IMG/VR virus record: IMGVR_UViG_3300005613_000001
Coordinates: 372,001 to 436,000 of that record
Direction: 5' to 3' (one strand)
Length of the DNA stretch: 64,000 bases
In this document: one piece after another, positions 1 through 64,000 of the stretch
How the letters are laid out: each line of letters opens with the position of its first letter
Numbering within the stretch: position 1 is the stretch's first letter
Notes under the pieces: generated by a model
The model's database searches: none
Seen by the model: the letters and a program-made list of their open reading frames with translations, nothing else
Told to the model about the DNA's origin: nothing
Made by a program: the position numbers and the translations under genes

Positions 1-155
1 GGTATTTCACCCGCCTCTTTTGTATAGAATTCGTGTTTCATATCGCCGGGGGATATTTCTTCATCAAAGCTCTTAACAGTATCTTCAACTTCTTTCATGA
101 AGTCATCATCTTTTTTTTGTTCTTTTTTCCAATCATCCCAGGTCTTAAGAGCCAT
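1..155 (-). CDS. partial hypothetical protein (runs off window), N-terminus MALKTWDDWKKE
   Basis: ATG at 155 overlaps the end of the UDG gene; frame open to position 1; hand-translated. Confidence 0.6.
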   Translation of the reverse strand, partial: MALKTWDDWKKEQKKDDDFMKEVEDTVKSFDEEISPGDMKHEFYTKEAGEI

Positions 156-714
156 TATTTATCTCCTTCAGTAACACTTTAAAGTCTTCAATCATACCGA
201 GTTTTGCACTGGGGTTTCTTAGTGCATATGCGGGATGGAATATGGGTAGAACTTTCATTTCCCCGAATTGTTGCCATATCCCTCGTATCTTACTTATAGG
301 AGTGTCAATGCCCAATAAATTATGGGCTGCTACCGCCCCCATGCAAACGATGTATTTAGGATTGATGATTTTGAGTTGTAAATCAAAATAGGGGCGGCAA
401 TTCAACCTTTCCCCCAATTCAGGATTTCTATTTTTAGGGGGGCGGCATTTGATGGTATTTAGAATATAAACATCATCTCTATCCCATCCACAGGCAGTTT
501 TTAATACATCATCTAGAAGTTTGCCTGCGCGGCCTACAAATGGGGTTCCCTGTAGGTCTTCATCCCGGCCTGGTGCCTCTCCGCAGAGTACGATTCCCTT
601 ATCTGGATTTCCAGTCCCGAAGACGGTGTTTGTTCTGGTGCTGGCTAATTCTTCACATTTAGTACAAGTTTCTACCTTCTTGTTTAGAAGGGCTAACATA
701 TCTTTTCTATTCAT
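145..714 (-). CDS. udg: uracil-DNA glycosylase, family 4
   Basis: CxxC, GEAPG, PFVGRAG, KCRPP-NR and HPAY motifs. Confidence 0.95.
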   Translation of the reverse strand: MNRKDMLALLNKKVETCTKCEELASTRTNTVFGTGNPDKGIVLCGEAPGRDEDLQGTPFVGRAGKLLDDVLKTACGWDRDDVYILNTIKCRPPKNRNPELGERLNCRPYFDLQLKIINPKYIVCMGAVAAHNLLGIDTPISKIRGIWQQFGEMKVLPIFHPAYALRNPSAKLGMIEDFKVLLKEINNGS

Positions 715-953
715 GGATATCCTGCCTCATTTCCACTCTCTAAAATTGCTTGATTAATTAATCCTCGTAATTGCGCAACTTCTTTAGGCTCCTTCGGTTC
801 AACCACTTGCCCGGTTTGAGAACAGTGATAACCCCTTGTGCATTTACAGGGGGTGTTGGCTAGTTGTTTCAATGCGTTAAACAAATGTTCTGATAGAGAC
901 ATTTTGACATTAAATGTGTTGGTAACGGTAGTTTTTTTCTTAATTTCTATCAT
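711..953 (-). CDS. hypothetical protein
   Basis: AAGGGAG RBS before MIEIKKK; stop overlaps udg start. Confidence 0.6.
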   Translation of the reverse strand: MIEIKKKTTVTNTFNVKMSLSEHLFNALKQLANTPCKCTRGYHCSQTGQVVEPKEPKEVAQLRGLINQAILESGNEAGYP

Positions 954-1011
954 TGATCGTCTCCCTTTTATGTGATTATATGTAATAAATACAATTAAAT
1001 CAAGGAGCAAG

Positions 1012-1761
1012 ATGAACATAATTGTCAATACAATATGCTGGAATGAAGAGAAGATGTTACCTTTCTTTTTGAAGTATTATGAGCAATTCGCCTCTGAAAT
1101 CATAGTACATGACAATTATTCAACTGATGAATCGCCTCAGATTATTAAAAAGCACCCTAAAGCTAAGCTAAAGCATTTTTTCACAGGTGATAAATCTAGA
1201 GAGGATGTAGAGATTAAGGTAAAGGGACATGCTTGGAAGAAGTACCGAAGGGCTGATTGGGTTATAAATGTGGATATTGATGAGTACCTTTATCACCCTG
1301 ATCTTCTGGGGTTTTTAGATAAGTGCAAAAAGAAAGGCATTACAGCCCCCACCCCAAAGGGCTATGAAATGATAAGTGATAGGTTCCCCAATTACGGCAG
1401 TCATATTTTTGAGCAAGTTCAGTGGGGAATGAGAAAGCACAAGATGGATAAGATGGCTATATTTGATCCCAGAGAAATTCAAGAAGTGAATTATGGCCCT
1501 GGATGCCACCCCCCTAGAGGCCCACAGGCGCATATGTTTCAACCCAAAGGAAACATTGTGAGTCGTCGGAACCCTGATTTTAAATTACTTCACTTCAAAT
1601 TCCTCGGATTTGAATACGTTCGCCAAAGATATGAGGTATTGGGGGCTAGAAAAAGCCAAGAAGATATTGCATGTACTTACGGAATGTGTTATTTTGATAG
1701 CGCCAGGAAGCTTATGAAGCGATTTAACAAAATAAAAGCTAATTCCGTAAAGGTGGTATAG
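1012..1761 (+). CDS. GT2-like glycosyltransferase
   Basis: CWNEEKML, DNYSTD, VDIDE (DxD) motifs; AAGGAG RBS. Confidence 0.85.
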   Translation: MNIIVNTICWNEEKMLPFFLKYYEQFASEIIVHDNYSTDESPQIIKKHPKAKLKHFFTGDKSREDVEIKVKGHAWKKYRRADWVINVDIDEYLYHPDLLGFLDKCKKKGITAPTPKGYEMISDRFPNYGSHIFEQVQWGMRKHKMDKMAIFDPREIQEVNYGPGCHPPRGPQAHMFQPKGNIVSRRNPDFKLLHFKFLGFEYVRQRYEVLGARKSQEDIACTYGMCYFDSARKLMKRFNKIKANSVKVV

Positions 1762-1762
1762 A

Positions 1763-2437
1763 TTAACGCTGAGCAGTTAGAGTAATTCGCAATCCTTCTT
1801 CGTATGCCTCCAATTGCTTCCCTCTTGCTTTCCCCCAATCAAAGTAATTTATTTTTTCAAAGCTAAAACTGTGCAACATCATCTCAATAGCTTTGATTGA
1901 AGGGATGCCAACAAGGGCCATTCCATGTTGTGTGTTAGGCTTTAATATGCCATTTTGAGCAGCGGTGCCTTTTTCTGTTTTTAATCCAATGGATGGCTGA
2001 TCGTCTCCATTTACTTGGCTGTCAATAATTATATGTTTGACTCCCGTTTTAACTATTTTTTCAAGAATGGCGTATTGACTTAATGTGTGATAAAAAACAC
2101 CCAAGATAAAAGCTACATCGTATTTCCCCTCGATGGCCTCTACATCTATATTTGCTTGTTTAAATTGATATTTATTTTTGTCTATCCCGTATTGTAAGAA
2201 ATTAGATTCAGCAATTTTGAGTGATGATTCTCTTGCCTCATATCCTGTTATTGATTTCGCTCCATTTTTGAGAGCGGCAAAAGACCATCGACCATCGCAA
2301 GAGCCCAAATCAATTATGCGAGCCCCTTTGATAATTTCGAGATTATTTTGAATAATTGCTTTATATCGCCATTTAAGTCTATCAGGGTGATTGGCGACCG
2401 GGCCTTTTAAAAATACAGGGTATTTATTAAAAAACAT
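1763..2437 (-). CDS. class I SAM-dependent methyltransferase
   Basis: IIDLGSCDG motif I, GVFYH. Confidence 0.85.
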   Translation of the reverse strand: MFFNKYPVFLKGPVANHPDRLKWRYKAIIQNNLEIIKGARIIDLGSCDGRWSFAALKNGAKSITGYEARESSLKIAESNFLQYGIDKNKYQFKQANIDVEAIEGKYDVAFILGVFYHTLSQYAILEKIVKTGVKHIIIDSQVNGDDQPSIGLKTEKGTAAQNGILKPNTQHGMALVGIPSIKAIEMMLHSFSFEKINYFDWGKARGKQLEAYEEGLRITLTAQR

Positions 2438-2502
2438 ATCTTCCCTTTGTTTTCATATTATGTTATAGTATGTGTTATACTTCCGATAATTAGGAGTTAA
2501 AA

Positions 2503-3240
2503 ATGCGAGGCGTAATATTAGCAGGCGGAAAAGGGACGCGAATGTGCCCTTCTACCAAAGTAACAAATAAACACCTTCTGCCCGTTTATTCTGAGAAGGG
2601 TGCTGTACCAATGATTTTCTATCCTATCAGAACATTGGTGCAAAGCGGTATTACTGACATCCTCATCATCTCATCAAGAGAGCATTGTGGGCATATCATC
2701 CAAAATCTAGGAGATGGATATGATTTTGGGGCAAACTTCTCCTACAAGATTCAAGATCACCAACGAGTCCAATTAGGAATTGCCAGTGCATTAAAATTAG
2801 CTGAAAATTTCGTTAATGGAGAAAACTTTTCTGTTATATTAGGTGATAATTTCTTTGAAGACACCTTTGTAGATCAAGTAGAAGAATGGAACATGGGTGG
2901 TTGTTTGCCTCCCGCCGCCGTCTTCTTAAAAGAAACAACTGAAATTGAACGATTCGGTTGTGCAACTTTAAGTGAAGATCGTGTTACTAAAATTGTAGAG
3001 AAGCCCAAAGTTCCTGAAAGCAATTGGGCCGTCACGGGACTCTATTTCTACACGCCTCAAGTATTTGAAGTGGCTGAAACTTTAAAGCCGAGTCATCGTG
3101 GAGAATTAGAAATCACAGATATTAACAATCATTATTGTCCCGATTTACTTGGTGTGAAATTAAAGGGGTTCTGGAGCGATATGGGAACCCCTAATAGCAT
3201 GGCGAACACTCAAGAATTTATGCAACATCATAATTTTTGA
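2503..3240 (+). CDS. rfbA: glucose-1-phosphate thymidylyltransferase-like nucleotidyltransferase
   Basis: GVILAGGKGTR, NKHLLPV, LGDN, VEKP, RGELEITD, WSDMGT. Confidence 0.9.
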   Translation: MRGVILAGGKGTRMCPSTKVTNKHLLPVYSEKGAVPMIFYPIRTLVQSGITDILIISSREHCGHIIQNLGDGYDFGANFSYKIQDHQRVQLGIASALKLAENFVNGENFSVILGDNFFEDTFVDQVEEWNMGGCLPPAAVFLKETTEIERFGCATLSEDRVTKIVEKPKVPESNWAVTGLYFYTPQVFEVAETLKPSHRGELEITDINNHYCPDLLGVKLKGFWSDMGTPNSMANTQEFMQHHNF

Positions 3241-4099
3241 GGCGAGCTTGTATAGACTTGTGAATTTTCTTTAATGCTTGAGTTTCTGTTTCTCTATATC
3301 TCTCAACCTCTAATACCAATTTCTTCTTTTCGGTAATATCAATTACTGCACCTTCTACGCATCTGAAGCCGGGACAATTTGGAAGACATTTACCTTGGCG
3401 TTGACATAAGCCCTTACATATTTTCCCTGTAATTAAAACCCATTTTTCTTCTTTGGTTAAGGGCAGTTCAATATGAACTTCAAAATCTGTAACTTCCCCA
3501 TGTTTTTCTACAAGGTGGATGAACTGCCTTCTCTTCAAGGGGTCAAGATAAAGTTCAGTTGATTTAATGTTTTTTAGATCGCTGAATTCTACCCCAAGCA
3601 ACCTAACCATAGCAGGATTCGCTTTAATAAAAGTGCCATCTTCAAGTGTGGTGGTATAGAATCCAATAGGGGCGTTGTTATAGAAGTTCTGGTAATATTC
3701 TCGTTCATTCTCTGTGTTTTTAACTTTGATTGCATTCACAACAGAGTGGCATAACAAACCAGGCTCCGCCTCTATTTTACCTTTGGGTATATAATCTTGA
3801 GCCCCGGCTTTGAGCATCTCAACAGTAAGGGTTTCATCTCCATAACCAGTTATGACTATAATGGGGGTAAGAATTTGTCTGGATCGAATATCTTTAATTA
3901 ATTCTAATCCAGTGTAATCTGTCATCATATAGTCTATGATGATACAGTCGAAACTGCGTTTTCTTATCCAGTTTAGAGCTTCTTTGCCTGTTGAGGCTTT
4001 TTTCAATTCAGGACGCAGGCCCTTTAGCGCCTTTGAAAGCATCATTAGGTCAGCATCATCATCATCTGCCAAAAGCAGAACATATTTTTTCTTTGCCAT
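3218..4099 (-). CDS. response regulator, REC + PAS domains
   Basis: ADDD..IIDYMM..ITGYG..YIPK receiver; NAPIGFY..ANPA..DITE PAS/PAC. Confidence 0.9.
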   Translation of the reverse strand: MAKKKYVLLLADDDDADLMMLSKALKGLRPELKKASTGKEALNWIRKRSFDCIIIDYMMTDYTGLELIKDIRSRQILTPIIVITGYGDETLTVEMLKAGAQDYIPKGKIEAEPGLLCHSVVNAIKVKNTENEREYYQNFYNNAPIGFYTTTLEDGTFIKANPAMVRLLGVEFSDLKNIKSTELYLDPLKRRQFIHLVEKHGEVTDFEVHIELPLTKEEKWVLITGKICKGLCQRQGKCLPNCPGFRCVEGAVIDITEKKKLVLEVERYRETETQALKKIHKSIQARLKNYDVA

Positions 4100-4122
4100 T
4101 TTCCCTTACTTTCCTTGTATGT

Positions 4123-5652
4123 CTATTTATGAAGTGTGAAGTAAAATTTCGCACCTTCTCCCTCTTTTGAAATAACCCAAATTTTGCCTTTATATTCTTC
4201 TACTATCTTTTTTACTAATGATAAACCTATTCCCGTACTTTCTGTAGAATCTTTAGGTTCTAGAGTCTGGAATATCTGAAATATCTTATCATGATACTTA
4301 GATTCTATCCCAGGACCATTATCCGAAACACAAAATTCAACACAATCCCCGACATCTCTATTAGATATTTCAATTTTAATATTATCGGGATCATTATGAT
4401 GTTTTACAGCATTATTTATTAAATTAGAAAAAAGCTGTATCATCCTAGTGGGATTAGCCTCAATAAACTTCACTTCGAAACTTTTTTCTGTAACTGTTTC
4501 TAATGAGACTTCTACTTCCTTTATTACTCTCTGGATGTTTAATTTCTCTTTATTTACTTCCATACGGCCAATGCGAGAGAATTCAAGCAAGCCATTAATT
4601 AGAGATTCCATTCTTTTCACTCTTTGTTGTAAAAGCTCAACATGATCTGTAACATCTAGATTTTCTTTTAAGTCCTCCGCAATCCAAGATGATAAATTAA
4701 ACACTGCCCTCAAAGGAGCTTTCAAATCGTGAGATGCCACATAAGCGAATTGACTAAGTTCGGCATTAGAAGCAAGCAATTCATCTGTCCGCTGCGCAAC
4801 GCGAATTTCTAGAGAATCATTTGCCTCTTTCAATTGTTCATTTTGAATATAAATTTGATCTTTATTCTCTTTCAGGGAATGCATCATTTGCACCACGGAA
4901 TGAAATATGCCGGTAGTTTCTTTTTCTACTGCAACATTCAAATCGCCTGTTGCAATTCTTTCTGTTAATGATGCAATTTCTGAAGGTTCGCCACCTACCT
5001 GTGTTAAAACATTGCGAGTAATAAAGATAGTCAAAACTATCCCTGCCAAACAAGCAATGACGGTACTCACAATTAAAAAAATAACAGCATGTCTTGCTGT
5101 TGTTGTCGCTTCTTGCTGACGGGTTTCCAACAACCCCTTTTCCACATTGATAAATTCTTGTATGTGAAGTCGTATGTTGCCCATCTTGCCTTTGCCAATA
5201 GGAAGCATTGCAATGATTTCAGGATGTATTGGGCCTTCAAGATCTGTTATGCGAAGTTTAATTTCTTCTTTAGCTACGGAGTCCAGCCAATCCTGAACTA
5301 ATTTATCAATTTCTCTCACCTTTTCAATTTGAGATGGATTATCTGAAACGTGGTTATTCAAATGGGTTTGCATTTCCGCATATTCTTTTTGCCCACGCTC
5401 ATAGGGCTCTAGAAATTCCCGTGTGCCCGTAATAATGAAACCCCGCAATCCTGTTTCCATGTCAATAATTGATCCTTCAATAGCATGTGCATCGCCTATC
5501 ACTTCATTTGTGTGAATTACCCATTCTTCCGTTTCAATAATTGATGAAATGCTAAAGTGGCTCACAAGCGAAGTGGCAACCATAATCGCTAAAATAACAG
5601 CATAACCAAAAATTAATTTGGTGCGTAATGGGGCATCATTTTTCCAGTTCAC
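4123..5652 (-). CDS. membrane sensor histidine kinase (CHASE3-HisKA-HATPase)
   Basis: two TM segments, DMETGLRGF..FLEPY (CHASE3), ASHDLKAP H-box, N/G1/F/G2 boxes. Confidence 0.95.
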   Translation of the reverse strand: MNWKNDAPLRTKLIFGYAVILAIMVATSLVSHFSISSIIETEEWVIHTNEVIGDAHAIEGSIIDMETGLRGFIITGTREFLEPYERGQKEYAEMQTHLNNHVSDNPSQIEKVREIDKLVQDWLDSVAKEEIKLRITDLEGPIHPEIIAMLPIGKGKMGNIRLHIQEFINVEKGLLETRQQEATTTARHAVIFLIVSTVIACLAGIVLTIFITRNVLTQVGGEPSEIASLTERIATGDLNVAVEKETTGIFHSVVQMMHSLKENKDQIYIQNEQLKEANDSLEIRVAQRTDELLASNAELSQFAYVASHDLKAPLRAVFNLSSWIAEDLKENLDVTDHVELLQQRVKRMESLINGLLEFSRIGRMEVNKEKLNIQRVIKEVEVSLETVTEKSFEVKFIEANPTRMIQLFSNLINNAVKHHNDPDNIKIEISNRDVGDCVEFCVSDNGPGIESKYHDKIFQIFQTLEPKDSTESTGIGLSLVKKIVEEYKGKIWVISKEGEGAKFYFTLHK

Positions 5653-6055
5653 AAAGGCTCCAATATTTTCCTAAAATAGCCATTTTTTCAACAAATTGTT
5701 CCATCCCTACCGGCTTTAACAAATAGCCAGCAACATTGTTCCCATATGCTTTAACAATATCTTCATCATTGGCAGAAGAAGTAAGTATAACTACAGGAAG
5801 TGATTTCAACTCATCGTCTTTCCTGATTTCTGTTAGGAATTCAAGACCATTCATTTTCGGCATATTTAAATCTAAAAGAACAATAAGAGGTTGTTTGAGC
5901 TTCTTTTGCCCATTCTCTCCTCTCAATAAATCTAATGCTTCCAATCCATTTCCTGCCACATGAAGACTGTTAATAATATTGGCCTTTTTAAAGGCTCTTT
6001 TAATGGTTATAACATCTACTTCATCATCTTCTACCAAAAGAAAGCTGTACATCAT
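5636..6055 (-). CDS. single-domain response regulator (Rcp1-like)
   Basis: LVEDD, LLDLNMPKMNG, LTSS, LKP. Confidence 0.95.
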   Translation of the reverse strand: MMYSFLLVEDDEVDVITIKRAFKKANIINSLHVAGNGLEALDLLRGENGQKKLKQPLIVLLDLNMPKMNGLEFLTEIRKDDELKSLPVVILTSSANDEDIVKAYGNNVAGYLLKPVGMEQFVEKMAILGKYWSLCELEK

Positions 6056-6085
6056 AATTAATTTCCTCCATACTATTTATGCGCA

Positions 6086-6120
6086 TAAAAAAAACCCTCG
6101 CCAAATGGCGAGGGTTTTTT
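6086..6120. terminator. intrinsic terminator, bidirectional form
   Basis: A-tract CCCTCGCCA AA TGGCGAGGG T-tract, downstream of Hsp20. Confidence 0.85.
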
Positions 6121-6134
6121 AAATTAAAGGGATT

Positions 6135-6560
6135 TTAGCCCGTTTTAATTTCAATCTTGTGCGGCTTGTGGGCTTTAGATTTCCCCAATTTAACGGTCAG
6201 CACACCATTTTCTAATTGTGCTTCAACAGATTCGGAATCAACGTCAGTGGGAAGGGCGATTGTGCGGGTGAGATCTTCGGCAGAAAACTCTCGCCTAATG
6301 ACTTGAGTAGTTTCCGCTTCAAAAGGATCATCACGCTTCGCGGCAATTGTAAGGGAATCTCCGCAAACTGATACATCAACGTCTTCTGCTTTGAATCCTG
6401 GCAACTCACACTGTACGGTGAAGCCATCTAGTGATTCCGACACATTTAATGGCAGAGCCCTTTCAAACAGCCGAACATCACCTTGCATTCCTTTTTCAAT
6501 AGCTTCCAAGAGTGCTGCGCCACCAATTCCTGCCGCAATAGGTCCAAAAACTCTAGTCAT
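6135..6560 (-). CDS. Hsp20/alpha-crystallin small heat-shock protein
   Basis: ELPG, RTIALP, ENGVLTV, IEI tail; AAGGAG RBS before MTRVF. Confidence 0.92.
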   Translation of the reverse strand: MTRVFGPIAAGIGGAALLEAIEKGMQGDVRLFERALPLNVSESLDGFTVQCELPGFKAEDVDVSVCGDSLTIAAKRDDPFEAETTQVIRREFSAEDLTRTIALPTDVDSESVEAQLENGVLTVKLGKSKAHKPHKIEIKTG

Positions 6561-6570
6561 GGTAATCTCC

Positions 6571-6753
6571 TTAAAAATGAGCGAGTGCAGATAGATTGCT
6601 GGAAAAGTCACATCTAGCTACATCAAACACAAAATGTTTTTCATCAAGCGTTTGTTCAACTTGTTCTTGAGCTTCTCTTGAACTGGGAGAATCTACTAGA
6701 ACTGATTTTTTTCTTCGATTTATTGAAGATGCAATAGTAACTTTGTACGTCAT
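6571..6753 (-). CDS. hypothetical protein
   Basis: translationally coupled to upstream ORF. Confidence 0.6.
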   Translation of the reverse strand: MTYKVTIASSINRRKKSVLVDSPSSREAQEQVEQTLDEKHFVFDVARCDFSSNLSALAHF

Positions 6754-7262
6754 GCTATTTTCATTGATTGCACCGCACGAACTTCTTGAAGACAGCGAGT
6801 TAGTTCGTGTGCGGCATTTAGTCCATCGGTGGCAGGTTTATATACTGCTGGGTCTTCTGCCTTGATTTCCTGCAAAAAATCAATAACAGCACTAAGAGCG
6901 ACTTCCAATTGTGACTTGTTGATTGCCCTATCACGAACAATTTTCAGTGCTTGTGAGGTATCATGTCGCAAGCGTTCCCGTAAATTTTCTGCAAATTCAT
7001 CGTCTGTTAAAGTGCGAAGAATAACGGTTTCAACCTTAGCATTTTGGTTGAATATAACCGAACGACCGTCTGGGGAAGGTTTAGCACCCCATAAATCTAG
7101 CCCTCTTGGAACCCCCCCTGGGTAGATATCACGCATATCCACCAGGGCGGTAAAGCCATCACCAAACCCCAACCTAACACTTCCGTTTTCATTAACTGCG
7201 GAGGTTAGGTAAAGTGGGGAGGTAGAATCATTCTTCGGAAGGCTGTGAGATGGAATTTCCAT
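6750..7262 (-). CDS. hypothetical protein (N-terminus loosely DUF2442-like)
   Basis: 170 aa ORF with AAGGAG RBS. Confidence 0.7.
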   Translation of the reverse strand: MEIPSHSLPKNDSTSPLYLTSAVNENGSVRLGFGDGFTALVDMRDIYPGGVPRGLDLWGAKPSPDGRSVIFNQNAKVETVILRTLTDDEFAENLRERLRHDTSQALKIVRDRAINKSQLEVALSAVIDFLQEIKAEDPAVYKPATDGLNAAHELTRCLQEVRAVQSMKIA

Positions 7263-7264
7263 TT

Positions 7265-7307
7265 ATGCTCCTTTTTCACAATATACCATAAAAAAGGAGC
7301 ATGTAAA
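7265..7307 (-). promoter_or_regulatory. sigma70-like promoter nested in a 12-bp RBS-sequestering hairpin
   Basis: TTTACA-N16-(TG)TATATT; inverted repeat ATGCTCCTTTTT/AAAAAGGAGCAT covers the SD. Confidence 0.6.
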
Positions 7308-7311
7308 GGAG

Positions 7312-7743
7312 CTAGTCTATAACAACACCGTCCATTGGGTCTTCATTGATAAGCACTTCTGGATCAACTTGATCGTCCACCGGAGCTTCATTTAGCTTTT
7401 TAATCGGTGGTTCTTCAACAATCTGCTCAACAGTGCCTTCTGTAGTAACTGTTTCAGGTTGATCTAGAATAAGTTTTTCCTCGGTCATTGTATTCTCCAT
7501 TTGTTCTGGTGGAATGAGAGTGCGAACCAGTCTCGCCTCATTTGTTTTAACAAGGTCCATGAAGTAATCATCACCTTGAAACTCTTGCCCTGGTCCCACT
7601 ACTCTGGAACCATTTGCATCTGGCTTGGGTAACATTAAATCAGAATCTTGTGCATTTCTGAACACATACAACCCCTTGCCTCTTAAATCATATTCCAGCT
7701 TTTTCTTGCGGAATGCTCTCGCCTCGTACTTAGAAATTTTCAT
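7312..7743 (-). CDS. hypothetical protein
   Basis: 143 aa ORF, RBS. Confidence 0.75.
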   Translation of the reverse strand: MKISKYEARAFRKKKLEYDLRGKGLYVFRNAQDSDLMLPKPDANGSRVVGPGQEFQGDDYFMDLVKTNEARLVRTLIPPEQMENTMTEEKLILDQPETVTTEGTVEQIVEEPPIKKLNEAPVDDQVDPEVLINEDPMDGVVID

Positions 7744-7818
7744 AACCCGTTCTTTCCTTTCGCTGCCTTTTCTATTATAATAGTAGCAATCAGATTATAA
7801 CCTTGTGGAGATATATAT

Positions 7819-8211
7819 ATGAACTGGGACAAAGTTATTAAAAAAAGAATCAAAACAAGTGAAAAAAACAGAAAGGGTAATACGGTGAGCAAACCTCCTA
7901 AATGGACACAGGTATATCCTCAAGGAACACCCGCTGGGGATGAAGAACAGAGATTTTTCATTTCATTAGAACGACATAAAAAATTCATCTTCCGTAGTGT
8001 TGCCCAGTTAGCCAAGGAGACTCGCTTAACGAAAGAGCGAATAGAACAAATCATTCAAAAATATGCTCGCCGCAACATGGTCTTTCAAAATCCCAAGAAT
8101 GAAGACCAGTGGGGTTACTGGGAACGCTGCCCCAAATTACTCAAGTCAGATGAGATTAGTCTTTCTCGAAAAGATCAGAAAGATCGAATGGAGAAGTCTG
8201 AAGAAAAATAA
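7819..8211 (+). CDS. hypothetical protein, possible winged-HTH
   Basis: RSVAQLAKETRLTKERIEQII; GGAG RBS. Confidence 0.7.
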   Translation: MNWDKVIKKRIKTSEKNRKGNTVSKPPKWTQVYPQGTPAGDEEQRFFISLERHKKFIFRSVAQLAKETRLTKERIEQIIQKYARRNMVFQNPKNEDQWGYWERCPKLLKSDEISLSRKDQKDRMEKSEEK

Positions 8212-8279
8212 AAGCACAAAGCCCACACTAAAGGTGGGCCTTGTACTTCCCTTATTTCTTAGACAACTAACAAGATAAA

Positions 8280-8495
8280 TTAACTACCCATCTTGCCTGC
8301 CAGCTTACCATCTGCTGTAGACGTAGTGGGGTTAAAATATTTGTGCGGATATTGAGCCCTTACGTAAGCGTCTGGATAATTCTTGCTGGCACCTGCTCGG
8401 TGAGTGTTCTCACTGGCATCTGCATCTTCACTACCCTGTACCTCTACGGGAAGCTCAATTTTATTCTCTTCTGCCCATTGCATAAATGTTTTCAT
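8280..8495 (-). CDS. small putative internal head protein (CTS-like MKTFMQWAEE)
   Basis: N-terminal motif; exact TATAAATA at 8530-8537 upstream. Confidence 0.65.
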   Translation of the reverse strand: MKTFMQWAEENKIELPVEVQGSEDADASENTHRAGASKNYPDAYVRAQYPHKYFNPTTSTADGKLAGKMGS

Positions 8496-8601
8496 ATTGA
8501 ACACCTTCTTTAGATTAACCTAGTATTCTTATTTATATAGGAGCGTGCAGTTTTTTTTTAATAGAGATTTGTTTTTCTCTAGAGGTATATATACTTGTAA
8601 A

Positions 8602-8697
8602 ATGGGATGTAACTGTGGAAAAAGGAAAAAACGGGTAAGAAAAATCAGAGTCTTAAAACGCCCTTTACCTCCCAAAAAAGTGATTAAATTATTATGA
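8602..8697 (+). CDS. 31-aa basic peptide MGCNCGKRKK...
   Basis: hand-translated; same start type as next ORF. Confidence 0.55.
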   Translation: MGCNCGKRKKRVRKIRVLKRPLPPKKVIKLL

Positions 8698-8707
8698 GGA
8701 GATAATT

Positions 8708-8962
8708 ATGGGATGTGGTTGTGGTGGATCATCAAGACGACCAACTCGCCGTCCGAGAGCGACTCAAAGATTCCAGGCAAAAAAGGTGGGTGGTGTAAGA
8801 CAAACTAATAATCCCAATGTCCCAAGACGACCCAAACAGGTTAAAGCGAAAACCAAAGCGTCTACGACACACCCCCAAAGTGAAACTAGCATCATGAAGC
8901 ATAGAGAAAAGATTAAGAAGCTTCGTGAAAAAGCTATTATGAATAAATTGGGGCGAAGGTAA
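8708..8962 (+). CDS. basic protein MGCGCGG...
   Basis: GAGGAG RBS; Arg/Lys-rich. Confidence 0.7.
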   Translation: MGCGCGGSSRRPTRRPRATQRFQAKKVGGVRQTNNPNVPRRPKQVKAKTKASTTHPQSETSIMKHREKIKKLREKAIMNKLGRR

Positions 8963-8963
8963 A

Positions 8964-9812
8964 TTAGTCATTACCCATATCAATTTTGTATGATCTATCT
9001 GGCATTTGCCACCTACGGGAATCTATGGGGGTATTGATCCTAATATTGACTAGATTCCATTGAAGCTTAACATCCTCATCATGCCATATAATTACAAGCT
9101 TTTGGGGCACACTTACGCCTCCAACTGTCGTCCATTCCTTGATTTCAGTGCTTGCAACCATTTGTCCGCGTTCAAACAAATAGTGCCCCATTATACGCTC
9201 TTTTTGGGGGTCAATTAAGGTCATTTTATTGACTAATTGACCCATTGTGTTCACTCTTCGCTCGGTTAAAGCCCAATATTTATCTGTTTTGCGTAAATCG
9301 GCTTTCTCATTAACCTTACCTAAACTGAGTGATTCCATAATCCACATAGGGTTGAATGGCGTTTTTAGTCTTGTTTTGTGAAGGTCTGTATGTAAAGCCC
9401 AATGTAAAGCAGGAGGGTTCATCCTCTTAGACCAAAACCAAAAGATATTATCATTAGACCCCAAATCAGACTCAGAGCCTAAAACTGAGCGGGTTTTCAT
9501 TCTGAACCGTATGGGCTTTTCATAGTCCAAATCCGCCCGCAACCGCACAATCCTCTTTCCATCATCAATTTGTATTTCAATATCACATCCGAAGTTTCTA
9601 ATTAAGTTGCTTCGCTCATTGATGTTAAGAATGACGCTTTCTACCTTATTTTCTTCTTCTGGGGCGATCTCTGATATGATGGGAGTATTAGCAAGATAAA
9701 GCTCATCTGTAACAGGTTTGCCACATATTTTAAGAAAGAACACAGTGGCTAAGGTGAAAATGAAAAGTCCGAAAGAAATGACTTTACCTTTAGTTTGATA
9801 AAAGCTCTTCAT
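8964..9812 (-). CDS. membrane-anchored exported protein, LolA-like fold suspected
   Basis: N-terminal TM; DLGSND.FWFW..RM.PPAL segment; start reassigned to MKSFYQ. Confidence 0.65.
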   Translation of the reverse strand: MKSFYQTKGKVISFGLFIFTLATVFFLKICGKPVTDELYLANTPIISEIAPEEENKVESVILNINERSNLIRNFGCDIEIQIDDGKRIVRLRADLDYEKPIRFRMKTRSVLGSESDLGSNDNIFWFWSKRMNPPALHWALHTDLHKTRLKTPFNPMWIMESLSLGKVNEKADLRKTDKYWALTERRVNTMGQLVNKMTLIDPQKERIMGHYLFERGQMVASTEIKEWTTVGGVSVPQKLVIIWHDEDVKLQWNLVNIRINTPIDSRRWQMPDRSYKIDMGND

Positions 9813-9815
9813 GAT

Positions 9816-9845
9816 AAAAAAACCCTCGCCATTTGACGAGGGTTT
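9816..9845. terminator. intrinsic terminator
   Basis: AAAAAA CCCTCG CCATTTGA CGAGGG TTT. Confidence 0.75.
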
Positions 9846-9858
9846 GTCCTTTGTCAGC

Positions 9859-10227
9859 TTACCAGACCCCAAAAATCGCCCTTGGTCCATATAGCGCCCC
9901 TGAATTATAATAGAAATAGTAATTATTATAGGGGTTGTACGGATAGTAGTATGGATATGGTCTATAGTGGTAGTGATGTCTGTAATGTGGGTTGTGATGC
10001 GGTTTATAATGTGGATTATGTGGTTTGTGATGTGGATTCGGTTGATAGTGGGGGTTGTGGTGACGATTAGGCACATGAGCACCTGGCGCAACCATTGGAT
10101 TCGTATGCGGGTTGTGCAACGCATATGGATTGGGATTATTACCCATACTTCTCCGATAAACATGGTCATCGGCCATAGCAAGGGTTCCAAATCCCAACGC
10201 CAATAGAACTAAAGCGAATCGCATCAT
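9859..10227 (-). CDS. secreted His/Pro/Tyr-rich low-complexity protein
   Basis: signal peptide ending AMA, HNPH repeats, AGGAG RBS. Confidence 0.7.
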   Translation of the reverse strand: MMRFALVLLALGFGTLAMADDHVYRRSMGNNPNPYALHNPHTNPMVAPGAHVPNRHHNPHYQPNPHHKPHNPHYKPHHNPHYRHHYHYRPYPYYYPYNPYNNYYFYYNSGALYGPRAIFGVW

Positions 10228-10239
10228 AAGCTCTCCTTT

Positions 10240-10644
10240 TTACCTTCCACAGAAGATCCAAGAAAGCGTTCTGCGAACTGGTCTTCGGTTGTGGAAAAAT
10301 TTAACCGTATTTCTTACGGGTTGGTATGGTTGATAATACCAATATCCATGTGGATGGTACTGGTTATGATAGTAATAATAACCATTATTGTGGCAACCAC
10401 CACAATGTTCACACAAAGGCCCGCCACATGACTCGCATCTAGGTCTTACAGTTTCAGTGGGCTCAATGGGCTCAGTTGGTAAATCTAGAACAGCCGGGGG
10501 AACTCCCTCGTTGCCCTCTTCAGTTGGTTCCGTCTCAACTTTAGCTATGGGACCATGCGATTCTGCTACACACAAATCGTACAACAAAGTCCCGTTAATC
10601 GCTATAGCTAGGAGGACGGCTATACTGGCTAAGATCCTTTTCAT
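10240..10644 (-). CDS. secreted protein with CxxC pairs and QPVRN/RPVRR tail
   Basis: GGGAGG RBS, signal/TM segment. Confidence 0.7.
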   Translation of the reverse strand: MKRILASIAVLLAIAINGTLLYDLCVAESHGPIAKVETEPTEEGNEGVPPAVLDLPTEPIEPTETVRPRCESCGGPLCEHCGGCHNNGYYYYHNQYHPHGYWYYQPYQPVRNTVKFFHNRRPVRRTLSWIFCGR

Positions 10645-10727
10645 AGATTCCCTCCCAAAGTTGTTAAAAAAAAGTTCTTCCAATCCTATATATGGTACAT
10701 AAGATCCATTTATCTGGAGAAAAGGTT

Positions 10728-11408
10728 ATGTTATCATTTAAAGACTGGAAAGAGAAGCAAAATATTATCAAGGAAAGCGCCCTAGCGGGTACGTTTAACC
10801 TTGGAGTAAAATCGCCTAATAGCATCGGCATAAGTGGTGCCAACACTGAGCCCGTTTCGGATATTGAATTTGAGCTAGAAGAAGCTAAGAAGAAATGTGC
10901 TGCCAAAAAGTGTAAAAAGATGGATGCTGAATTGGGTGACGAAGAAGACGCTGAGACTGCTCCCGATGGTGAAGTAGTTCCAAAGGAAAAAGCAGCACCC
11001 AAAGATTTAGATGCTGAAGAAGAAGGCGGCGAAGAGGAAGTGTCTGATGAAGATACTCCCGATGTCCCCGAAGAAGGCGATGAAGACGCCGAAGCGGAAG
11101 CCCCCGATGACGCCAAGAAGAAACTTCCTGTTCCTATGCTTCAAAAGAAGAAACAAAAGAAGCAGAAAAAGGAAATGAAGAAAGAGGAAACTGAATTATC
11201 CGATGACGATAAGGAATTCCTCGCAAGCCTCAAGAAAATGTATGATGCAGGAAATCCTAATCATAAATTTTCAAGTGGATTGAGCGAAGATGCACTGATG
11301 ACCCCGGTTGACCCCAACGCAGGATTGGCAGATATGGACCCGGAAGTAAGTTCTGATCCCAAACCGGGTGAAGTTGGCTTTGCACCGGATACCAAAATTG
11401 GTCAGTAA
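10728..11408 (+). CDS. acidic low-complexity putative prohead core/internal protein (MLSFKDWKE)
   Basis: CTS-like start; several I/L-x-E sites. Confidence 0.75.
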   Translation: MLSFKDWKEKQNIIKESALAGTFNLGVKSPNSIGISGANTEPVSDIEFELEEAKKKCAAKKCKKMDAELGDEEDAETAPDGEVVPKEKAAPKDLDAEEEGGEEEVSDEDTPDVPEEGDEDAEAEAPDDAKKKLPVPMLQKKKQKKQKKEMKKEETELSDDDKEFLASLKKMYDAGNPNHKFSSGLSEDALMTPVDPNAGLADMDPEVSSDPKPGEVGFAPDTKIGQ

Positions 11409-12305
11409 TTAAAGATAATCTCTAATTCCAGCATTTAAATCATACTTAGGAGCAAATCCCAAGATCTCTTGGGATTTGCTCATATTTGTTTCGATGTTAT
11501 TCTGAAATGTCTCTGGGTGGGGGTTCTTAACATATCTTAATTCAACACCACGCATATCCATACGCTCAAGCCTAAGATATTCATTCAATGCATCCAGCAC
11601 TTCTCTAAATGTATAAGGATTTCCTGTGGCGCAATTGAATATTCCTGATCCTTCAAAGTGCATAGCTAACATATTTGCTTCTACTACATCTTTTACATAA
11701 ATCCATTCTCTTCTTTGGTCGCCATATTCAAACAAGCAAACTTCTTCGCCTCTTTTTATTTTATTTGCTAACTGGGTTACCATGCTGGCTCTGCGTCCTT
11801 TGTGTTCCTCCCCAGGACCGTAGACATTGCAATACCTTAGCCCAACAACATTCATGTCATATTTCTTAGCAAAGTCCATTGCATATTGGTCAAATCGCAA
11901 TTTTGAAATAGCATACGCATTAAGAGGCTCTGGTTCGGAATCCTCAGTAAAGGGCACCTGACCGTTACCATAAACAGCGGTGGATGATGCATAAACAAGT
12001 TGCTTACATTCACTGTGATGAAGTAATGCTAAAAACAAATCACAAGAGGCGTAAAAATTAGCCCTCATCATCTGTTCGTAATTAGGATCGAGTGTATTAT
12101 TATTAGCAGCTTGGTGGAAAAGAACATCTACTTTCTCAAGTTCTCGCCAATCGATACCATTTAAACAATGAGGTATAAATTTTGTTCCTTCGGGTATTCG
12201 CTCGGGACAACTTCCCGTTACCATTACCTCATGACCTTGATCCAAAAGAGTGCGGGCAATATGGGAGCCCACAAATCCCGTTCCACCAGTTACAAGAGCG
12301 ATCAT
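11409..12305 (-). CDS. NAD-dependent epimerase/dehydratase (HldD/RfaD-like)
   Basis: TGGTGFVG, YASSTAVYG, YAISK, RYCNVYGP.E.HKG. Confidence 0.9.
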   Translation of the reverse strand: MIALVTGGTGFVGSHIARTLLDQGHEVMVTGSCPERIPEGTKFIPHCLNGIDWRELEKVDVLFHQAANNNTLDPNYEQMMRANFYASCDLFLALLHHSECKQLVYASSTAVYGNGQVPFTEDSEPEPLNAYAISKLRFDQYAMDFAKKYDMNVVGLRYCNVYGPGEEHKGRRASMVTQLANKIKRGEEVCLFEYGDQRREWIYVKDVVEANMLAMHFEGSGIFNCATGNPYTFREVLDALNEYLRLERMDMRGVELRYVKNPHPETFQNNIETNMSKSQEILGFAPKYDLNAGIRDYL

Positions 12306-12317
12306 TTTGAAGACCTT

Positions 12318-12467
12318 TTAGGTATAGACCCGACTTTGGGGAGCCCATTCCGGTCCCCCTATTCGCTTGGCCTTGGCGAGTTTATCTAATCTGTCACGTT
12401 TATCTTTCGGCTTTATCAATTCAGGTTTTTTAACCTCTTGAAGTTGAAGCCATTCCTTAAAGTTCAT
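12318..12467 (-). CDS. 49-aa peptide with CTS-like start MNFKEWLQLQE
   Basis: hand-translated; fills the gap between co-directional genes. Confidence 0.65.
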   Translation of the reverse strand: MNFKEWLQLQEVKKPELIKPKDKRDRLDKLAKAKRIGGPEWAPQSRVYT

Positions 12468-12470
12468 ATT

Positions 12471-13133
12471 TTATCTAGTAAATGCACCTGCAAAAATATT
12501 AGAAAGCCAGCCTCCTTTGAATATTTTGTTTAGAATTGCTATTGAGTGCTTTACGTCTTGTTCCCAAATACAATGGTTTCCCTTCTTTCGCTCAAAGGCT
12601 TTTAGAATTCGGTAATTGTTTTCTATTAGGGCTCTTTTCATGGGAGCATATCTTTCGCTCCATGAGAAACACTCATCGTCTTTATTGTGAGACAGAATAA
12701 AGGGCATTTTGGGATGCTTACACCACGGCAGCAGTTGGGGCTCTAAAATAGCACCACTATGAACTACCACGCCAGCAAAGGGATTTTCACTGAAAGCAGC
12801 AACTTGAATTGCCATTACTGCTCCGGCTGAAAATCCTGCTAAAGCAATTTTATCTCTTCCAAATCCAAACTTATCCTCAATTCTACTAATAACCTCATCT
12901 ACAGCCTGCCTCGATTTTTCTATTCCATTTACGGCGGCGTCTTGATCTTTTGCACCATTAGGGAGTGGATACCATTTGAGCTTCCTTGGAGTTAACCCAA
13001 TAATTGTGGCTTTTGCGCCTTGATTTGCATAGCCTTTAGCGAAATCGGCCCCAGATCCACACCTACCAGGGAGAGTTATGATAATTCCTTGGGATGGGCC
13101 TTTTGGTTTGATAACGGTCCATTTTTCAATCAA
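12471..13133 (-). CDS. phospholipase/carboxylesterase (alpha/beta hydrolase)
   Basis: GFSAG nucleophile elbow, D and H at triad positions. Confidence 0.88.
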   Translation of the reverse strand: MIEKWTVIKPKGPSQGIIITLPGRCGSGADFAKGYANQGAKATIIGLTPRKLKWYPLPNGAKDQDAAVNGIEKSRQAVDEVISRIEDKFGFGRDKIALAGFSAGAVMAIQVAAFSENPFAGVVVHSGAILEPQLLPWCKHPKMPFILSHNKDDECFSWSERYAPMKRALIENNYRILKAFERKKGNHCIWEQDVKHSIAILNKIFKGGWLSNIFAGAFTR

Positions 13134-14058
13134 TGTGCCACTCCTTATAGAAGTCGTATTCTTTGCTGTATTTTAAAGATGTAATCTCTTTGTACAACTT
13201 CTTAGGAATCCACTTTTTAAATTGTGCAAAGAGCGAAGCGCTTAGCTTGGCATCATGTTCGGTAATTGCTTTCCTAATATTTTCTATGTCACACTTGTAT
13301 GTGTAGGCATTGGGAGGATACTCTTCAAGCATGTCCTCATTTAGATTCCAAAACAAATTTCTGTTGTCTTCATCTTCAATGAAATCTAAAGCCACTACAC
13401 ATAGATCATGGATCATGGAAACTAATTTTGGACTTGCTAGCCAGAAGTTACCAAGAGATCTATACTCTATACCATAATCAGTTTTTCTAAATCTACCTGC
13501 GTGTCCGTATAACTCTTTTCTTTGAATAGTGGTTTTATCAATATCCATAAGGACGGAGGGTAGTCCGACAAAGAAATCTAATGCTTTCGCCGCATCCCAA
13601 ACTCCGATGGGGAAAATATCAACTTGCCGTCGTACCCATCCCTCTTTTCCCAAATGAATATGACCCCCCGCACTTCGTTTCTGGCTATATTTAATAACCA
13701 TTTGAGGCGGGACTTTTTGCATCATCGTGTAGGCGCAGGTTTCGTCCTTGCACCCAGCAATAACCGCCTCTTTTGTTTTTAATTGGGATTTGGGGTACTC
13801 TTGAAAAGCTTGGGGGATTAATTTGAACGGCTGTACAATTTGTGCGTATTGTTGAAAGCATTCTTGAAAATTAAACAGGGTCTCTTCCTTGTCGTACCCT
13901 GGCTTTATGGCACACTCGGCCAAAACATTATCATAATAAAATTCATGTCCATTAACCCGATAACGGTTTTTGCGACTTCCTGGTACAATGCCGATAGCGC
14001 TGTAGATTGACCCATTTTTCCCCAACATGAACTCTGGGTCCGAGCCGAATGAGAGCAT
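13126..14058 (-). CDS. phiEco32-like COOH-NH2 ligase type 2
   Basis: GSDPEF, DNVLAE, RSAGGHIHLG, R.ELYG.AG.FR, YGIEYRSL.NFW. Confidence 0.88.
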   Translation of the reverse strand: MLSFGSDPEFMLGKNGSIYSAIGIVPGSRKNRYRVNGHEFYYDNVLAECAIKPGYDKEETLFNFQECFQQYAQIVQPFKLIPQAFQEYPKSQLKTKEAVIAGCKDETCAYTMMQKVPPQMVIKYSQKRSAGGHIHLGKEGWVRRQVDIFPIGVWDAAKALDFFVGLPSVLMDIDKTTIQRKELYGHAGRFRKTDYGIEYRSLGNFWLASPKLVSMIHDLCVVALDFIEDEDNRNLFWNLNEDMLEEYPPNAYTYKCDIENIRKAITEHDAKLSASLFAQFKKWIPKKLYKEITSLKYSKEYDFYKEWHID

Positions 14059-14933
14059 TAGTACACCTTTTCAATGCGGACAATTGGGGCATCTAAGCTT
14101 GTATCTAAATTAATTCGAGGCGGACTAGGAGGAGCTTCAATCTTTCGGATTGGTTTGGTTTTCTTTTTAATCTCCTTGATCTTACGATGCCAGTGGGGGA
14201 CAACACCTTTGGTATCTCCCTGTGCGAATCCAACAATTCCGCAGGTATCGTGCATGGTATCAATGGCTACAGGGGGGTAGTTCTCTCTGATGTCTCTAAA
14301 GAAGATTTTACGATCCCCTTGCTTTAAGATGCGGTTTATGCCTTTTTGGGCATATTTTAATTGTGAGCGATCTTGCTCTTGGTACGCTCCCGCAGCCCCG
14401 GTAGAAACTTGTTTGATGGTGGACTTATAGGACTTACCCTCTTCATGGATAAATCCAATTCTCAGCAAGAGCGTATAAAGGGATAACATGGGAGGCGACT
14501 TGATCCACCTACGACTGCCCTCAAAGAGCCACACGCCCCCGCTCGCGTACTTCTTGGGTGGATCTAGACATTCCCACGCATCACTATAACGTATTTTTAA
14601 TTTATTTTCTATTTGCCTCATGAAATCAAGGCAACCGGAGATTTTATCTCGGAAGTTTGGATCGCCCTGATTAGCCAAAAGGAGCCTGACTTTATCCAGC
14701 GAAATGGCCGGATCTTCCTCATGATCATACGTAAAGCGGTAAATACCACACACTTTGCGTTTGCATATAAAGCCCTGAACCGCATCTTGCAAGAAATCCT
14801 TGCAATATACGAAAACAGTGCTCTGCTCGTAGTCAGGTGAGACAAAAGCGTATTGAAGACCGCTCTGATAAACCTGTTGGGCGGTGCATTTTTTGGTGCG
14901 CCACTCTATCCCAACCTTCTTTTTGGTTCGCAT
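14058..14933 (-). CDS. hypothetical protein coupled to the ligase
   Basis: CKDFLQD, SLYTLLLRIG; AAAGGAGG RBS; TTGACA-N17-TATTTT upstream. Confidence 0.75.
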   Translation of the reverse strand: MRTKKKVGIEWRTKKCTAQQVYQSGLQYAFVSPDYEQSTVFVYCKDFLQDAVQGFICKRKVCGIYRFTYDHEEDPAISLDKVRLLLANQGDPNFRDKISGCLDFMRQIENKLKIRYSDAWECLDPPKKYASGGVWLFEGSRRWIKSPPMLSLYTLLLRIGFIHEEGKSYKSTIKQVSTGAAGAYQEQDRSQLKYAQKGINRILKQGDRKIFFRDIRENYPPVAIDTMHDTCGIVGFAQGDTKGVVPHWHRKIKEIKKKTKPIRKIEAPPSPPRINLDTSLDAPIVRIEKVY

Positions 14934-15016
14934 GGTCGCCTCCTTTGGAAATTAAAATAACACCTAACCAGAATCATGTCAATAGAATTATCGGGGCGGC
15001 GCACCTAGATAGGTAT

Positions 15017-15322
15017 ATGGAAGGTTTCAGGGAATTTATAACCGAAAAAAAATCCACTCATTCTGAGGGGGATGTAGTATTTTTGTATCTTCAGAAGGCT
15101 AAGATTACCGAGATTGCCACGCAAACGGGCCGTTCTATTGGGGAAATCTATAGAATATTAAAACGAAATCACATATCCCCAAATAGGCTGAAAACAGGAC
15201 ATAATCACGTACTCTATTACCATGATGCTGGATTTGACACTTCCCAAATTGCTGGGTTTACCAATTACAGCGAGCGAAATGTCCGCTATATCCTAAGAAA
15301 TAAATTGACCGATGCCAACTAA
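15017..15322 (+). CDS. tandem-HTH protein with CTS-like start MEGFREFITE
   Basis: ITEIATQTGRSIGEIYRIL and TSQIAGFTNYSERNVRYIL. Confidence 0.7.
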   Translation: MEGFREFITEKKSTHSEGDVVFLYLQKAKITEIATQTGRSIGEIYRILKRNHISPNRLKTGHNHVLYYHDAGFDTSQIAGFTNYSERNVRYILRNKLTDAN

Positions 15323-16178
15323 AGAGCAAATCGTTTTCCTATTATCTGGGGGTTTAAATAATAGAGACCCCAATGAATCCCTCGGTGGAGTGGCTTCTCA
15401 TGTGCCCATATTTGATGGGTTAAACAATTTGTACGATGACATTACCACAGAACAGGGTCGCGCGGGCACACATGTAGATTACCGCTGTTTTTATTTAAAA
15501 AACGCCTCCGATCAAAGATGGAAAAATGTAGTTGCCTATATTGACAATTATCCCACAGAAGGACAAGAATATGTGCCCGCTGTAGAAAGTGGAGCCTATT
15601 CACAAATTGGGGCGGCAAATGTTGATGATGTCCAACAGATTTCCGTTATAAGCCAAGGTGTAAACGGAGGTAGTTTTACGTTAGATTTTGATGGAGATAG
15701 CGTAATTGTGCCGTGGGTGAGCGGTGTTGCTGCTTGGGCTGCTAGTTTTCAAACAGCCTTACGAAATCTTGATAGTTTAAGTGAAGTGACAGTTGCCGGA
15801 AAGCGAGTGGTAACTCCCGTACAAAAATTTCACATTTTCACAGTTACATTTACAGGAGCAGATGGAAATAGAAATCAGCCGTTCTTAGAAACTCAAACCA
15901 ATAATCTTACCGGCCCTGGACCTATTACTATTAGTGAAACCAAAACAACAACCGGGGGACCGGCAAATGCAATTGCACAAGAAATCCCCGAAGAAACACT
16001 AGCACCTACTGGGGTAAGTTTTAAATATGCAAGTTTAGCCGATCCTTTAGAGCTTGGAACCTTGAATGCAAATGAATCTGTACCCATTTGGATTAAACGA
16101 TTCATGTTAGAGCCATATACGGCTGACTTCTTTGAAGATAAATTTACTATTAGCATTCAAGGGAAGGCAGAGATGTGA
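15312..16178 (+). CDS. putative virion structural protein
   Basis: SLGG..NNLYDDIT..DYRCFY pattern, beta-rich composition. Confidence 0.6.
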   Translation: MPTKEQIVFLLSGGLNNRDPNESLGGVASHVPIFDGLNNLYDDITTEQGRAGTHVDYRCFYLKNASDQRWKNVVAYIDNYPTEGQEYVPAVESGAYSQIGAANVDDVQQISVISQGVNGGSFTLDFDGDSVIVPWVSGVAAWAASFQTALRNLDSLSEVTVAGKRVVTPVQKFHIFTVTFTGADGNRNQPFLETQTNNLTGPGPITISETKTTTGGPANAIAQEIPEETLAPTGVSFKYASLADPLELGTLNANESVPIWIKRFMLEPYTADFFEDKFTISIQGKAEM

Positions 16179-16726
16179 AAAAAATAATCATCCTAATGGC
16201 AGTATTATGCTGCTCCCATGTCCATGCGGCACCCATATTGCCTAGAATTATTACCATCCCCGCCCCAATTGTTACTACTTTACTTGGTGAGCCACCCGTT
16301 GAAGAAGACTTTTTGAAGGCGATTAGGCGCTTTGAAGAGTGGAATAAAAATCTAGACAACCCTGATTTTTACTACAAGCGGGTAACTTTTCGTAATCGTG
16401 CTGGGAAAGTAATAAAATTCAAGGATCTTTCTGAGTTTGAGAAAAGCATCTTTTATATTACTCAGGGCAACAAACTTACGAACACGCTTGCAAAATTAGA
16501 GTTTTTATGGAAAATAGAGTCCGCCAGGTTACCAGATATAAATGTTAAAAAATATCTCGGTGAACTGACTGATTTGCGAAAAGATACTGCTGTAAAATAT
16601 GAAGATGTGATAGAAGGAATATTTAAGAAGTTTCCAAAAGAGATTCCAGAACAAGAGAGAGATTTGTTTTTGAAAGAAATACGCGAACTGCACGACAAGC
16701 ATAATTTGGTGAAACGAGATGAATAA
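16175..16726 (+). CDS. secreted hypothetical protein
   Basis: signal peptide; coupled GTG start. Confidence 0.7.
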   Translation: MKKIIILMAVLCCSHVHAAPILPRIITIPAPIVTTLLGEPPVEEDFLKAIRRFEEWNKNLDNPDFYYKRVTFRNRAGKVIKFKDLSEFEKSIFYITQGNKLTNTLAKLEFLWKIESARLPDINVKKYLGELTDLRKDTAVKYEDVIEGIFKKFPKEIPEQERDLFLKEIRELHDKHNLVKRDE

Positions 16727-17336
16727 AAATGTATGTCCTATAAGTGGTGAGAATTGCTACCTTCCTAAACCTCATCAAATAACGGAATTGGAAGATGGTA
16801 AGGTGGTAAAAGCATTCAAATTATGCAACAAATGTTTTTACGAATATGTTTCTGGGGATAAGAACTTCCCAAAGCCTAAACCAAAAGTAGAAATTGATCC
16901 TGAACAAGCAAATACGTTTGTTAAAAATTTAATGGACTTTGCGGAGACTATGATACAACAACAGGGAAGTCAATTCTCTATTCCTCAAAAAGCACCTTGC
17001 CCTAAATGCAATCAAACTATTGACAAAATAAATAAAACGGGCAAATTAGGGTGTCCTAATTGTTATGTGTGGTTTGATAAAGAATTGAAGCCTGTTCTTT
17101 ATTATTCACACAAGACACCCCATTCGCCCGAAGACATCATGCACACAGGCAAGAAGCCAAAGAAGTGGAAAAAATCTGCTAAACCACAACTGGAATCGCC
17201 TCAAATGAAATTGGTTAAGCTAAAATTCAAATTAGCCAAAGCTGTTCAAGCTGAAGACTACGAACAAGCTGCCAAGTTCAGAGATATGATCCGTGATTTA
17301 GAAGATGAAATCACTTCCTCTTCCTCTTCTTCTTAG
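16719..17336 (+). CDS. mcsA: McsA-like protein (CxxC motifs + UVR domain)
   Basis: CPKC..TGKLGCPNCY, HTGKKP, EDYEQAAKFRDMI. Confidence 0.85.
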   Translation: MNKNVCPISGENCYLPKPHQITELEDGKVVKAFKLCNKCFYEYVSGDKNFPKPKPKVEIDPEQANTFVKNLMDFAETMIQQQGSQFSIPQKAPCPKCNQTIDKINKTGKLGCPNCYVWFDKELKPVLYYSHKTPHSPEDIMHTGKKPKKWKKSAKPQLESPQMKLVKLKFKLAKAVQAEDYEQAAKFRDMIRDLEDEITSSSSSS

Positions 17337-18300
17337 ATTTAAGATACTCTTGAAAACTTCTAGGATCAATTATTCCAAAACCTTGGAAGAATTTTTTACC
17401 TGCATAGTCTTTATCTGAAATCGGAGTAGTATGCTTTCGGAGAACGCTCCTAATTGCACGAACCGTGTCCAATTTAGCTCCAGGTTTGTGTTTTTTAACG
17501 TATGACATAAGTAATGCTGTCACTCCGACCGCAAATGGACAAGCCATTGAAGTCCCTGACATCACACCATACCAATCATCGGGTATAGCACTTAAAATCT
17601 TTCCGCCTGGTGCCATAAAATCTAAATTCTGTCCTGTATTGCTAAAAGATGATCGTTTGAAATTCTCATCAATTGATCCAATTGCAATTGTCTCTGGATA
17701 ACGAGCAGGATAGAAAACATTTTTAGTTAATCCCGAGTTTCCAGCGGCACAAAAGACAGGAATTCCCTTCTTTGTAGCCAAACGAATTGCATTGTGTAAA
17801 TTTTGCACAGGAAATGGTGCGCCAAGCGACATAGAAATGATATCTACTTTGTTTCTAATTGCAAAGTAAATGCCCTTCGTCACCGCGTTTAAATCACCAC
17901 TTCCATTACGATCAAGAACTTTAACCGGCATAATTGTAGCTTGTGGTGCCACACCTATGATACCTAAATCATTTTTAGGGGCGGCAATAATACCGCAGCA
18001 ATGTGTGCCGTGAGCATTATCGTCAGCCGGTGGCTTGCTTGGATTTAGAATGTTTGCCCCACGTTTAACTACTAAATTAGCAGCAATATCAGGGTGGTCT
18101 AAATCACATCCCGTATCTAATACAGCTATAGTAACACCTTTGCCTTTTGTGTGTTCCCAAGCGTCGGGAAGATTGAAAGCAGTGATTTGCCATCCTGGGG
18201 CATCCCCTGCTTGTGCAATAGACATTGTTGTTTCAATTTTATAAGGAGGCAAAAAACAACGTCGCCTATTTTTCCTGTTCCTCTTCTGGTTGTACTTCAT
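17311..18300 (-). CDS. subtilisin-like S8 serine peptidase
   Basis: VLDTG, HGTHCCG, AAGN, SGTSMA. Confidence 0.95.
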   Translation of the reverse strand: MKYNQKRNRKNRRRCFLPPYKIETTMSIAQAGDAPGWQITAFNLPDAWEHTKGKGVTIAVLDTGCDLDHPDIAANLVVKRGANILNPSKPPADDNAHGTHCCGIIAAPKNDLGIIGVAPQATIMPVKVLDRNGSGDLNAVTKGIYFAIRNKVDIISMSLGAPFPVQNLHNAIRLATKKGIPVFCAAGNSGLTKNVFYPARYPETIAIGSIDENFKRSSFSNTGQNLDFMAPGGKILSAIPDDWYGVMSGTSMACPFAVGVTALLMSYVKKHKPGAKLDTVRAIRSVLRKHTTPISDKDYAGKKFFQGFGIIDPRSFQEYLKSKKKRKRK

Positions 18301-18730
18301 CTTTATCCCTCCATAAACCATTTCTATATTTTTCAACCATGAAATCGATCATATAAGAAATCATCACATAGATGATTAAATGTTTTACTTTGCCCGCAAA
18401 TGGCTTTAACCAAAGAGGCATTGCTTCCTTGACAATATGATCGTAAAGCTGTTCTAAGGCAAACAATACTGTTGCCTTCTTGTCTTTTCCTTCCAAATCG
18501 ATGAAGTCATCTACAGCTAAGATAAATTCATCCATACAGTTAATAAGAAAGGATACGACTTTCATCATCGTACTTGATCTTGTTTTGAACCAAGTCCAAA
18601 ACTTCCACCACGATGCGGTTACTTCCTCTGGAAGATCACCGTCCCAGATAGCCATAAAATGCTGAACTTTGTCATCCAAGACATCGTGTATTGCACCAAT
18701 GGGATTCGCGTCATTTACTACCTTGTCCAT
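18266..18730 (-). CDS. hypothetical protein
   Basis: GGAGG RBS before MDKVV. Confidence 0.7.
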   Translation of the reverse strand: MDKVVNDANPIGAIHDVLDDKVQHFMAIWDGDLPEEVTASWWKFWTWFKTRSSTMMKVVSFLINCMDEFILAVDDFIDLEGKDKKATVLFALEQLYDHIVKEAMPLWLKPFAGKVKHLIIYVMISYMIDFMVEKYRNGLWRDKDEVQPEEEQEK

Positions 18731-18777
18731 CTTTAATCCTCCCATACTATATAGTATTATTACTATTATAAAGTACC

Positions 18778-19686
18778 ATGAAGACTGTATTATTTGTATT
18801 AGGCGGCGGCATTGGAAATATAGTCCAAGCAACGCCCGCAATAAAGGCGATTGCAGCAAAAGGGTTTGTTGTTGATCTTAAGTTGCATTGCAATAGCACA
18901 AAAGATGTAGAAAGCATTTTTCATATCCCCGCTGTTCGCAAAGTTTTTGTAAAAGACAACCCTCCTGGCACATATGATTTTCAACTGAATGGCCCATTTA
19001 CTTCTAAAATAAAGCATAGAGCAAAGAAGTTTTTGAAAACTAAAGTCTATTATGCTCAAAACGCACCTGAAGTTAATGTTTATTTTGATTTGGCTAAACA
19101 ACTTGGGGTAACAGGTGTAGTCCCAGAAATAGAAATTAATCTACCTCAAAAGGGATTTAAACCCGAACACAAAGACACTGTTGCAATTTACCCCGGTTCA
19201 AAACCAAATTGGGCTATGAAAAGATGGAATAAATATGACCGCCTAGCAGAGCAATTCAAACATACAATGATAGTTGGCACATCCGATGATATTCATTCTC
19301 ATGGAAAGCCCACATGGATCACAAGACCGTGGAACTGGCCGCCGAATGCTACATTCTTTCAAGGGGGGCTAAGAGAAGTTGCTTATGCTATTTCAAAATG
19401 TAAAATGTTTATAGGAAATGATGGAGGTTTAGCCCACATCGCAGCAGCAACAAAAATACCAACATTCGTTTTATTTGGACCATCATCTCAAATGAAAAAT
19501 AAACCATATGCCAAAAATGCTCACGTTGTTGCTATTTGTCTCCGTTGCCAACCTTGTCAATTTAAAACATCAGGAAACGGAGATCAAATATTCAACGCTA
19601 ATCGCGCAAGTTGTATGCATAACATGAAATGTATGCGAGATATGTCTGTGCAATATGTGATAAGTAAAATTAATGCGTTGCTTTAA
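18778..19686 (+). CDS. GT9 (heptosyltransferase-like) glycosyltransferase
   Basis: GIGNIV..TP, MKRW, GNDGGLAHIAAA, LFGP. Confidence 0.9.
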   Translation: MKTVLFVLGGGIGNIVQATPAIKAIAAKGFVVDLKLHCNSTKDVESIFHIPAVRKVFVKDNPPGTYDFQLNGPFTSKIKHRAKKFLKTKVYYAQNAPEVNVYFDLAKQLGVTGVVPEIEINLPQKGFKPEHKDTVAIYPGSKPNWAMKRWNKYDRLAEQFKHTMIVGTSDDIHSHGKPTWITRPWNWPPNATFFQGGLREVAYAISKCKMFIGNDGGLAHIAAATKIPTFVLFGPSSQMKNKPYAKNAHVVAICLRCQPCQFKTSGNGDQIFNANRASCMHNMKCMRDMSVQYVISKINALL

Positions 19687-20335
19687 TTTTATACCCTGCC
19701 AAAGCCAATGTATTTTTATCTAATCTTTGATTAATTAAATAAATTTCTTTTCTTTTAAATGTATTTTCAGAAAATACAAAGTGTTTTCCTGTATCCTTCA
19801 AACCAGGAGCAATACGCGCTTTGAGAGGTTGTAGTTTCTTATTTTTACGTTCCCATCCAAATGCTTTTTCTAATCTGTTTAATATTTCCATCTGATCTGA
19901 AAGCATTTGCTCATTTTGAATTTGTTGCAAGACATTGGGAGATTTATTTATTGATAACCAATGTTTTGTTAATATATTAAAAGCCCCTATCGGTGTCTTG
20001 TCTTTTAGCCAATTAACATCTTTATAATGCCAAGAGGGTTTGGTTAAGAATTCAAGCAGCGTTTTGCCCCGCCTCAATTTTGTATCATTTTCAAATTTGA
20101 ACAACGAATTGAGCCAATCATAAGGATTTTTTGTACAAACAACGAATGTAAGATCATCGGTGTCAATATCCTTTTTGTGTATAGATCGCCCGCTTATAGT
20201 ATTTTTTCCATGCTTCCAGCATGGGAAGTTGTTGAGAACTCTAACCTTAAAATTTCTCCTTATAAGAACTTCTACTGCATTAGTGCAAGTTCTAGGTAAT
20301 CCAAATACTTTTACAACCCTCATTTTTTTCTCCAT
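19670..20335 (-). CDS. sulfotransferase-like protein
   Basis: GLPRTCTN 5'-PSB-like loop, WKHG, KNPYDWLNS. Confidence 0.65.
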   Translation of the reverse strand: MEKKMRVVKVFGLPRTCTNAVEVLIRRNFKVRVLNNFPCWKHGKNTISGRSIHKKDIDTDDLTFVVCTKNPYDWLNSLFKFENDTKLRRGKTLLEFLTKPSWHYKDVNWLKDKTPIGAFNILTKHWLSINKSPNVLQQIQNEQMLSDQMEILNRLEKAFGWERKNKKLQPLKARIAPGLKDTGKHFVFSENTFKRKEIYLINQRLDKNTLALAGYKIKATH

Positions 20336-20337
20336 AA

Positions 20338-22320
20338 TTAAAAACTCAATTTACCCTGACTAATCAATTGGCGAACACCTACCGGGTGTATGCCTTCAAA
20401 TGGGGCAAAATCTCCCCCGGACTTCGGATGAGTTTTCCCACGCACCGAGTTCGGTTTGGTTCTCCACTTAAGAAAGACATCATCTATGTAACTTTGATTA
20501 TCAATTCCTGATTGATGTTTATAATACAATAATTTTTGTCTTAGTTTTTCAATTGGGCGAACCCAAGAGTAATGGTAGAATAGTTTTTCTTCTCCCCTCC
20601 AACATGGATATTGTGAATGAACCAAATGCCCTTTACCATCTGATACATTTAAGTGATTTCCATTTTTATAACTAAATCCCTGTTTCCAATGGACTACTCT
20701 TTCTTGAGGGTAATGTCCCCAACTTCCTGTGCCTAAAGTGTTTACATCGTTCCAGAAAAGCCAGAATTGCATAATTAAAACTTCATATGATTTCATCAAC
20801 TCTGTAACTCGCCACAGTTGCTCAGGCTTATAAACCTCATCGCCGTCTAGCATAAACATCCACTGCCCTTGCTTTAGATGTCTTGCATAGGCATTCCTCA
20901 TTTCCACTTTATCTTTCCAACAACGCCCTGGCGGTTCAATAACTTTCCCATTGTGTTTTTTGGCAAGATTATGAGCAATTTCTAAAGTGCTATCCGTGGG
21001 GTATCCTTTTTCATCACACATGCCCGATTTGTTTGCAAATTTATTGCCCCCAATGACAAAATACCATTCATCTACAATTGGGGCGGCACTATCAACAGAT
21101 ACCTCTAAAAATTCTTCTTCATTACAGGCGATAACACAACCAATAACTTTTCCGTGAACATTCTGTTTTATTTTAGATTTTACTTTTCTTTTTGTATCAC
21201 ACAGGCTTTGCATTCGTCCTGTAGTAATCCACCTATCTTGAAATAATTTTCTATTTGACCCAAGCCAAGGATGTCCTCCGGCTTTAGAATGTCCGAGACT
21301 GTGATGAATGATTGATTTAGGCGTGTAAAAAACTTTATATCCGGCGTCTTTAACCCTCATGTTTAAATCAGAGTCTTCCCAATAACCTATACGATATTGT
21401 GTATCAAATCCTTGGATGTCATTGAATAATCGTCTTGGAATTAGAAAGCAGGCCCCTGTAACCATATGTCGTTCGCCCGGCACTTTCAAATCATCCGGCA
21501 TATTAGATACTGTAAAAGCCGATCCCATATCCTTTCCATGATATATATTTCTACCTATATGTTGGAAAGAGCTTGACTTCCAACTCCATTCTGACCCGGC
21601 TGAATCCACTCTGCTATCTTTTAAGTGCAAATTGCCAACAATGCCAATTGCGGGATCGGATTCTATCAACTCGACCATTGGTTTAATCCAATTTTCGGTT
21701 ACAATACAATCGGCATTCAAAAATATTAGATATTTCCCTGATGCAAACTCCGCCCCGGAATTACAAGCAGAACCAAATCCTCCATTGATGTTGTGCAAGA
21801 TGATCTTACCAACGCCCCGTTTAATGTCTTTTTTTCTTCTTTGCCACCCTTTTAGTACATGAAAGTGAGATTGTTCTGGACAACGATCATCAACATAAAT
21901 AATTTCCTTATTGAGTCCATCTGGTTTAATATCCCATTTAGCGATTTGCCTTTCAATTTCAGAAGAACTCTTGAACATGGGCACAATAATAGAAACATCA
22001 ATGGGTTGTGTTGTTTGGAACCAATCATCTATAGGAAATTCAGCCGCCTCGGGCTTAACATAAGGTTTTCGGGTTTTCGGCACGACGGGAGCAGTAGAGT
22101 ATACTTTATTATGGCGTTTCCTATTACGCTGATTAAAAACTCTACCTTTTTGTGCGGCTGCCATTTTGGTTCTTTGAGGATCTTGGCTTAATTTCTTAAT
22201 ATGTTCATCGGAATACCCATGTGCTCCCAATGCTCTTGATATCCTATTAGAAAGTGCGGCCTTGACCTTTTCATCTAAAGTCCTTCTTTTATTTTTATGT
22301 CTTGTGACTCGCTTATTCAT
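20338..22320 (-). CDS. double-domain GT2 glycosyltransferase
   Basis: SIIVP..YVDD..FLNAD..YWEDSD plus second domain CNEEEFL..LDGDE. Confidence 0.9.
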   Translation of the reverse strand: MNKRVTRHKNKRRTLDEKVKAALSNRISRALGAHGYSDEHIKKLSQDPQRTKMAAAQKGRVFNQRNRKRHNKVYSTAPVVPKTRKPYVKPEAAEFPIDDWFQTTQPIDVSIIVPMFKSSSEIERQIAKWDIKPDGLNKEIIYVDDRCPEQSHFHVLKGWQRRKKDIKRGVGKIILHNINGGFGSACNSGAEFASGKYLIFLNADCIVTENWIKPMVELIESDPAIGIVGNLHLKDSRVDSAGSEWSWKSSSFQHIGRNIYHGKDMGSAFTVSNMPDDLKVPGERHMVTGACFLIPRRLFNDIQGFDTQYRIGYWEDSDLNMRVKDAGYKVFYTPKSIIHHSLGHSKAGGHPWLGSNRKLFQDRWITTGRMQSLCDTKRKVKSKIKQNVHGKVIGCVIACNEEEFLEVSVDSAAPIVDEWYFVIGGNKFANKSGMCDEKGYPTDSTLEIAHNLAKKHNGKVIEPPGRCWKDKVEMRNAYARHLKQGQWMFMLDGDEVYKPEQLWRVTELMKSYEVLIMQFWLFWNDVNTLGTGSWGHYPQERVVHWKQGFSYKNGNHLNVSDGKGHLVHSQYPCWRGEEKLFYHYSWVRPIEKLRQKLLYYKHQSGIDNQSYIDDVFLKWRTKPNSVRGKTHPKSGGDFAPFEGIHPVGVRQLISQGKLSF

Positions 22321-22322
22321 TT

Positions 22323-22619
22323 CTAAACCACGGGAGAAGGAACTTGAGCCCCGCCGCCCTGTACGATGCCCGAGCGCGAACGGGTAATCAAAGCCTTTAA
22401 CAATACCTTAAGTCCAGCATCAGGATCATTTGCATATTGTTGTTTTATTCGATCCACGTCGTCCCAGTTTGAAATGGTTGGATTGTCACTGGGTTGCCCT
22501 GTAGAGGTTGTAGCGCCTACATCTAGAGAGGAACGACCAATGGAACCATCGTGCGTCCAGCCAGGAGGCTGAATGGTCGTAAATTCCCTCATGGTTTTCC
22601 ACTCTTTAAATGTTTTCAC
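22323..22619 (-). CDS. putative internal head protein (MKTFKEWK)
   Basis: CTS-like start. Confidence 0.7.
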   Translation of the reverse strand: MKTFKEWKTMREFTTIQPPGWTHDGSIGRSSLDVGATTSTGQPSDNPTISNWDDVDRIKQQYANDPDAGLKVLLKALITRSRSGIVQGGGAQVPSPVV

Positions 22620-22957
22620 TCGCCTTCGCCACCTTCGCCTGCCATATTTTGTGCAATTCTATCTGCTCTGCTAAGCATATTGCCAAGAGCCGATGTACTC
22701 CAATTTCTTGAAGTAACTTCAGGTCTAACAGCAAAAATAGCTGCGTTAATTATTGCACTAAGCAGTTTATCAGGATCATCCCTATATTTGGGATTTGCAC
22801 TTAATCTTTTAGCTATATTTTGAATATATGAAATAACAGCCGGATCGGCCTCGCCTCTTTGACCCATTACTCGGTATAGATAACGCCAATCCATACTACC
22901 CTCGGGTGCTGCAATTTCAGATAATTCGTTTTCTTGCCATTCTTTATATGATTTCAT
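22616..22957 (-). CDS. putative internal head protein (MKSYKEWQENELSE)
   Basis: CTS-like start, AGGAG RBS. Confidence 0.75.
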   Translation of the reverse strand: MKSYKEWQENELSEIAAPEGSMDWRYLYRVMGQRGEADPAVISYIQNIAKRLSANPKYRDDPDKLLSAIINAAIFAVRPEVTSRNWSTSALGNMLSRADRIAQNMAGEGGEGE

Positions 22958-22965
22958 TTTTTCTC

Positions 22966-23352
22966 CTAAGGGGTGGGTTTCGTAGCATCAGGAAAAGTTA
23001 CTGGCCCCATCGCATCGTTACCATTGCCACCATCGGGCATCTGTGGAGGACCATCCCCTGTTGAAACTAAATTATTCTTACTTTGTGTATCTGCTTGTGA
23101 TACTTTGTCCAAATTCTCTTTTATCTTAGCAGGCCAATCTGATACTTGGTCTTCACGAACTCCTAATAGCTCAGAAAGCCCCTCCGCATTGTTGCAAAGC
23201 TTTGAAAAACTATCCCAAAAGTCTTTACCTACCTGCATACCAATGCGCACAACTTCCATAGCCTTAGAATCATCACCGCTATCTAAAAGAGGCGGTAATT
23301 TTTCTTCGCCATCGGCATCTACCTTTTCCCAAAGATCATAAAAATTTCCCAT
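22966..23352 (-). CDS. putative internal head protein (MGNFYDLWE)
   Basis: divergent CTS-like start. Confidence 0.65.
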   Translation of the reverse strand: MGNFYDLWEKVDADGEEKLPPLLDSGDDSKAMEVVRIGMQVGKDFWDSFSKLCNNAEGLSELLGVREDQVSDWPAKIKENLDKVSQADTQSKNNLVSTGDGPPQMPDGGNGNDAMGPVTFPDATKPTP

Positions 23353-23353
23353 A

Positions 23354-23668
23354 TTATTCCACAATTTCTAAAATTGGGTTATCACCTGTTGTGTATCTAT
23401 CTTTTAAATAAATAGCATTTTGACCATATTCGGTAAAGGTTTCGCCATCCTTCATCTCACGATTGTTAGCGGCAGATAGACCTGGAATCCATGTAGAACG
23501 AAGCTCTACGTGGTTTGCTATATTGCTTACTGCCCTATCTTGGTCGTTATCATGACGATCAGGATGCAGAATGCCAGGGGATCGGGAATTGGTTTTTGGA
23601 CCCATTAATTCTGTACTATTTAACTCTAAATTTACTCTAAATGTAATTTCTGGACTTGGATTCGCCAT
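23354..23668 (-). CDS. hypothetical protein, probably virion-associated
   Basis: AAGGAG RBS; lies within the CTS gene cluster. Confidence 0.7.
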   Translation of the reverse strand: MANPSPEITFRVNLELNSTELMGPKTNSRSPGILHPDRHDNDQDRAVSNIANHVELRSTWIPGLSAANNREMKDGETFTEYGQNAIYLKDRYTTGDNPILEIVE

Positions 23669-23696
23669 TATTGTCTCCTTTAGAAAATATTTAGTC

Positions 23697-23909
23697 CTAT
23701 CTTTTCATTTTACGTTTCATTTTACGCTTCATGAATCCCATCAAAGGCTTACATGATCCCTCCTTCGCACACGATTGATCCATTGGCTTAGGAGCGGCTC
23801 GCTGACTACGGTTACTTCTGCATTTGCTGGAAAATTGCGGATCTTCCCCATTGCTGTAAGAAGCCGACACTTCACCCGTATCTTCTAACCATTTTCTGAA
23901 ACTTAACAT
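23697..23909 (-). CDS. small protein (MLSFRKWLED) ending in MKRK repeats
   Basis: CTS-like start; near-perfect 12-bp tandem repeat at 3' end. Confidence 0.65.
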   Translation of the reverse strand: MLSFRKWLEDTGEVSASYSNGEDPQFSSKCRSNRSQRAAPKPMDQSCAKEGSCKPLMGFMKRKMKRKMKR

Positions 23910-23953
23910 ATTACTGAATATATATAGATAGGACTTTAAAGGATTTAAGCAGG

Positions 23954-24142
23954 ATGCTATTATTTAAATGGTTCAAAAGAAAGAACAAAGAAAACTCTAA
24001 GGATTCCCCTCTCTGCCCTAAATGTAATATGCCAATGGAAAGCTTTACCCCTTGGGGATGCCCTGTTGAACAGAAGAATGGGGAATTTTGTGACTATTTT
24101 GGGAATGTCACTGATATAATCTGGCGATGCCCTAGTTGTTAA
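23954..24142 (+). CDS. small Cys-rich protein
   Basis: CPKC...CPSC. Confidence 0.55.
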   Translation: MLLFKWFKRKNKENSKDSPLCPKCNMPMESFTPWGCPVEQKNGEFCDYFGNVTDIIWRCPSC

Positions 24143-24954
24143 TAGTTAAACCAAACACATTCCATTTTGTAGTCTTTGGTCTTCTTCTGAGATGCGTGAT
24201 TGACAATTTTTTTCTTCTTACATCGCCAATCTTGATACAGCCGCCTATAAAGCTTAGAAGAATAGCCACTTATCATGGCTTTGCCCTTGAAACTATTTAA
24301 CACGTTAGCAAGAGCAATATGGTCGTCATCTGTCATCTCATGCTCATAAACATCTTTGCTGACTCTAGTTTCTGGCAAATAAGGAGGATCAGCATATATG
24401 AAAGTCTTTTTGTCATTAAATGCCTTTATTACCTCAATTCCCAGCTTGTTAAGAATGTAAACTCTTTCTAATTTCTTGGAAATTGCAGGCAATTCATCCA
24501 AAATAGTATTCCATGCATTCAAATCACCTGGCTTCCCGCCTCGTTTTCTTGTAGACCACGCAAAATGTTTCTGTAGCCCTCCTCTGCTCATTCTGCGTGT
24601 TACAAACTCATTGATAGCATGACTTAAATAATCCTTAAATGGCCTTTTCGCCCGGCTAATCGCTCGCCTGAAAGTCTGCTCTGTATAAGGAGTTCTTTTG
24701 AGGCGACTGATAAACTCCCCTGGTTCATCCCTCAATGCCCTGAAAATCTGAACAATGCCCAAATCAATGTCATTCAAACATTCTTCTGAACATTTTTCAT
24801 CCTTATTTAGAAAGACATTTGCCCCACCACAAAAAGGCTCTATGTAGCACATGTCTTCATAGTCCTCTGGGAAGAACTCAAGAATCCAATTAGATAAATA
24901 ATATTTGCCCCCATGAATCTTAATGGGGGGCCTGATTTTTTTCTTTCGGGGCAT
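24139..24954 (-). CDS. Dam-family DNA adenine methyltransferase
   Basis: GGKY, EPFCGG, LND, ADPPY, ISGY. Confidence 0.93.
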   Translation of the reverse strand: MPRKKKIRPPIKIHGGKYYLSNWILEFFPEDYEDMCYIEPFCGGANVFLNKDEKCSEECLNDIDLGIVQIFRALRDEPGEFISRLKRTPYTEQTFRRAISRAKRPFKDYLSHAINEFVTRRMSRGGLQKHFAWSTRKRGGKPGDLNAWNTILDELPAISKKLERVYILNKLGIEVIKAFNDKKTFIYADPPYLPETRVSKDVYEHEMTDDDHIALANVLNSFKGKAMISGYSSKLYRRLYQDWRCKKKKIVNHASQKKTKDYKMECVWFNY

Positions 24955-24956
24955 GT

Positions 24957-25148
24957 TTATTCTGCTTGATATTTGCGAATGATTTTCTTGCATCTATGAC
25001 AAACGACATCTTCTGTGTGACCGAAGCCACCGTCCCAAAACCAAGCTGCGTCGGAATCGGTACGACAATCTACGCACATGACCCGCATGTATGCATCTTT
25101 GTCGTTTGTTCCCTCTATATAAAAATAGCACTCTTCATTCATTAACAT
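24957..25148 (-). CDS. small zinc-binding protein
   Basis: CVDC..CHRC. Confidence 0.55.
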   Translation of the reverse strand: MLMNEECYFYIEGTNDKDAYMRVMCVDCRTDSDAAWFWDGGFGHTEDVVCHRCKKIIRKYQAE

Positions 25149-25160
25149 ATAATAGTAAAA

Positions 25161-25910
25161 ATGAAAAGATTCGGAACAAAACGACTCTTGGCAATATTGG
25201 GACTAATAGGCGTAGCAGCCTTTATGCTCTGGCCTGAATCCCTAACTCATAAAGCCCCTGAGTATAAATTAGAAAATATCACTATTTATAAGCAGCCTGA
25301 TGGTATAAGCTGCGGACCTACATCTTGTGCTATGGTTCTGAAGCTTTATGGAAAAGATGTGTCCATTGAAGATATTAAAAAGGTTGCCAAAACAACGTGG
25401 TATAAATCAAACGAGGCGGAAATTGGCATGACCGCCCCCGAATATATTGAGACTGCTCTTAAGCATTTTGGTGTGCCTTGTAAATTGAAAACGGGTGATT
25501 TAAATGATTTGAAAGCTTACATTGAGCGAGATCGCCCCCCAATAGTATTGCTCCGAAGCAGTAAAACCACTTGGCACTATGTCGCAGTTATAGGTTACAC
25601 GCGCACGGGATTTGCTATAGCTGATCCTGCCGGGTACGAACACACAATGGAAAATTCTGTATTTGAGAATGCCTGGAATTTTTCAAGCGACATGTATGGT
25701 GCTAAGATAACTGATCCTTGTAAAGTATGTGGGGGCGACGGCAAGATATCAGAGCTTCCAGGTCAATTGGGGAAATGCGACAATTGTGCAGGCACGGGCG
25801 AGGGATCTGATGTTTTGGTGCAACTTTTAAATTTGGCAGATGTGACGGGCAATATGTTAATTGTGCCAACAAAAGGGATAAATAAAAAGGAGGAAAACAA
25901 TGGCAGTTAG
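25161..25910 (+). CDS. exported C39-like cysteine peptidase with DnaJ-type Zn-finger insert
   Basis: Q....SCGP, WHYV, ADPA; CKVCGGDG/CDNCAGTG. Confidence 0.85.
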   Translation: MKRFGTKRLLAILGLIGVAAFMLWPESLTHKAPEYKLENITIYKQPDGISCGPTSCAMVLKLYGKDVSIEDIKKVAKTTWYKSNEAEIGMTAPEYIETALKHFGVPCKLKTGDLNDLKAYIERDRPPIVLLRSSKTTWHYVAVIGYTRTGFAIADPAGYEHTMENSVFENAWNFSSDMYGAKITDPCKVCGGDGKISELPGQLGKCDNCAGTGEGSDVLVQLLNLADVTGNMLIVPTKGINKKEENNGS

Positions 25911-26106
25911 AGCATGCAGTGTAGAATATAGATTAACACAGAATACCTTACTTGCAATATTAAACGAGGACCATTTTTTACAAACGGTCCCCCGAGATCA
26001 ATGGGCGATTACAAGTTTTGATGCTAAAACAATGATAGTATGCATCAAAATGACTAATGATGTAAGTATAACCAATCTTACTGTAACACTGCCTGAATTT
26101 GTTTAA
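25900..26106 (+). CDS. hypothetical protein
   Basis: AGGAGG RBS. Confidence 0.65.
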   Translation: MAVRACSVEYRLTQNTLLAILNEDHFLQTVPRDQWAITSFDAKTMIVCIKMTNDVSITNLTVTLPEFV

Positions 26107-26289
26107 TTACTCTTCTTCTACCCCGTGTTCAGCTAACCATTCTTTAAAAACTTTCTCAGTATGGTTAGTTAAATATGTATCAATTGCACCGCAATCGAAT
26201 ACATTAACACGTTCTAGTAGTTCAGCAATTTCTTCAACGGTGAATTTTTTTTCTTTGTTCCACCACCAAAAAGCTTTAGCCTTTTCCAT
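26107..26289 (-). CDS. hypothetical protein
   Basis: AGGAGGT RBS. Confidence 0.65.
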   Translation of the reverse strand: MEKAKAFWWWNKEKKFTVEEIAELLERVNVFDCGAIDTYLTNHTEKVFKEWLAEHGVEEE

Positions 26290-26301
26290 TTTAACCTCCT
26301 A

Positions 26302-26850
26302 TTATCTTCTCCAAGGCAACCCGTGTTCGGGCTTTACATTAAGCCAGGCAAGGAAACTTGTAGCACCAAGATACCCTTTCCCTGATTTGACGACTTGTGG
26401 AGCTTCAACTGTAGATTTCTCGGCGTTTACAATGAAATATGCCGGAATTCCCTTAACTCCATAAGACTTAGCAATATTTGGCTCTTCATCTGTGTCGCAC
26501 ATATAGAAAACGTATTTCTCCATAGACTTTTTAACTCTTTCATTGGAAAGAGTCTCGTTTTTCATTCTTTGGCAATAACTACACCAATCTGCGGTAAAGA
26601 ATATAAGCACATCCTTATCTGAGGCTCTAGCCGCATCTAATGCGCCTTGATAACCCTTACCAACATCTTCATGGGGAACCACTTCTTCTTCAACTGGTTC
26701 TTCTTCCCTTCCTTCGGGTTCTGCTTCCCAAGTTGTGTCCTGCCAACCCTCTTCTTGCTCTGCTGGTGTGAACATTCCTTGCTCTAATGCGAGAATTCCC
26801 AATCCTAACACCACGGCTACAAGAAGTAACACCACCGTATTGGATTTCAT
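26302..26850 (-). CDS. membrane-anchored thioredoxin-like protein
   Basis: FTADWCSYC, GIP cis-Pro loop, N-terminal TM. Confidence 0.9.
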   Translation of the reverse strand: MKSNTVVLLLVAVVLGLGILALEQGMFTPAEQEEGWQDTTWEAEPEGREEEPVEEEVVPHEDVGKGYQGALDAARASDKDVLIFFTADWCSYCQRMKNETLSNERVKKSMEKYVFYMCDTDEEPNIAKSYGVKGIPAYFIVNAEKSTVEAPQVVKSGKGYLGATSFLAWLNVKPEHGLPWRR

Positions 26851-26871
26851 TAAGACCTCCTATATACAAAT

Positions 26872-27672
26872 ATGCAAAAGATTTTCTTCCTTGTATTAAT
26901 AATAATACCCTCTACGGTATTTAGTGATGAACCGGATAAAATACTACACGAAAAGTGTCTGTACCCAACCGTAATCATTGCTTCACATACGGAAGGTCGC
27001 ACCCGTGAGCGTGGAACAGGTGTTATTGTTAGAAGTGAAAAAATCGATGATTCTTATTTTAATGTCGTAGCAACCTGTCAGCATGTCTTAACCCACGCTG
27101 ATATGGCAATTAAACTTCCTATTTTTAAAGATTGGTCTAAATTTGAAAAGTGGGAAGTGTTTCCTTGTCTTAAATTCGCAGGACATAAAGATAGAGATTT
27201 AGGGATTGTTTTATTTGTAAGCTCAGAACCAATGCCCACTGCCGATTGGGGAATGGATGAGAAATTATTCATGGGCACAAGAATAATGAAAATTGCTTGC
27301 GGGAATGCAGAAGATCCCCGTTTAGATTGGGGATATATTAGCTCCCTCAATAATATAAAACATGAACACTCTGGGAAAATTAGAACATCAATTACAACTG
27401 TTCCCGGTGACTCCGGTGGACCAGTATTCTGCAACTATAAAATTATAGGGTTGGCTCAATCTATTAAAATGGTACAAGGCATGCCTGTGACCTGTATTTC
27501 TAATGCAATTCCAGCCCCTTTATTTAAAGAGTGGAATGAAGAAGAAAAGGGGCGGTTGGCGTTTGTATATGATCCCGAAAGCCCCTTGCCAATTTTAAGT
27601 TTTGCTATTGCAAAATTTGAATCTTATGAGATAAATAATAGCGTAATTCCTGAACACCATTGGGAGAATTGA
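26872..27672 (+). CDS. exported trypsin-like serine protease
   Basis: GTG, TCQH, DLG, GDSGGP. Confidence 0.9.
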   Translation: MQKIFFLVLIIIPSTVFSDEPDKILHEKCLYPTVIIASHTEGRTRERGTGVIVRSEKIDDSYFNVVATCQHVLTHADMAIKLPIFKDWSKFEKWEVFPCLKFAGHKDRDLGIVLFVSSEPMPTADWGMDEKLFMGTRIMKIACGNAEDPRLDWGYISSLNNIKHEHSGKIRTSITTVPGDSGGPVFCNYKIIGLAQSIKMVQGMPVTCISNAIPAPLFKEWNEEEKGRLAFVYDPESPLPILSFAIAKFESYEINNSVIPEHHWEN

Positions 27673-28253
27673 TGAAGACATTTAAAGAATATGCCGGAGA
27701 ACGCGATTTTATAGCTGAAGTGGCTCTAATTATGGCCGAAGAAAATATTGACCCAGTGGAGTTTATCGATAATTGCATCCAAGAATGCCAACCTCAATTA
27801 TTTAATGAGGCGGGCTTAATGAACAGAATGGGGAATTGGTTTCAAAAAGCTGGCGAATACGCCGCCCAAATCCCCAGTAGAGTCGGGAGTTACATAGATC
27901 AACAGTCAGCCATCGGTGGAATTGAAGTGGCTACTAATTTTAAAAATGCCTATCATTATTTAAATAATGCCAATGCAGTTTTGGAAAAGTATCGCAAACA
28001 AAATCCTGCCGGAGACGCAGAATTAATTCAAGGGGTAAATGAATTGGCACAATTCGTCCAAGCTGCGATGCAAAAATTGTATAATATGAAAAAGAAAGCA
28101 GATCGGGTTGAAGGCAGAATTAAAGCTCACACTATGCAAAATAGGCAGAGCCCCGATTGGGCACCGCCCCCAGGAAGTCAACAGGCTCCGGCCCCAGCAC
28201 CAGCCAACCCGGCACCAACTCCTGCTGCTATTCCGGTTCCTGGTGGACCCTAA
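27672..28253 (+). CDS. putative internal head protein (MKTFKEYAGE)
   Basis: CTS-like start; LFNE-AG cleavage-like site; Pro/Ala tail. Confidence 0.75.
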   Translation: MKTFKEYAGERDFIAEVALIMAEENIDPVEFIDNCIQECQPQLFNEAGLMNRMGNWFQKAGEYAAQIPSRVGSYIDQQSAIGGIEVATNFKNAYHYLNNANAVLEKYRKQNPAGDAELIQGVNELAQFVQAAMQKLYNMKKKADRVEGRIKAHTMQNRQSPDWAPPPGSQQAPAPAPANPAPTPAAIPVPGGP

Positions 28254-28540
28254 ATCCAGCCCGTTTTTTCAGCTTGAGTTAAATCATGGAGTGTGACTTT
28301 TCGCCCAACCACTTCTGATATGCTCTCTAAAAAGTGTTTGGCTATGTCTATCTGAGCCGCCCGAAAATACTCTGGACCCTGCTGCTTGGCCCATTCAAAA
28401 GCCTCGGGATCAACTCCCCAGTCAAAGAATTCTCCATCAATGAAAATCTGCTTGTCCATCATCCCATCATCATCCGTGGCTATTTTAATCTCAAACTTCT
28501 TTTTTCCTTCGTCTCTCTTTTTTTCTTCTTGTGTAGCCAT
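28250..28540 (-). CDS. hypothetical protein
   Basis: 96 aa ORF. Confidence 0.7.
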   Translation of the reverse strand: MATQEEKKRDEGKKKFEIKIATDDDGMMDKQIFIDGEFFDWGVDPEAFEWAKQQGPEYFRAAQIDIAKHFLESISEVVGRKVTLHDLTQAEKTGWI

Positions 28541-28572
28541 ACTTTTATATTAGTCTCTCACTACATATTATT

Positions 28573-29097
28573 ATGGATTTCAAAGAGTGGATTATAGAAG
28601 AGTCATCTCTAAATGACCTATATCAAAGTGCGGTAGATGCGTTCCCCAACTGTCGTAAGCGTCAGCATTCCATTGATGAAATCACAATTACAAGATTAGA
28701 GTGGGTGCCTTATCGTGGAATGAGAACCCTTTTTATAAAAGGGCTAGCTCAAAATACCTCAAATGGGCACGAATATTCTCCGGTTGTTGTCTTTAAAGGA
28801 GTTCAGTACCACAATGAAGGCGAAGGAAATCTTGTAGAAATTATTGATAATAATGGGGTTCGCCATTTCTTCGAAAAGCTGTCAAATCAAGACACTCAAA
28901 TTCTCACAAAATGTACGTGCAAGGACTATGAATGGAGATTTAGGCATAAAAACTTTGAAGATCACTCACATCAGGGAAGAGATAGAACACCTTATGTTGC
29001 ATTGTTTAACCCTGGCATAGCTGATATTGCCCCTGGTTTGTGCAAACACATTATGAAATTAGCTCATGTTTTGTCGGAATCTGGAATTACTGGTTGA
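28573..29097 (+). CDS. SWIM Zn-finger protein with CTS-like start (MDFKEWIIEE)
   Basis: CTCKDY...CKH. Confidence 0.8.
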   Translation: MDFKEWIIEESSLNDLYQSAVDAFPNCRKRQHSIDEITITRLEWVPYRGMRTLFIKGLAQNTSNGHEYSPVVVFKGVQYHNEGEGNLVEIIDNNGVRHFFEKLSNQDTQILTKCTCKDYEWRFRHKNFEDHSHQGRDRTPYVALFNPGIADIAPGLCKHIMKLAHVLSESGITG

Positions 29098-29127
29098 TTT
29101 TTAATGGCAGTTTAACTATTATAGTGT

Positions 29128-29904
29128 ATGCCTAGAAAATTAAAAAATCTTATTGGACACACATTTGGCAAACTCACTGTTGTTAAATATGCTGGACTCA
29201 AACCAGCAGGTAAACAAAAACAATCGGCATGGTTATGCAAGTGTGAATGTGGAACCATTGTTGAAGTGCTAAATAATAATCTCAAAAAAGGCAATACTAA
29301 GTCTTGTGGATGTCATCATAAGAAGCGAGCCAAAGAAGCCAATCTTATAGATATATCAGGTAAAAAATACGGTCTGTTGCAAGCTCTAGAATATGTTGAA
29401 TCCCGAAATCGCAACGCCTATTGGAAATGTATTTGTGAGTGTGGCAAAGAAACCATAGTATCATCTTGTGGACTAAAAAGCGGCGGTGTAAAATCTTGCG
29501 GGTGTAGACAAGGTAATTTTATTCATGGAGAATGGTCAAAAGGAAGAGCAAATTATTCAAGATATAGAAGACAAGATCCGCTTGTAAGATTGAGACATAA
29601 TGTAAGTGCTGCTATTCGTGATTCCCTTAAATATAAATCAAATAAATCTATTTTTGATTATTTGCCCTATACATTTCAAGAATTAAAAGAACATTTAGAA
29701 TCACAATTTGAATCGTGGATGACGTGGGATAATTATGGCGGCAAGAGCAATGATGAGCGAAAAACCTGGCACATGGACCACATACAACCCCAATGTAAAT
29801 TTTCTTATCAATCACTTGACGACCCTCTAATGGTTGAATGCTGGGCATTATCCAACCTTCAACCATTAGAGAAAAAAACCAACTTTTCAAAAGGAGCTAA
29901 ATAA
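29128..29904 (+). CDS. HNH homing endonuclease
   Basis: two W.C.CECG..KSCGC repeats; WHMDHI..NLQPL...N. Confidence 0.9.
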   Translation: MPRKLKNLIGHTFGKLTVVKYAGLKPAGKQKQSAWLCKCECGTIVEVLNNNLKKGNTKSCGCHHKKRAKEANLIDISGKKYGLLQALEYVESRNRNAYWKCICECGKETIVSSCGLKSGGVKSCGCRQGNFIHGEWSKGRANYSRYRRQDPLVRLRHNVSAAIRDSLKYKSNKSIFDYLPYTFQELKEHLESQFESWMTWDNYGGKSNDERKTWHMDHIQPQCKFSYQSLDDPLMVECWALSNLQPLEKKTNFSKGAK

Positions 29905-30084
29905 ATGAAAATTTCAGTAATAGTAACAGATCAGGGCAACGGGGGAGCTTATTGTCCGAATTGCCATAAATGTCTTGATAATGGAGATCCCCGCATCAAG
30001 TTCCCCTCAAAGTGCCCCAAATGTGAAGTTGAATTTACAGGTGTTGATGAACCCTGGCTCAGCCCAGGTGGGAGTGATTTTTAA
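29905..30084 (+). CDS. small Zn-ribbon protein
   Basis: hand-translated; CPNC..CPKC; AAGGAG RBS. Confidence 0.6.
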   Translation: MKISVIVTDQGNGGAYCPNCHKCLDNGDPRIKFPSKCPKCEVEFTGVDEPWLSPGGSDF

Positions 30085-30086
30085 AC

Positions 30087-30119
30087 AAAAAAGGCCCCTT
30101 TCTAACGAAAGGGGCCTTT
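30087..30119. terminator. bidirectional terminator closing the cas locus
   Basis: AAAAAAGGCCCCTTTC TAAC GAAAGGGGCCTTT. Confidence 0.88.
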
Positions 30120-30164
30120 CCCAAGGGCTTCGAGTCATTGTCCAATCTTATGTGACGACACCCC

Positions 30165-30199
30165 GTTTCGACCCACACGGTCAGATAAATTCTGCCATG
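30165..30199 (-). CRISPR. solitary degenerate repeat overlapping the cas3 stop
   Basis: hairpin CATGG-CAGA/TCTG-A-CCGTG followed by TGGGTCGAAAC (repeat handle is TGGGTTGAAAC). Confidence 0.55.
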
Positions 30200-32388
30200 T
30201 AACCTAGAAAGTTAGGATCATAGGCACCCTTCCAAATGTAAAATCCATCTTCATTTTTTACAACAGGACACTTATCTTTCTTTTTCTCATATATCTGAAC
30301 GCTGTTTCTTGTAATCTCGTTTCGTGAAAGTGGATCATTCTTTAGAACGCTAGGATCAATAACTGCTGCAAATTTCAATGCGTTAATAACACGAAAATAC
30401 TCACCCACAGTTCTTAATTTCCCAGCATTCTCAGCCCGAACCAATTCTTCAATTGTGTACCCTTTGTCGTCGGGCTCTCTTTTTATCTTCTTTTCTTTTT
30501 CTGTTTCTAGTTGTAATTTGGCCGCTGCATCACACATTTCCGGGCCATAAGTCCCCTTTTTGTAAAAATCTCTGAATATCTTCGCAGGAATTTGGAATTC
30601 AGGATTTTCTGTAAATGGGTTGAAAGGATTAAAATTATCTTCATCTTGCTGTTCAAGTTCAAATATCTGAATAAAAGAATCTCTATAAAGACCTTCCCTG
30701 TTAATCCTTCCTTTGCACTGATGAGCATTATCTAGCCCTGCAATTTCTCTAAATCCATAACGGAATGAGAAATCAATTCCACACTCTACGCAAGATGTGG
30801 CTACAAGAATCCAATCATCATTCGGGCGATTTTTTAATTTCTTTATCACTCTATCCAATATTGCTTGTCTATCTTTGGGAGTAAGACAAGTTGATAGGTG
30901 TTCGACCTCTTTGCCTTGTTCATATAATGTTTTGGCAACTATAGCTGCATTTTTGATTGTATTAAATACAGCTAATTTTGGACCTTGAGGCTTAGAAATC
31001 ATTCTGCAAACACTTTGCAACGTATGCTTCCAAGGAGAATACCTTATTTCCACTCTCCCATTCTCTCTCTCAAGTGTTTTTTTGCTCAATTTAGGAGGAA
31101 TGATAGAGGGAACTTCAAAATCAAAACCACTTAATTCCTTAAAATAAGCATCCTCCCAAGGTCTAATTAGTGAACCTGAAGAAAAGAGCACTTTGCACCC
31201 TAGATTTTCAACAAGATATTTAAGCGACTTTAGTGCTAAAGGCCAAAAAATCAGAGGTATTGAAATGTGGGATTCATCAATAATGATAAAAGATCCTGCG
31301 AAGTTATGCAGTTTCCTTAATTTTCTTGTCCTACAAGCCAATAAAGATTCAAAAAACTGTACTGCTGTTGTGCAAACAATGGGACAGCTACATGTTGTTG
31401 CTAGAGCTTTTGCCCGAATACCCCTTCCTACGTCCTCATCATCTTCTACTTGATGATGATATTCGCCTACTGTTTCTGGTCCCTCATTTGGAAGTAACAA
31501 TTTGCGATATGTGTTCACACTTTGTGATATAATAGAGCAAAATGGAGCCACATAAATTATTTTCCTTGGATTCTGTTTAAGGGCATAAGCCATTAAAGCC
31601 GTAGTTTTCCCTGTTCCCACTTCGCTAGGACAACAAACAACGGGAGCCTCAACAGGAGAATTTCTACAAGCCCCATATACCGATGCCCTTATTCTATTTC
31701 TATCGTTATTTTCACTTTCTTTTTGCAAATTGTGAATGTAAGTATCTAATATTTTAAGTCGTTTCTCGGCATCTAGTTCTAACTCCGATTCAATTACAAA
31801 ATTGCCATAATGTTGGGCTGTATCATGCCAATCTGCGTCTACCAAGCATGATAAAGCAATTCTCATTAAATTGGGTGAAAGTTTATTGGGCGAATCTCCT
31901 TGTATGTCTTTTATTGTCTTGCTATGCTTTTCAACTAGCGATGGCAACATTTCATCAAAATAATCGCAAACCATACCATCATAATCAACCCAAGGGGTTC
32001 TATCTCTAACTAAATTCTCATCTCTATAATCCACACCTGTTGGTGAGTAATCACAATAACCTCTATGGTGCGACACTACCATCCATGCTGCTGGTAAATG
32101 TTTTTCGGAGATAAGATGGGCCGTGCCCGCATCAACATGATTGGGCATCTTGCCATTTTTTTCTCCCCTTAGCACTATTTGGTTGTGTTTTCCAAGTTTG
32201 CCCAAATCATGCCATCTCGCGGCTTTTAAGACAATTAATGACAATGCCTCAAAGTCACTTTTGTTTAAATGCGGGCGTATTTTCTCTAAATTATATTCAC
32301 ATTTACGACAAACCCCTTCAATGTGAGAGGGGTATGTTTGAACCGGAATCCCACGCTCTATGTCTGCTGAATGTGCTAGGTATTCCAT
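30181..32388 (-). CDS. cas3: Cas3 HD nuclease-helicase
   Basis: AHS, WHDLGK, SHH, LVDADW; GTGKTT, IIDESH, GIDFS, Q..GRINREG. Confidence 0.95.
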   Translation of the reverse strand: MEYLAHSADIERGIPVQTYPSHIEGVCRKCEYNLEKIRPHLNKSDFEALSLIVLKAARWHDLGKLGKHNQIVLRGEKNGKMPNHVDAGTAHLISEKHLPAAWMVVSHHRGYCDYSPTGVDYRDENLVRDRTPWVDYDGMVCDYFDEMLPSLVEKHSKTIKDIQGDSPNKLSPNLMRIALSCLVDADWHDTAQHYGNFVIESELELDAEKRLKILDTYIHNLQKESENNDRNRIRASVYGACRNSPVEAPVVCCPSEVGTGKTTALMAYALKQNPRKIIYVAPFCSIISQSVNTYRKLLLPNEGPETVGEYHHQVEDDEDVGRGIRAKALATTCSCPIVCTTAVQFFESLLACRTRKLRKLHNFAGSFIIIDESHISIPLIFWPLALKSLKYLVENLGCKVLFSSGSLIRPWEDAYFKELSGFDFEVPSIIPPKLSKKTLERENGRVEIRYSPWKHTLQSVCRMISKPQGPKLAVFNTIKNAAIVAKTLYEQGKEVEHLSTCLTPKDRQAILDRVIKKLKNRPNDDWILVATSCVECGIDFSFRYGFREIAGLDNAHQCKGRINREGLYRDSFIQIFELEQQDEDNFNPFNPFTENPEFQIPAKIFRDFYKKGTYGPEMCDAAAKLQLETEKEKKIKREPDDKGYTIEELVRAENAGKLRTVGEYFRVINALKFAAVIDPSVLKNDPLSRNEITRNSVQIYEKKKDKCPVVKNEDGFYIWKGAYDPNFLGYMAEFI

Positions 32389-32406
32389 TTTTTGTCCACG
32401 TATAAT

Positions 32407-33587
32407 ATTTCAACCCACGCCATATCAAATGACGAACGCCTCTTGTTATTATCCGCCGCCTCCTCGCCAGTTTCAACCCACGCCATATTAAATGACGAAC
32501 TTGAGCAGGGAAGTGGCTTCCTTTGGTGAATGTTTCAACCCACGCCATATTAAATGACGACTTTCCCGTAGCACGCCGAAAGGATAGTATGGGTTTCAAC
32601 CCACGCCATATTAAATGACGACTTCTCCTGTTTCGGTTTCCTTGGCATTCCGCAGTTTCAACCCACGCCATATCAAATGACGATTGTAAGTAAGCTCCCG
32701 CGAATTATTCTCATCGTTTCAACCCACGCCATATCAATGACGATTGTTAGACGCAATCATTTTGTCGGTGAGTAGCCGCCGTTCGTCGTTTCAACCCACG
32801 CCATATCAAATGACGATTGTTACGTCGCAGAAAGCCTAACGGGATGTGGCTAACGTGTTTCAACCCACGCCATATCAAATGACGATTGTTAGACCCTCAT
32901 TCACGGGAGACTCTATAGTGCATCGTTTCAACCCACGCCATATCAAATGACGATTGTAAGTTGGAATAGATGCAGTCGCAGTCGTCGTTTCAACCCACGC
33001 CAAATGACGGTCGCTTATGTCCTGCTGGGTGTATCCACAATTGTTTCAACCCACGCCATATCAAATGACGATTGTTAGGTAAATGCTACTGGACAGGACG
33101 GATCTATGTCTATGACGGGTTTCAACCCACGCCAAATGACGATTGTTAGTCGGCAGCAATTTCCACCGCCTCCCATTTTGAGTTTCCGTTTCAACCCACG
33201 CCATATCAAATGACGATTGTTAGTACGGGGAATACACCACTTGTGTAGGTGTAAGCGTCGTTTCAACCCACGCCATATCAAATGACGATTGTTAGGATCG
33301 TATGAACAGGGACAAGAGCCAATCCCGCCTCGTTTCAACCCACGCCATATCAAATGACGATTGTTAGCCCCTCTAGCGTCTTTTACTTTGTGCTTTTGTC
33401 CGGTCAGTTTCAACCCACGCCATATCAAATGACGATTGTTAGCCGCCTCAAATACGCATCATTCAAGCCAGAGGTAACAGTTTCAACCCACGCCATATCA
33501 AATGACGATTGTTAGAAAATCTAATGCAAGCTCGCCACCACTCCCAAACGTGTTTCAACCCACGCCATATCAAATGACGATTGTTAG
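32407..33587 (-). CRISPR. type I-C CRISPR array, 18 repeats / 17 spacers
   Basis: consensus CTAACAATCGTCATTTGATATGGCGTGGGTTGAAAC (36 nt), stem CGTCAT/ATGGCG plus 11-nt tail; degenerates toward cas3. Confidence 0.98.
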
Positions 33588-33752
33588 GGCTTATGATTTA
33601 AGTCCTTAACACTAAAAGACTTATGAAGGTGTTTTCGAGAGGTATCAAAAACCACTTTCATTTTTGAGCTTCTTTTTAATTGTTTATCAATTTGCATCAC
33701 CGTAAGTGGTTCTCATTGAGCCACTTACGGTGATGCGAGTGGTGCGGGAGGT
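33588..33752 (-). promoter_or_regulatory. CRISPR leader
   Basis: adjacent to the best-conserved repeats; two TAAGT-N15-ACTTA inverted repeats; 16-bp perfect stem at 33694-33736. Confidence 0.8.
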
Positions 33753-34643
33753 TTATTTAGCACGGAACCCTTCGAATTGGTTCAAATCCTCCACTGGGAA
33801 ATCAAAATCTGGTTGTGAGAACGTGTAATCCTCCAAGGAGTGAGATGCCATAGTAGGATCATCCCCTATCCTCACGGGAGTTAAAGATTCCCAGAATTTT
33901 CGTTCATCAAAACTGCCCAGTGGATTTGTGTGGTCAGCCCACCAAGTATGAAGGACATTCAGTGACCCAGGCGGGCGAGAAGTTGATGTGGAGGATGTAA
34001 AGATGTGCTTCAAAACATGTTTGAATACTTCTACGTCCTCTTGCGTAGTAAAGGTCCGCGTGGCAAGATTCGGATTAACCGAAATTCTTGATACATACAC
34101 TCCATGTGTAATGTATTTCTTGGCTCGGGGAGCCAAATCCGATTCTTCTTGCCGCAATGGGAACCTCTTAGACAATGTGCCGCCATCAAGTTTATTTACT
34201 TTTGCCACCGAAATGGCATTTGATAGCACAACAGGCCCAGTAGCAATAAAGTCAAATTCCTTTTCTTCTTTCTTGCCTTGGATTGCTGTTGTTCCGAATA
34301 GTCTAACATCCCAATACCAATTACAAAAGGCTTCAATGTCCTCACTCAGTTTGGAAGCTAATTTTTTGGCTTCAACACCATCTGAAGCATCTTTAAACCC
34401 TCGCAGCATAGATTCAAAGACATGAAATCTATCGGGATTAATTTCCAATCTTTCTTGCAAATACTGAAAGACCGGCGATTTATGATCTACAAATAAATCC
34501 CGCAGTTTTCTTTTCAGAGAACAATCACTGGCCCAACCATAACCATCAGAGGTTACTCGGGGTTCCCCTTCCCAATCGGGATCGCCATTGGGGTTTCCAA
34601 GGTTACATTCAAAGACGAGCAGACCTGAACTTCTTTTAATCAT
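33753..34643 (-). CDS. cas7: Cas7 (Csd2), type I-C
   Basis: GNPNGDPD...PR, SLKRKLRD, WDVRLFG, TGPV. Confidence 0.95.
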   Translation of the reverse strand: MIKRSSGLLVFECNLGNPNGDPDWEGEPRVTSDGYGWASDCSLKRKLRDLFVDHKSPVFQYLQERLEINPDRFHVFESMLRGFKDASDGVEAKKLASKLSEDIEAFCNWYWDVRLFGTTAIQGKKEEKEFDFIATGPVVLSNAISVAKVNKLDGGTLSKRFPLRQEESDLAPRAKKYITHGVYVSRISVNPNLATRTFTTQEDVEVFKHVLKHIFTSSTSTSRPPGSLNVLHTWWADHTNPLGSFDERKFWESLTPVRIGDDPTMASHSLEDYTFSQPDFDFPVEDLNQFEGFRAK

Positions 34644-34644
34644 G

Positions 34645-35031
34645 TTACTCTCCGTTTTCTTGGGGTTTTCTGTATGAGTATCCGGCTGCTAAAAGCAATG
34701 ATGCTTGGTGTGACAAGCTAGTAGGAAGTTGCCCGTGGGCCGCTTCTGTCATTCTTGACAATAACTCTTCATAGATTCTTACTGAGAAGTAGCAATTATC
34801 ACTTTCCTTTCTTTTGTAGTTTTTCGCCCAATCCAAATACACATTAAAATTTCTTACGAAACTATCCATTCCGCTATCTGGATTGGATCGAATTCCATAA
34901 AGGCTTTTTCCGCCAATCAATGTGGAGGGCACACTTGCCCCACGGCACATGAAAAACGCTCGGTGTATAGCACTCGCCTCTGTAAGAAGCCTCCCTAAAA
35001 GAAATGCCCAATGATTTTCGTAATCTTCCAT
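34645..35031 (-). CDS. cas11: Cas11 small subunit from internal in-frame start within cas8c
   Basis: AAGAAAGG-N7-ATG before MEDYENHWAFLLGRLL; 128 aa; internal translation is established for I-C. Confidence 0.65.
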   Translation of the reverse strand: MEDYENHWAFLLGRLLTEASAIHRAFFMCRGASVPSTLIGGKSLYGIRSNPDSGMDSFVRNFNVYLDWAKNYKRKESDNCYFSVRIYEELLSRMTEAAHGQLPTSLSHQASLLLAAGYSYRKPQENGE

Positions 35032-36453
35032 TTTCAAGCCTTTCTTGTACAAGATTAAATGACCTAGAGGTAAAAGATGCCTTAATAAGTAAGGCGCGTT
35101 TTTGTAATTACATCTAAAGACCATAGGAGCTACATGGGTTGCATAGTGTCTTTCAAATTTAGCAATTGCAGCCGGTTCATTAAAGAACAAATCATGCGCA
35201 TCCCAAATGTTGAAGCCATAAGATTTAACACTTGTAAATTTATCCTCTGCTCCATTGTAATTCCAAGTGCAATTACAAGCATCTACTACATTTCGGAGAT
35301 TTGGGTAGGCAACCTGGAAAATACTTCTGCCGTTTTGTATTCCGGCTTTCCATTCATTGACCCCATTTAATATCTCTTCTGAAGTGGCTGATTTAGAATA
35401 AACAACCCTTCCCACTTTCTTCTGTCCCACTAATTCTAAAACGACAATCCGGCCTACAACATCTCGTTTCTTTTGTTCCCTCATCATTTTTATAAGAGAT
35501 GCTGCCGATTCTTGCCAATCTTCTAAGGTAACCTCACTTTTTGATTCTAATGTTGTTTGATTAGGGAGTATGCTGCTCAGCACCCAATGGGATTTCATCA
35601 CTTTGCCATCTATATTTGTAACGGAGACGCTGTACCAAAGCCCTCCAACTTCCCTTTTATTTTTCTTATCATAATAAGCTTGATGCTCTGGAGATAGAAT
35701 GAAGTCAATCGCCCTTTCGATTTTCCTTCGAGAAGTAATTCCCAAAACGCAGCTTTGAGTGGAATTTAATCCAAAACGCTCAAAACATTGGTTTTTTTCA
35801 AATTTTGAAAAATATTGAATTTGAATATTGCCGGGCTTAACTTCAAAACCCTTTTTATCACTTCCGAAATTAGAATTGCCTAGAATATCTTTTTTCTCAT
35901 CATCTGCTTGCGGACTTTCTAATTGCCCATCTTCTAATTCAAATAATCGTTGACTAATCTTGCGAAGACAAGTAAAGCTTTGAACAGGGCACGGATAGTC
36001 AGAAGGTTTATCTACTTCTAACGCCACATGGAGAGGCTTGTCTTGGTAATATTCTGATAGTTGTTCTATGAAAGCATTTACATCAATCTTTTCTAAATGC
36101 TCTGCCAATTGTTTAAGTGCTAACAATTCCTCTGAACCATCAAAAACTTCTTTGCTGATTTCTATTGTTGTTTGTATTCTTGCTTTAATTCTCTCTAGCT
36201 TTTTCTCCTCATCTTCATCTTTCTTAGGACCAAAAGACAGCCCTATTGCTTTGTTGCTTTTTTTGTAGAATCTAAGATTTCGCCAAGCGTCAAAATCATT
36301 AATTTCTACAATTCCCTTTGGGCCAATGCGAACTTCAATGGCCTTTTGATTGGGATTGGATTTTAATTCACGGTGCCACTGTTCTCCGTCCTGCTCGGGC
36401 GAGATGCCCCAAGATTCTAAACTATCACAAAAAGAGAGCAATTCGTTCAACAT
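34645..36453 (-). CDS. cas8c: Cas8c large subunit (divergent)
   Basis: position between cas5 and cas7; MLNEL start, WHRELK, C-terminal AFLLGRLL..GY. Confidence 0.8.
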   Translation of the reverse strand: MLNELLSFCDSLESWGISPEQDGEQWHRELKSNPNQKAIEVRIGPKGIVEINDFDAWRNLRFYKKSNKAIGLSFGPKKDEDEEKKLERIKARIQTTIEISKEVFDGSEELLALKQLAEHLEKIDVNAFIEQLSEYYQDKPLHVALEVDKPSDYPCPVQSFTCLRKISQRLFELEDGQLESPQADDEKKDILGNSNFGSDKKGFEVKPGNIQIQYFSKFEKNQCFERFGLNSTQSCVLGITSRRKIERAIDFILSPEHQAYYDKKNKREVGGLWYSVSVTNIDGKVMKSHWVLSSILPNQTTLESKSEVTLEDWQESAASLIKMMREQKKRDVVGRIVVLELVGQKKVGRVVYSKSATSEEILNGVNEWKAGIQNGRSIFQVAYPNLRNVVDACNCTWNYNGAEDKFTSVKSYGFNIWDAHDLFFNEPAAIAKFERHYATHVAPMVFRCNYKNAPYLLRHLLPLGHLILYKKGLKMEDYENHWAFLLGRLLTEASAIHRAFFMCRGASVPSTLIGGKSLYGIRSNPDSGMDSFVRNFNVYLDWAKNYKRKESDNCYFSVRIYEELLSRMTEAAHGQLPTSLSHQASLLLAAGYSYRKPQENGE

Positions 36454-37154
36454 AGCTTACTCCATTCAACGTCAAGTTTTTGTTGAATTTTCTGATCCTG
36501 AAAAACTAAAATACCATCCCTCAAGGTCACTTCTTGATCTGTTAATCTTAAAACACCCGCCTCAATTTTTACATTTCTAGCTGTCACCACATCAACGCAT
36601 CCACCGGGTTTATCATCATCAAAGACAGACATAACCATAGTGGGAACATCAAAAGAGCAATCATTGATTTTGGTAATTGGTTTCCCCAAATATGTTGCCA
36701 TAAATTCTTTTCTACCCAAGGAAACAGGGTGGTAGGATTGTCCCCGCTTCAATCTTCTAAAGAATTGATTTTGGAAGGAATGGGCGCAATTAACATTTTG
36801 ATATTTGGCGGGGGATGGTTTGGAGTTTGTATTAAGTGCTAGAGCTAGAATTTGGAATCGCGGCCTAAGCAATACGGATTCATGGAGTTGTAAAGCATTG
36901 TCTTTTTCTATTTGATCTTTGAGGCGGAATGGGCTACGCGAATTATACGTATAGTGCGTATATTGAGGTTTTGCACATACTCCAATTGCTACTATTTCTA
37001 GTTTGACCCCCTTTATTCTACAGCATGATTCAATCATGCCTATACAAGCGGAAGGAGGAGGGAGGGGATAGCTAGCACTTTCACTACCTGTACACGGATC
37101 AGCAAACATCCCGAAGTCGCCAGCGATTTCAAAGCCGATAGGATAAGCAATCAT
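36447..37154 (-). CDS. cas5: Cas5 (Cas5d, crRNA-processing)
   Basis: FEIAGDFGMF.DP..SYP.PPPSA..GMIES, SLGRKEF. Confidence 0.92.
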   Translation of the reverse strand: MIAYPIGFEIAGDFGMFADPCTGSESASYPLPPPSACIGMIESCCRIKGVKLEIVAIGVCAKPQYTHYTYNSRSPFRLKDQIEKDNALQLHESVLLRPRFQILALALNTNSKPSPAKYQNVNCAHSFQNQFFRRLKRGQSYHPVSLGRKEFMATYLGKPITKINDCSFDVPTMVMSVFDDDKPGGCVDVVTARNVKIEAGVLRLTDQEVTLRDGILVFQDQKIQQKLDVEWSKLC

Positions 37155-37181
37155 CTTAAGTTCCTTTTATCCATTGAAAGT

Positions 37182-37415
37182 GTTTCAACCCACGTCATGT
37201 TAATGACGAATCCGCATGCTGCCGTCTGCCACTCGCATGACCTTCTTTCTTTCAACCCACGCCATACTAATGGCGATTGTTAATCTGAGCGACGATTGCT
37301 TGTAAGCCACAGCGCATGAGTTTCAATCCACGCCATATCAAATGACGATTGTTAGTCGCATATCACCCCTGTTGGTGGAGCCGCTGTTTTAACCCACGCC
37401 ATATCAAATGACGAT
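37182..37415 (-). CRISPR. mini-array, 4 divergent repeats / 3 spacers, upstream of cas5
   Basis: repeats at 37182, 37249, 37320, 37386; stems retained through stem-preserving substitutions. Confidence 0.92.
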
Positions 37416-37489
37416 CCACAGTACATTCATCGGCAAAATGACGACGATTGTGACCTACCACGTACAATTCCTTTTCCCCGTATTTTCCC

Positions 37490-37517
37490 ATAATAGCATA
37501 GGTCCATTGAAAGTAAA
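37490..37517 (-). promoter_or_regulatory. predicted promoter of mini-array/cas operon
   Basis: TTTACT-N16-(TG)TATTAT, same architecture as the promoters at 7280-7307 and 38912-38939. Confidence 0.65.
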
Positions 37518-37547
37518 GAGGAATTCTAGTACCAAAATCGGGGGGTT

Positions 37548-38483
37548 CTAATCCACCCACGATCTTGAATCTGGATGCGGAATATAGTTATCTGGCGTTT
37601 TGATTTTTCTACGACCATCATAAATTGGGATCTGATTAGCATAATCATACCATCCAAAAACTGGTTCGTCTTCTGCGCGAGCAAACAATAAATCACCCGA
37701 ACCCGCTTTAACATGATTGTTCATGAAGCTTCGTAGTTCTCCCGCCTCAATAACTTGATCTTGATTGGGGTCAATATCTGGGCTTTCTTCTGCGATTGCC
37801 ACTAATACTTTTTTCATAGGGTCAATTTGATCGCCCCAATAACTCACCTTATTTGCGGGAGAGCTTGCAATCATAGTAAAGAGTTTTTGCTGGTTTTCAG
37901 GCATGCTAGAGATTTCTGGAAGGCCGGAAGCTGCGTAACAAGCGGATTGCCACCATAATGTTTCTTGTTTGCATTCGCCCGCTGCCTCAGCAAAAATTCT
38001 ACCTATGACATCTCTCTTGCCAAATTCAGCCATAGAACCGCTTCGGCTGCCGTGACCACAGGTGTAAATGAAAAGCGTATCTCCTGATACGGCATCTGTT
38101 TTCATTTGTTCAATTAAAAATTCTTTCAAATTAGAAAGGGAAATCTTTTTACCTGACCAAACTACTCGATTGATTCTTGGACCCTCTCCATTAACAAGAT
38201 GCGCTCCAATGTCTTTGATTCTAAGACCTTTTGAGGCTGCTATGTTTGCTACCTCTAACGCTTGACCAGCATTTTTGTTTGCAATAGATTCTGTACAGTG
38301 TTTCAAAACCAAAAATCTAACAGATGTGCGACTGTTTAGTTCGACACTACCAATAAAGTGTTCTTCAACAGCCGGTGCTTGAACATAAAGAGGCGGACTT
38401 TCTTTTGTTTGGTTGCACTTAGAAAGGATTACACATCCCAAAATTAAAGCAGCTACAACTGTAAGTAACAATCGTGCTTTCAT
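37548..38483 (-). CDS. exported caspase-fold (clan CD) peptidase-like protein
   Basis: GDTLFIYTCGHG and QSACYA His/Cys dyad; signal peptide. Confidence 0.75.
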   Translation of the reverse strand: MKARLLLTVVAALILGCVILSKCNQTKESPPLYVQAPAVEEHFIGSVELNSRTSVRFLVLKHCTESIANKNAGQALEVANIAASKGLRIKDIGAHLVNGEGPRINRVVWSGKKISLSNLKEFLIEQMKTDAVSGDTLFIYTCGHGSRSGSMAEFGKRDVIGRIFAEAAGECKQETLWWQSACYAASGLPEISSMPENQQKLFTMIASSPANKVSYWGDQIDPMKKVLVAIAEESPDIDPNQDQVIEAGELRSFMNNHVKAGSGDLLFARAEDEPVFGWYDYANQIPIYDGRRKIKTPDNYIPHPDSRSWVD

Positions 38484-38531
38484 GATAACCTCCTTGATTG
38501 TTTTATGTTATCCTTACTCTTATATAGTGCC

Positions 38532-38828
38532 ATGAAAATCACTTTACAACAAGCAGTAGAATTAGGAATAATAACTCAAAAAGAAGCAGATGACGGTGGT
38601 GTTTATATTCCATCGCGCAAAGAGTTTTTTCCTTATAATAACATTTGGATTACAGAATATTTTTTACAAGATGTGCAAGCACGGCAAAGTATCGTTAATT
38701 CTGCTAGAGCAAGGGATATAACAGATCAAGATATTGATGATTGGCGAGAAGTGGGAAAACAATTAGATGCAATGGATTTCAAAGAAATCAGAAAGCGGGT
38801 TGTATTTGAGAGAGAAGATCATGGGTGA
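38532..38828 (+). CDS. hypothetical protein
   Basis: ORF after TATATA motif. Confidence 0.6.
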   Translation: MKITLQQAVELGIITQKEADDGGVYIPSRKEFFPYNNIWITEYFLQDVQARQSIVNSARARDITDQDIDDWREVGKQLDAMDFKEIRKRVVFEREDHG

Positions 38829-38911
38829 GGGGGCATCATTTGCCTCATTCTGGGGGAATAATCTTGCTCATAAGTTTTCGAAAACGATTTTGCTTTTTTT
38901 GCCCTGGACCC

Positions 38912-38939
38912 TTGACATCGCAATTCTGCATGCTATACT
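38912..38939 (+). promoter_or_regulatory. sigma70-like promoter
   Basis: TTGACA-N16-(TG)TATACT. Confidence 0.75.
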
Positions 38940-38996
38940 GAGAAATAGATGGCAACCCGCAAATGGAAATTGTACCCAGGGCCACTCTACTAGGGT

Positions 38997-39413
38997 ATGA
39001 TTTGTGAGGCTTGTGGAGAAAAATGCCAAGAAAAATGGTGTCTATCTTGTACTTTTGGGGGGTTCATACCCAAAGAAGTTGACTACTCGCCCTTCAAACC
39101 AATTCTATCGCGTGCAAAGCAACGGAAGAAAAAAATTGACCTGACGCTGAGCGATCTTTACAATCAATGGCAAAAACAAAAGGGGCGGTGTCCGTATACT
39201 GGTTGGAAACTAAAGCTGCCCGCTGGCCGGAATGAAAAACTGCCCAAAACCCCAGATCGCGCCAGCTTAGATCGTATTGATAGTTCAGGCGGTTACACAC
39301 CCGATAACATACAATATGTTTCTCTTGCTATTCAATACGCAAAACACAACTGGTCACAATTTGAAGTGAAGAAAATGCTTTTAGATGCAACAAAGCATCT
39401 GCATTTGATTTAG
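38997..39413 (+). CDS. HNH-like endonuclease
   Basis: Q.GRCPYTG, SLDRIDSSGGY..DNIQ. Confidence 0.8.
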   Translation: MICEACGEKCQEKWCLSCTFGGFIPKEVDYSPFKPILSRAKQRKKKIDLTLSDLYNQWQKQKGRCPYTGWKLKLPAGRNEKLPKTPDRASLDRIDSSGGYTPDNIQYVSLAIQYAKHNWSQFEVKKMLLDATKHLHLI

Positions 39414-39441
39414 TTTTCTTCTTTTTCTCAGGGAGTTTAAC

Positions 39442-41295
39442 ATGAAATTGGTTAATGGTATGCTCGTAGAAGATGGAGTGCCTATGGGCAAAAGAATCAA
39501 ATTGGTAGGCGGGAATGGGCAAATAACCGTCCCACCTATGGATTATCGTAGCGATGATGACCACATTAAACTGTGTCATGTGCTAAGAGAATGTTGCTCT
39601 AATGCAGAAAACTATGGAGCAACAAAAGCTCATGCTATGATGACTTGGGGTTTCGGTCACAACTGGCTGAATTTCATGCACGATGGGGAACCATTCGATA
39701 ATTTGATTGATGACATTATCGCTCTAGGTTGTCGCCCTTTTATTTCCAAATTTGAGGGCAAAGCCTTTCAAGGTAACGGGTTGGCTGCTTCTTCTGCTGG
39801 TGTCTCGTCGTCATACCCCCTCTTGTTGATTGGTTCTAACACCAAAAAAGAGGGGTTTAAGGTGGGTATTGGCTGTCCCTCAGAAACTAATGAATGGTGG
39901 CAGTTTGATGCTACAGAAGTTTGGGAGCCTGAACTCCGCAGACTGCTCGGCAATAAATTGATTGATTCGCATAACGTGATCTATAGCTTCAAATTTGATT
40001 TGCAAGAAACCAAAGCGCGTTTGTGGTTGAATGGAAAACTTTTCAACACTCTCGCAATGCAGGCCCCCAGCATTCTGGGTGATGGCGAAACCACACCTGG
40101 AAAATTGCAACTGTATTACACAGAAAAACAAATTGGCTATCCCTACCCCACCAAGAAGCATGCAAAGACGTATTCCACATATGAAACCGCGAGACGATTA
40201 TTGAAAAATTCGGGTGCTACCCGAAGATACACTAAGTCTTTCCAAGGTTTAGTCGCACGGTTCGTAGGCAAGGGTGCGGGAGGTACAATGCATGATGGGC
40301 ATTTTGAAATCCCCTGTAAACCCTTTGCGCTTGAAGATAAAAACAGAAAAGAAACCCTGGAAATTCAAAAGGCAACGCTTCATATTAACTTTTGGCCCGC
40401 TGTGAAAAACAAAGATAGAGGCGCTCACGGGCGGCACTTCCATGAAGTGCTTCGAGATGGCTCTGTTGATGGCGACTTCAAAGCTGGCAAACAATGGGAA
40501 TATGGAATTCAACCTTATACAAAAGTTTTCTTGGTAATCCCTTGGCTTTGTGATGATTATGCCGAAAAAGATGAAGATGAAAATAAATACAAACGCTTTT
40601 TGGATAATAGTCTTGGAACATATGGTCGTCCTCGGAATATCATGGACATTTTGAATTGTGCGTACAATGAAAAAGGAGACGATGCGAGTTCGGGTGACGC
40701 TTATGTTACCATTCACGTTTCAATTGATGAAATTGGTACGGTAGTGCGACATGGTAAAAGGCATCGCGCAACAGCAAAAGCTGTTTTCGATATTTTTGGG
40801 CGAAGGTCTGACTTTACATTCTCCAATAACACTCTGATTCACCAAACGCTTAAGAAAGCTGCTGAATCTGCTGAAGAGACAGAAGATTTAAAACGATTGA
40901 GAGAATTGTGTGACCAATACTTTAAGGTCGATCAAAGTGATATGGTTGAAATCTATGAGAATTACGGAGGCAGAACTAAGAAGAATGGCAACAATGTGGA
41001 GTTAAGCCGGAAGAATAACGTAATTCTTTACGATTTAGAGGCATCCAAAGAGGCAGGCGAACCTGTTGAATTGGAAAAAGAGCTTAAACCTGGCAGTTCA
41101 ATCAGAGTGTTGGCTTGGCACAAAGTTCTTGGCCGTTTTATCAAACCTGACGAAGTGATTCCCCAAGACTTAACTAAAGGTCTAACCATAACGCACGCCG
41201 ATGATTTCGGGGTTGAAGAAGCGGCAGAGATGATAGCTCAACACAATTTGGTTGAAGACACACTTGCTATTGCCGCTCAATTGAAAAGAGATTAG
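39442..41295 (+). CDS. large protein with divergent GHKL ATPase N-terminus
   Basis: LRECCSNA, HDGEPF, QGNGL in Bergerat-fold order. Confidence 0.6.
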   Translation: MKLVNGMLVEDGVPMGKRIKLVGGNGQITVPPMDYRSDDDHIKLCHVLRECCSNAENYGATKAHAMMTWGFGHNWLNFMHDGEPFDNLIDDIIALGCRPFISKFEGKAFQGNGLAASSAGVSSSYPLLLIGSNTKKEGFKVGIGCPSETNEWWQFDATEVWEPELRRLLGNKLIDSHNVIYSFKFDLQETKARLWLNGKLFNTLAMQAPSILGDGETTPGKLQLYYTEKQIGYPYPTKKHAKTYSTYETARRLLKNSGATRRYTKSFQGLVARFVGKGAGGTMHDGHFEIPCKPFALEDKNRKETLEIQKATLHINFWPAVKNKDRGAHGRHFHEVLRDGSVDGDFKAGKQWEYGIQPYTKVFLVIPWLCDDYAEKDEDENKYKRFLDNSLGTYGRPRNIMDILNCAYNEKGDDASSGDAYVTIHVSIDEIGTVVRHGKRHRATAKAVFDIFGRRSDFTFSNNTLIHQTLKKAAESAEETEDLKRLRELCDQYFKVDQSDMVEIYENYGGRTKKNGNNVELSRKNNVILYDLEASKEAGEPVELEKELKPGSSIRVLAWHKVLGRFIKPDEVIPQDLTKGLTITHADDFGVEEAAEMIAQHNLVEDTLAIAAQLKRD

Positions 41296-41326
41296 TTTCC
41301 CACTTCCATTTTCAGAAGGTTTTAAA

Positions 41327-42001
41327 ATGAAAAAGAAGAAAGCCAAACCGCCAGTTTGGGGTTTAAAGATTGCATCCGTATCCCAAATGGATGGTGAAGA
41401 AAAAGCGGTTCCATGTACAATTGAAGAGTGGGCAGCATTACCACCCGCCCAACGATTACCCAGTCGTCAAATTCGGGCTAGATGTAATACCAATGGAGAA
41501 TCTATCAACATTGGTGTTGTAGAAGAACTCCCCAAAGGCCCTAAAGGGAAAAAGCAACCGCCTCCTGGCCCTAGATTAAAGTTGATAGGAAAAGATGGCA
41601 AGGCGGAAGGGGTAGGGATAAGTGGAAAAGCAAAATCCACAACTGGCAACAAGTCTTCTTTGCCCTACTTTGACGGACCAGAAACAGGAGAATTATGCCG
41701 ATATAGTATCAAGGGTGTATTTGAACTGAATAAAAATGATCCTTGGGTAAGAAAATACTTCTTTCAAGGAGATCGCAGGCTCAGCAAAAAACAAAAGGAA
41801 ATGCGGGCCAAGCTTTTTATCAGTTTGGAAATTAGAGGCAAGACAATAGCTGAAACATATCGTGGCTACGAAAATCAAGGAGAAATGAAGGGAGCCACTA
41901 GAATGGATGAGTCCGATTTTATCAACAAGACACTTACAGTACAAGTGCAAGAAGATCCATTGATCTTGGAGCTAACTGATAAAATGGATGAAGATGACTA
42001 G
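41327..42001 (+). CDS. hypothetical protein
   Basis: 224 aa, AGAAGG RBS. Confidence 0.7.
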   Translation: MKKKKAKPPVWGLKIASVSQMDGEEKAVPCTIEEWAALPPAQRLPSRQIRARCNTNGESINIGVVEELPKGPKGKKQPPPGPRLKLIGKDGKAEGVGISGKAKSTTGNKSSLPYFDGPETGELCRYSIKGVFELNKNDPWVRKYFFQGDRRLSKKQKEMRAKLFISLEIRGKTIAETYRGYENQGEMKGATRMDESDFINKTLTVQVQEDPLILELTDKMDEDD

Positions 42002-42795
42002 GACAGTCGCTCCATAGCAACCTCATGGTACTTTTGGAATTTTTCAATTCCAATATAGTTTCTGTTTTCGTCTTTACATACAAGTCCCGCTGTTCCAACC
42101 CCACTGAAGGGGTCTAGAACAGTATCTCCGGGTCGTGTTAGATATTTTATCCAATGCGACATGAGATTGTAGGGAGTCCCCGCCCCGTGCCCGAGGGCAC
42201 CGGATGAAGTCGGGTGGTATGTATTTGGTAACTTCAGTAAGTTGAAAGGTGTCGCCCCGCCCCTTTCTTTTGGAACAGAATAGGCCCTATCGTGGCGGAT
42301 TGTATAGCCACTAGGGGAAGAAATCAAATCATTTGTTGATTTCTTTGGTTGTTTTGCGTAGGGGATTAAAATGGCATCTTGGTTTCTATAGCATTGAGAA
42401 TCACCAAGCCAAATACACATTTTAACAGAGGGTCGCATTAAGCCGTATTTTCTTTGAGAATGTACGTTGGGCATGGCCGCGTTGTTGAACCAATAAACAT
42501 CTTGAATTATATTCCATTCGTTTCCTGCCCACACCAAGAACTCCCATAGCCACGTTCGCATCTGCCCGACTTTCTCGCTATTCGCTTGCACGATGAATAC
42601 AGCGCTTCCATCGTCTGTGAGTATTCTTCGAGATTCAATAACAATCGTCTTCATCATGGAAAACCAGTCTTCAACCGATATGCGTCCATATTCTCGGTCT
42701 ATCTCTGGATACGGAGGGTCAGTAACAATTGCATTTGTACTTTTCTCTTCTATAGTTGGAAGGATATCTAAACAGTCACCTTGAAATAATCTCAT
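41998..42795 (-). CDS. N4/N6 DNA methyltransferase (beta class)
   Basis: GDC, TDPPY ... VLDPFSGVG, YIGIE. Confidence 0.93.
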   Translation of the reverse strand: MRLFQGDCLDILPTIEEKSTNAIVTDPPYPEIDREYGRISVEDWFSMMKTIVIESRRILTDDGSAVFIVQANSEKVGQMRTWLWEFLVWAGNEWNIIQDVYWFNNAAMPNVHSQRKYGLMRPSVKMCIWLGDSQCYRNQDAILIPYAKQPKKSTNDLISSPSGYTIRHDRAYSVPKERGGATPFNLLKLPNTYHPTSSGALGHGAGTPYNLMSHWIKYLTRPGDTVLDPFSGVGTAGLVCKDENRNYIGIEKFQKYHEVAMERLS

Positions 42796-42807
42796 ATTGT
42801 AATATAG

Positions 42808-42842
42808 AAAAACCCGCCTCAATTAATTTTGAGGCGGGTTTT
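42808..42842. terminator. intrinsic terminator
   Basis: AAAACCCGCCTCAA TTAATT TTGAGGCGGGTTTT. Confidence 0.88.
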
Positions 42843-42868
42843 AGTTTTTCAAAACCTTACCTTTTTGT

Positions 42869-43195
42869 TTACGCACCGACTTTGACGACCATAAGATCAA
42901 CAACATCGGTTCCTGTACCGGCCAGAGTAACGCCCGAAAGAACGCCATCTGTTTCTACCTTCGTTACGACAACTGCGTTAGCAGCTTGAGTCATAACGTT
43001 GTATTCTGTGCCAGCGGCATCCATAGCTTCTGGGAAGTTATAGGTAGCTGCACCAGCGGCCAAAGTGACCTGTACTGCCAACATAACTCTTGGCCCGATA
43101 AGCTTCTCTACGCCAACAAAATTTCTTTCTTTTGGCCCTTTTGCGGAACCTTCTGCGGAACCTGGACCCACACCTGTTACTGAAGTTGCACCCAT
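42869..43195 (-). CDS. putative virion decoration/fibre protein (MGATSVTGVGPGSAEG)
   Basis: shared N-terminal arm; strong RBS and terminator. Confidence 0.7.
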   Translation of the reverse strand: MGATSVTGVGPGSAEGSAKGPKERNFVGVEKLIGPRVMLAVQVTLAAGAATYNFPEAMDAAGTEYNVMTQAANAVVVTKVETDGVLSGVTLAGTGTDVVDLMVVKVGA

Positions 43196-43286
43196 TGTAT
43201 TGTCTCCTATTTAAAATTTAAAGTTAACTTCAAGAATATCTATGCGCTTATTAGAACAAATTGATAACAATATAGTCCAAATAAGA

Positions 43287-43721
43287 TTATGTTGCTTCTA
43301 TGCCTAAATGAACCACAGTCCACATAACCATTCTACCCGCTACATCAGATTGCCCAGCGACAGCGCCACCATAGGCATTTAGATGGAAGGTTGGAAATGT
43401 AGTAGTGCCCCATTTTGCATAAACCTCTGTACGAATGTCCGCGTGCCCATAACCACCATGCTCACCCAGCGGCGTTAACATTACTACATAATTTTCCGGT
43501 CCCTCTGGTAGTGGCTCAGGGAAATTTACATATAATTCAGCGGTATGGTCACCTACTAAGACATGTCCTGCTCCTACATTTGCGGTAGGTAGGGTTGCAA
43601 TTCCCGCAGCCACAACGCGAGGCCCGTTTTTTGCAACATACATATTACGATCATTTCCCGGTCCTCGGGCATTCGGCATGGCAGAACCTTGTCCTGCACC
43701 TGTTACTGTACTTGCACCCAT
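43287..43721 (-). CDS. putative virion decoration/fibre protein (MGASTVTGAGQGSA)
   Basis: paralog of 42869; exact TATAAATA at 43747-43754. Confidence 0.7.
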   Translation of the reverse strand: MGASTVTGAGQGSAMPNARGPGNDRNMYVAKNGPRVVAAGIATLPTANVGAGHVLVGDHTAELYVNFPEPLPEGPENYVVMLTPLGEHGGYGHADIRTEVYAKWGTTTFPTFHLNAYGGAVAGQSDVAGRMVMWTVVHLGIEAT

Positions 43722-43802
43722 TATATTCTCCTCTTTTGAGATACATTATTTATAATAATCTCAATGATTTTTATTTCTCCACTCTAATATTATTGTTTTA
43801 CT

Positions 43803-44384
43803 ATGAATAAAGAGCAAAAACAAATAATATATGGGAGTCTCCTGGGAAATGCTTATATTTCGTCCCCTAAGACCGCTGTAAATAAATTTTTATCTATTTC
43901 AGGGAATAGGGACTTGGACTGGCTAAGATATAAAGCTTTTAAAATACAGGGCGGTAGGGGGCTCCTGATGCGTGATAAAAACCGATGGGTGTGGAGATCA
44001 ACCTGTGATCCCTTTTGGAACCAAATGCATGAGAAATTCTATGGGCCAAATGGTAAAATGGTTAAAATGGATATTTTAGACTCACTTTACGATGATGCCT
44101 TAGCCATTTGGTTCCTAGATAAAGGCTTCTTTGCCTCTAAATTTAAAATTTGCCTTAGAACTACCGTGTTTGGATATAAAGGGAATTTAACGATAAAACA
44201 GTTTTTTAATGAGGTAGGTATTCCCTGTGGAATACGCAAGGAGAGAAATACAGGTAGAATTCTATTTACAGAGGCGGGGACTAAGATATTTATTAATACA
44301 ATTAGGCGTGCCGTGCCTGAATTTATGGCATATCGCTTGGCACCAGAATCCGACCAAAACCTAAGGTCTTCCAGTGCTTCTTAA
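43803..44384 (+). CDS. LAGLIDADG-family homing endonuclease (possibly degenerate)
   Basis: IIYGSLLGNAY and ALAIWFLDKG; canonical acidic residues altered. Confidence 0.8.
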   Translation: MNKEQKQIIYGSLLGNAYISSPKTAVNKFLSISGNRDLDWLRYKAFKIQGGRGLLMRDKNRWVWRSTCDPFWNQMHEKFYGPNGKMVKMDILDSLYDDALAIWFLDKGFFASKFKICLRTTVFGYKGNLTIKQFFNEVGIPCGIRKERNTGRILFTEAGTKIFINTIRRAVPEFMAYRLAPESDQNLRSSSAS

Positions 44385-44766
44385 AATGCTCACAATAGTC
44401 TTCATAGGTAGCTAAAGTCCATTTATCATTAAGGCAAGACCCATATTTCTTAGCATATAGCTTTTCGTACTCCTCCACAGCAAACATTTCCGCCTCTATT
44501 TCTAATGAATAGAGTATTTTTGTATGTCTGCCATTCATTGTCATGCGATTTTGTTTAAATTGCATAGCATGACGCATCTCATGAAGAAGCGAAAGCAACC
44601 TACGACGGCAAATTCGCTTATCTCGCAAGCAAATTTCCCATAGGATAAAATTCAGAATGGCTTCAGATTTTAACCGATCTAATGCAAACGGATCGAAGTA
44701 TAACTTTAAATACTTCAAGTTATAACGTTTGCGTAGTCGTTTAAACTCCGTTTGGATATTTGGCAT
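44323..44766 (-). CDS. HExxH metallopeptidase-like protein
   Basis: LLHEMRHAMQ ... EIEAE. Confidence 0.65.
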   Translation of the reverse strand: MPNIQTEFKRLRKRYNLKYLKLYFDPFALDRLKSEAILNFILWEICLRDKRICRRRLLSLLHEMRHAMQFKQNRMTMNGRHTKILYSLEIEAEMFAVEEYEKLYAKKYGSCLNDKWTLATYEDYCEHFKKHWKTLGFGRILVPSDMP

Positions 44767-44797
44767 GCCCCTACTATATTTCTAATTTAAATAAAAG

Positions 44798-45682
44798 TCA
44801 AGCCGCTTTTCTAGGAATGGGAATATAATCCCTTGGATATTCTTTTTGAGGATTGTTCATATCCTTAATTGGCAGTTTTCTTGCGGGTAATTCTAAAATA
44901 AAATCATAGTTTTCGGCACGCAAGAACTTATAAATTTGCAACAATGAACTCCAATACCCTTCACCGCCCCCTGTTTTCGTATTGCTGCCTCTAGAACAGA
45001 TGGCAAAAAACTCCCCATTATCGGTGAAGACTCCACCCCCGGAGCGACCCCCACGCGGTCCATTTTTCTGGGTAACATATTCAGTTACAGTTCCTCTTTT
45101 TCTTTCTTCTTGAAACTCAACTAAATAATGGGCAATTTCTGATCCGCCGTCACACCCTACGCTATGATATTCTTGTCCTTTAACAAGTTTTAAATTTAGG
45201 GGGGCAATTGGAGCATAAATTGGATTTTTCCATTTTGGTTTGAATCGCATTAAGCTAACATCCCAAACTCCGCCACCACCTTTCCACACCTGACAAACAT
45301 GGCATAAGACCTCTGCTTCGTACTTTTCAGGTTTGGCTAATTTCTTTTCGTTATGGTAGAATACTGTTACTTCTCGGGTTCTGGGGTTCTTTTTGTATTC
45401 ATCTACACCTTTGTAGCCGTTGTTGAATAGGTGTCCGCAAGAGATGACGTACATGTAATTGGTAGATGAATCAAAATAAACCATTGTGCCTGATCCGCCT
45501 CCTATTTTTACTGAGGGGATTAACCATAATGCCCATTCTTCTCCTCGTTCTTGCCATCCACGTCGCGGAGCTTCCTCTTTGTATTCAATTTCAGCAACGG
45601 GTATGGGTGTGGGAAGATCAAGTGCCTTAGAAGTAGGCGGCAGAAGAGAGAAAAAAATTGTTATCATCCATAACATTTTCAT
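44798..45682 (-). CDS. exported trypsin-like serine protease
   Basis: GSGT, SCGH, DVSL, GRSGGG. Confidence 0.88.
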   Translation of the reverse strand: MKMLWMITIFFSLLPPTSKALDLPTPIPVAEIEYKEEAPRRGWQERGEEWALWLIPSVKIGGGSGTMVYFDSSTNYMYVISCGHLFNNGYKGVDEYKKNPRTREVTVFYHNEKKLAKPEKYEAEVLCHVCQVWKGGGGVWDVSLMRFKPKWKNPIYAPIAPLNLKLVKGQEYHSVGCDGGSEIAHYLVEFQEERKRGTVTEYVTQKNGPRGGRSGGGVFTDNGEFFAICSRGSNTKTGGGEGYWSSLLQIYKFLRAENYDFILELPARKLPIKDMNNPQKEYPRDYIPIPRKAA

Positions 45683-45776
45683 AATAACTTATTTATGTAA
45701 GAAAGCCCGTTTCTTCGGAATAAAAGAAACGGGCTCCCAGTACCAAAAGTGCGATATCTTATTTATAGATAGTAAT

Positions 45777-45992
45777 ATGAAAACTTTAGATTTACATGGC
45801 ACAAAACATCACGAAGTAAATCGCCTCCTTGAAAACTTCGTGTTATTGAATGACCTCCCTGTAAGAATCATCACAGGGAACAGTCCAGCCATGAAATCTC
45901 TATTAAATGATGTTTTGGAAGCACATAACCTTATTGGTGAATTTGAAAACTACTACAATTTGGGGGCATCAATCATTAGAGAAAAGCCCTAA
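45777..45992 (+). CDS. minimal Smr-domain-like protein
   Basis: LDLHG, RIITG, NLGA. Confidence 0.75.
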   Translation: MKTLDLHGTKHHEVNRLLENFVLLNDLPVRIITGNSPAMKSLLNDVLEAHNLIGEFENYYNLGASIIREKP

Positions 45993-46117
45993 AGAAATCC
46001 TTGTTGAAACAATTGCTTCCTTACTATGTTGAGTGAGAGTGAAATTAAGTTTCTTCATGATGCTGAAAAACTTACATTTACAGAGCAGTATGAAAATTTA
46101 TATCAAGAAAGATACCA

Positions 46118-46585
46118 ATGATCGAGCTTTATTGTGGCACGATTGCATCAGGAAAATCAACTTGCGCCAAAGAAAGAGCCAAAGAGGGTGCAATCATTAT
46201 AAATGATGATGCCATTCTTTTAGCAGTTCATGCCGGGGATTACACCCTTTACGATAAAAAACTAAAACCGTTTTACAAATCTATTGAAACCCACATCCTG
46301 CTTTCTGCTGTTTTAATGGGGAGAGATGTCATTATTGATAGAGGGCTTCACTTGAGGAAGGAAAGCCGGGCAAGATGGATCGCTCTGGCAAGAAGCCTTG
46401 AAGTGCCCATTCATGCGAGGGTTTTTCCAATAGAGTCGCCGGAAGTGCATGTGGAACGCCGAATGAAATCTGATAGTAGAGGTCTCACCCGCGAATTCTG
46501 GATGGAAGCCGTTCAAGAGCATATAGAACAATATGAAAGGCCCACTCTATCCGAAGGTTTCAACCACATAACGGTTATCAGATGA
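46118..46585 (+). CDS. P-loop kinase (AAA_33-like)
   Basis: GTIASGKST, VIID, P...EGF. Confidence 0.85.
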   Translation: MIELYCGTIASGKSTCAKERAKEGAIIINDDAILLAVHAGDYTLYDKKLKPFYKSIETHILLSAVLMGRDVIIDRGLHLRKESRARWIALARSLEVPIHARVFPIESPEVHVERRMKSDSRGLTREFWMEAVQEHIEQYERPTLSEGFNHITVIR

Positions 46586-46684
46586 CACCCATCGACATTT
46601 TTGTGATTTTCATATTGCCCGCTCTAGGTTGGTGGCAATTTATAATGGTTCGCATGATTGTGAAACATTTGACTACATAGAAGC

Positions 46685-47023
46685 ATGAAACGAGTGGGTT
46701 ATAAAATAGTCGCCTATGACAGCAACCGATATTACTCTTTGCAATCTAATGCAACCATCAATGGGGAAATAGGGTCTATCATCACCCATCCACAAGGCAT
46801 ATATTTAGGAGCAAGCGAAGAGTTTGTTAAGGATTATTACACAGGGCTCACAGACGATATTGACATACTAATGACTTATGAATTTGATGAGCAAGATATA
46901 ATTAAAAATAATGGCTCTGAAATCCTAGTACGTCAAGCTATGCTGAAAAACAAACAGGTTCTACCCAAACAAGAAGACTTCAGTTTCGCTAAATGGCTAC
47001 ATCATGAAAAGCTACAAACTTGA
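46685..47023 (+). CDS. hypothetical protein
   Basis: 112 aa ORF. Confidence 0.65.
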   Translation: MKRVGYKIVAYDSNRYYSLQSNATINGEIGSIITHPQGIYLGASEEFVKDYYTGLTDDIDILMTYEFDEQDIIKNNGSEILVRQAMLKNKQVLPKQEDFSFAKWLHHEKLQT

Positions 47024-47179
47024 AATCAAACTAACAGAACTCGCTACTGCCCGATTTATGGCTGAATTAAAAGAGGCGGAGCGCAAGTGTAAAAAAGCAA
47101 AAGATTCCAATGGCAAGAGGTTAATGGAAAGTGTAATCTCCGTCCTTGAATCTCAAATTAAAAAGCAGCAGAAAAGAAT

Positions 47180-47386
47180 CTAATCCTTTACGCCCCATTT
47201 GACATACTTATACCAGATTCTTTCATGTACATAAAAGATAAGAGTTTTAATAACAAAATCAGCTAGAGTAAGCCAACCCCCTGTTGATATACTCCCTGTA
47301 ATTATAAATCCAGCTAATCCTGTAAAGAGGCTTCCAAATACCCTGTATGTGATGGCTTTTGCCAAATGTCGCTTCTTCTCGATCAT
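47180..47386 (-). CDS. DUF2061-like small membrane protein
   Basis: RHLAKAITYR ... YVHERIW..VKWG. Confidence 0.8.
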   Translation of the reverse strand: MIEKKRHLAKAITYRVFGSLFTGLAGFIITGSISTGGWLTLADFVIKTLIFYVHERIWYKYVKWGVKD

Positions 47387-47474
47387 ATTCTATTTAGAGT
47401 AATACTCTAACTCATTTTCTACGATTTATAGTCCCTCAATCTTATATATTTATAAAAGATAAGTATATATTCTT

Positions 47475-48137
47475 ATGGGTGATCCGAGAAGAGGTAGAAA
47501 ATATTTAACGCCAGCAGGCCAGCTTGTTGTCTTTCTGTATGCCAAGCGATTGGCCGCTGCCTGGGATGACCCCTATCAAGAAGAAGATGTAGTAGTTAAG
47601 CATATCGGCAAAGGGTACTCAGGCGAGCTTGAAGATATTCCTTTTCATTACTTGAAGCCTGTCCGTAAACGACGCCGACCCCAAGCACTTCCTTCTGATC
47701 GCGGGGGTTATTCATGTCCGCATTGCAGGACTTCATTTCCTAATTATCGCGGCCCCGAAGTAGAATGCCCTGGCTGTGGAAGTATTGGGGAATCTTTTAA
47801 AGAGTGGCTACTTAATGAAATGGCAATGATTTCATTACCTCGCCCCTTGGCTACTGAAGATGGGGTTATTGATGCAATTGATTTAAGATTAGAAGATTAC
47901 CCTAAGAATACAGAAAAAGAGAAAACAAAGTTATCATTGCTTATGTTTAGAAGTCCATTTTGCGGCAAATTTCCCGGCTCTAGTAAATATTTCGTATTTG
48001 ATGGTGAGGATTACACAATTGATATGCAACCACATCCTGATTACATACAATTGCCGGAAGATTGGTGGGAATTCGCCGTAGCTTATAGAAAAAACAAGGT
48101 TGTCAAGCGGCCAAGGAAGGCCCGCATTTATGATTGA
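47475..48137 (+). CDS. hypothetical protein with Zn ribbon and internal CTS-like motif
   Basis: CPHC..CPGC followed by ESFKEWLLNE. Confidence 0.7.
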   Translation: MGDPRRGRKYLTPAGQLVVFLYAKRLAAAWDDPYQEEDVVVKHIGKGYSGELEDIPFHYLKPVRKRRRPQALPSDRGGYSCPHCRTSFPNYRGPEVECPGCGSIGESFKEWLLNEMAMISLPRPLATEDGVIDAIDLRLEDYPKNTEKEKTKLSLLMFRSPFCGKFPGSSKYFVFDGEDYTIDMQPHPDYIQLPEDWWEFAVAYRKNKVVKRPRKARIYD

Positions 48138-48439
48138 GGTCCGAATATATGAGCCGGATCATCAAGTGCGTCAGGCGATTTGCCTTGAAACTGCATGAAT
48201 TTTATTTCTAATTGTCTAATTCTCTCCTTCACGGCATTTAACATCTTGTGAAGGTTTGAAGAGTCGGTCATTGCTCTTTGTACTCCTACTTCAAGCCTTC
48301 TAATAGCATAAGGCTCCTCAGGAGTTGATTTAACAGGAGGCGCAGTAGGAACTTTCATCCCAGCAGCCGGTGTTTGGCTTGGTAATTCTTCTGTGGGGCT
48401 GTCCCCTACGTTCTCTATAAAATCTCTAAAAGCACCCAT
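48128..48439 (-). CDS. putative internal head protein (MGAFRDFIE)
   Basis: CTS-like start. Confidence 0.7.
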   Translation of the reverse strand: MGAFRDFIENVGDSPTEELPSQTPAAGMKVPTAPPVKSTPEEPYAIRRLEVGVQRAMTDSSNLHKMLNAVKERIRQLEIKFMQFQGKSPDALDDPAHIFGPQS

Positions 48440-48458
48440 TTAGCCACACCACCAGTGC

Positions 48459-48654
48459 CAATGTGTTAGCTGTATGTTCCCATACAGATCGGACTATCTC
48501 ATCCCCGTAGGGCCGGGCGCTCTTGCTGGTAATTAAGAGGACTCTACCTCCCCAGTAGTCTCTGCACCTTCTTCCGGTGTACCGAAAGCTTGGCTCAGGG
48601 TTGCCCGTTCTGGGTTTTCCCTGAATTCACCCGATTTAACGTGGCCTATTTTAT
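48459..48654 (-). ncRNA. group I intron ribozyme (compact, with P7.1; no ORF), intergenic
   Basis: P3 TCGGGTG/CGCCCGG; P4 TCAGGG/CCCTGA; P5 CCC/GGG; P6a CTTTCGG/CCGGAAG; R GTGCAGAGACTA; P7.1; P8 CCC-TACG-GGG; S ATGAGATAGTCC; P9 CTGTATG-GGAA-CATACAG; P9.0 GAT/ATT before omega-G at 48459. Confidence 0.9.
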
Positions 48655-49704
48655 CTATTCACTTACTTGCTCTTCTGTAACCCAACATTTCATTAACCGT
48701 AGATAAGAGTCAGAATCTTCCATTACATCGGTATGGCGTGATCGTTTAAATAACAAAATTAACGTGTGCCACTCGCCCGCTGCCGGTAAATTCGCCCCTA
48801 ATGCTGTGCTTACTTTCTCATACACTCTCAATTCTTCTGCATTCGTCAATTCAAAATCACCAACCGTTTCCAATTCATATCCACCACACTCTGCATAGCT
48901 CCACCAATAGGGGGCTGTGTTTAATAGTGTTCCCGATGGCGAACCATCAAATTCTTCTCTAAACGCCCCACCTTCCGCAGCATTTTCTGCACCAACGTTG
49001 GTCTTTAAAATATAAGTAGGAGCCCCAAGAACATAAGTAGTCCCATTGTGTTGGGCACATTCAAATACACAGAGGCGGTGACAAAAAGAGTGGTGACCAT
49101 CTTCAGTGGGCGGATCAAGATTTGTCATCGCACGAATTAATTGTGGATGGCCCGAAAGTAGTGTCTCACCGTCTTCTGGCCCTGGCGTTATATCCGAACT
49201 TGCCTCATCAAGATCATCATAACTACAAACATCCTCGCCCCAAGTTCCATAATACCAAGATGCAATCAACCATTGAGTCCCATCTGATACAACATGCATC
49301 CCCACTGCTTGATTGGTGGTAGACCATTCTGCCAAACCATCTACAAGGAAACCTTCACTTTTGAGAGTCAAAGCCGCAGTAGAAGTATTGGCTCGTTTTA
49401 TAACATATTCTTCCCCACTACACCCTCTAGGATCAGGCAAGTTAACAGTGGTAGCATCTTCAGATGTTACGACAATTAGATGGTCTTCAAAGGTCACATA
49501 AATAATGGTCACAGAAGACTCAACAACTCTAATTTCAAGCCCGTTTCTAAACTGAACGTGCTTATTGGCGGGACCACCAGTTTTGTTAACAGAGGCGGCT
49601 GGGCTATTCGCCTTGAGAACCTTATGCATGTCATCAAGAGTATAGCCTCTTAATTTACCTTCTGCCGAGCCGGGGCCTGTGCCTGTTGCTGATTGTGCGC
49701 CCAT
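48655..49704 (-). CDS. putative virion fibre protein (MGAQSATGTGPGSAEG)
   Basis: shared N-terminal arm; TVNLP..G..YVIK..VDG..SDGTQW fibre-like module. Confidence 0.7.
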   Translation of the reverse strand: MGAQSATGTGPGSAEGKLRGYTLDDMHKVLKANSPAASVNKTGGPANKHVQFRNGLEIRVVESSVTIIYVTFEDHLIVVTSEDATTVNLPDPRGCSGEEYVIKRANTSTAALTLKSEGFLVDGLAEWSTTNQAVGMHVVSDGTQWLIASWYYGTWGEDVCSYDDLDEASSDITPGPEDGETLLSGHPQLIRAMTNLDPPTEDGHHSFCHRLCVFECAQHNGTTYVLGAPTYILKTNVGAENAAEGGAFREEFDGSPSGTLLNTAPYWWSYAECGGYELETVGDFELTNAEELRVYEKVSTALGANLPAAGEWHTLILLFKRSRHTDVMEDSDSYLRLMKCWVTEEQVSE

Positions 49705-49716
49705 TAAAATATATAT

Positions 49717-50238
49717 CTACTCGGTCAGCTTTCTATAAAGGCTAATCGGACTTTCTTTCCAATGTGCTGAGTTAATCCGCCCCGTTTGACTTATCATATC
49801 GCCTACATAGTGACTACAATGCATTCCAATTACTTCACGATTGACTAGCCAACCCCTTAAAGAATATGGTCTTCCAATATGTGAATTAGCATATTTCTTC
49901 ATTTTGGCAAGCTCTTCCCCGGTATAGGGCACATCAGGCTGCACATAATACACTTCTAGGCTTCTACGAAATCTTTGACGCCTAACTGTTTTTTCTAAAT
50001 ATGTGCTTAATAGTGTTCTTTGCACGCCACCTGGGGCTGCTTCGTAAGCCCAATGTCTGCCATCTTCATACAAAACAATAGCCACATGACACATATGACT
50101 TCCTGTGTGTCTTGCAATGGGGCGAGAGAAGAATCCATTCTTAAAGAATATGACTGTTCCCTCTGCCATTTCCGCTGAAAAAACAGGTGTACAGAGTAGT
50201 ACAAAAAATAAGAATAGAGATAAAACGATCCTGTTCAT
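49717..50238 (-). CDS. exported permuted papain-like NlpC/P60 (YiiX/YebB-like) hydrolase
   Basis: HVAIV before IGRPY..HCS..V; signal peptide. Confidence 0.85.
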   Translation of the reverse strand: MNRIVLSLFLFFVLLCTPVFSAEMAEGTVIFFKNGFFSRPIARHTGSHMCHVAIVLYEDGRHWAYEAAPGGVQRTLLSTYLEKTVRRQRFRRSLEVYYVQPDVPYTGEELAKMKKYANSHIGRPYSLRGWLVNREVIGMHCSHYVGDMISQTGRINSAHWKESPISLYRKLTE

Positions 50239-50273
50239 AGCACTCCTTTACAAAATCCTCTACTAATATTTAT

Positions 50274-51590
50274 TCAGTTACAAACAATAATACAAGAATA
50301 CCAAACACCATTTGATCCTTTTGCCATATCTGCGCCAAAGTAACGATGTTGTTTTGAAGCAACAGACCAATGACCTGGCGATTCTTTCCAACATTTAAAC
50401 ATTTCCCACCCTAAATCAAACATTGAATCATTTTCTTGTCGTTTCCATGATTCGGCACAAATCTCTGCTGTCTCTCTCCCTAAACCAGCATTCATAATCT
50501 CTTGAGAGCGTTTGTTGAAATTTTGATGTCCTTGTGTCCGAACTCTTGCTTGATATTCTGCGTGTTTTGTAGCTAATTCCATCAATAGTGGATGGGGTTC
50601 TGATTTACAAACATTAGCCCCCGGAAATTGCAGCCCCGCCTCTATAAGACCTTCTGATGTGTTGTGCAAGTCGGGCTTTGCATTATTTTCAAATGCTATT
50701 GGGGCCTCTTTCATAAAATATAACGCCGCCTCATAAGTTCTATTAAACTCATCTTTGATTTCATTATCTGAGGGGGGTCTTTGATGTGTGCCGAATTCAA
50801 TAATAATTCCAAATGCACCTTGTCTATCTGCCCAATTGGCATCTAGAGTTGGCCCAGCAGATCCACCTCTAGTTCTATAGCCTGACAAGTCGCCCATTTT
50901 CCCGCATATTCTTTTGTAGGCGTCTTTATTTGAAGGATATATAAATACCCTTCCATAAGAGTGCCCTGAGGCAAAGGCATCAAATTCCTGTTTTTTAAAG
51001 AAATCTCTTAAATTTTGAATAGGCGTTACTGACTTTTTGTTGTCATAAAAATTCCTATTGGGATCAACCCCGTCTACGCTTCTACTATTGGGGTAACTAT
51101 CGGGGGATATAACTGGAATAAACCACAGTTCTCTTGTATCTACAAGTTCTGTAATTTTTGCATCTTTCCCATAATTATCTAGAATAGTTCCAATCCACCC
51201 CAATACAGTGCAGGTAGAAATAGGCTCATTACCATGAATACAACCCGACATCAAAACTTTGGGTTTGTCACCTGTTTTCATCTCATTGGTAATGCGAATA
51301 TAAACTTGATCCTTATTTTTAGTTGTTTTCCCATAGGTTCCAATCTCAACTAAATCTTCCGCTTCTTTTTCCCACGCTTTTAATTGCTCCACTAATTGTG
51401 GATACTCCATAAAAGATGGGATAACAACCGAAATGTTGGGTTGTTGCGGCTCTTGAGGTTGAGTCAGTTCGGAAACTGCTCCCTCAAATTTCTTAAAGAG
51501 TTCTTCTACTGGTCTTTCTGTTGACGTGGAGTAGAAGAAGAGTGTAGATAGCACAAACAGTGCTATAAATAGAATAACCTTCTTGTCCAT
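50274..51590 (-). CDS. exported M14 zinc carboxypeptidase fused to CAP-like domain
   Basis: IHGNE, DPNRN, HSYG, IEFG; C-terminal H..F..R, EICAES, W..SPGH. Confidence 0.88.
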   Translation of the reverse strand: MDKKVILFIALFVLSTLFFYSTSTERPVEELFKKFEGAVSELTQPQEPQQPNISVVIPSFMEYPQLVEQLKAWEKEAEDLVEIGTYGKTTKNKDQVYIRITNEMKTGDKPKVLMSGCIHGNEPISTCTVLGWIGTILDNYGKDAKITELVDTRELWFIPVISPDSYPNSRSVDGVDPNRNFYDNKKSVTPIQNLRDFFKKQEFDAFASGHSYGRVFIYPSNKDAYKRICGKMGDLSGYRTRGGSAGPTLDANWADRQGAFGIIIEFGTHQRPPSDNEIKDEFNRTYEAALYFMKEAPIAFENNAKPDLHNTSEGLIEAGLQFPGANVCKSEPHPLLMELATKHAEYQARVRTQGHQNFNKRSQEIMNAGLGRETAEICAESWKRQENDSMFDLGWEMFKCWKESPGHWSVASKQHRYFGADMAKGSNGVWYSCIIVCN

Positions 51591-51645
51591 AACAAGTAAT
51601 CCTTTACTAAAAATCCTTCCATGCTATTTATTGTTGATATCGAAT

Positions 51646-51680
51646 AAAAAACCCGCCTCAAAATTAATTGAGGCGGGTTT
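51646..51680. terminator. intrinsic terminator after major capsid gene
   Basis: AAAAACCCGCCTCAA AATTAA TTGAGGCGGGTTT. Confidence 0.9.
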
Positions 51681-51702
51681 AATTATTTTATGTAATCTAC
51701 GA

Positions 51703-53178
51703 TTAGATCACGAAGTTTGCAATTGACAGACGGGCGTAGAACTTACTTCCTTCACGGAGCAACTTCTTACCGTAACGTGTCAAGATACCCTTCCTCGGGC
51801 AGAAGCTCTCGGGGTCCAACACAACCGGAGTTTGTGTCAGGGGCACGTATGGAAGGTAGAAGTAACCAGCGTCCATGTAGCTGTCACCCTTGTAACCCAT
51901 AAGGATCTGGCCTTGTGGGAACAGAGGATCTTTGTACAGACGCCAACGGCTATTCACCGTACCAACGTACTGGATACCTAGAGAACTTGTGAAAGTCTCG
52001 GAAGGTGCAGGAGCGAAACCAGCGGTAGCTGTTTCAAAGATAGAAGCAACTTCAGGAGAAGTAACAAGCCAGTTACATCCACCACGAAGAGTCTTTCTAT
52101 GAACAACGTTACTGACTTCTACGATCTTCACGTAGAGGCTTTCATAACGCTCTTTAATTGTGTCACCCAAAGCGGTATTGAAGTCCCAAGAAGCAACCGT
52201 ACCAGCGTTGTTACGAAGGTCAGTAAGAACTTCTCGGTCAATTTCCAAGTTAATTTCTTGGGCCAAAACGGCTGTCAATTCAGCTTCAGCGTCAAGGTTG
52301 TGCTGGCTACGAAGGTCTTGTTGAGCTTCATAGGACCAAACAGCCTTAAGCTTTCTTGTCTTGGCAGCGACTTCTTCGCTTTCCACGACTAAATTAATTT
52401 CGGGCAGATCAGGGTTGCATTCCATGTTATATTCATAGTTTGCGACAACAGAGTTGTCCCCAGGCCCGGCTCCCCCGCCACCAGTGTCAGACCACGCAAT
52501 TACTAGCTCACCTGTGGTGAGGTCTAGCGAACTACCGGCTGCTAGTGGGGTATAATCAGGAGCACCAATAGCATTAACGGTGAAAGTACCACTCTCATCG
52601 ATGGCATACGTAGCAACTGCTGTAGCACCATCATAAATCGTACCTGTCATCGTTCCTGCCAAAATTGGCGTGTGTTCAAGCGGAGCGAAAACACTTGTCA
52701 TATCTAAACCATCATCAGTGGAACTCGTCTCATTCTGGACGAACTGGTGAGAGTAGTAGATATCAAGGTTTGCATCACCACTTGCCAACTGTTGAAGTGA
52801 ATTCACATCGTCAGTTGGGTAGCCGCCATTATTATCAGCACCACGGGTTGCGCCCTTGTTGCTGCTGTAACGGAAGCGTAGGTAATAAACCAAACCAGTT
52901 GGGCCAAGCAATGGTTGTACGGATACAATCTTGTTAGCAATTAACTGGGGATAAATACGACGTACAAGCGGAATAGAAATACGCTTGAACTGGGCAATGT
53001 CGCCCGTGTCGGTTGAAGTCTCGTTGAAAAGCATTTGGTTTTCAAGCATAACGGCAGTGTTCTTGCGAATGAATTCATCATCCAGGTCGCCATCTACACT
53101 CTCAAGAAGACCAGTCTTTTCCCACTTGGCTTCACAAACTTTACTTTCATTCAAAAGTTTTGAATTACCACTAAACAT
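51703..53178 (-). CDS. T4-like major capsid protein gp23
   Basis: LENQ, LVRR..P.L.A..IVSVQP..GPTG, AKTRKLKA.W..E..QDL, EINLEIDRE, PYVPL, TRYG. Confidence 0.97.
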   Translation of the reverse strand: MFSGNSKLLNESKVCEAKWEKTGLLESVDGDLDDEFIRKNTAVMLENQMLFNETSTDTGDIAQFKRISIPLVRRIYPQLIANKIVSVQPLLGPTGLVYYLRFRYSSNKGATRGADNNGGYPTDDVNSLQQLASGDANLDIYYSHQFVQNETSSTDDGLDMTSVFAPLEHTPILAGTMTGTIYDGATAVATYAIDESGTFTVNAIGAPDYTPLAAGSSLDLTTGELVIAWSDTGGGGAGPGDNSVVANYEYNMECNPDLPEINLVVESEEVAAKTRKLKAVWSYEAQQDLRSQHNLDAEAELTAVLAQEINLEIDREVLTDLRNNAGTVASWDFNTALGDTIKERYESLYVKIVEVSNVVHRKTLRGGCNWLVTSPEVASIFETATAGFAPAPSETFTSSLGIQYVGTVNSRWRLYKDPLFPQGQILMGYKGDSYMDAGYFYLPYVPLTQTPVVLDPESFCPRKGILTRYGKKLLREGSKFYARLSIANFVI

Positions 53179-53195
53179 TGTTTAACCTCGCAATA

Positions 53196-54131
53196 TTATT
53201 TAACACCTGCAAGCTTTTTGATGGCGGCAAGGTCACCAAAACTCTCGCTCAGTGTGTCAGTTTCCTCTTGTTTGCTTTCTTTAACTACTTCCGGTTCGTC
53301 AAACTCAGCAATCAATTTTTCGTCTGTTACGACTTGTCCTCTCCCCGTTGCGCTCTCTGCTTTTTCAACTCTTTCATTCTGTTCTGAGATAACCTCTTTT
53401 TCCTTATCGGATTCTTTGGCTTCTCTATATTCTTTCAAGACCTGTGCGGCCTCGTTTAATTGTTCTTGCATCTTTGTGTTATCAGTAGAGATGCGGATAT
53501 TACGCCCCTCCATGATCTTCACTTGTGCCTTCAGCTTATCAAGCTCTTGGCGAGCTTCGTCCAGCTTAGAGCTAGTAGCAAGTTGTGCTTCTTCTTCTGA
53601 GAGATAGTCGGAAGTGAGTTCAACAATCTTGTCAAGGACAACTTTATGCTCAGCCATACGTGGGTCATTAATAATGTCACGTTTAGCTTGTTCATAAATT
53701 TCTTTACCCTTGTGCTGTAGGAATGCATCAACCTTATCAACGATATATTCTTTCATATCATTGAGTTTGGAATCATACTCTTCCAACATTGTTGTCTCGA
53801 TATCAGTATTCTTGCCCTTCTCTTCTTCAATCATCTTGTAGGCTTCTTCATACTGCTCTTCGAGCATCTTTTCAAACTCTTCTTTAAGAGCTTCTTTCCT
53901 CATCTCTTGGTCCTTAATAATGGCAACGGCTTCTTGATAGCCTTCGTAGGCAACTCGTTCCGCTTCCTCAAGCTCGGAAGAGAGATTTTTGTAGGCTTCT
54001 TCGAGATTTGCCTCATACTCGCCTTCGAGTTCCTTTTTGGCCTCTTCTACCATTTCTTGGACAACAGAAGCTACTTCATTAGTTTGCTCTTCTGGTAATA
54101 ACTGTTTTAGTGCTTCTAATAGCTTATCCAT
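53196..54131 (-). CDS. prohead core scaffold protein (gp22-like)
   Basis: acidic coiled coil between protease and MCP; KKLAGV tail. Confidence 0.85.
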   Translation of the reverse strand: MDKLLEALKQLLPEEQTNEVASVVQEMVEEAKKELEGEYEANLEEAYKNLSSELEEAERVAYEGYQEAVAIIKDQEMRKEALKEEFEKMLEEQYEEAYKMIEEEKGKNTDIETTMLEEYDSKLNDMKEYIVDKVDAFLQHKGKEIYEQAKRDIINDPRMAEHKVVLDKIVELTSDYLSEEEAQLATSSKLDEARQELDKLKAQVKIMEGRNIRISTDNTKMQEQLNEAAQVLKEYREAKESDKEKEVISEQNERVEKAESATGRGQVVTDEKLIAEFDEPEVVKESKQEETDTLSESFGDLAAIKKLAGVK

Positions 54132-54855
54132 CGATTAACCTCGCTTTAAATTCGGAAGTCTGTCTGTGTACAAGACCGCTCAATATAACAACTAAAGCAT
54201 CTTTGTTGTTCTTATTATGTATGCTCGTAGCTTCATTTTTGGGCGGACTATTTTGTGGCGTAATAACTTCACGTTGATTATTAGCCACTCGTTGTTGGAA
54301 CGCAGCATAGGTAGAAGGATCAGCTACAGCGTCGAAAGTAATCAACTTATAGCTTTCGCCTATAATAAAAATACCTTCTTCGTTTACCTTTCCGTTACCA
54401 ACTCCACGGGATGATATTCCCACGCGGATATCATCATCAATTAAACTCTTCAAAACTTTACCACAGGGAGTATTAAGAATTTGACCCTCTCCCATCAAAG
54501 TGTTATTATCCCACCAAAGCTTGGTTACAACGTGAGAAGCTTCTTTAAAATGGATAATACTGTCCGTTGGGTGGTCAAGTTCCCCTAACAATCCCCTGTT
54601 GTTTACAGTTTCTTCAAGTCTTTTTAAGTTCGTGTCAAGGACATTATATGGATACATCCTTTTATTTTTGTTAACTGCCTCTGCTTCTTGGAATTTGCCT
54701 TTGAAAGTCATCAAAGACTTCTTCCCAACAGAAGCCGATTCATTCAATTCACACTCATTTAGCAAGAAACCAACATTTTCAACAAGAAGTCTATCGCTAT
54801 ACTCCTTGCCAGGAGTCGGATCATGCTCTACTAACAATAGAGGGTCCATATACAC
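54124..54855 (-). CDS. prohead protease gp21
   Basis: N.N.R.Y, LGELDHP, SH, TP.G, GISSRG.G, D.VADPS. Confidence 0.95.
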   Translation of the reverse strand: MYMDPLLLVEHDPTPGKEYSDRLLVENVGFLLNECELNESASVGKKSLMTFKGKFQEAEAVNKNKRMYPYNVLDTNLKRLEETVNNRGLLGELDHPTDSIIHFKEASHVVTKLWWDNNTLMGEGQILNTPCGKVLKSLIDDDIRVGISSRGVGNGKVNEEGIFIIGESYKLITFDAVADPSTYAAFQQRVANNQREVITPQNSPPKNEATSIHNKNNKDALVVILSGLVHRQTSEFKARLIDG

Positions 54856-54865
54856 TCCTTAAATG

Positions 54866-56698
54866 TTATTGGTCAATTACTAAATCTTGCTCTTTACCCT
54901 TGTTCATCTTATAAGACTGAGGCGTTTCAGCCTTCGGAACGTAAGGATTCTGCAAGCTGGGCCATGTGTCGGAACCTTGATCTTGACCTAAGCCGCCTTC
55001 ATGGTTCTTATCAACGCCGGGCTCACCCTTCATCGTATAATCACCAAATGGTTTCGGCACATACGGGTTCTGTAGGGAAGGATACGTCTCCGAATCGCCT
55101 ACATTGCCGTAACTGCTATTTCTCATCTTACTAGCCAAACCGCCCTTATAATTCTTTCCATCACTAACGGGAGCTACATCGCCCCAATCACCGGAGAAAT
55201 CATTTTTAGGACTGTAAGGTACGCCAGCGTTCTGAGCCATCCTGGGATGGTCACCACTTGTGGTGATATGAACTTTATTACTTGGATTCCACTCGCTCGT
55301 ATCGAGATTGGTTTCCATTAAATATTGCACCCATTCGGCTACTGTTTCAGCCAAATCAACATCGGGTTCAATTTCACCTTCTACAACAGCGTGTAAGTCA
55401 CGCAAGAATTCCTGAGCCTCTTCGGCCAGAATCTCATCACCATCTTTATTGGCCTGTGAATAAATTTCACCGACGACGGTGTAGAGATCATAGAAAACTT
55501 GCATTTCTACGCCAGCAGATTCGTCCAGTTCAGGATAGAACTGAGTTACAGCCTCTTGGAAGCATTCATATTCTTGACAATCAGTTTGATTGGCAAGCCT
55601 AAGAATTTTATCAATACTTTCAGTATGGATTTCGTGGGCTGTTCTTAAAATTCCCTCTGCCATAAAATCGCAAATTTGGTCATCATAAGCAGAAACCCCT
55701 GCGGTTTCTAATGCTTCTTGAACAACCTTTGCGAGTTCAGATTGTGTCAGATAGACAACATTGGGCCATTGGGTAATAATGCCTTCCAAAGATTCTTGCA
55801 AAGCATCTGAATCATCAAAAGCATTATGTCGTTTTAATTCTGCTACGGCCTTGCAGAAATCTGTGTTTTCAGCCAACCTCTTGCTACCGTCACGTAAGCA
55901 CTTGACTTCGTGATTGAGCGTTTTCCAGTTAAAACTGAGAATTTTACCTTCATTGCGGACATTAATGGTAGGAATGCGAAGGGCAACTACATTACCCTTT
56001 TCATCGTGCTTGGCAACAGATTCTTTTAATGCCGGTCCCAAAGCTCTAAAATCAACATATTCTAATACGTTTTGAGCAGTGGTATTAATTTGATTAACAA
56101 CTTCGGTAGCCATTTTCAGGCCAACCTTATGTCGTCTACGTTCCGCAGCCTGTCTCTCACGTCGCTTTTGAGCCGGACCCTTTAGGCGTGCAGCCTTTTT
56201 TCGTCCTCGCAACATGGCAGCTTTACGTGCCCCAGAATAATGCTTTCTAGGCTTTTTCACTAGCTTCTTCTTAACGCCATGCTTGGTCTCAACAGCCCTA
56301 TAACGTGCATCTTCCATTTGTCTCTTAACAACTGGCAAGCCTACGTAATCGTCAAAAATTTCATGGGCCTTCGTTTCATTGCCGTCTATTAATTCTTCAA
56401 CAAGACTACGAAGGGTTCCTCGGGCATTTTGTCGTTCCTGTTCCTCGTCAACCACCAACTCCTCAATACCCTCTAAGGTGATTGCATCCTTATCCAGCGT
56501 ATAGGACGCATAAATGTAGGTATCACTTAATGTTTCATAAAGAACGTGTGAATCGCCATAACAATGCAACGAAACGGCTTCTTGTTGTAATGCTTGGGCT
56601 AACACATCCTCTGCACCAACTAACTCTCGTTCGGCATTGGATAGTGATTCACTCTCGATCTTTCTAAATACATCAAAGTCAATTAGTTTTCGCTTCAT
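54866..56698 (-). CDS. large prohead-core-like protein
   Basis: between portal and protease; duplicated PSLQNPYVPK near C-terminus; AGGAG RBS. Confidence 0.75.
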   Translation of the reverse strand: MKRKLIDFDVFRKIESESLSNAERELVGAEDVLAQALQQEAVSLHCYGDSHVLYETLSDTYIYASYTLDKDAITLEGIEELVVDEEQERQNARGTLRSLVEELIDGNETKAHEIFDDYVGLPVVKRQMEDARYRAVETKHGVKKKLVKKPRKHYSGARKAAMLRGRKKAARLKGPAQKRRERQAAERRRHKVGLKMATEVVNQINTTAQNVLEYVDFRALGPALKESVAKHDEKGNVVALRIPTINVRNEGKILSFNWKTLNHEVKCLRDGSKRLAENTDFCKAVAELKRHNAFDDSDALQESLEGIITQWPNVVYLTQSELAKVVQEALETAGVSAYDDQICDFMAEGILRTAHEIHTESIDKILRLANQTDCQEYECFQEAVTQFYPELDESAGVEMQVFYDLYTVVGEIYSQANKDGDEILAEEAQEFLRDLHAVVEGEIEPDVDLAETVAEWVQYLMETNLDTSEWNPSNKVHITTSGDHPRMAQNAGVPYSPKNDFSGDWGDVAPVSDGKNYKGGLASKMRNSSYGNVGDSETYPSLQNPYVPKPFGDYTMKGEPGVDKNHEGGLGQDQGSDTWPSLQNPYVPKAETPQSYKMNKGKEQDLVIDQ

Positions 56699-56860
56699 AT
56701 TATGACTCCTTAAGCCGATGTACATGATAATTAACTCGTATGGTCTATATATGGAAGTAGCGGAGTTTTCTATTAACCTTTTGAGGTAAAATTACAACCA
56801 CTACTCATAAATAGCTACTAGTATTATTGTATGCAGCAACGCACAAAAAAGGGTTCATAA

Positions 56861-57328
56861 ATGATAACTTTCAAAGATTACGTTCAAAATAAGCAGTTAA
56901 TGGAATTTGATGCCTCTACTGATTTTATGGGAGGCGCAACAGATCCAGGTGGCCCTCTTGGTGGTGATTCCCCTCAAAAAGTACCCAGCAGTGACTCTGG
57001 AAAATGGAAATTCTCTAGAGGCGACGGTAGTAATAGCAGCGAACAAGCAGATAAAGCCCTAGCACAATTAAATAACCTAGTCCGAATGGTTATTGAACAC
57101 TCGCCCCCAACAGTATTAAGTTTTTTAACAAGAGTTAAGGGGCAAATGAATGACACTTTTAATCAGCAATTGCAAGACATGCAAAATTCCGGCGCATGGG
57201 CACAAATACAAGGCATGAGAAAGCCTAGAATAGCCAATAACCATCCATCTGATGATGGCTTGGAAACAATCGCCCCCAATGATGCTGACTCAGGTGGAGG
57301 CGCAGGTGGAGAAGAAGGTGGAGAATAA
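56861..57328 (+). CDS. putative internal head protein (MITFKDYVQNKQLME)
   Basis: CTS-like start; ATAAATA upstream. Confidence 0.7.
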   Translation: MITFKDYVQNKQLMEFDASTDFMGGATDPGGPLGGDSPQKVPSSDSGKWKFSRGDGSNSSEQADKALAQLNNLVRMVIEHSPPTVLSFLTRVKGQMNDTFNQQLQDMQNSGAWAQIQGMRKPRIANNHPSDDGLETIAPNDADSGGGAGGEEGGE

Positions 57329-57338
57329 TAACTAATTA

Positions 57339-59912
57339 TTATATCTCACTATAGTCAATCTCTTCCTCGTCTTTTTCCTTGCTGTAATTTAGGATTTGAA
57401 GATCATATTTCTTCAAGTCGTCTTCCGTAGGATCAGGCAATGATACTTTGGCCGTTTGAGCCCCTTCACCCTGAGATTCACCGTTTCCAGCCTCAGGAGC
57501 ATTTAATTGAGGCGGGCCTTCATTTGAAAATGCAGGACCACCCATTCCACCGCCAGGCATAGGCGGTGCGCCACCCGGAGGTGGCGCACCCATGCCCCCA
57601 GGTTCCAACATTGGGTTCGGACCACCAGGCTGGGAACCAATTTCTTGCTCTCCCTCACCAGGCATTCCAACCCCCAATAGTGCAGGATTTTGCGCCAAAA
57701 CTTGAATTTTTAAGTCTTCAAGTTTTTGTATCTTTAACCTTGATAACTTTTCTTTCGCCTCATCTTCTGAAAGCTTAAGCCAATCAAGATATATGTCGTA
57801 ATCACTGAATAGTTGCGAACCCTTTAAATTAGTAGCATTGTTAATACGGTTAGTAATTACCTCCGCCCGGCTCATTTCTCGCCAATCCGAAGGTGCGGTC
57901 ATCTTAATCTTTAAATCTTCGTAAGACTCTTCGGGGAAACCACGTAATTTTAAATGTCTGTCTGCAATATCCCACAAACAATCCTCAATGGATGCTTGGA
58001 GGCGTTCTATTAATCTGGCAAACTTAACATCTTGTGCTGATAATGTAATTCTAGTAGCATTCGGGTCTTCATTGTTAAAATAGTTCTTGGGGAAGTTCAT
58101 AGCCGTAAACAGTTTATTACGGAAATAAATAGCGTCGTCAATTTCGCCCAAGTTTTGAGCACCAGGAAGTGTTTCAACCCGTGTATTAGATTGCGGACGA
58201 ATTGGAATCCAATAATCTTCGTCAGCAGAAGGTGGATGCCATCTTTCCTCAACCTGTGATGCTCCGGGTAATCCCGTTCTACTACTTCCTACCTTCTTCT
58301 TACGGAATTGATCTTTCATTCTCTCCATGAATGCTTCCGCTTTAAATGGTGGTAATCCGCCAACATCAATATAAAATACACGTCGCTCGGGGGCGCGTGT
58401 TAATCTATACACCACCATTGCATCTTCCATGAGCCTTAATTGGTGTGCTGGTCCCCTTGCCGCCTCAATTAATGAAACCCCATAGGGGTAGAATGTTTTT
58501 CTATCATCACCAATACGACCATGCACAACCTGCTCAGGCGAGAACCGGATAGCAGTAGATTGTCGCAATTCTGCCTCTGTTGCCTGAGTCACAGGAGCTT
58601 TAGTTAATGATTCGTGGTCTGGACCTTCTTTACTCTGTTGAAATTCTATTAATCGCCCTTTGGTGGTCTCAATGCGATACATGGATTCAGGCGGTAACAT
58701 CATAACCTTTAGAATTCCATCCTTGGGATTGTCCATATTCGTAACAAGTTCAATAAAAATGTCACCAAAAATAAATAAATTTTTAGCCCAATTCCAAATC
58801 CTTCTGTTAATATTCAACATTTTGTAATGGAAGAGCATGAATTCAAGTTCTTCTTTAACTTCTTCATTCTTCACTTCAATTTTACAAACATGACCGTCAT
58901 CATTAGCTTGGCAGTTGTGGAATACCGCCGATTCACCACAGAAGTTTTCATGATCCCGAACAGACAAATCATATACAGGCATTTCATCCCAAGGAAGAAT
59001 GCCTACAACCCGCCTGTGTTTTTCCTTCTTAGCCAACCAACGTATCTCTTTGAATGAAAAACCAGCCTTGTGAATCCAAGATTCTATTGTTTTCCATTGA
59101 TGGCTCATCTGATTTTGAACTTGCTTGGTAGTCAGCCCAGCAGCAATTAACCTTACGGCTTTATTGACTTCTTCAAACTTGTCTCGTTTTTTGCCTGATT
59201 TCCACTCATCAATGAATTGTCGTTCGTGTTTCCATCCATCAAAAGTGAAAATCCTGGGGAATTGATTGGTTTTTAATTTTGTGAGATTTTGATTTGCAGG
59301 CATCCTATAAAATGGCATTAGTTCGCTGCCAAATTCAAGTTGCCCTGCCATTCTCCATTCACCATTTTTAAGTAAAACCCTATGATCTAAGGTAGAAATG
59401 AAGTGTGTTCCGTCATCAAGTACAATTTTAACCGTCTTTTCAACCTTAACTTTACGAGGCGCATAAGCCCACCCTAAACTGTAATCTTCTTTCTCAAAAT
59501 CCCAACAATAAACTAAAAATTCATCATCAGCCTTATTTTCAGCTAACCATTCAATTGTTTTGGGTCCATCAAACAAAGTGGATATTATAGTGTTGCCCGC
59601 TAAGCACGATTCATCTGCAAATACCGTCATAGCTGTCTCAATTTCAGCTACATTTCTGAGGCGTTCGTACTCCTTGTAACGGCTTTGTCGGTTTGTGACG
59701 GATGATAAATCTACAAAGTCATTCGAATCTCGGAGGCGAATCATGCCTCGGCTTCCACCCCAGAAGCTACCATCTTGGCGAATATCGGGAATTGCATCTG
59801 GCTGAGATACGCCAGCACCCGTTAATTTTTTGTTATCTAATGCTGCGGAAAGGGGATCTTTCGTCCCTAGAGCATATTGAAATAATTTAAAATAGTCCCA
59901 CCACGCGGCCAT
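57339..59912 (-). CDS. T4-like portal protein gp20 containing an intein
   Basis: YPYG.S.IE, QLRLMEDA.V.YR..RAPERRVFYIDVG, EDYWIP, TLPG.QNLGEIDD. Confidence 0.96.
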   Translation of the reverse strand: MAAWWDYFKLFQYALGTKDPLSAALDNKKLTGAGVSQPDAIPDIRQDGSFWGGSRGMIRLRDSNDFVDLSSVTNRQSRYKEYERLRNVAEIETAMTVFADESCLAGNTIISTLFDGPKTIEWLAENKADDEFLVYCWDFEKEDYSLGWAYAPRKVKVEKTVKIVLDDGTHFISTLDHRVLLKNGEWRMAGQLEFGSELMPFYRMPANQNLTKLKTNQFPRIFTFDGWKHERQFIDEWKSGKKRDKFEEVNKAVRLIAAGLTTKQVQNQMSHQWKTIESWIHKAGFSFKEIRWLAKKEKHRRVVGILPWDEMPVYDLSVRDHENFCGESAVFHNCQANDDGHVCKIEVKNEEVKEELEFMLFHYKMLNINRRIWNWAKNLFIFGDIFIELVTNMDNPKDGILKVMMLPPESMYRIETTKGRLIEFQQSKEGPDHESLTKAPVTQATEAELRQSTAIRFSPEQVVHGRIGDDRKTFYPYGVSLIEAARGPAHQLRLMEDAMVVYRLTRAPERRVFYIDVGGLPPFKAEAFMERMKDQFRKKKVGSSRTGLPGASQVEERWHPPSADEDYWIPIRPQSNTRVETLPGAQNLGEIDDAIYFRNKLFTAMNFPKNYFNNEDPNATRITLSAQDVKFARLIERLQASIEDCLWDIADRHLKLRGFPEESYEDLKIKMTAPSDWREMSRAEVITNRINNATNLKGSQLFSDYDIYLDWLKLSEDEAKEKLSRLKIQKLEDLKIQVLAQNPALLGVGMPGEGEQEIGSQPGGPNPMLEPGGMGAPPPGGAPPMPGGGMGGPAFSNEGPPQLNAPEAGNGESQGEGAQTAKVSLPDPTEDDLKKYDLQILNYSKEKDEEEIDYSEI
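58914..59606 (-). mobile_element. intein (231 aa) in portal protein
   Basis: ES|CLAGNT start, T.DH block B, VYDLSV..HENF....VFHN|C end. Confidence 0.92.
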
Positions 59913-59951
59913 AATGATACCTTCCTAATCTTTTTAATATAGTTATTAGAG

Positions 59952-60269
59952 CTAGGAAGCATTTTCGGATTTTATGTACTTCTTGGCATTTTTAAGAGTG
60001 TTCTTAAGATGATATGCATAGGTGTCTGCACTGATTCTACGCCTAAAGAACAACCACCTTAAGTGTTGCTTCCATTCTTTTACAGATTTAAAGTGAGCAA
60101 ACCACATTGGACTGGAGGCGGGCTCATAATAAAGATCGCCTGGGAAATCTTCGTCAGGTTCCCAATCCGTTTGTTTTATCCAAGGCATTTCTTTTATTCT
60201 AAGTATAGCCCGTTTGTATTCATCCTTGTCTATTTTCTCGTTATACATCATCCATCGCAAATACTTCAA
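59952..60269 (-). CDS. hypothetical protein
   Basis: coupled to upstream ORF. Confidence 0.65.
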   Translation of the reverse strand: MKYLRWMMYNEKIDKDEYKRAILRIKEMPWIKQTDWEPDEDFPGDLYYEPASSPMWFAHFKSVKEWKQHLRWLFFRRRISADTYAYHLKNTLKNAKKYIKSENAS

Positions 60270-63200
60270 ATAACCCCTTTTAGATTTAAAGTGGGCCAGC
60301 AGCCGAGCATTTTATACTTGGCAAGTTTTTCAGGCATTTTTCTACCTGATGCTTTGACGGCTCTTTCTATTGCTGATAGAGTTTCCAGTGCAGTCTGAGA
60401 ATTGGATCTATTGTTTGCAAGCATCCACATAACCAATTTAATAGCTAATTCTTTATTTTCTGGCTTTGTTCTTAACTCAAGTTCTCTTACTACTTTGCGG
60501 GCATTTAACCGATAATCATATAATTCATATGACACATTCCCTTGTATCTCATCATTCTCAGGAACACCGTGCTTAAATAACAAGTGGAATCTACTTAATG
60601 CTTCCATGTATTGGCGTTTAGAAATTATTTTTGTAGATAGCAACATTTCTGCTAATCTCTTTACATCACTTACATTCTTAAGCCCCATTGCAAGTGCTGT
60701 CTTGTAGTTCATAGTTGGCAACGATTCTAATGATTCACCGTGCTCTCGCGGAACAGTTAAATCAATTCCACTTAAATCGGAACTCCAAGCTTTTGCCCAC
60801 CTGCTCTTTGCCTCGGCTGCTGCTTTTTCACTTATAGAGTTCGATGCTACAAAATAATCAATTAACTTTTCAAATCTTTCTTTTCCTAGCGAGAGCGTAT
60901 CTGCCTTGCTGATATGCTCTGGCCCAGATGCATATGTGAATTGCTCAGGAATTTGTTTAAATACAGGATCTTTTTCAAATGCTTCTCGGGCTTTTACCGT
61001 GGCTAGCCATTTTTCAACAGCCTCATCCTCACTCTCACCAGGCACGTTGCCTTTTTCTACTTGATAACGAATTAAGTTCCTCAACTCCGCCTCTGATTTT
61101 GCTCTTTGAACCAATTGGGCTGTAGTTAAATACATAACGCTGTCGTTACGTTCATGATGACCGAGTTTCTGAAGGTTTTCATCATTCCAGAACCAATCCC
61201 AACGATGAAGTTGATCGTTTATTTCTTGCTGTGTACCTATATTTCCTCTTGCTGCTTGGTGTTTTACCAAAGCATACCATTGATCCTTCCCAAATCCTTC
61301 TATTTGACCCAAAATTAGATCTTTCACAGGCGTCCATCTTATTTGATCCGGCAATTGTGATACTTGTTTGTGATAAGGATATAGAATATCTAATTTTTGC
61401 AAGTCCTCAGGCTTTGGTATAGGTCTATCTTTGCTTGAATATTTTGGAACATTAACTGGCGAATGTCTAATTAGATTTCTTACTACATCTATTTTGGCTC
61501 TCAATGCTCTCCAGGGTCCATGTAGCCAAGCCTGATATTTTGGATCTCTTATAAGTGCTTCCAACCGTTCATTAATTTGTTGCAATTGAGTTTGTGTCAT
61601 TGCAATATGGTCACTTATCCGCTGATTGCCTGCGGTCTTTATAGAACCCTTAAGAACTTTTTGTTCAAAGGTGGTTGAAAGTGTATGGAATGATTGAATA
61701 ATTTTAGCTAAATAGCCAAGTCCAATATGAATCTTCTGCCAAGAGTCGTCATAATTTCGACGCGAAGCTTTACCCAAATTGTCCATTAGCTCACTTTTTA
61801 CAGCTTCAATTGCTCTGCGTATACCAATCATGGTTCTTTCTAAAGAACCTGCCGACGTGTGATAATCAATTTCCCGACCCTTGCGTTGTTTTCCTTTCTC
61901 CCGAATATATTGAAACCTTCCATGATCAACGTCATAAGCAGTTGTTTGATAACCACCTTTAAAGTCTGTCCAATTGCTTACATGTTTCTCAGGAATATCC
62001 TCATCTTCTGGAATCCCGTTTGCTTTTTTGAAGTGAGCTTTTAAAAATCCCTCCCACTCACCTTGCTTTTCAAAGGGAATGTCCTCACTTTCATAAGGAT
62101 CAATACCATGCTTCTTTTTAAATTGTGTCATTAAATCATAGTATTGTATTTTGGGGCGACCATGTGGTGATCTAGGATCAATATGTGATTGATTGTCAAT
62201 TTGCGCAATTGGAATTAAAGAACCCGAATCAAAAAACACACCCTGTTTGGGTTCCCCCGAGTGTATAACACTCCAACCCTGACGATCTGTAAAACCATCA
62301 ATTCCCAACCCTCTTAAAACTGCCGTCCACTCCCTCCACTTTTTCGCCTTTGACCCTTTGGGCATCACACCAGCTTTAATATCTTTAACCTGTAAATCGT
62401 CCAACTCAACCCAATCACGTTCGTTCTTACCTGGAATATGACTGGGCAGTTCAACGTGTGCTAAATTTTTATCTTTGTTGACCTTAAGAACTGTTGCTTC
62501 TTTCCCTGCATATTTGCCATTTGCAATATAAACCTTTTTGCCTTTTTCTATTTGTTTGCTTCGTTCTAACTTTCTACCCACGTCCTTTGCTTGTGGAAGT
62601 CCTAGCCCCAAAAGTGGGTGGCCGCTAGTTTTTACAATACCCTTCTTTTTCTTCTCTTTCCTCTCACTAGCTAAACTGCTTGCCATCCATAAAATAAATC
62701 CCGCCCCATTTTTAGTCCTACTTTGGTCTGTATTCCAAAGTGTTTCGTATAATGCGTTAAACCAACTTAAGTGGTTGGCCTCTGCATATTTTTTAATTCT
62801 TTGATGGAAAGGAAACTTAGCTTTATTGATAATAGGATCAACTACATCTCGCTTATAGTTACTCACAAATTTATTGAGGCGGCGCAAAACAAGAGTTGCT
62901 ACTTTTTTCCATTCTTCTGATTGAACTACATCTTGTAGGCTTTGTCCTGATTTCTTTTCTTTAGCATTACGTAACGCAACGAGTTTTTCCCAATGCTGTA
63001 CTGTTTTGTTTTTACCATATGCATCATCGCCAAAATAATTAAGAGCGGCTTTATTCTCCCCTTCTAAATCAAATACATCTTTCATAGAAACCGTCTCAGG
63101 GGCTTCTGGATGTTTCTCAAGATAATGGTCCGTATGCTGAACTGTTAAATCTCCAAAATTTGCGTCACGATACTTTGTGAGTCGTTCGTGCCAATTATCA

Positions 63201-64000
63201 TAATGACCATCTATATCCACTCTTTGAAGAAAGCTTCTGAGGGCAGACACATGTTCGTCCTCTGTGGCTTTCTCATCGTGTGTTTCTCCCATGCCTTGCA
63301 AGAAATTAAAGGCCATTTCCCTATCTGCTTGTATTGCTAAAATGCCTTTATTCGGATCAATAGTGCCATGATTGGCATAGTGGGCCGACATCTTGTTTAT
63401 TACCGTTCCCAATTTGTCTTCTAATTGTTTTAGGATGGCTTCCTTATGTGGCGTTGTTTTGAAATCCACAGCTTCGGGTAATTGTTTAATTCCTAAATAT
63501 TGGTGTGCCCAAGCCATAATTTTCTTACGCTCTTCCTGTAGTATGTCGTGAAAATCAGGTTTTATTTTCCGTATTTCCTCTCTAATTTCTTCAACTTCTT
63601 GACGAAGATGGGGGAAACTGTACATGCGACTGCCACTATAGTAGCCACCATTGGGCCGCTGTTTTTTTCTTTTTCCCTCTTTTACAGAGGTTGAATAAAT
63701 TGCAGGTTTTCTACCTCGGGATTTAGAATAGGTTCTTCTAATTTTAAATACTTGCGCAAAGGGGCGTTCTTTAAAGCCTCCCTTTGCACTATCATCAATG
63801 ACAGCCTGAATTGGATAAGCATAGATTCCCAAAGGCGTACTACCATCGTCTGCATCTGGATTAACGCCTAATTTATCTACTTGTGTGAAGGCAACCCAAA
63901 TATCTCTTTCAGGAGTTCCCTTCCTTATCTCGCTGGCTAGAATTTGTTTTAATAACCGTATTTTGTCATTATGTCGCCAATTTCTTCGTGTGACTGGATC
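60266..64000 (-). CDS. very large phage protein, 5'-truncated by window (>1240 aa)
   Basis: frame open to 64000; KLGVNP..TPLGIYAYP, KOW-like segment, GIDGFTD..IH..EP.Q.VFF. Confidence 0.85.
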   Translation of the reverse strand, partial: DPVTRRNWRHNDKIRLLKQILASEIRKGTPERDIWVAFTQVDKLGVNPDADDGSTPLGIYAYPIQAVIDDSAKGGFKERPFAQVFKIRRTYSKSRGRKPAIYSTSVKEGKRKKQRPNGGYYSGSRMYSFPHLRQEVEEIREEIRKIKPDFHDILQEERKKIMAWAHQYLGIKQLPEAVDFKTTPHKEAILKQLEDKLGTVINKMSAHYANHGTIDPNKGILAIQADREMAFNFLQGMGETHDEKATEDEHVSALRSFLQRVDIDGHYDNWHERLTKYRDANFGDLTVQHTDHYLEKHPEAPETVSMKDVFDLEGENKAALNYFGDDAYGKNKTVQHWEKLVALRNAKEKKSGQSLQDVVQSEEWKKVATLVLRRLNKFVSNYKRDVVDPIINKAKFPFHQRIKKYAEANHLSWFNALYETLWNTDQSRTKNGAGFILWMASSLASERKEKKKKGIVKTSGHPLLGLGLPQAKDVGRKLERSKQIEKGKKVYIANGKYAGKEATVLKVNKDKNLAHVELPSHIPGKNERDWVELDDLQVKDIKAGVMPKGSKAKKWREWTAVLRGLGIDGFTDRQGWSVIHSGEPKQGVFFDSGSLIPIAQIDNQSHIDPRSPHGRPKIQYYDLMTQFKKKHGIDPYESEDIPFEKQGEWEGFLKAHFKKANGIPEDEDIPEKHVSNWTDFKGGYQTTAYDVDHGRFQYIREKGKQRKGREIDYHTSAGSLERTMIGIRRAIEAVKSELMDNLGKASRRNYDDSWQKIHIGLGYLAKIIQSFHTLSTTFEQKVLKGSIKTAGNQRISDHIAMTQTQLQQINERLEALIRDPKYQAWLHGPWRALRAKIDVVRNLIRHSPVNVPKYSSKDRPIPKPEDLQKLDILYPYHKQVSQLPDQIRWTPVKDLILGQIEGFGKDQWYALVKHQAARGNIGTQQEINDQLHRWDWFWNDENLQKLGHHERNDSVMYLTTAQLVQRAKSEAELRNLIRYQVEKGNVPGESEDEAVEKWLATVKAREAFEKDPVFKQIPEQFTYASGPEHISKADTLSLGKERFEKLIDYFVASNSISEKAAAEAKSRWAKAWSSDLSGIDLTVPREHGESLESLPTMNYKTALAMGLKNVSDVKRLAEMLLSTKIISKRQYMEALSRFHLLFKHGVPENDEIQGNVSYELYDYRLNARKVVRELELRTKPENKELAIKLVMWMLANNRSNSQTALETLSAIERAVKASGRKMPEKLAKYKMLGCWPTLNLKGVI

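What the first reader, a model, noticed from the sequence alone, without database searches (positions are those of the whole stretch)
32407..33587. Old CRISPR units trimmed by different routes to a constant 33-35 nt handle-to-hairpin length
Seen: the seven leader-proximal units have 36-40 nt spacers plus 8 nt of repeat before the stem (44-48 nt). Seven of the ten distal units measure 33-35 nt. Five lost the CTAACAA(T) repeat head and keep 32-34 nt spacers. Two keep a variant head (CTTACAAT) but have 25- and 26-nt spacers. Stem and 11-nt handle are always retained. Inference: this is selection, not decay. Units appear to be acquired in a long format by a host Cas1-Cas2 and then shortened to the length typical of I-C Cascade, implying a mismatch between borrowed adaptation machinery and the phage effector.
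Basis: partly seen in the sequence, partly recalled or inferred. Interest (0 to 1): 0.72.

Follow-up and report, generated by a model that had tools for sequence, protein, structure and literature searches.

The report
Phage CRISPR units shorten in 6-nt steps
In the CRISPR array of a 527-kb phage that has no spacer-acquisition genes, older units keep their hairpin and handle but have lost 6 or 12 nt of guide segment; four related phage arrays show the same lengths (33, 39, 45 nt), one Cas7 footprint apart, so the pattern looks like selection on crRNA length rather than plain decay.

Summary
On the minus strand, 33587-32407, there are 18 repeats. The handle-to-next-hairpin distance is 44-48 nt in the seven newest units and 33,34,40,41,45,33,34,33,34,35 in the ten older ones. 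Three public records carry the identical array. No reads could be checked.

The array sits between cas7 and cas3 of a divergent type I-C-like system (cas5, a 602-aa ORF, cas7, array, cas3). The 527-kb phage has no cas1, cas2 or cas4.

Five arrays in all (this one and four next to related Cas7 genes, at most 49% identity) get shorter with age. Pooled, the distances peak at 33, 39 and 45 nt. The periodicity is 6.0 nt (0 of 5000 controls in each of three relatives). Hairpins in relatives are kept through paired changes.

Best reading, about 50%: once a repeat is internal, its 8-nt head is dispensable. Deletions then shorten the guide segment, and only lengths that fit a whole number of Cas7 subunits persist, with 33 nt as the floor.

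The "selection, different routes" idea is supported. The "borrowed host Cas1-Cas2" and "mismatch" ideas remain untested: no host array was found, and no protospacer beyond one probable chance hit.

Also found: a mini-array upstream of cas5 whose last handle is followed by 12 nt matching the operon's own promoter.

The parts
32407..33587 (-). CRISPR array: 18 repeats and 17 spacers, transcribed right to left. The leader-proximal repeat R1 is at 33587-33552; the terminal repeat R18 core is at 32434-32407.
33043..33587 (-). Newest block, R1-R8. Full 36-nt repeats (8-nt head CTAACAAT, 6-bp hairpin, 11-nt handle), identical except for the R7 loop deletion. Spacers 36-40 nt; handle-to-hairpin 44-48 nt.
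   Evidence: fold
32953..33042 (-). First two short units. S8 (33042-33010) is 33 nt and runs into headless R9 (core 33009-32987, 5-nt loop deletion). S9 (32986-32953) is 26 nt plus CTTACAAT, 34 nt in total.
32743..32924 (-). Intermediate units with heads kept: S10 40 nt (32+8), S11 41 nt (33+GTAACAAT), S12 45 nt (37+8).
32435..32715 (-). Oldest five units: S13 (25 + CTTACAAT = 33), then S14-S17 (34, 33, 34, 35 nt) running into headless repeats R15-R18. R15-17 share a loop G>A change.
33588..33752 (-). Leader between the cas7 stop and R1. It holds a 15-bp inverted repeat (about 33699-33737). No sigma-70 consensus promoter was found.
33753..34643 (-). cas7, 296 aa, Csd2-like.
   Evidence: PF05107 E=4.9e-40; TIGR02589 E=3.8e-36, below cutoff
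34645..36453 (-). 602-aa ORF in the position of the large subunit (cas8c). No sequence match anywhere.
   Evidence: the same position in relatives holds ORFs of 582-647 aa
36447..37154 (-). cas5, 235 aa, Cas5d-like. This is the presumed pre-crRNA endonuclease.
   Evidence: PF09704 27.7 bits against a cutoff of 23; weak matches to type I-C-like Cas5 chains 8g9t, 8dex, 7kha
30181..32388 (-). cas3, 735 aa, HD nuclease plus helicase. It starts 19 nt after the terminal repeat.
   Evidence: PF22590, PF00270; TIGR01587 and TIGR01596
37182..37413 (-). Mini-array of 4 degenerate repeats in the 5' leader of the cas operon. Handle-to-hairpin distances are 38, 44 and 40 nt.
37490..37517 (-). Promoter-like site (TTTACT, 16 nt, TG, TATTAT) upstream of the mini-array. 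Positions 37514-37503 are identical to the 12 nt that follow the last mini-array handle (37181-37170).

Best explanation
This is the crRNA array of a type I-C-like effector (Cas5, large subunit, Cas7, Cas3) carried by a huge phage with no adaptation genes.

New units enter at the leader end in a long format. The repeat is 36 nt: an 8-nt head, a 6-bp hairpin and an 11-nt handle. With a 36-40-nt spacer, 44-48 nt lie between one handle and the next hairpin. The head pairs with part of the handle, so the two ends of the repeat form a short inverted repeat. That is probably needed only while the repeat is the integration site.

Once a repeat is internal, deletions remove the head, the spacer's 3' part, or loop bases. 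Selection keeps the hairpin (the presumed Cas5 cleavage signal) and the handle. It also keeps only guide-segment lengths that fit a whole number of Cas7 subunits between the Cas5-bound handle and the hairpin. These lengths are 33 + 6n nt, with 33 as the floor.

Shown: the lengths, the three classes, the age trend, the conservation of hairpin and handle, and the absence of cas1, cas2 and cas4.

Inferred: that the short units arose in place by deletion, that the 6-nt step is the Cas7 footprint, that the head serves integration, and that a host integrase adds the spacers.
For: Window:
- The lengths are exact.
- Head-bearing units have 25-26- and 32-33-nt spacers, while the seven newest spacers of the same array are 36-40 nt.

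Relatives (Cas7 at most 49% identical, deep star-like clade):
- L094 newest 44-46; oldest eleven 33-35 or 39.
- L150: 45, 39 and 33 interleaved.
- L152: newest 36-40, older units mostly 33.
- L148: newest 42-46, older 34, 34, 34, 36, 29.
- L146, hand-read: mostly 33-35, then 28, 23, 23, 17.

Statistics:
- Length falls with position in all five arrays, rho -0.41 to -0.76.
- The pooled histogram (n=149) peaks at 33, 39 and 45, with troughs at 37 and 42.
- Rayleigh peak at 6.0-6.25 nt, reached by 0 of 5000 blurred resamples in each of L094, L150 and L152.
- The 33 and 39 modes lie at the low edge of their classes, as a floor would give.

Other points:
- Old hairpins differ by paired changes such as CTCCA/TGGAG and CACCA/TGGTG: 36, 22 and 6 double changes against 10.9, 8.2 and 0.7 in shuffles.
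- Paralogous units in L094 (units 36 and 38) differ by 4 nt in this segment.
- Head-handle pairing is seen here. By my reading of the repeats it also holds in L148, L094 and L098.
- Type I Cascades add or drop one Cas7 per 6 nt of spacer (PMC5159557, PMC5009729, PMC4937334).
Against: - In the window alone the 6-nt periodicity is not significant (777 of 5000 controls).
- The change from long to short is abrupt at S7/S8, as a change of acquisition regime would also give.
- Repeat cores carry few substitutions, yet 9 of 10 old units would have lost 4-12 nt. This needs a high deletion rate or positive selection.
- No spacer was seen in both a long and a short form. The L152/L153 and L150/L151 pairs are identical in shared units.
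- No credible protospacer was found, so which end was lost is unknown.
- A -3 spacer variant was among the altered-length E. coli I-E constructs (PMC5159557); if it interferes, the register is not strict there.
- Stem positions come from a folding rule that favours pairing. The shuffle control does not re-optimise, so it overstates the contrast.
- L098 newest units are 37-38 nt, off the 33+6n register.
Confidence: 0.5

Rival explanations
1. Fossil record of changing acquisition. The short headless units were inserted as they are, by an integrase that made about 28-nt repeats and 33-nt spacers. A later integrase, for example from another host, cut 8 nt further into the leader and inserted 36-40-nt spacers. 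No trimming took place.
For: The boundary between S7 and S8 is sharp, and the oldest four repeats are all headless with 34, 33, 34, 35 nt. R15-17 share a loop variant, as expected for copies of an older first repeat. The phage has no integrase of its own. A cut at the stem start would leave the head in the leader and make every older repeat headless.
Against: It cannot give 25-26-nt or 32-33-nt spacers next to intact or one-mismatch heads, nor the same in L094 units 9, 14 and 18 and L148 units 10 and 12. It needs the same short-to-long switch independently in at least four lineages separated by 50% or more Cas7 divergence. It does not explain an intermediate class exactly 6 nt away, or the interleaved classes in L150. 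In L152, units 10 and 14 have the long hairpin but a 33-nt distance.
Confidence: 0.2
2. Chimeric array. Recombination joined pieces of arrays with different unit formats, and gene conversion between repeats then spread heads and loop variants.
For: Non-adjacent repeats share rare variants: R7 and R9 have the same 5-nt deletion, and R10 and R14 have the same CTTACAAT head. Block duplications of units occur in L148 and L094. The phage carries further repeat copies that could act as partners.
Against: No second array with short units exists in this genome. Chimerism does not explain the 6-nt classes or the same old-short, new-long order in five arrays.
Confidence: 0.12
3. Neutral erosion. Trailer-end units are dead and simply lose bases through deletion bias. 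The clustering at 33-35 nt is chance.
For: Trailer-end degeneration of repeats is common (general knowledge). Loop deletions and a mutated terminal repeat are present. Units below 33 nt exist in relatives.
Against: The clustering has about a 0.15% chance under uniform loss. Three sharp classes recur in independent arrays. Handles and hairpins are kept, with paired changes in relatives.
Confidence: 0.1
4. Assembly artefact: the short units result from mis-joined reads across repeats.
For: Arrays are hard to assemble. L153 may be a collapsed version of L152. No reads could be inspected.
Against: Three records from different pipelines are 100% identical over the array. The short units carry unique spacers and repeat variants, which a collapse of repeats would not create.
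Confidence: 0.03

Closest known systems
Canonical type I-C CRISPR-Cas (Cas5d-processed crRNA: 11-nt 5' handle, 3' hairpin kept)
   Same: Cas7 of the Csd2 kind, a Cas5d-like Cas5, a fused HD-helicase Cas3, and no cas6 gene in the locus. The repeat is a hairpin followed by an 11-nt segment ending in GAAAC.
   Different: No cas1, cas2 or cas4. The large subunit is unrecognisable by sequence. Cas7 falls in a separate clade at 100/100 support. New repeats are 36 nt with an 8-nt head that pairs with the handle, and spacers are 36-40 nt. For I-C, spacers of 34-37 nt are given in PMC5159557; the 32-nt repeat length is from my own knowledge. The gene order is cas5-cas8-cas7-array-cas3.
Type I-C variant systems of huge phages (Al-Shayeb et al. 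2020, PMC7162821)
   Same: Encoded by a huge phage, lacks Cas1 and Cas2, has no Cas6, and Cas5 is closest to Cas5d.
   Different: That paper describes a helicase in place of Cas3, whereas this Cas3 has an HD region. In the passages I read, the paper reports compact phage arrays (median six repeats) and nothing on unit length classes or age-related shortening.
Engineered altered-length Cascades in type I-E and I-Fv (PMC5159557, PMC5009729, PMC4937334, PMC6859484)
   Same: These supply the mechanism invoked here. Cas7 binds crRNA in 6-nt steps. Spacers lengthened or shortened by multiples of 6 give complexes with more or fewer Cas7 subunits, and these can still interfere.
   Different: Those are laboratory constructs. 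PMC5159557 also notes that some organisms have spacers 5-6 nt longer than average. Here several length classes coexist inside one natural array and are ordered by age.
6-nt ladder of mature type III crRNAs (3' trimming set by the number of Csm3/Cmr4 subunits; from my own knowledge)
   Same: Guide lengths are quantised by the 6-nt footprint of a Cas7-family backbone.
   Different: In type III the ladder is made at the RNA level from one gene. Here the classes are written in the DNA.
Ordinary trailer-end degeneration of CRISPR repeats
   Same: The last repeat is mutated, and older repeats carry variants.
   Different: Ordinary degeneration is not known to keep hairpin and handle while cutting the unit period by a fixed amount. 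The searches found no such description.

Membership tests
Type I-C CRISPR-Cas | Cas7 of the Csd2 family | tested here: inconclusive
   PF05107 scores 138 bits, above its cutoff. TIGR02589 is the best NCBIfam hit, but 125 bits is below its cutoff of 182. In the tree it forms a clade apart from the canonical I-C Cas7 sequences used as outgroup.
Type I-C CRISPR-Cas | Cas5d acting as the pre-crRNA endonuclease, with no Cas6 | tested here: inconclusive
   PF09704 scores 27.7 bits, above its cutoff of 23. PDB matches to type I-C-like Cas5 chains are weak. Catalytic residues were not checked. There is no cas6 in the locus, but the whole genome was not searched for Cas6.
Type I-C CRISPR-Cas | Cas8c large subunit | tested here: not met
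   The 602-aa ORF in the expected position has no Pfam, NCBIfam or PDB sequence match. Its fold was not tested.
Type I-C CRISPR-Cas | Cas3 with an HD nuclease and a helicase | tested here: met
   PF22590, PF00270 and PF00271 are above their cutoffs. TIGR01596 (HD) scores 42.5 bits, just under its cutoff of 43.45.
Type I-C CRISPR-Cas | Adaptation module cas4-cas1-cas2 | tested here: not met
   No match to PF01867, PF01930 or PF09827 in the 527-kb genome, which CheckV rates 100% complete.
Type I-C CRISPR-Cas | Repeat made of a hairpin followed by an 11-nt 5' handle ending ...GAAAC | tested here: met
   CGTCAT-TTGAT-ATGGCG followed by TGGGTTGAAAC. The cleavage site is inferred and was not mapped.
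Huge-phage type I-C variant (PMC7162821) | Phage-borne; lacks Cas1 and Cas2; Cas5d-like Cas5; no Cas6 | tested here: met
   It differs from the published examples in having an HD-bearing Cas3.
CreR / crRNA-like regulatory mini-array (side finding) | Degenerate repeats next to cas genes, with a pseudo-spacer whose PAM-proximal part matches the cas promoter | tested here: met
   The 12 nt after the last mini-array handle equal 37514-37503, which overlaps the -35 box and is preceded by TTT. Repression was not tested.

The most novel reading that the evidence does not exclude
Natural CRISPR arrays of a Cas1-less phage type I-C-like family record a length ratchet. The crRNA guide segment enters at about 45 nt (39 in some lineages) and is cut down over evolutionary time in steps of one Cas7 footprint, to a hard floor of 33 nt. 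Each old unit is kept processable. If so, effector complexes of at least three stoichiometries coexist in one phage, and very old spacers stay under selection.
Probability: 0.45. Interest if true: 0.8.

Novelty: new variant of a known kind. Interest (0 to 1): 0.72.

Why it matters
That a type I backbone measures RNA in 6-nt steps is known from engineered crRNAs. Here the same ruler appears written into natural DNA, inside single arrays and ordered by age.

If this holds, three things follow:
- Old spacers in these phage arrays are still used, otherwise their length would not be policed.
- One effector accepts at least three guide lengths.
- The part of a repeat needed for integration (the head) can be told apart from the part needed for the crRNA (hairpin and handle).

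It also gives a simple sequence-only test for selection on crRNA geometry, usable on other Cas1-less arrays. The family offers compact type I effectors with naturally variable guide length.

Tried and rejected
**Searches for the repeat**
- The exact 28-nt repeat core gave nothing in IMG/VR.
- The 17-mer ATGGCGTGGGTTGAAAC gave only coding-sequence chance hits in IMG/VR (L001-L005).
- In GTDB species genomes it gave 28 single chance hits and no array.
- In metagenomes it found only the same phage. So no host array was found.

**Searches for relatives and protospacers**
- Megablast of the locus and blastn of the array against GenBank phages gave no match.
- A Cas7 single-sequence scan of IMG/VR gave nothing. 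The alignment-based scan gave only L098 and L099 as close relatives.
- Protospacers: nothing above chance in the phage's own genome or in any fetched locus.
- The newest spacer (S1) had no hit in IMG/VR.
- S9 hit one giant-virus MAG contig. The match is 20 of 23, with all three wobble positions mismatched and no extension. I judged it chance.

**Other checks**
- Sequencing runs: none was listed for the array or for cas7.
- Spacers of this array and of L094 are not homologous, so the shared pattern is not inherited.
- Mini-array spacers m2 and m3 have 11-14-nt matches around genome positions 327-331 kb. These lie inside ORFs and are near chance level, so I did not pursue them.
- Tandem Repeats Finder does not see the array.
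- L095 and L096 contigs end at, or lack, an array.
- An automatic parse of L146 failed. Its lengths were read by hand and left out of the statistics.

Full report
**What is there.** The window is bases 372,001-436,000 of a 527,112-bp virus record that CheckV rates complete. On the minus strand the order is:
- a promoter-like site (37517-37490);
- a 4-repeat mini-array (37413-37182);
- cas5 (37154-36447);
- a 602-aa ORF with no recognisable family (36453-34645);
- cas7 (34643-33753);
- a 165-nt leader;
- the array (33587-32407);
- cas3 (32388-30181).

Cas7 matches PF05107, and its best NCBIfam hit is the type I-C Csd2 model. Cas5 matches Cas5d. Cas3 has HD and helicase parts. The genome has no Cas1, Cas2 or Cas4. 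This is the kind of Cas1-less type I-C variant reported in huge phages (PMC7162821).

**The observation.** The repeat, read in the direction of transcription, has three parts: an 8-nt head (CTAACAAT), a hairpin (CGTCAT, a 5-nt loop, ATGGCG), and an 11-nt handle (TGGGTTGAAAC). The distance L from the end of one handle to the start of the next hairpin is 44,45,47,44,44,46,48 for the seven newest units. For the older ten it is 33,34,40,41,45,33,34,33,34,35 (same values from a constrained fold).

Five old repeats have no head. Two have CTTACAAT after spacers of only 26 and 25 nt. Two more keep a head after 32- and 33-nt spacers. Loop deletions of 5, 5 and 1 nt and a shared loop substitution also occur.

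Under a uniform 0-20-nt loss, seven of ten values in one 3-nt window is a 0.15% event. Two other public records, from different assembly pipelines, carry the array without a single difference.

**Relatives.** The repeat itself occurs nowhere else in the searched collections. In particular, it was not found in any of 185,579 species genomes. Cas7, however, belongs to a sizeable family: 205 cluster representatives score below 1e-30. The family forms a clade apart from the canonical type I-C Cas7 sequences used as outgroup, with deep, star-like branches. The nearest relative is 49% identical.

Loci fetched through these proteins have the same gene order and no adaptation genes nearby. Their repeats follow the same plan of hairpin plus 11-nt handle, most with a short head. 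I measured L in the same way:
- L094 (64 repeats): 44-46 at the leader end, a mixed middle, and 33-35 or 39 for the oldest eleven.
- L150: 45, 39 and 33 interleaved.
- L152: 36-40 in the newest units, mostly 33 in the older ones.
- L148 (head CTCACAAT, the closest to the window): 42-46, then 36, 34, 29, 34.
- L146, read by hand: mostly 33-35, then 28, 23, 23, 17.

**Statistics.** L falls with position in all five arrays (rho -0.41 to -0.76). Pooled (149 units), the histogram has sharp peaks at 33, 39 and 45 nt and almost nothing at 37 and 42. The Rayleigh periodogram peaks at 6.0 nt. None of 5000 blurred resamples reaches the observed value in L094, in L150 or in L152.

The window's 17 values alone are not significant for periodicity, but they sit in the same three classes. 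The 33 and 39 peaks lie at the lower edge of their classes.

All 29 newest units of four arrays are long-format: 42-48 nt here, in L094 and in L148, and 36-40 in L152. Short units are therefore not what is acquired today.

**Selection on the RNA parts.** In the relatives the old hairpins differ from the consensus by paired changes at the same place before the handle. There are 36, 22 and 6 double changes, against 10.9, 8.2 and 0.7 in shuffles. One caveat applies: the stem was located by a fold, and the shuffles were not refolded. The handle is kept throughout. In the window the repeats are too alike to show covariation.

**How it most likely works.** Three points are known from engineered type I-E and I-Fv complexes (PMC5159557, PMC5009729, PMC4937334):
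- Cas7 binds crRNA in 6-nt steps.
- The crRNA length sets the number of Cas7 subunits.
- Complexes with more or fewer Cas7 subunits can still act.

I infer that in this family the segment between the Cas5-bound handle and the retained hairpin must span a whole number of Cas7 subunits. The allowed lengths are then 33 + 6n nt, with a little slack upward.

The fold of the 36-nt repeat pairs the head with GUUG of the handle. By my reading of the repeats, the corresponding head and handle bases are also complementary in L148, L094 and L098. The head thus makes the repeat ends an inverted repeat, which is the sort of feature an integrase reads. It would be needed only in the leader-proximal repeat.

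Once a repeat is internal, the head and the spacer's far end can be lost. Deletions accumulate, and only those that land on an allowed length persist. This explains the different routes to the same length, the intermediate class, the age trend, and the floor.

**Why not a change of integrase.** A shift of the leader-side cut by 8 nt would neatly give headless repeats and could change spacer length. It fits the sharp S7/S8 boundary. But it has four problems:
- It cannot give 25-33-nt spacers beside intact heads. These occur here, in L094 units 9, 14 and 18, and in L148 units 10 and 12.
- It cannot explain the interleaved classes of L150.
- It cannot explain L152 units that have the long hairpin but L = 33.
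- It would have to happen in the same direction in at least four lineages that split long before any of these spacers was acquired.

**What remains weak.**
- No spacer has been seen in two lengths, and no credible protospacer was found.
- The number of deletions is high relative to the number of substitutions in the window's repeats.
- A -3 spacer variant was among the altered-length E. coli constructs (PMC5159557); if it interferes, the register is not strict there.
- L098 acquires at 37-38 nt, off the register.
- Where new spacers come from is unknown. L152 has seven more leader-end units than the otherwise identical L153. That may be acquisition, deletion or an assembly collapse.

**Side findings.**
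- The 12 nt after the last mini-array handle (37181-37170) equal 37514-37503. That site overlaps the -35 box of the only promoter-like site upstream of the operon and is preceded by TTT. This is the design of CreR-type autorepression (10.1101/2023.03.10.532045; PMC10120712).
- The heptamer GAGGCGG occurs 354 times in the genome against about 16 expected. It is present in 4 of 17 spacers, always in the crRNA sense, against 0.3 expected.
- L147 has units of 43 nt in which only a 12-16-nt handle-like repeat remains and I see no hairpin.

**Verdict.** The idea of selection by different routes is supported and generalised to a 6-nt register seen across a phage effector family. The ideas of a borrowed host integrase and a mismatch with the effector remain untested.

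Noticed in passing
window 37170-37517 (minus strand): A 4-repeat degenerate mini-array lies between a promoter-like site and the cas5 start. The 12 nt after its last handle (ACTTTCAATGGA) are identical to a site overlapping the -35 box, which is preceded by TTT. This looks like a CreR-type self-repression circuit. The relatives checked (L094, L095, L146, L147, L150, L152) have no such mini-array before cas5; L098 has a single reverse-oriented repeat copy there.
   Followed up: partly
own genome about 321,500-321,560, minus strand (outside the window): A solitary repeat copy (AACAATCGCCTTTATGGCGTGGGTTGAAAT) sits right behind a TTGAAA-N17-TATAAT promoter and is followed within about 150 nt by a terminator-like hairpin. 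It may be a stand-alone crRNA-like RNA. No target was found.
   Followed up: partly
whole genome; spacers S2, S4, S6, S17 (window 33479-33443, 33331-33296, 33187-33150, 32469-32435): The heptamer GAGGCGG occurs 354 times in 527 kb against about 16 expected, often in terminator stems. Four of 17 spacers contain it, all in the crRNA sense, against about 0.3 expected even for a donor with the same motif density. This hints that donors are kin phages, or that spacers against a conserved motif are retained.
   Followed up: partly
L147:8980-9800: A related locus has units of 43-55 nt in which only a 12-16-nt handle-like repeat (GTGTGTTGAAAT) recurs and I see no hairpin. If this array is functional, processing there cannot depend on a repeat hairpin.
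   Followed up: no
L152:9207-9680 versus L153:2602-2637: Two records of one phage are 100% identical over 9.9 kb, except that L152 has seven extra leader-proximal units with identical repeats. This may be recent acquisition, a deletion, or a collapse in the Logan assembly.
   Followed up: partly
window 33141-33119 and 33009-32987; 32960-32953 and 32690-32683: Non-adjacent repeats share rare variants. R7 and R9 have the same 5-nt loop deletion, and R10 and R14 have the same CTTACAAT head. This suggests recombination or gene conversion between repeats inside the array.
   Followed up: no
window 33587-33552 (any full repeat); also L148, L094, L098 repeats: The head of the 36-nt repeat is complementary to bases 4-7 of the handle (UAAC or CAAU with GUUG). 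By my reading the pairing is kept through different sequences in relatives: CAAU/AUUG, AAAU/AUUU, GUUU/GAAU.
   Followed up: partly
L098:9021-9518 and 11943-12310: This relative has two arrays flanking cas3, each behind a copy of the same roughly 60-nt leader. It also has a reverse-oriented repeat copy upstream of cas5.
   Followed up: no
L148:2190-2650; L094 units 36 and 38 (about 8892-9084): Blocks of repeat-spacer units are duplicated and then diverge, so these arrays also grow by duplication. The L094 pair differs by 4 nt in the guide segment.
   Followed up: partly
L154:6065-6087: The first 23 nt of spacer S9 match a giant-virus MAG contig at all positions except 6, 12 and 18. The match does not extend and lies inside a 2396-aa ORF. 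I treated it as chance.
   Followed up: yes

What the first reader, a model, noticed from the sequence alone, without database searches (positions are those of the whole stretch)
37155..37517. cas5 5'UTR is a crRNA-like guide aimed at the cas operon's own promoter
Seen: directly after the last mini-array repeat (minus strand ...GTGGGTTGAAAC) comes ACTTTCAATGGA (37181-37170), then the cas5 SD and ATG. The same 12-mer occurs at 37514-37503, preceded by TTT and overlapping the -35 box of the predicted promoter; identity stops after position 12. Established: I-C Cascade uses a 5'-TTN PAM (TTC preferred), Cas5d leaves an 11-nt 5' handle, and crRNA-like RNAs with short PAM-proximal matches (CreA/CreR type) repress promoters without cleavage. 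Inference: autorepression. The unusual point is that the guide has no 3' repeat and is the head of the cas5-8-7 mRNA, so Cascade loading could also mask the cas5 RBS. That would be a two-layer feedback loop in a phage.
Basis: partly seen in the sequence, partly recalled or inferred. Interest (0 to 1): 0.88.

Follow-up and report, generated by a model that had tools for sequence, protein, structure and literature searches.

The report
Self-repressing guide in phage CRISPR operon
A huge phage carries its own type I-C CRISPR-Cas system, and the RNA just after the last repeat upstream of cas5 matches the first 12 bases of a site in the operon's own predicted promoter, so the system most likely switches itself off; four related phage systems show the same kind of guide-promoter pairing with different sequences.

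Summary
ACTTTCAATGGA starts exactly at the first base after the last mini-array repeat (37181-37170, minus strand). It recurs only once in 64 kb, at 37514-37503. That copy is preceded by TTT and overlaps the -35 hexamer of the only promoter-like site in the intergenic region. Identity stops at base 12 and the flanks are unrelated.

The locus is a divergent type I-C system without cas1/2/4, inside a 527-kb phage contig. The order is promoter, 4-repeat mini-array, cas5-cas8c-cas7, 18-repeat array, HD-cas3.

The best 5'-anchored guide/target match falls in or beside the predicted cas5 promoter in the window and in four relatives with 40-45% Cas5 or Cas7 identity. The matched sequences are unrelated, mismatches sit at positions 6/12/18, and three of the five PAMs are TTY. 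Cognate pairs score 12-15; only 1 of 90 non-cognate pairs reaches 12.

This fits CreR-type Cas autorepression, which is known for I-B, I-E, I-F1 and V-A. A published I-C Cascade structure shows a 12-bp partial R-loop that does not recruit Cas3.

New here are the phage-borne I-C setting and a guide that has no clear 3' repeat and is the head of the cas5 mRNA. RBS masking is geometrically possible but untested and not conserved. No RNA data were found.

The parts
37490..37517 (-). Predicted sigma-70-type promoter of the mini-array and cas5-cas8c-cas7 operon: TTTACT, 16 nt, TG-extended TATTAT. The TSS is inferred near 37483.
   Evidence: It is the only promoter-like site in the intergenic region. 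Relatives have TTTACA/TTGACA...TAGAAT/TATAAT promoters in the same place before cas5.
37515..37517 (-). PAM-like TTT directly 5' of the target on the strand identical to the guide.
   Evidence: The I-C PAM is 5'-TTY in the Neisseria lactamica system (paper read). Clade targets carry TTC, TTC, CTT and TTA.
37503..37514 (-). Target (protospacer-like) 12-mer identical to guide bases 1-12. It overlaps the -35 hexamer and the promoter spacer.
   Evidence: It is the only other copy in 64 kb.
37182..37415 (-). Mini-array of four degenerate repeats (30-nt cores at 37415-37386, 37349-37320, 37278-37249, 37211-37182) with three spacers. The stems are kept by compensatory changes: CGTCAT/ATGGCG in the consensus, CGCCAT/ATGGCG in the third repeat, CGTCAT/ATGACG in the fourth.
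   Evidence: The hairpin of the last repeat is predicted.
37182..37192 (-). Predicted 11-nt 5' handle TGGGTTGAAAC of the last repeat, identical to the handle of the main array. Cas5c cleavage is expected between 37193 and 37192.
   Evidence: for the sequence. The cleavage site is inferred from established Cas5d biochemistry and was not tested.
37147..37181 (-). Guide-length stretch (35 nt) after the handle. Bases 1-12 (37181-37170) are the seed that matches the promoter. Bases 16-20 are the SD-like AAGGA (37166-37162), and bases 28-30 are the cas5 ATG (37154-37152).
   Evidence: The spacer length of about 35 nt comes from the main array.
36447..37154 (-). cas5c (235 aa), the presumed pre-crRNA endonuclease.
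   Evidence: Pfam PF09704. PADLOC Cas5c 5e-13. A profile hits I-C Cas5 structures 8g9t and 8dex at 1e-12.
34645..36453 (-). cas8c (602 aa), the large subunit.
   Evidence: PADLOC Cas8c 3.5e-39.
33753..34643 (-). cas7 / Csd2 (296 aa).
   Evidence: PF05107 5e-40. TIGR02589 4e-36.
32407..33581 (-). Main CRISPR array, 18 repeats. The last repeat ends in GAAAT, 18 nt before the cas3 ATG.
30181..32388 (-). cas3 (735 aa) with an HD nuclease domain and a helicase domain.
   Evidence: TIGR01596 cas3_HD 7e-11; cas3_core 9e-21.

Best explanation
The window holds a phage-borne, adaptation-less type I-C CRISPR-Cas system. One promoter (about 37517-37490) transcribes a four-repeat mini-array and then cas5-cas8c-cas7. 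Cas5c is expected to cut each repeat at the 3' base of its hairpin. The cut in the last repeat would leave the 11-nt handle on the RNA that continues into cas5.

Cascade assembled on that handle would use the following bases as a guide. Its first 12 bases pair with the template strand at a TTT-flanked site that overlaps the -35 element of the same promoter. Twelve base pairs are enough for a stable PAM-proximal partial R-loop but not for the full R-loop that licenses Cas3. Cascade would therefore sit on the promoter and block RNA polymerase without cutting the phage genome.

The result would be negative autoregulation. Cas proteins, crRNAs and the guide are all made from the transcript they repress. 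Canonical crRNAs compete with the guide for Cas proteins, as in CreR circuits.

Shown here: the sequence anatomy, the statistics, and equivalent guide/promoter pairs in relatives. Inferred: the TSS, Cas5c processing at the last repeat, Cascade loading on an RNA without a 3' hairpin, and repression.
For: (1) Exact anatomy. The match starts at guide base 1 and ends at base 12. It has a TTT PAM, a unique target in 64 kb, and overlaps the -35.
(2) The last repeat keeps a perfect 6-bp stem through a compensatory change and a handle identical to the main array's.
(3) Replication in relatives with unrelated sequences. In L004 a 15-nt match with a TTC PAM lies over the -10 box and spacer of TTTACA-17-TAGAAT. 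In L009 a 15-nt match with TTC lies 16 nt after the -10, across the cas5 SD. In L008 an 18-nt match with CTT ends 3 nt before the -35. In L143 a 14-nt match with TTA lies over the -10 TATAAT. In WIN, L004, L008 and L009 this is the single best anchored match anywhere in the 8-12.7 kb locus.
(4) Shuffle tests give 7, 2, 0 and 2 of 2000 for those four loci. In the cross-locus matrix, 5 of 10 cognate cells score at least 12 against 1 of 90 non-cognate cells. My hypergeometric calculation from those counts gives about 2e-5.
(5) In the relatives, every mismatch inside a matched stretch falls at guide position 6, 12 or 18, the bases a type I Cascade flips out. The scoring left only those positions free, so this follows partly from the method; what is informative is that 7 of the 10 free positions differ, close to the three in four expected for unconstrained bases. 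Shmakov et al. report the same for regulatory mini-arrays.
(6) Literature: CreR autorepression is shown for I-B, I-E and V-A and for I-F1. For I-C the PAM is TTY, a captured partial R-loop spans the PAM-proximal 12 bp, and Cas3 binds only the full R-loop.
(7) cas3 here has an HD nuclease domain, so a limited match is what a self-target would need.
Against: There are no transcript data: no TSS, no 5' end at 37192, and no Cascade-bound RNA. The promoter is only a 9-of-12 consensus match, and overall the 30000-39000 region holds no more such matches than shuffles do. For the window alone, 12 matched bases is at the edge of the empirical null (1 of 90 non-cognate pairs). It is also shorter than the relatives' 13-15. 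The closest relative with the same promoter, mini-array, cas5 layout (L007, 49% Cas5 identity) shows no such match, and four other loci show none. The PAM of this particular system is not known, and no protospacers were found. Whether this divergent Cas5 cleaves RNA is not known; Al-Shayeb et al. note altered active-site residues in huge-phage Cas5. Whether I-C Cascade assembles productively on a guide that continues into a 3.4-kb mRNA is untested.
Confidence: 0.68

Rival explanations
1. Coincidence. A 12-mer of ordinary AT-rich composition happens to recur 333 nt upstream, and the repeat simply ends where the cas5 leader begins.
For: One of 90 non-cognate guide-set/promoter pairs reaches 12 matched bases. 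Another main-array spacer has an anchored 12-nt match inside a coding region at 51394 with a non-PAM flank. L007, which has the same layout, has no match.
Against: The shuffle test gives 7 of 2000 even when all 23 guides and both strands are allowed. The hit also carries TTT and lands on the -35. Four relatives show the same relation with different sequences, and the matches are outliers within each locus.
Confidence: 0.1
2. The two 12-mers are a footprint of DNA rearrangement or a pair of protein operator sites. One version is short direct repeats flanking an inserted promoter-distal segment plus mini-array. The other is a repressor binding at the -35 and again at the cas5 RBS. Neither involves a Cascade guide.
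For: The two copies are direct repeats that bracket exactly the leader plus mini-array. The adjacent upstream gene (37548-38483) has no recognisable function and could encode a regulator.
Against: Neither version explains why the downstream copy begins at the first base after the handle. Neither explains the TTY flank of the upstream copy, or why relatives have equivalent matches between promoters and spacers several kb away inside arrays, with mismatches at positions 6/12/18. There is no flank similarity beyond the 12 nt.
Confidence: 0.08
3. The main role of the repeat in front of cas5 is post-transcriptional. Cas5c cleavage and/or Cascade or Cas7 assembly on the handle-bearing head of the message would control the stability or translation of cas5-8-7. 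The same would hold for cas3 behind the main array. The promoter match would be secondary or incidental.
For: Both cas5 and cas3 start within one guide length of a terminal repeat (ATG at guide bases 28-30 and 19-21). In L143 the cas3 ATG lies inside the last repeat. In L007 a repeat also directly precedes cas5.
Against: In L007 the SD and ATG lie beyond a 35-nt guide. In L008 cas3 starts 63 nt after the last repeat. Most relatives have no repeat before cas5. This reading does not explain the promoter match. It is compatible with the best explanation rather than exclusive of it.
Confidence: 0.12

Closest known systems
CreR (Cas-regulating RNA) autorepression circuits, Liu et al. 2023 (bioRxiv 10.1101/2023.03.10.532045)
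   Same: A degenerate CRISPR unit supplies a crRNA-like RNA. Its PAM-proximal bases (10-15 nt) match a PAM-flanked site in or next to the promoter of the effector cas genes, so the effector represses its own transcription without cleavage, and canonical crRNAs compete for it.
   Different: CreR was demonstrated for I-B, I-E and V-A in cellular hosts, and I-C cases were only listed from manual inspection. CreR genes are separate small-RNA units with psiR1-psiS-psiR2. Here the guide is the terminal unit of a mini-array, is co-transcribed with the genes it represses, has no clear psiR2, and continues into the cas5 coding sequence. The system is encoded by a phage.
Regulatory mini-arrays of Shmakov et al. 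2023 (PMC10120712)
   Same: They are mini-arrays in cas intergenic regions. Their spacers partly match cas promoters, with a cognate PAM and frequent mismatches at the sixth position. Single-repeat units without a recognisable distal repeat are noted.
   Different: Targets were reported for I-E, I-F1, I-D and I-B. I-C appears only in the count table (7% of loci have mini-arrays). Their phage cases are mini-arrays that copy host regulators to shut down host CRISPR, not regulators of a phage's own cas operon.
Single-repeat CreR/Cracr of type V-A, a psiR + psiS + rho-independent terminator (bioRxiv 10.1101/2024.10.29.618823)
   Same: A guide formed from one repeat and a spacer-like stretch without a second repeat, with a 10-nt promoter match. 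L009 in this clade has exactly this layout, ended by a 13-bp terminator.
   Different: That is class 2 (Cas12a processes its own guides and needs no 3' repeat). Here it is a class 1 Cascade. In the window the 3' end is not a terminator but the cas5 message.
CreTA (CreA/CreT) of Haloarcula hispanica I-B
   Same: A crRNA-like RNA with a limited seed match directs Cascade to repress a promoter. CreA also represses Pcas8.
   Different: No toxin partner is evident next to the mini-array in the window. The neighbouring ORFs have no family hits, and toxin function was not tested.
Huge-phage type I-C variant systems, Al-Shayeb et al. 2020 (PMC7162821)
   Same: Phage-encoded I-C-like cas5-cas8-cas7 loci without cas1/2/4, with compact arrays. 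The window comes from a 527-kb IMG/VR phage contig that encodes major head and portal proteins.
   Different: That paper describes variants with a helicase in place of Cas3 and does not describe self-regulating guides. Here cas3 has an HD domain.
I-C Cascade partial R-loop state, Hu et al. 2023 (bioRxiv 10.1101/2023.08.05.552134)
   Same: A structurally captured state in which only the PAM-proximal 12 bp are unwound and paired. The PAM is TTY, and Cas3 docks only on the full R-loop. The window's match is exactly 12 nt with TTT.
   Different: That is a transient intermediate on a fully matching target in Neisseria lactamica. Here the 12-bp state would be the end point, in a Cascade whose subunits are highly divergent from the characterised I-C proteins.

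Membership tests
CreR/CreA-type crRNA-like regulatory RNA | Repeat-like unit directly 5' of the spacer-like sequence that keeps the 5'-handle nucleotides | tested here: met
   The last mini-array repeat ends in TGGGTTGAAAC, identical to the main-array handle, and has a perfect 6-bp stem.
CreR/CreA-type crRNA-like regulatory RNA | Partial, PAM-proximal (seed-anchored) identity of about 10-15 nt to a site in or next to the effector cas promoter | tested here: met
   Twelve nt from guide base 1, over the -35 of the only predicted promoter. Shuffle test 7/2000.
CreR/CreA-type crRNA-like regulatory RNA | Cognate PAM next to the target | tested here: inconclusive
   TTT fits the TTY PAM published for a Neisseria I-C system, and 3 of 5 clade targets carry TTY. 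The PAM of this divergent system could not be derived, because no protospacers were found.
CreR/CreA-type crRNA-like regulatory RNA | Second degenerate repeat (psiR2) giving the 3' handle | tested here: inconclusive
   There is only a weak similarity to the 5' half of the repeat, in cas5 codons 5-11, at the canonical 42-nt register. It scores in the top 3% of random windows, has no hairpin, and lies in sequence constrained by the conserved Cas5 N-terminus.
CreR/CreA-type crRNA-like regulatory RNA | Stand-alone small-RNA gene separate from the cas mRNA | tested here: not met
   Only 27 nt separate the repeat from the cas5 ATG, with no promoter or terminator between them. The guide is the head of the message.
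CreR/CreA-type crRNA-like regulatory RNA | Guide and target co-vary among related systems | tested here: met
   Cognate guide/promoter pairs score 12-15 in 5 of 10 loci with unrelated sequences. Non-cognate pairs reach 12 in 1 of 90.
CreR/CreA-type crRNA-like regulatory RNA | Effector- and seed-dependent repression of the cas promoter | not testable with these tools
   This needs reporter assays. No RNA runs hold the locus.
Type I-C CRISPR-Cas | cas5c-cas8c-cas7 effector genes and an HD-helicase cas3 | tested here: met
   All scores are well below NCBIfam equivalog cut-offs, so this is a divergent branch.
Type I-C CRISPR-Cas | No cas6 gene (Cas5c takes the processing role) | not tested
   No ORF in the cas locus matched a Cas6 family among the proteins scanned. 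Not every ORF of the window was scanned.
Type I-C CRISPR-Cas | Repeat with a stem-loop and a 3' end ...ATTGAAAC that gives an 11-nt handle | tested here: met
   Repeats end in GTGGGTTGAAAC or GTGGATTGAAAC after a 6-bp stem. The cleavage itself was not tested.
Type I-C CRISPR-Cas | Adaptation module cas4-cas1-cas2 | tested here: not met
   None lies between or beside the cas genes and arrays. This matches huge-phage variants.
Solitary repeat units / RNA anti-CRISPRs (Racr) of viruses | Repeat mimic without cognate cas genes, acting on the host effector | tested here: not met
   The repeat belongs to an array next to cognate cas genes in the same phage, and the following sequence has a target in the phage's own promoter.

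The most novel reading that the evidence does not exclude
The 5' end of the cas5-cas8c-cas7 message is itself the guide. Cas5c cutting of the last repeat leaves the handle on the mRNA. Cascade then polymerises over the next ~35 nt, which include the SD and the ATG. One RNA molecule would thus be, in turn, a message, its own translational operator, and the RNA part of the complex that shuts the promoter it came from. The cas3 message behind the main array, whose ATG lies 18 nt after the terminal repeat, would be gated in the same way. That would be a Cascade-based feedback acting on both transcription and translation from a single cis-encoded element in a phage.
Probability: 0.22. Interest if true: 0.8.

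Novelty: new variant of a known kind. Interest (0 to 1): 0.62.

Why it matters
CRISPR effectors that repress their own promoters through degenerate guides (CreR) are a recent discovery, shown in a few cellular systems. This locus and its relatives suggest that the same logic governs CRISPR-Cas systems carried by huge phages. A phage would plausibly need a short pulse of nuclease-competent Cas expression that must never cut its own genome.

The locus offers a natural I-C example in which the match length (12 nt) equals the structurally defined partial R-loop. It also shows guide layouts that type I regulators were not known to use. One is a terminal guide without a 3' repeat, ended by a terminator in L009. 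Another is a 19-nt spacer in L008. In the window the guide is ended by the cas5 coding sequence.

If the mRNA-borne guide works, it is a compact design for self-limiting Cascade expression, and a test case for whether Cascade can assemble on the head of a long RNA.

Tried and rejected
(1) Close relatives for true covariation. Searches with Cas5 found nothing above 49% identity except the same phage; L006 is identical over 9.4 kb. Nucleotide-level covariation therefore could not be tested, and I used analogous pairs in distant relatives instead.

(2) RNA evidence. The first run search listed none. The second listed three marine-sediment DNA runs, whose contigs laid on the region were only short pieces under 90% identity and so unrelated.

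(3) Protospacers to derive the PAM. blastn of both arrays against 50,697 phage records gave no match. megablast of the locus also gave none.

The exact repeat in IMG/VR hits only this phage.

(5) A reverse search, from cas5 upstream regions to anywhere in the locus, in L002, L003, L010, L012, L015, L016, L017 and L018. The background of 12-13 matched bases in AT-rich loci is too high, and no hit starts at a repeat end.

(6) L007, which has the same layout as the window, has no guide/promoter match.

(7) Extra contigs (L015, L190-L196) lack arrays or are cut, so they were uninformative for guides.

(8) Rfam has no family in 30000-38600.

(9) Folding of the whole leader is no more stable than shuffles, z = 0.

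(10) MAFFT aligned the promoter region with the 5' half of the last repeat (10 of 14 identical). I judged this chance-level given the number of possible offsets.

(11) The terminal guide of the main array has an 11-of-12 match at 37468-37457. It has a seed mismatch at position 4 and a GGA flank, so I rejected it as a probable chance match (my reading).

Full report
WHAT IS THERE.
The window is part of IMGVR_UViG_3300005613_000001, a 527-kb viral contig. It encodes a major head protein (51703-53178) and a portal protein (57339-59912).

On the minus strand between 37560 and 30100 lies a CRISPR-Cas locus with these parts:
- A promoter-like site, TTTACT-16-TG-TATTAT, at 37517-37490.
- A mini-array of four degenerate repeats whose 3' ends are at 37386, 37320, 37249 and 37182.
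- cas5 at 37154-36447, cas8c at 36453-34645 and cas7 at 34643-33753.
- An 18-repeat main array at 33581-32407.
- cas3 at 32388-30181, followed by a partial repeat and a terminator-like hairpin.

Family assignments are Cas5c (PADLOC 5e-13; a profile hits I-C Cas5 structures at 1e-12), Cas8c (3.5e-39), Cas7/Csd2 (5e-40) and Cas3 with HD and helicase parts. No cas1, cas2 or cas4 is present. The locus is therefore a divergent, adaptation-less type I-C system of the kind noted in huge phages by Al-Shayeb et al. 2020.

THE OBSERVATION.
It is correct to the base. ACTTTCAATGGA occupies 37181-37170, immediately after the handle TGGGTTGAAAC of the last repeat. It occurs again at 37514-37503 behind TTT. 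The pattern has no third copy in 64 kb, even with position 6 free. Base 13 differs, and the flanks are unrelated in register.

TTT plus ACT form the -35 hexamer of the only promoter-like site in the intergenic region. That promoter call is only a consensus match. However, relatives have strong TTTACA or TTGACA promoters with TAGAAT or TATAAT -10 boxes in the same place before cas5.

The last repeat looks functional. Its stem is a perfect CGTCAT/ATGACG, a compensatory variant of the consensus CGTCAT/ATGGCG, and its handle is unchanged. The third repeat has another compensatory variant, CGCCAT/ATGGCG.

IS IT MORE THAN CHANCE?
I took all 23 sequences that follow a repeat in the locus. I asked for the best match anchored at base 1, with every sixth base free, in the 415 nt upstream of cas5 on both strands. 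The observed best is 12, and 7 of 2000 composition-preserving shuffles reach it. Across the whole 12-kb locus the promoter hit is the single outlier (12, against a background maximum of 9).

Across the whole window, one other spacer has an anchored 12-mer match, inside a coding region with a non-PAM flank. A 12-mer match somewhere in the window is therefore not remarkable. What is unlikely is the place, the strand logic and the PAM.

RELATIVES.
Cas5 homologues are at most 49% identical. I fetched their loci and applied the same anchored test.
- L004: a spacer inside the degenerate array downstream of cas7 matches 15 nt, with TTC in front, on the opposite strand across the spacer and -10 box of TTTACA-17-TAGAAT, 53 nt before cas5.
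- L009: the sequence after the very last repeat matches 15 nt with TTC, 16 nt after the -10 of TTGACA-16-TAGAAT, across the cas5 SD. This guide has no second repeat and runs into a 13-bp terminator.
- L008: a 19-nt spacer matches 18 nt behind CTT, ending 3 nt before the -35.
- L143 (identical to L144): a spacer matches 14 nt behind TTA over the -10 TATAAT of TTGACT-17-TATAAT. An equally long match inside cas8 weakens this case.

Shuffle tests give 2, 2 and 0 of 2000 for L004, L009 and L008. The matched sequences are unrelated between loci. In a 10 x 10 matrix of guide sets against upstream regions, five cognate cells score 12-15. Of 90 non-cognate cells, one reaches 12 and none reaches 13. My hypergeometric calculation from these counts gives about 2e-5.

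The mismatches inside the matched stretches are at guide positions 6, 12 and 18 (L008: all three; L009: 6 and 12; L004: 12; L143: 6). The scoring left only those positions free, so this placement follows partly from the method. Still, 7 of the 10 free positions differ, close to the three in four expected for unconstrained bases, and these are the bases a type I Cascade does not read. Shmakov et al. report the same for regulatory mini-arrays.

Five loci (L002, L003, L007, L011, L012) show nothing. Among them is L007, the only other locus with a promoter, mini-array, cas5 layout.

MECHANISM.
Three published findings bear on it. CreR RNAs guide I-B, I-E and V-A effectors to their own promoters through 10-15 nt of PAM-proximal identity, and an I-F1 mini-array does the same. 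For I-C, the Neisseria lactamica Cascade reads a 5'-TTY PAM. It has a captured partial R-loop state in which exactly the PAM-proximal 12 bp are unwound and paired, and it binds Cas3 only after the full R-loop forms.

The window's TTT plus 12 nt fits that intermediate. The most likely working is therefore that Cascade carrying the terminal guide parks on the -35 region and blocks initiation without licensing the HD-Cas3 encoded next door.

Guide, crRNAs and Cas proteins come from the same transcript, so the loop is a single-transcript negative autoregulator. The steps from TSS through processing, loading and repression are inferred, not shown.

THE UNUSUAL PART.
The guide is not a separate small RNA. 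Only 27 nt separate the repeat from the cas5 ATG, and there is no promoter or terminator between them. A guide length of 35 nt, as in the main array, would cover AAGGA (bases 16-20) and the ATG (bases 28-30). RBS occlusion is thus sterically plausible, but nothing tests it.

It is also not a clade feature. In the relatives the regulatory guides sit in arrays after cas7, and in L007 the SD and ATG lie beyond base 35.

A search for a hidden second repeat found only a weak similarity to the 5' half of the repeat in cas5 codons 5-11. It sits at the canonical 42-nt register and scores in the top 3% of random windows. It has no hairpin and lies in sequence fixed by the conserved Cas5 N-terminus. I leave this open.

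A terminal guide without a 3' repeat does have a precedent inside the clade (L009) and in V-A CreR/Cracr elements.

COMPARISON AND NOVELTY.
Functionally this is a CreR-type circuit. As a family member it meets the handle, seed-match, promoter-target and covariation criteria. It is inconclusive on the PAM and on psiR2, and it fails the criterion of a stand-alone small-RNA gene.

The following items are not in the papers I could read. They are autoregulatory guides in CRISPR-Cas systems encoded by phages themselves, I-C targets worked out with PAM and register, and a guide fused to the message it regulates. Liu et al. list I-C only from manual inspection. Shmakov et al. give I-C only in a count table. 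The phage crlRNA paper concerns phages silencing host systems. I rate it a new variant of a known kind.

LIMITS.
All evidence is from sequence. No sequencing run holding the locus was found, no protospacers were found, and no close relatives exist for nucleotide covariation. The window's own match is the shortest of the five and is statistically the weakest when taken alone.

Noticed in passing
window 32388-32418 (-): The cas3 ATG (32388) lies 18 nt after the last main-array repeat, which ends in GAAAT instead of GAAAC. After Cas5 processing, the cas3 message would also begin with a crRNA handle, and its start codon would be guide bases 19-21.
   Followed up: partly
L143 10480-10520 (IMGVR_UViG_3300014205_000198): In this relative the cas3 ORF starts at an ATG inside the loop of the last array repeat. 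Cleavage at the repeat would then remove the start codon from the message.
   Followed up: no
window 30165-30176 (-) and 30095-30113 (-): A partial repeat (GTGGGTCGAAAC, without the hairpin half) sits 4 nt after the cas3 stop. A terminator-like hairpin follows it.
   Followed up: no
window 37172-37188 (-): The handle bases GUUGAAA can pair with guide bases 3-9 (UUUCAAU) in a 7-bp hairpin. The L008 regulatory guide can form a similar 6-bp hairpin with its own handle. This might lower the guide's affinity for Cas proteins relative to normal crRNAs, or it might be chance.
   Followed up: partly
window 37119-37139 (-): cas5 codons 5-11 resemble the 5' half of the repeat at exactly the canonical 42-nt spacing from the previous handle (p about 0.03). 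This could be a decayed second repeat or a by-product of the conserved Cas5 N-terminus.
   Followed up: partly
window 37457-37468 (-): The sequence after the last main-array repeat (ATTATACGTGGA) matches 10 of 12 bases, or 10 of the 11 that Cascade reads, just downstream of the predicted cas promoter. It has a mismatch at seed position 4 and a GGA flank, so it is probably chance.
   Followed up: partly
window 32987-33140 (-) and 32407-32670 (-): The main array is irregular. Two repeats lack four bases of the hairpin loop (the ATAT of the consensus TTTGATATGG, leaving TTTGG), several spacers are short, and three of the last four repeats carry a TTTAATATGG loop variant. The array may be decaying or recombined, as expected without cas1/2.
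   Followed up: no
window 37216-37243 (-): The third mini-array spacer contains GCATGC twice in an imperfect palindrome. The leader fold pairs these, so the spacer may form its own hairpin.
   Followed up: no
L143 6097-6136 and 4757-4796: Two solitary repeat units lie on the opposite strand upstream of cas5. The one ending at 4796 is followed directly by a perfect TTGACA-17-TATAAT. No targets were found in the locus.
   Followed up: partly
L190 3975-4060; L017 1000-1050; L016 7780-7930: Handle-like sequences lie between the predicted -10 box and the cas5 start in L190 (GTGTTGTTGGAAAT) and L017 (GTTGAGAT). L016 has a duplicated cas5 promoter with a GTGGATTG-containing stretch between the copies. 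The arrays are missing or cut on these contigs, so the repeats could not be compared.
   Followed up: no
window 51394-51405 (+): A main-array spacer (the guide starting at 33042) has an anchored 12-nt match inside a coding region near the head genes, with an ACT flank. I judged it chance, and it serves as a reminder of the background rate.
   Followed up: yes
window 37548-38483 (-): The 311-aa ORF ending 31 nt before the cas promoter has no hit in Pfam, NCBIfam, PHROGs or PADLOC. There is no terminator between it and the promoter, so read-through into the mini-array is possible.
   Followed up: partly

Follow-up and report, generated by a model that had tools for sequence, protein, structure and literature searches.

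The DNA analyzed here (hereafter the window) is a stretch of 64,000 nucleotides, positions 372,001 to 436,000 of the IMG/VR virus record IMGVR_UViG_3300005613_000001, and forms part of a 527-kb IMG/VR phage contig. On its minus strand, an intact gene encoding 349 amino acids (48655..49704, with its TAG stop codon at 48657-48655) is followed by an open reading frame (ORF) of 103 amino acids (48128..48439, ATG at 48439-48437) that has an in-frame TAA (48442-48440) directly before its start codon. Profile searches divide the 349-amino-acid protein into two domains, and the C-terminal one (about residues 205-349) defines a gene family that bears a ribozyme at its 3' end; as a weak lead, this family may be related to tail fibers. 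A homolog 76% identical to the upstream protein has the same C-terminus, and the tail of the gene, DSDSYLRL, is unchanged in a close relative despite four synonymous changes. The 103-amino-acid ORF has no family match and is not conserved as a gene, with the nearest relative keeping only 17 of its codons.

By its fold, the RNA element between these two reading frames belongs with the group I ribozymes. In the Rfam scan, model positions 1-253 of family RF00028 aligned to 48715..48470 of the minus strand with 76.8 bits (gathering score 50, E = 9e-18), and this one match is to the sole RNA family that exceeds its gathering score in the whole window; the same whole-window scan gave no riboswitch aptamer. 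An earlier note, written from the letters of the DNA and proposing covariance models as a check, had described a complete group I core in the gap between two intact minus-strand genes, and the strong, full-length match between two intact ORFs bears this description out. The first 60 or so positions of the alignment, which correspond to P1 and P2 of the model, are forced onto the coding tail of the upstream ORF, and this part of the window's alignment is not conserved in relatives. The catalytic core proper, as delimited by the Rfam alignment, the fold, and identity to a second phage variant, occupies 48470..48634 on the minus strand. It consists of P3 (48634-48628 with 48519-48513), P4 (48624-48619 with 48600-48595), P5 (48614-48612 with 48606-48604), P6/P6a (48594-48566), P7 (48560-48556 with 48496-48492), an insert corresponding to P7.1/7.2 (48555-48526), P8 with a UACG loop (48512-48503), and P9 with a GGAA loop of the GNRA type (48487-48470), all on the minus strand.

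Flanking this core on the same strand are the parts that would specify the reaction. Upstream of P3, and separated from it by the short spacer UUAAA (48635..48639) with no P2, is the guide GGCCACG (48640..48646), the internal guide sequence that supplies the 3' strand of P1 and that is recognized from the sequence, the relatives, and the fold. Downstream of P9 comes the 3' tail of the ribozyme, CUAACACAUUG (48459..48469), whose last base is the putative omega-G, G48459. Conventional introns of the same subclass have homologous 3' ends of the form ...AUAACA(N)nG|, and because that 3' end is common to them G48459 is likely to be the omega-G, as the earlier note had placed it; G48458 is the other candidate. 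The tail is followed by a 17-nt linker, GCACUGGUGGUGUGGCU (48442..48458), which includes a Shine-Dalgarno-like (SD-like) GGUGGU and the last seven nucleotides of which, UGUGGCU (48448-48442), form the target strand of P1. Guide and target pair over 7 bp, with G48646 of the guide opposite U48442 of the target in a terminal U.G wobble, and the substrate strand thus lies 3' of the core rather than 5' of it. The helix appears in both the minimum free energy (MFE) and the centroid structures when the RNA is folded without constraints. From the wobble position and the group I mechanism, cleavage and guanosine addition are predicted between U48442 and A48441, 2 nt 5' of the start codon of the downstream ORF. 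Read along the strand, the putative omega-G at 48459 comes first and the predicted 5' splice site (48442/48441) after it, an order that relatives repeat. In all these particulars, namely the 7-bp pairing and its wobble, the position of the cut before the 48128-48439 gene, and the SD-like motif within the 17-mer, the coordinates agree with those first proposed.

An intron, in the sense of an intervening sequence, the element is not when judged by its surroundings, since both flanking ORFs run through unbroken; the upstream one codes right up to its stop, in agreement with the earlier claim that no gene is interrupted here. The opposite reading, a conventional intron near the 3' end of the 349-amino-acid gene, was first suspected because the 17-mer plus AA reads in frame to TAA. 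Its 5' splice site would be ...UGUUGGGU/U (48680/48679) and its 3' splice site the omega-G at 48459, giving a 3' exon of 19 nt and a protein ending in ...KCWV-HWWCG*. The reading frame does fit, and between the two variants of the clade HWWCG* has a single change, which is synonymous, against six non-synonymous nucleotide changes in TEEQVSE; the putative 5' exon also resembles that of the T4 td intron (...UGGGU/U), a likeness counted in favor. The pairing that would have to form upstream, however, requires a 2-nt bulge and three G.U pairs, and the target word itself is missing upstream of the guide. Distant homologs continue through the supposed splice site, where V or I is followed by T and next by Cys or an acidic residue (KCWVTDQ, AAHITCP), and the AAHITCP stretch is evidently translated because L008 and L009 differ there only at third codon positions. 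Proteins that match the C-terminal domain at about 30% identity terminate at the same point. In other clades the distance from the last conserved codon to P3 is too short to hold a P1 hairpin, and the spacer from stop codon to guide can be as long as 180 nt. The "exon 2" peptides bear no relation to one another across clades, with only a Gly codon and the stop codon after it in common. The conventional reading with its tiny 3' exon was rejected on these grounds (coding tail in homologs, no room for P1, unrelated "exon 2"), and we regard it as highly improbable.

The pairing seen in the window is, taken by itself, no better than chance, and its significance comes only from relatives. The heptamer TGTGGCT is present in 10 copies in the window where 6.9 are expected, and the energy of the guide-target duplex does not differ significantly from that of shuffled sequences (p between 0.07 and 0.3). 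When tested against the 240 nt downstream, the duplex energy was again not significant, and against the 45 nt before the ORF it reached a Fisher p of 1e-3 with all representatives and of 0.06 with one locus per family, a weak result; a positional word test was used in place of the energy test.

Guide-complementary words elsewhere in the window, or an exon supplied in trans, were also weighed. Two other such words exist on the minus strand, UGUGGU at 48888-48883 and an identical UGUGGCU at 50086-50080, and the former is retained in the close relative, where it could pair through G.U. The 48888-48883 site is, however, uninformative, because it is unchanged in that relative. Use of either site would delete conserved coding sequence from intact genes, the heptamer occurs in the window at chance frequency, and across clades it is in every case the downstream site, beside the following gene, that covaries with the guide. 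The earlier note had listed both sites as alternatives; they find no support, and splicing to one of them or trans-splicing to a distant exon is hardly to be credited.

The layout is shared by a series of relatives of graded distance. The only close relative is one variant found in three samples (L001, L005, and L006), which has the gene tail, the ribozyme, and the 17-mer in common with the window. Core and linker are 93% and 94% identical between the two variants of this clade, as against 75% for the neighboring gene, and the linker of the close variant has one change in 17 nt, which is compensated in the guide. Beyond this clade, homologs of the C-terminal domain that are only about 30% identical carry a ribozyme after their own stop codon in eight clades (L008, L009, L011, L052/L113/L127, L143, L144, and L145 among the distant bearers); in this tally, which covers loci with downstream DNA, nearly all carry it. 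In the relatives the RF00028 scores range from 36 to 86 bits and the spacer from the stop codon to the guide from 0 to about 180 nt, the upper value being that of L011, in which the ribozyme begins about 180 nt past the upstream stop codon. The linker is 10 to about 130 nt long in relatives, compared with 17 nt in the window, and in a second subfamily the intervening segment is itself a structured RNA of about 80 nt. The earlier note had held that homologs with the same intron placed conventionally within a gene would speak against it; the relatives instead keep the free-standing layout.

A scan of viral contigs for the core pattern recovered 118 loci of the same subclass, and 31 of the 118 have a GGCC- or GCCC-type guide that abuts P3 without an intervening P2. 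The P2-less loci are often preceded by AT-rich non-coding DNA. Conventional members among the 118 loci have their target upstream and a P2, and share the ...AUAACA(N)nG| 3' end. A scan of genome contigs with the guide and P3 pattern gave 11 matches against an estimated expectation of about 9, and most of these matches lacked the rest of the ribozyme. The cultured Flavobacterium phage vB_FspM_immuto_2-6A, which grows on Flavobacterium sp. LMO8, carries a close architectural relative at about 145.03-145.26 kb of MW353175.1, in which the target is followed by an intrinsic terminator and not by a start codon.

Across these loci the target changes in step with the guide. The window pairs guide GGCCACG with target UGUGGCU, and the close variant pairs GGCCGCA with UGCGGCU (in L001, guide UUGGCCGCA and target UGCGGCUAA), so that relative to the window an A-U pair has become G-C and a G.U pair A-U. 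Because the window's clade holds only two independent sequences, the A-U to G-C change amounts to a single event, and one that is passable via G.U. In more distant members the corresponding guides and targets are UUGGCCA and UGGCUAA (L052), GCCCAU and GUGGGU (L008), GGCCCC and GGGGUC (L064), GGCCAGU and ACUGGUC (L056), GGCCC and GGGCU (L144 and L145), and GGUCCU and AGGAUC (the Flavobacterium phage), and the guide-target helix of L054 extends to 10 bp. The type of target thus tracks the type of guide (GGCC/GGCU, GCCC/GGGU, GCCA/UGGU, GGCCC/GGGCU, and GGUCCU/AGGAUC), and the covariation of guide and downstream partner, which the earlier note had proposed as a check, is borne out across clades.

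The wobble G stands at a fixed distance before P3 (12 nt in the window, its close relative, and the Flavobacterium phage, and 7 nt in the other clades), and the guide therefore predicts a four-base target that begins with the complement of the three bases 3' of the wobble G and ends in U. In many cases this word has a single copy in 420 nt, and it lies 2-27 nt 5' of the ATG of the next long ORF. When the word was required to fall no more than 30 nt ahead of the longest downstream ORF, the full set of 256 four-mers serving as the null, the test was passed by 11 of 13 families (P = 1.2e-9), or by 10 of 12 when the window was left out (P = 1e-8). These P values overstate independence because the families share ancestry, but the evidence leans consistently one way. 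Two positions that had no part in the choice of target pair as well: the +1 position in 12 of 15 families, with three pair types (A-U, C-G, and G-C), and the -4 position in 10 of 15, with four. These counts come from a script-made anchored table, as a MAFFT alignment of nine members set guide and target out of register. In the opposite direction, 13 of 16 loci have no copy of the target word in the 120 nt that precede the guide, and the claim that the window's guide is without an upstream partner is upheld by the same negative search. The rule has its exceptions: in the L071 group the target is 67 nt away from the ORF, and L009 has A at the wobble position and no clear target and looks degenerate.

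That degenerate relative, together with the failure of the helix to rise above chance in the single sequence, is what might be expected if the window held a decaying remnant of a formerly conventional intron whose downstream complement had arisen by chance. A core that is 93% conserved next to a gene conserved at 75% speaks against such decay, as does the persistence of the layout, with guide-specific targets, over homologs of about 30% identity and in many other phages, and we consider a remnant very unlikely.

The three-nucleotide complement occurs with a U after it in 12 of 13 families, whereas with C it does so in 2, with A in 3, and with G in 1, all three at background level. A conserved U.G pair at this position is what marks a group I 5' splice site. 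It bears directly on the possibility that fold and helix are real but catalytically idle, a domesticated group I fold serving as a structural RNA that, for instance, stabilizes the upstream message at its 3' end or regulates translation by keeping the stretch from the SD-like GGUGGU to the AUG in a helix. In the predicted fold the helix clamps the whole domain shut, it sits between the SD-like GGUGGU and the start codon, and the upstream gene family is always the same while the downstream genes vary, all of which would suit such a role. A purely structural helix should, however, favor C-G, and the U opposite the guide G, with C only at background level, therefore counts against idle structure. 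Moreover, the core matches the group I model over its full length and has changed less than coding DNA, and the omega-G context is retained as in splicing relatives. An idle fold is accordingly judged unlikely, if less so than the readings considered above.

The reading that we favor, and hold to be probably correct, is that of a free-standing group I ribozyme, permuted in P1 and not an intron, that self-processes a polycistronic mRNA with guanosine at 48442/48441. Its foundations, namely the fold, the absence of an interrupted gene, the permuted geometry, the covariation, the conserved wobble, and the omega-G context, are observations; from the group I mechanism we infer catalysis, products, and physiological role. 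The permuted-intron and mRNA-processing interpretation of the earlier note is to this extent supported, as far as sequence analysis reaches.

The ribozyme would be co-transcribed with the upstream gene and fold on the polycistronic RNA; no promoter-like site was found between the upstream gene and the ribozyme. The guide would then dock UGUGGCU (48448-48442), and an external guanosine or GTP would most likely attack 3' of U48442, yielding an upstream RNA that ends in ...GGCU-3'OH and a downstream RNA that begins G-AAAUG. In a possible second step, the 3'OH of U48442 would attack after the putative omega-G at 48459 and free the 17-nt linker as a minicircle with a predicted junction of U48442 to G48458, leaving the upstream mRNA with the folded ribozyme at its end. 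A circle of 17 nt may be strained, 7 nt of it being held in P1, and contigs from four DNA runs over the region contained sequence variants and no joints. The net result would be an operon transcript that punctuates itself by catalysis. Such punctuation would fix where the upstream message ends and where the following RNA begins, and through the latter how that RNA is translated or how stable it is.

Which of the two messages is chiefly served can be approached from the distribution of the layout. A tie to the upstream message is suggested because the upstream gene family is the constant partner, and because the target is followed in the nearest relative by a 17-codon ORF and in the Flavobacterium phage by a terminator, which leaves next to nothing to translate; the downstream genes of different ribozyme clades have no detectable homology to one another. 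An effect on the downstream cistron is in turn suggested because the cut would fall 2-30 nt before a start codon in most other families. In the window, the predicted cut would remove the SD-like GGUGGU, and the downstream ORF could therefore be silenced, or a near-leaderless message made. The shortened ORF of the nearest relative and the terminator of the Flavobacterium phage call for caution over the near-leaderless message. The wider proposition, that phages harbor a widespread class of P1-permuted group I ribozymes that cut polycistronic or 5'-UTR RNA with GTP shortly before start codons and release the intervening segment as a natural circle by back-splicing, is put forward tentatively, as a prospect somewhat short of even.

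Several known systems resemble the element in part. The closest are the C. difficile ribozyme described below and the ND5-717 group I intron of corallimorpharian mitochondria, the latter of which has a permuted precursor, is back-spliced via a circular exon-containing RNA, and was described as the first reported natural case of such processing (Chi et al., 2019, BMC Mol Biol 20:16, PMC6545197). ND5-717 and the window element are natural group I elements in which the 3' splice site, in the window a putative one, comes ahead of the 5' splice site on the transcript. ND5-717, however, interrupts ND5 and restores its mRNA, whereas the window ribozyme interrupts nothing, and the break in ND5-717 lies in a peripheral segment of P8 in which most of the mitochondrial genome is contained, whereas that of the window lies in the P1 loop (L1). 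The window element differs further in its "exon" of 17 nt, its phage host, and its membership of a recurrent class. Engineered permuted intron-exon (PIE) constructs, derived from the Anabaena and T4 td introns, give a circular exon and two linear intron pieces as products. They share with the window the order of 3' splice site, exon, and 5' splice site, and the predicted products are alike. PIE constructs are nevertheless engineered, most often with the split in P6 or another peripheral loop, whereas the window element is natural and split in L1, and its "downstream half-intron" is, unlike that of PIE constructs, the rest of the mRNA.

In Clostridioides (Clostridium) difficile, a c-di-GMP-II riboswitch joined to a group I ribozyme stands in the 5' UTR before an ORF and controls its expression by guanosine-dependent processing (Lee et al., 2010; Chen et al., 2011; as given in PMC9481103), an arrangement that has been reported only in C. 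difficile (PMC9481103). This bacterial ribozyme, like the window element, leaves coding sequence uninterrupted and has an ORF downstream. Without ligand, GTP reportedly attacks an alternative site near the 3' splice site and the start codon, which removes the ribosome binding site. In C. difficile the 5' splice site lies upstream as usual and an aptamer is fused to the ribozyme, whereas the window element has neither, and its downstream site is the only partner and a conserved one. The lariat-capping (GIR1) ribozyme, which derives from group I introns but has ceased to splice, uses branching to process a downstream mRNA at its 5' end (PMC8637638). GIR1 has a remodeled core and forms a 3-nt 2',5' lariat, whereas the window has an ordinary RF00028 core, a P1 with U.G, and a putative omega-G; a GIR1-specific core is not found, the best and only Rfam family being RF00028 over the full model length. 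Natural circularly permuted group II introns, free-standing in bacteria, also yield RNA circles (Roth et al., 2021, PMC8637638), but they belong to a different ribozyme class with a different chemistry. Conventional phage introns of the same subclass, for example in the DNA polymerase gene of Pseudomonas phage PaoP5 and in tape-measure-like genes (L023, L025, and L070), share core motifs, a short P1, and the 3' end with the window. The short P1 is of the same GGGU/GCCC or GGCU/GGCC type, but these introns interrupt genes, have their target upstream of the guide, and place a P2 between the guide and P3.

A phage class of permuted, free-standing, or intergenic group I ribozymes was not found described in the full text searched, the coverage of which is incomplete, and the recurrence of the layout points to a putative phage RNA-processing device that is so far undescribed. 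Group I ribozymes of bacteria and phages are usually regarded as introns, that is, as selfish insertions to be spliced out. If the proposed reading is true, phages have recruited the group I fold for gene expression, with the punctuation of operon transcripts, the making of a G-started near-leaderless message, and the production of small RNA circles as possible uses. The element would then be a natural counterpart of the engineered permuted intron-exon systems for circular RNA and, among bacteria and phages, the first group I system to back-splice in nature, and natural group I back-splicing would grow from one mitochondrial oddity to a recurrent viral strategy. For annotation, covariance-model matches of this kind are likely to be recorded as introns that lack a host gene. 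The close architectural relative in a cultured Flavobacterium phage-host pair makes the question directly testable.

At the 3' side of the permuted ribozyme of the window, the sequence TAAATG (48442-48439) places a stop codon, TAA, in frame with the downstream open reading frame (48128-48439, 103 aa) and overlapping its start. The same arrangement, GGNUAA(A)AUG, was seen again in several clades, because the last base of the P1 target is U and is followed by A-rich bases. No family match was found for the 103-aa product, and between the window and its nearest relative (L001/L006) its conservation is limited to the first five codons. In that relative, a deletion of ~270 nt shortens the counterpart of the reading frame to 17 codons, and the end of a convergent plus-strand gene now adjoins the ribozyme.

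The gene 5' of the ribozyme, which encodes a 349-aa protein, also varies. On a contig from a sediment metagenome (run X1), 90 of its codons are deleted in frame (window 48697-48966, minus strand), fusing ...GAENASEGG straight to LMKCWVT..., and its stop codon lies two codons further downstream (TAG to TAT, followed by a new TAG); the guide and target of the ribozyme are the same as those of the window. In a profile search, hundreds of large proteins were found to carry at their C-termini a domain, often in repeated copies, that corresponds to the N-terminal domain (~residues 50-155) of the 349-aa protein, and the Atlas gave weak leads to the C-terminal domains of phage tail fibres or depolymerases. 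The precomputed Pfam label ApbA on a homolog of this protein (P0002) looks spurious. Upstream of the 349-aa gene are two further minus-strand genes (49717-51590), one encoding a secreted-looking protein of 173 aa with a weak PHROG match and the other a 438-aa zinc carboxypeptidase (Peptidase_M14, E 2e-24).

The ribozyme that comes nearest in architecture to that of the window is carried by a cultured phage, Flavobacterium phage vB_FspM_immuto_2-6A (L130; MW353175.1, ~145.03-145.26 kb), where it scores 76.9 bits against the Rfam model. It is located two genes past the tail fibre gene and is overlaid by an annotated 44-aa 'hypothetical protein', and an intrinsic terminator lies 3' of its predicted target, AGGAU/C (the slash marks the predicted cut).

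Proximity of the target to a start codon has an exception in the group formed by L071, L076, L110, and L120, in which the site predicted from the guide, GGGU/AAAAGUCC, is unique, with 15-68 nt separating it from the next ATG and at least 67 nt from the long open reading frame. The GC-rich relative L009 (562-797) scores 43.9 bits, under the Rfam gathering threshold, and has A at the position of the wobble G, with ACGGCA/AUG at the place expected for the target; it may be a decaying copy or one that is differently wired.

Viral contigs also revealed a second permuted subfamily (L028, L047, L055, L060, L074, L086, L088, L089, L098, L103, L106, and L116). Here P3 is directly adjoined by the guide UUGGCC(N)UAU, often with AT-rich, TATAAT-like DNA 5' of it, and P9 is followed by a hairpin, GAUAACA, and a conserved structured segment of ~76-81 nt with the 3' end (A/G)UCGGCU/(A/G)A. 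The gene for a Lys-rich protein of ~125 aa (MPRKK..., MAAKKK...) begins 4-27 nt past this segment, which, if back-spliced, would become a structured circle of ~80 nt. In L098, a change of U to C in the guide is paired with a change of A to G in the target.
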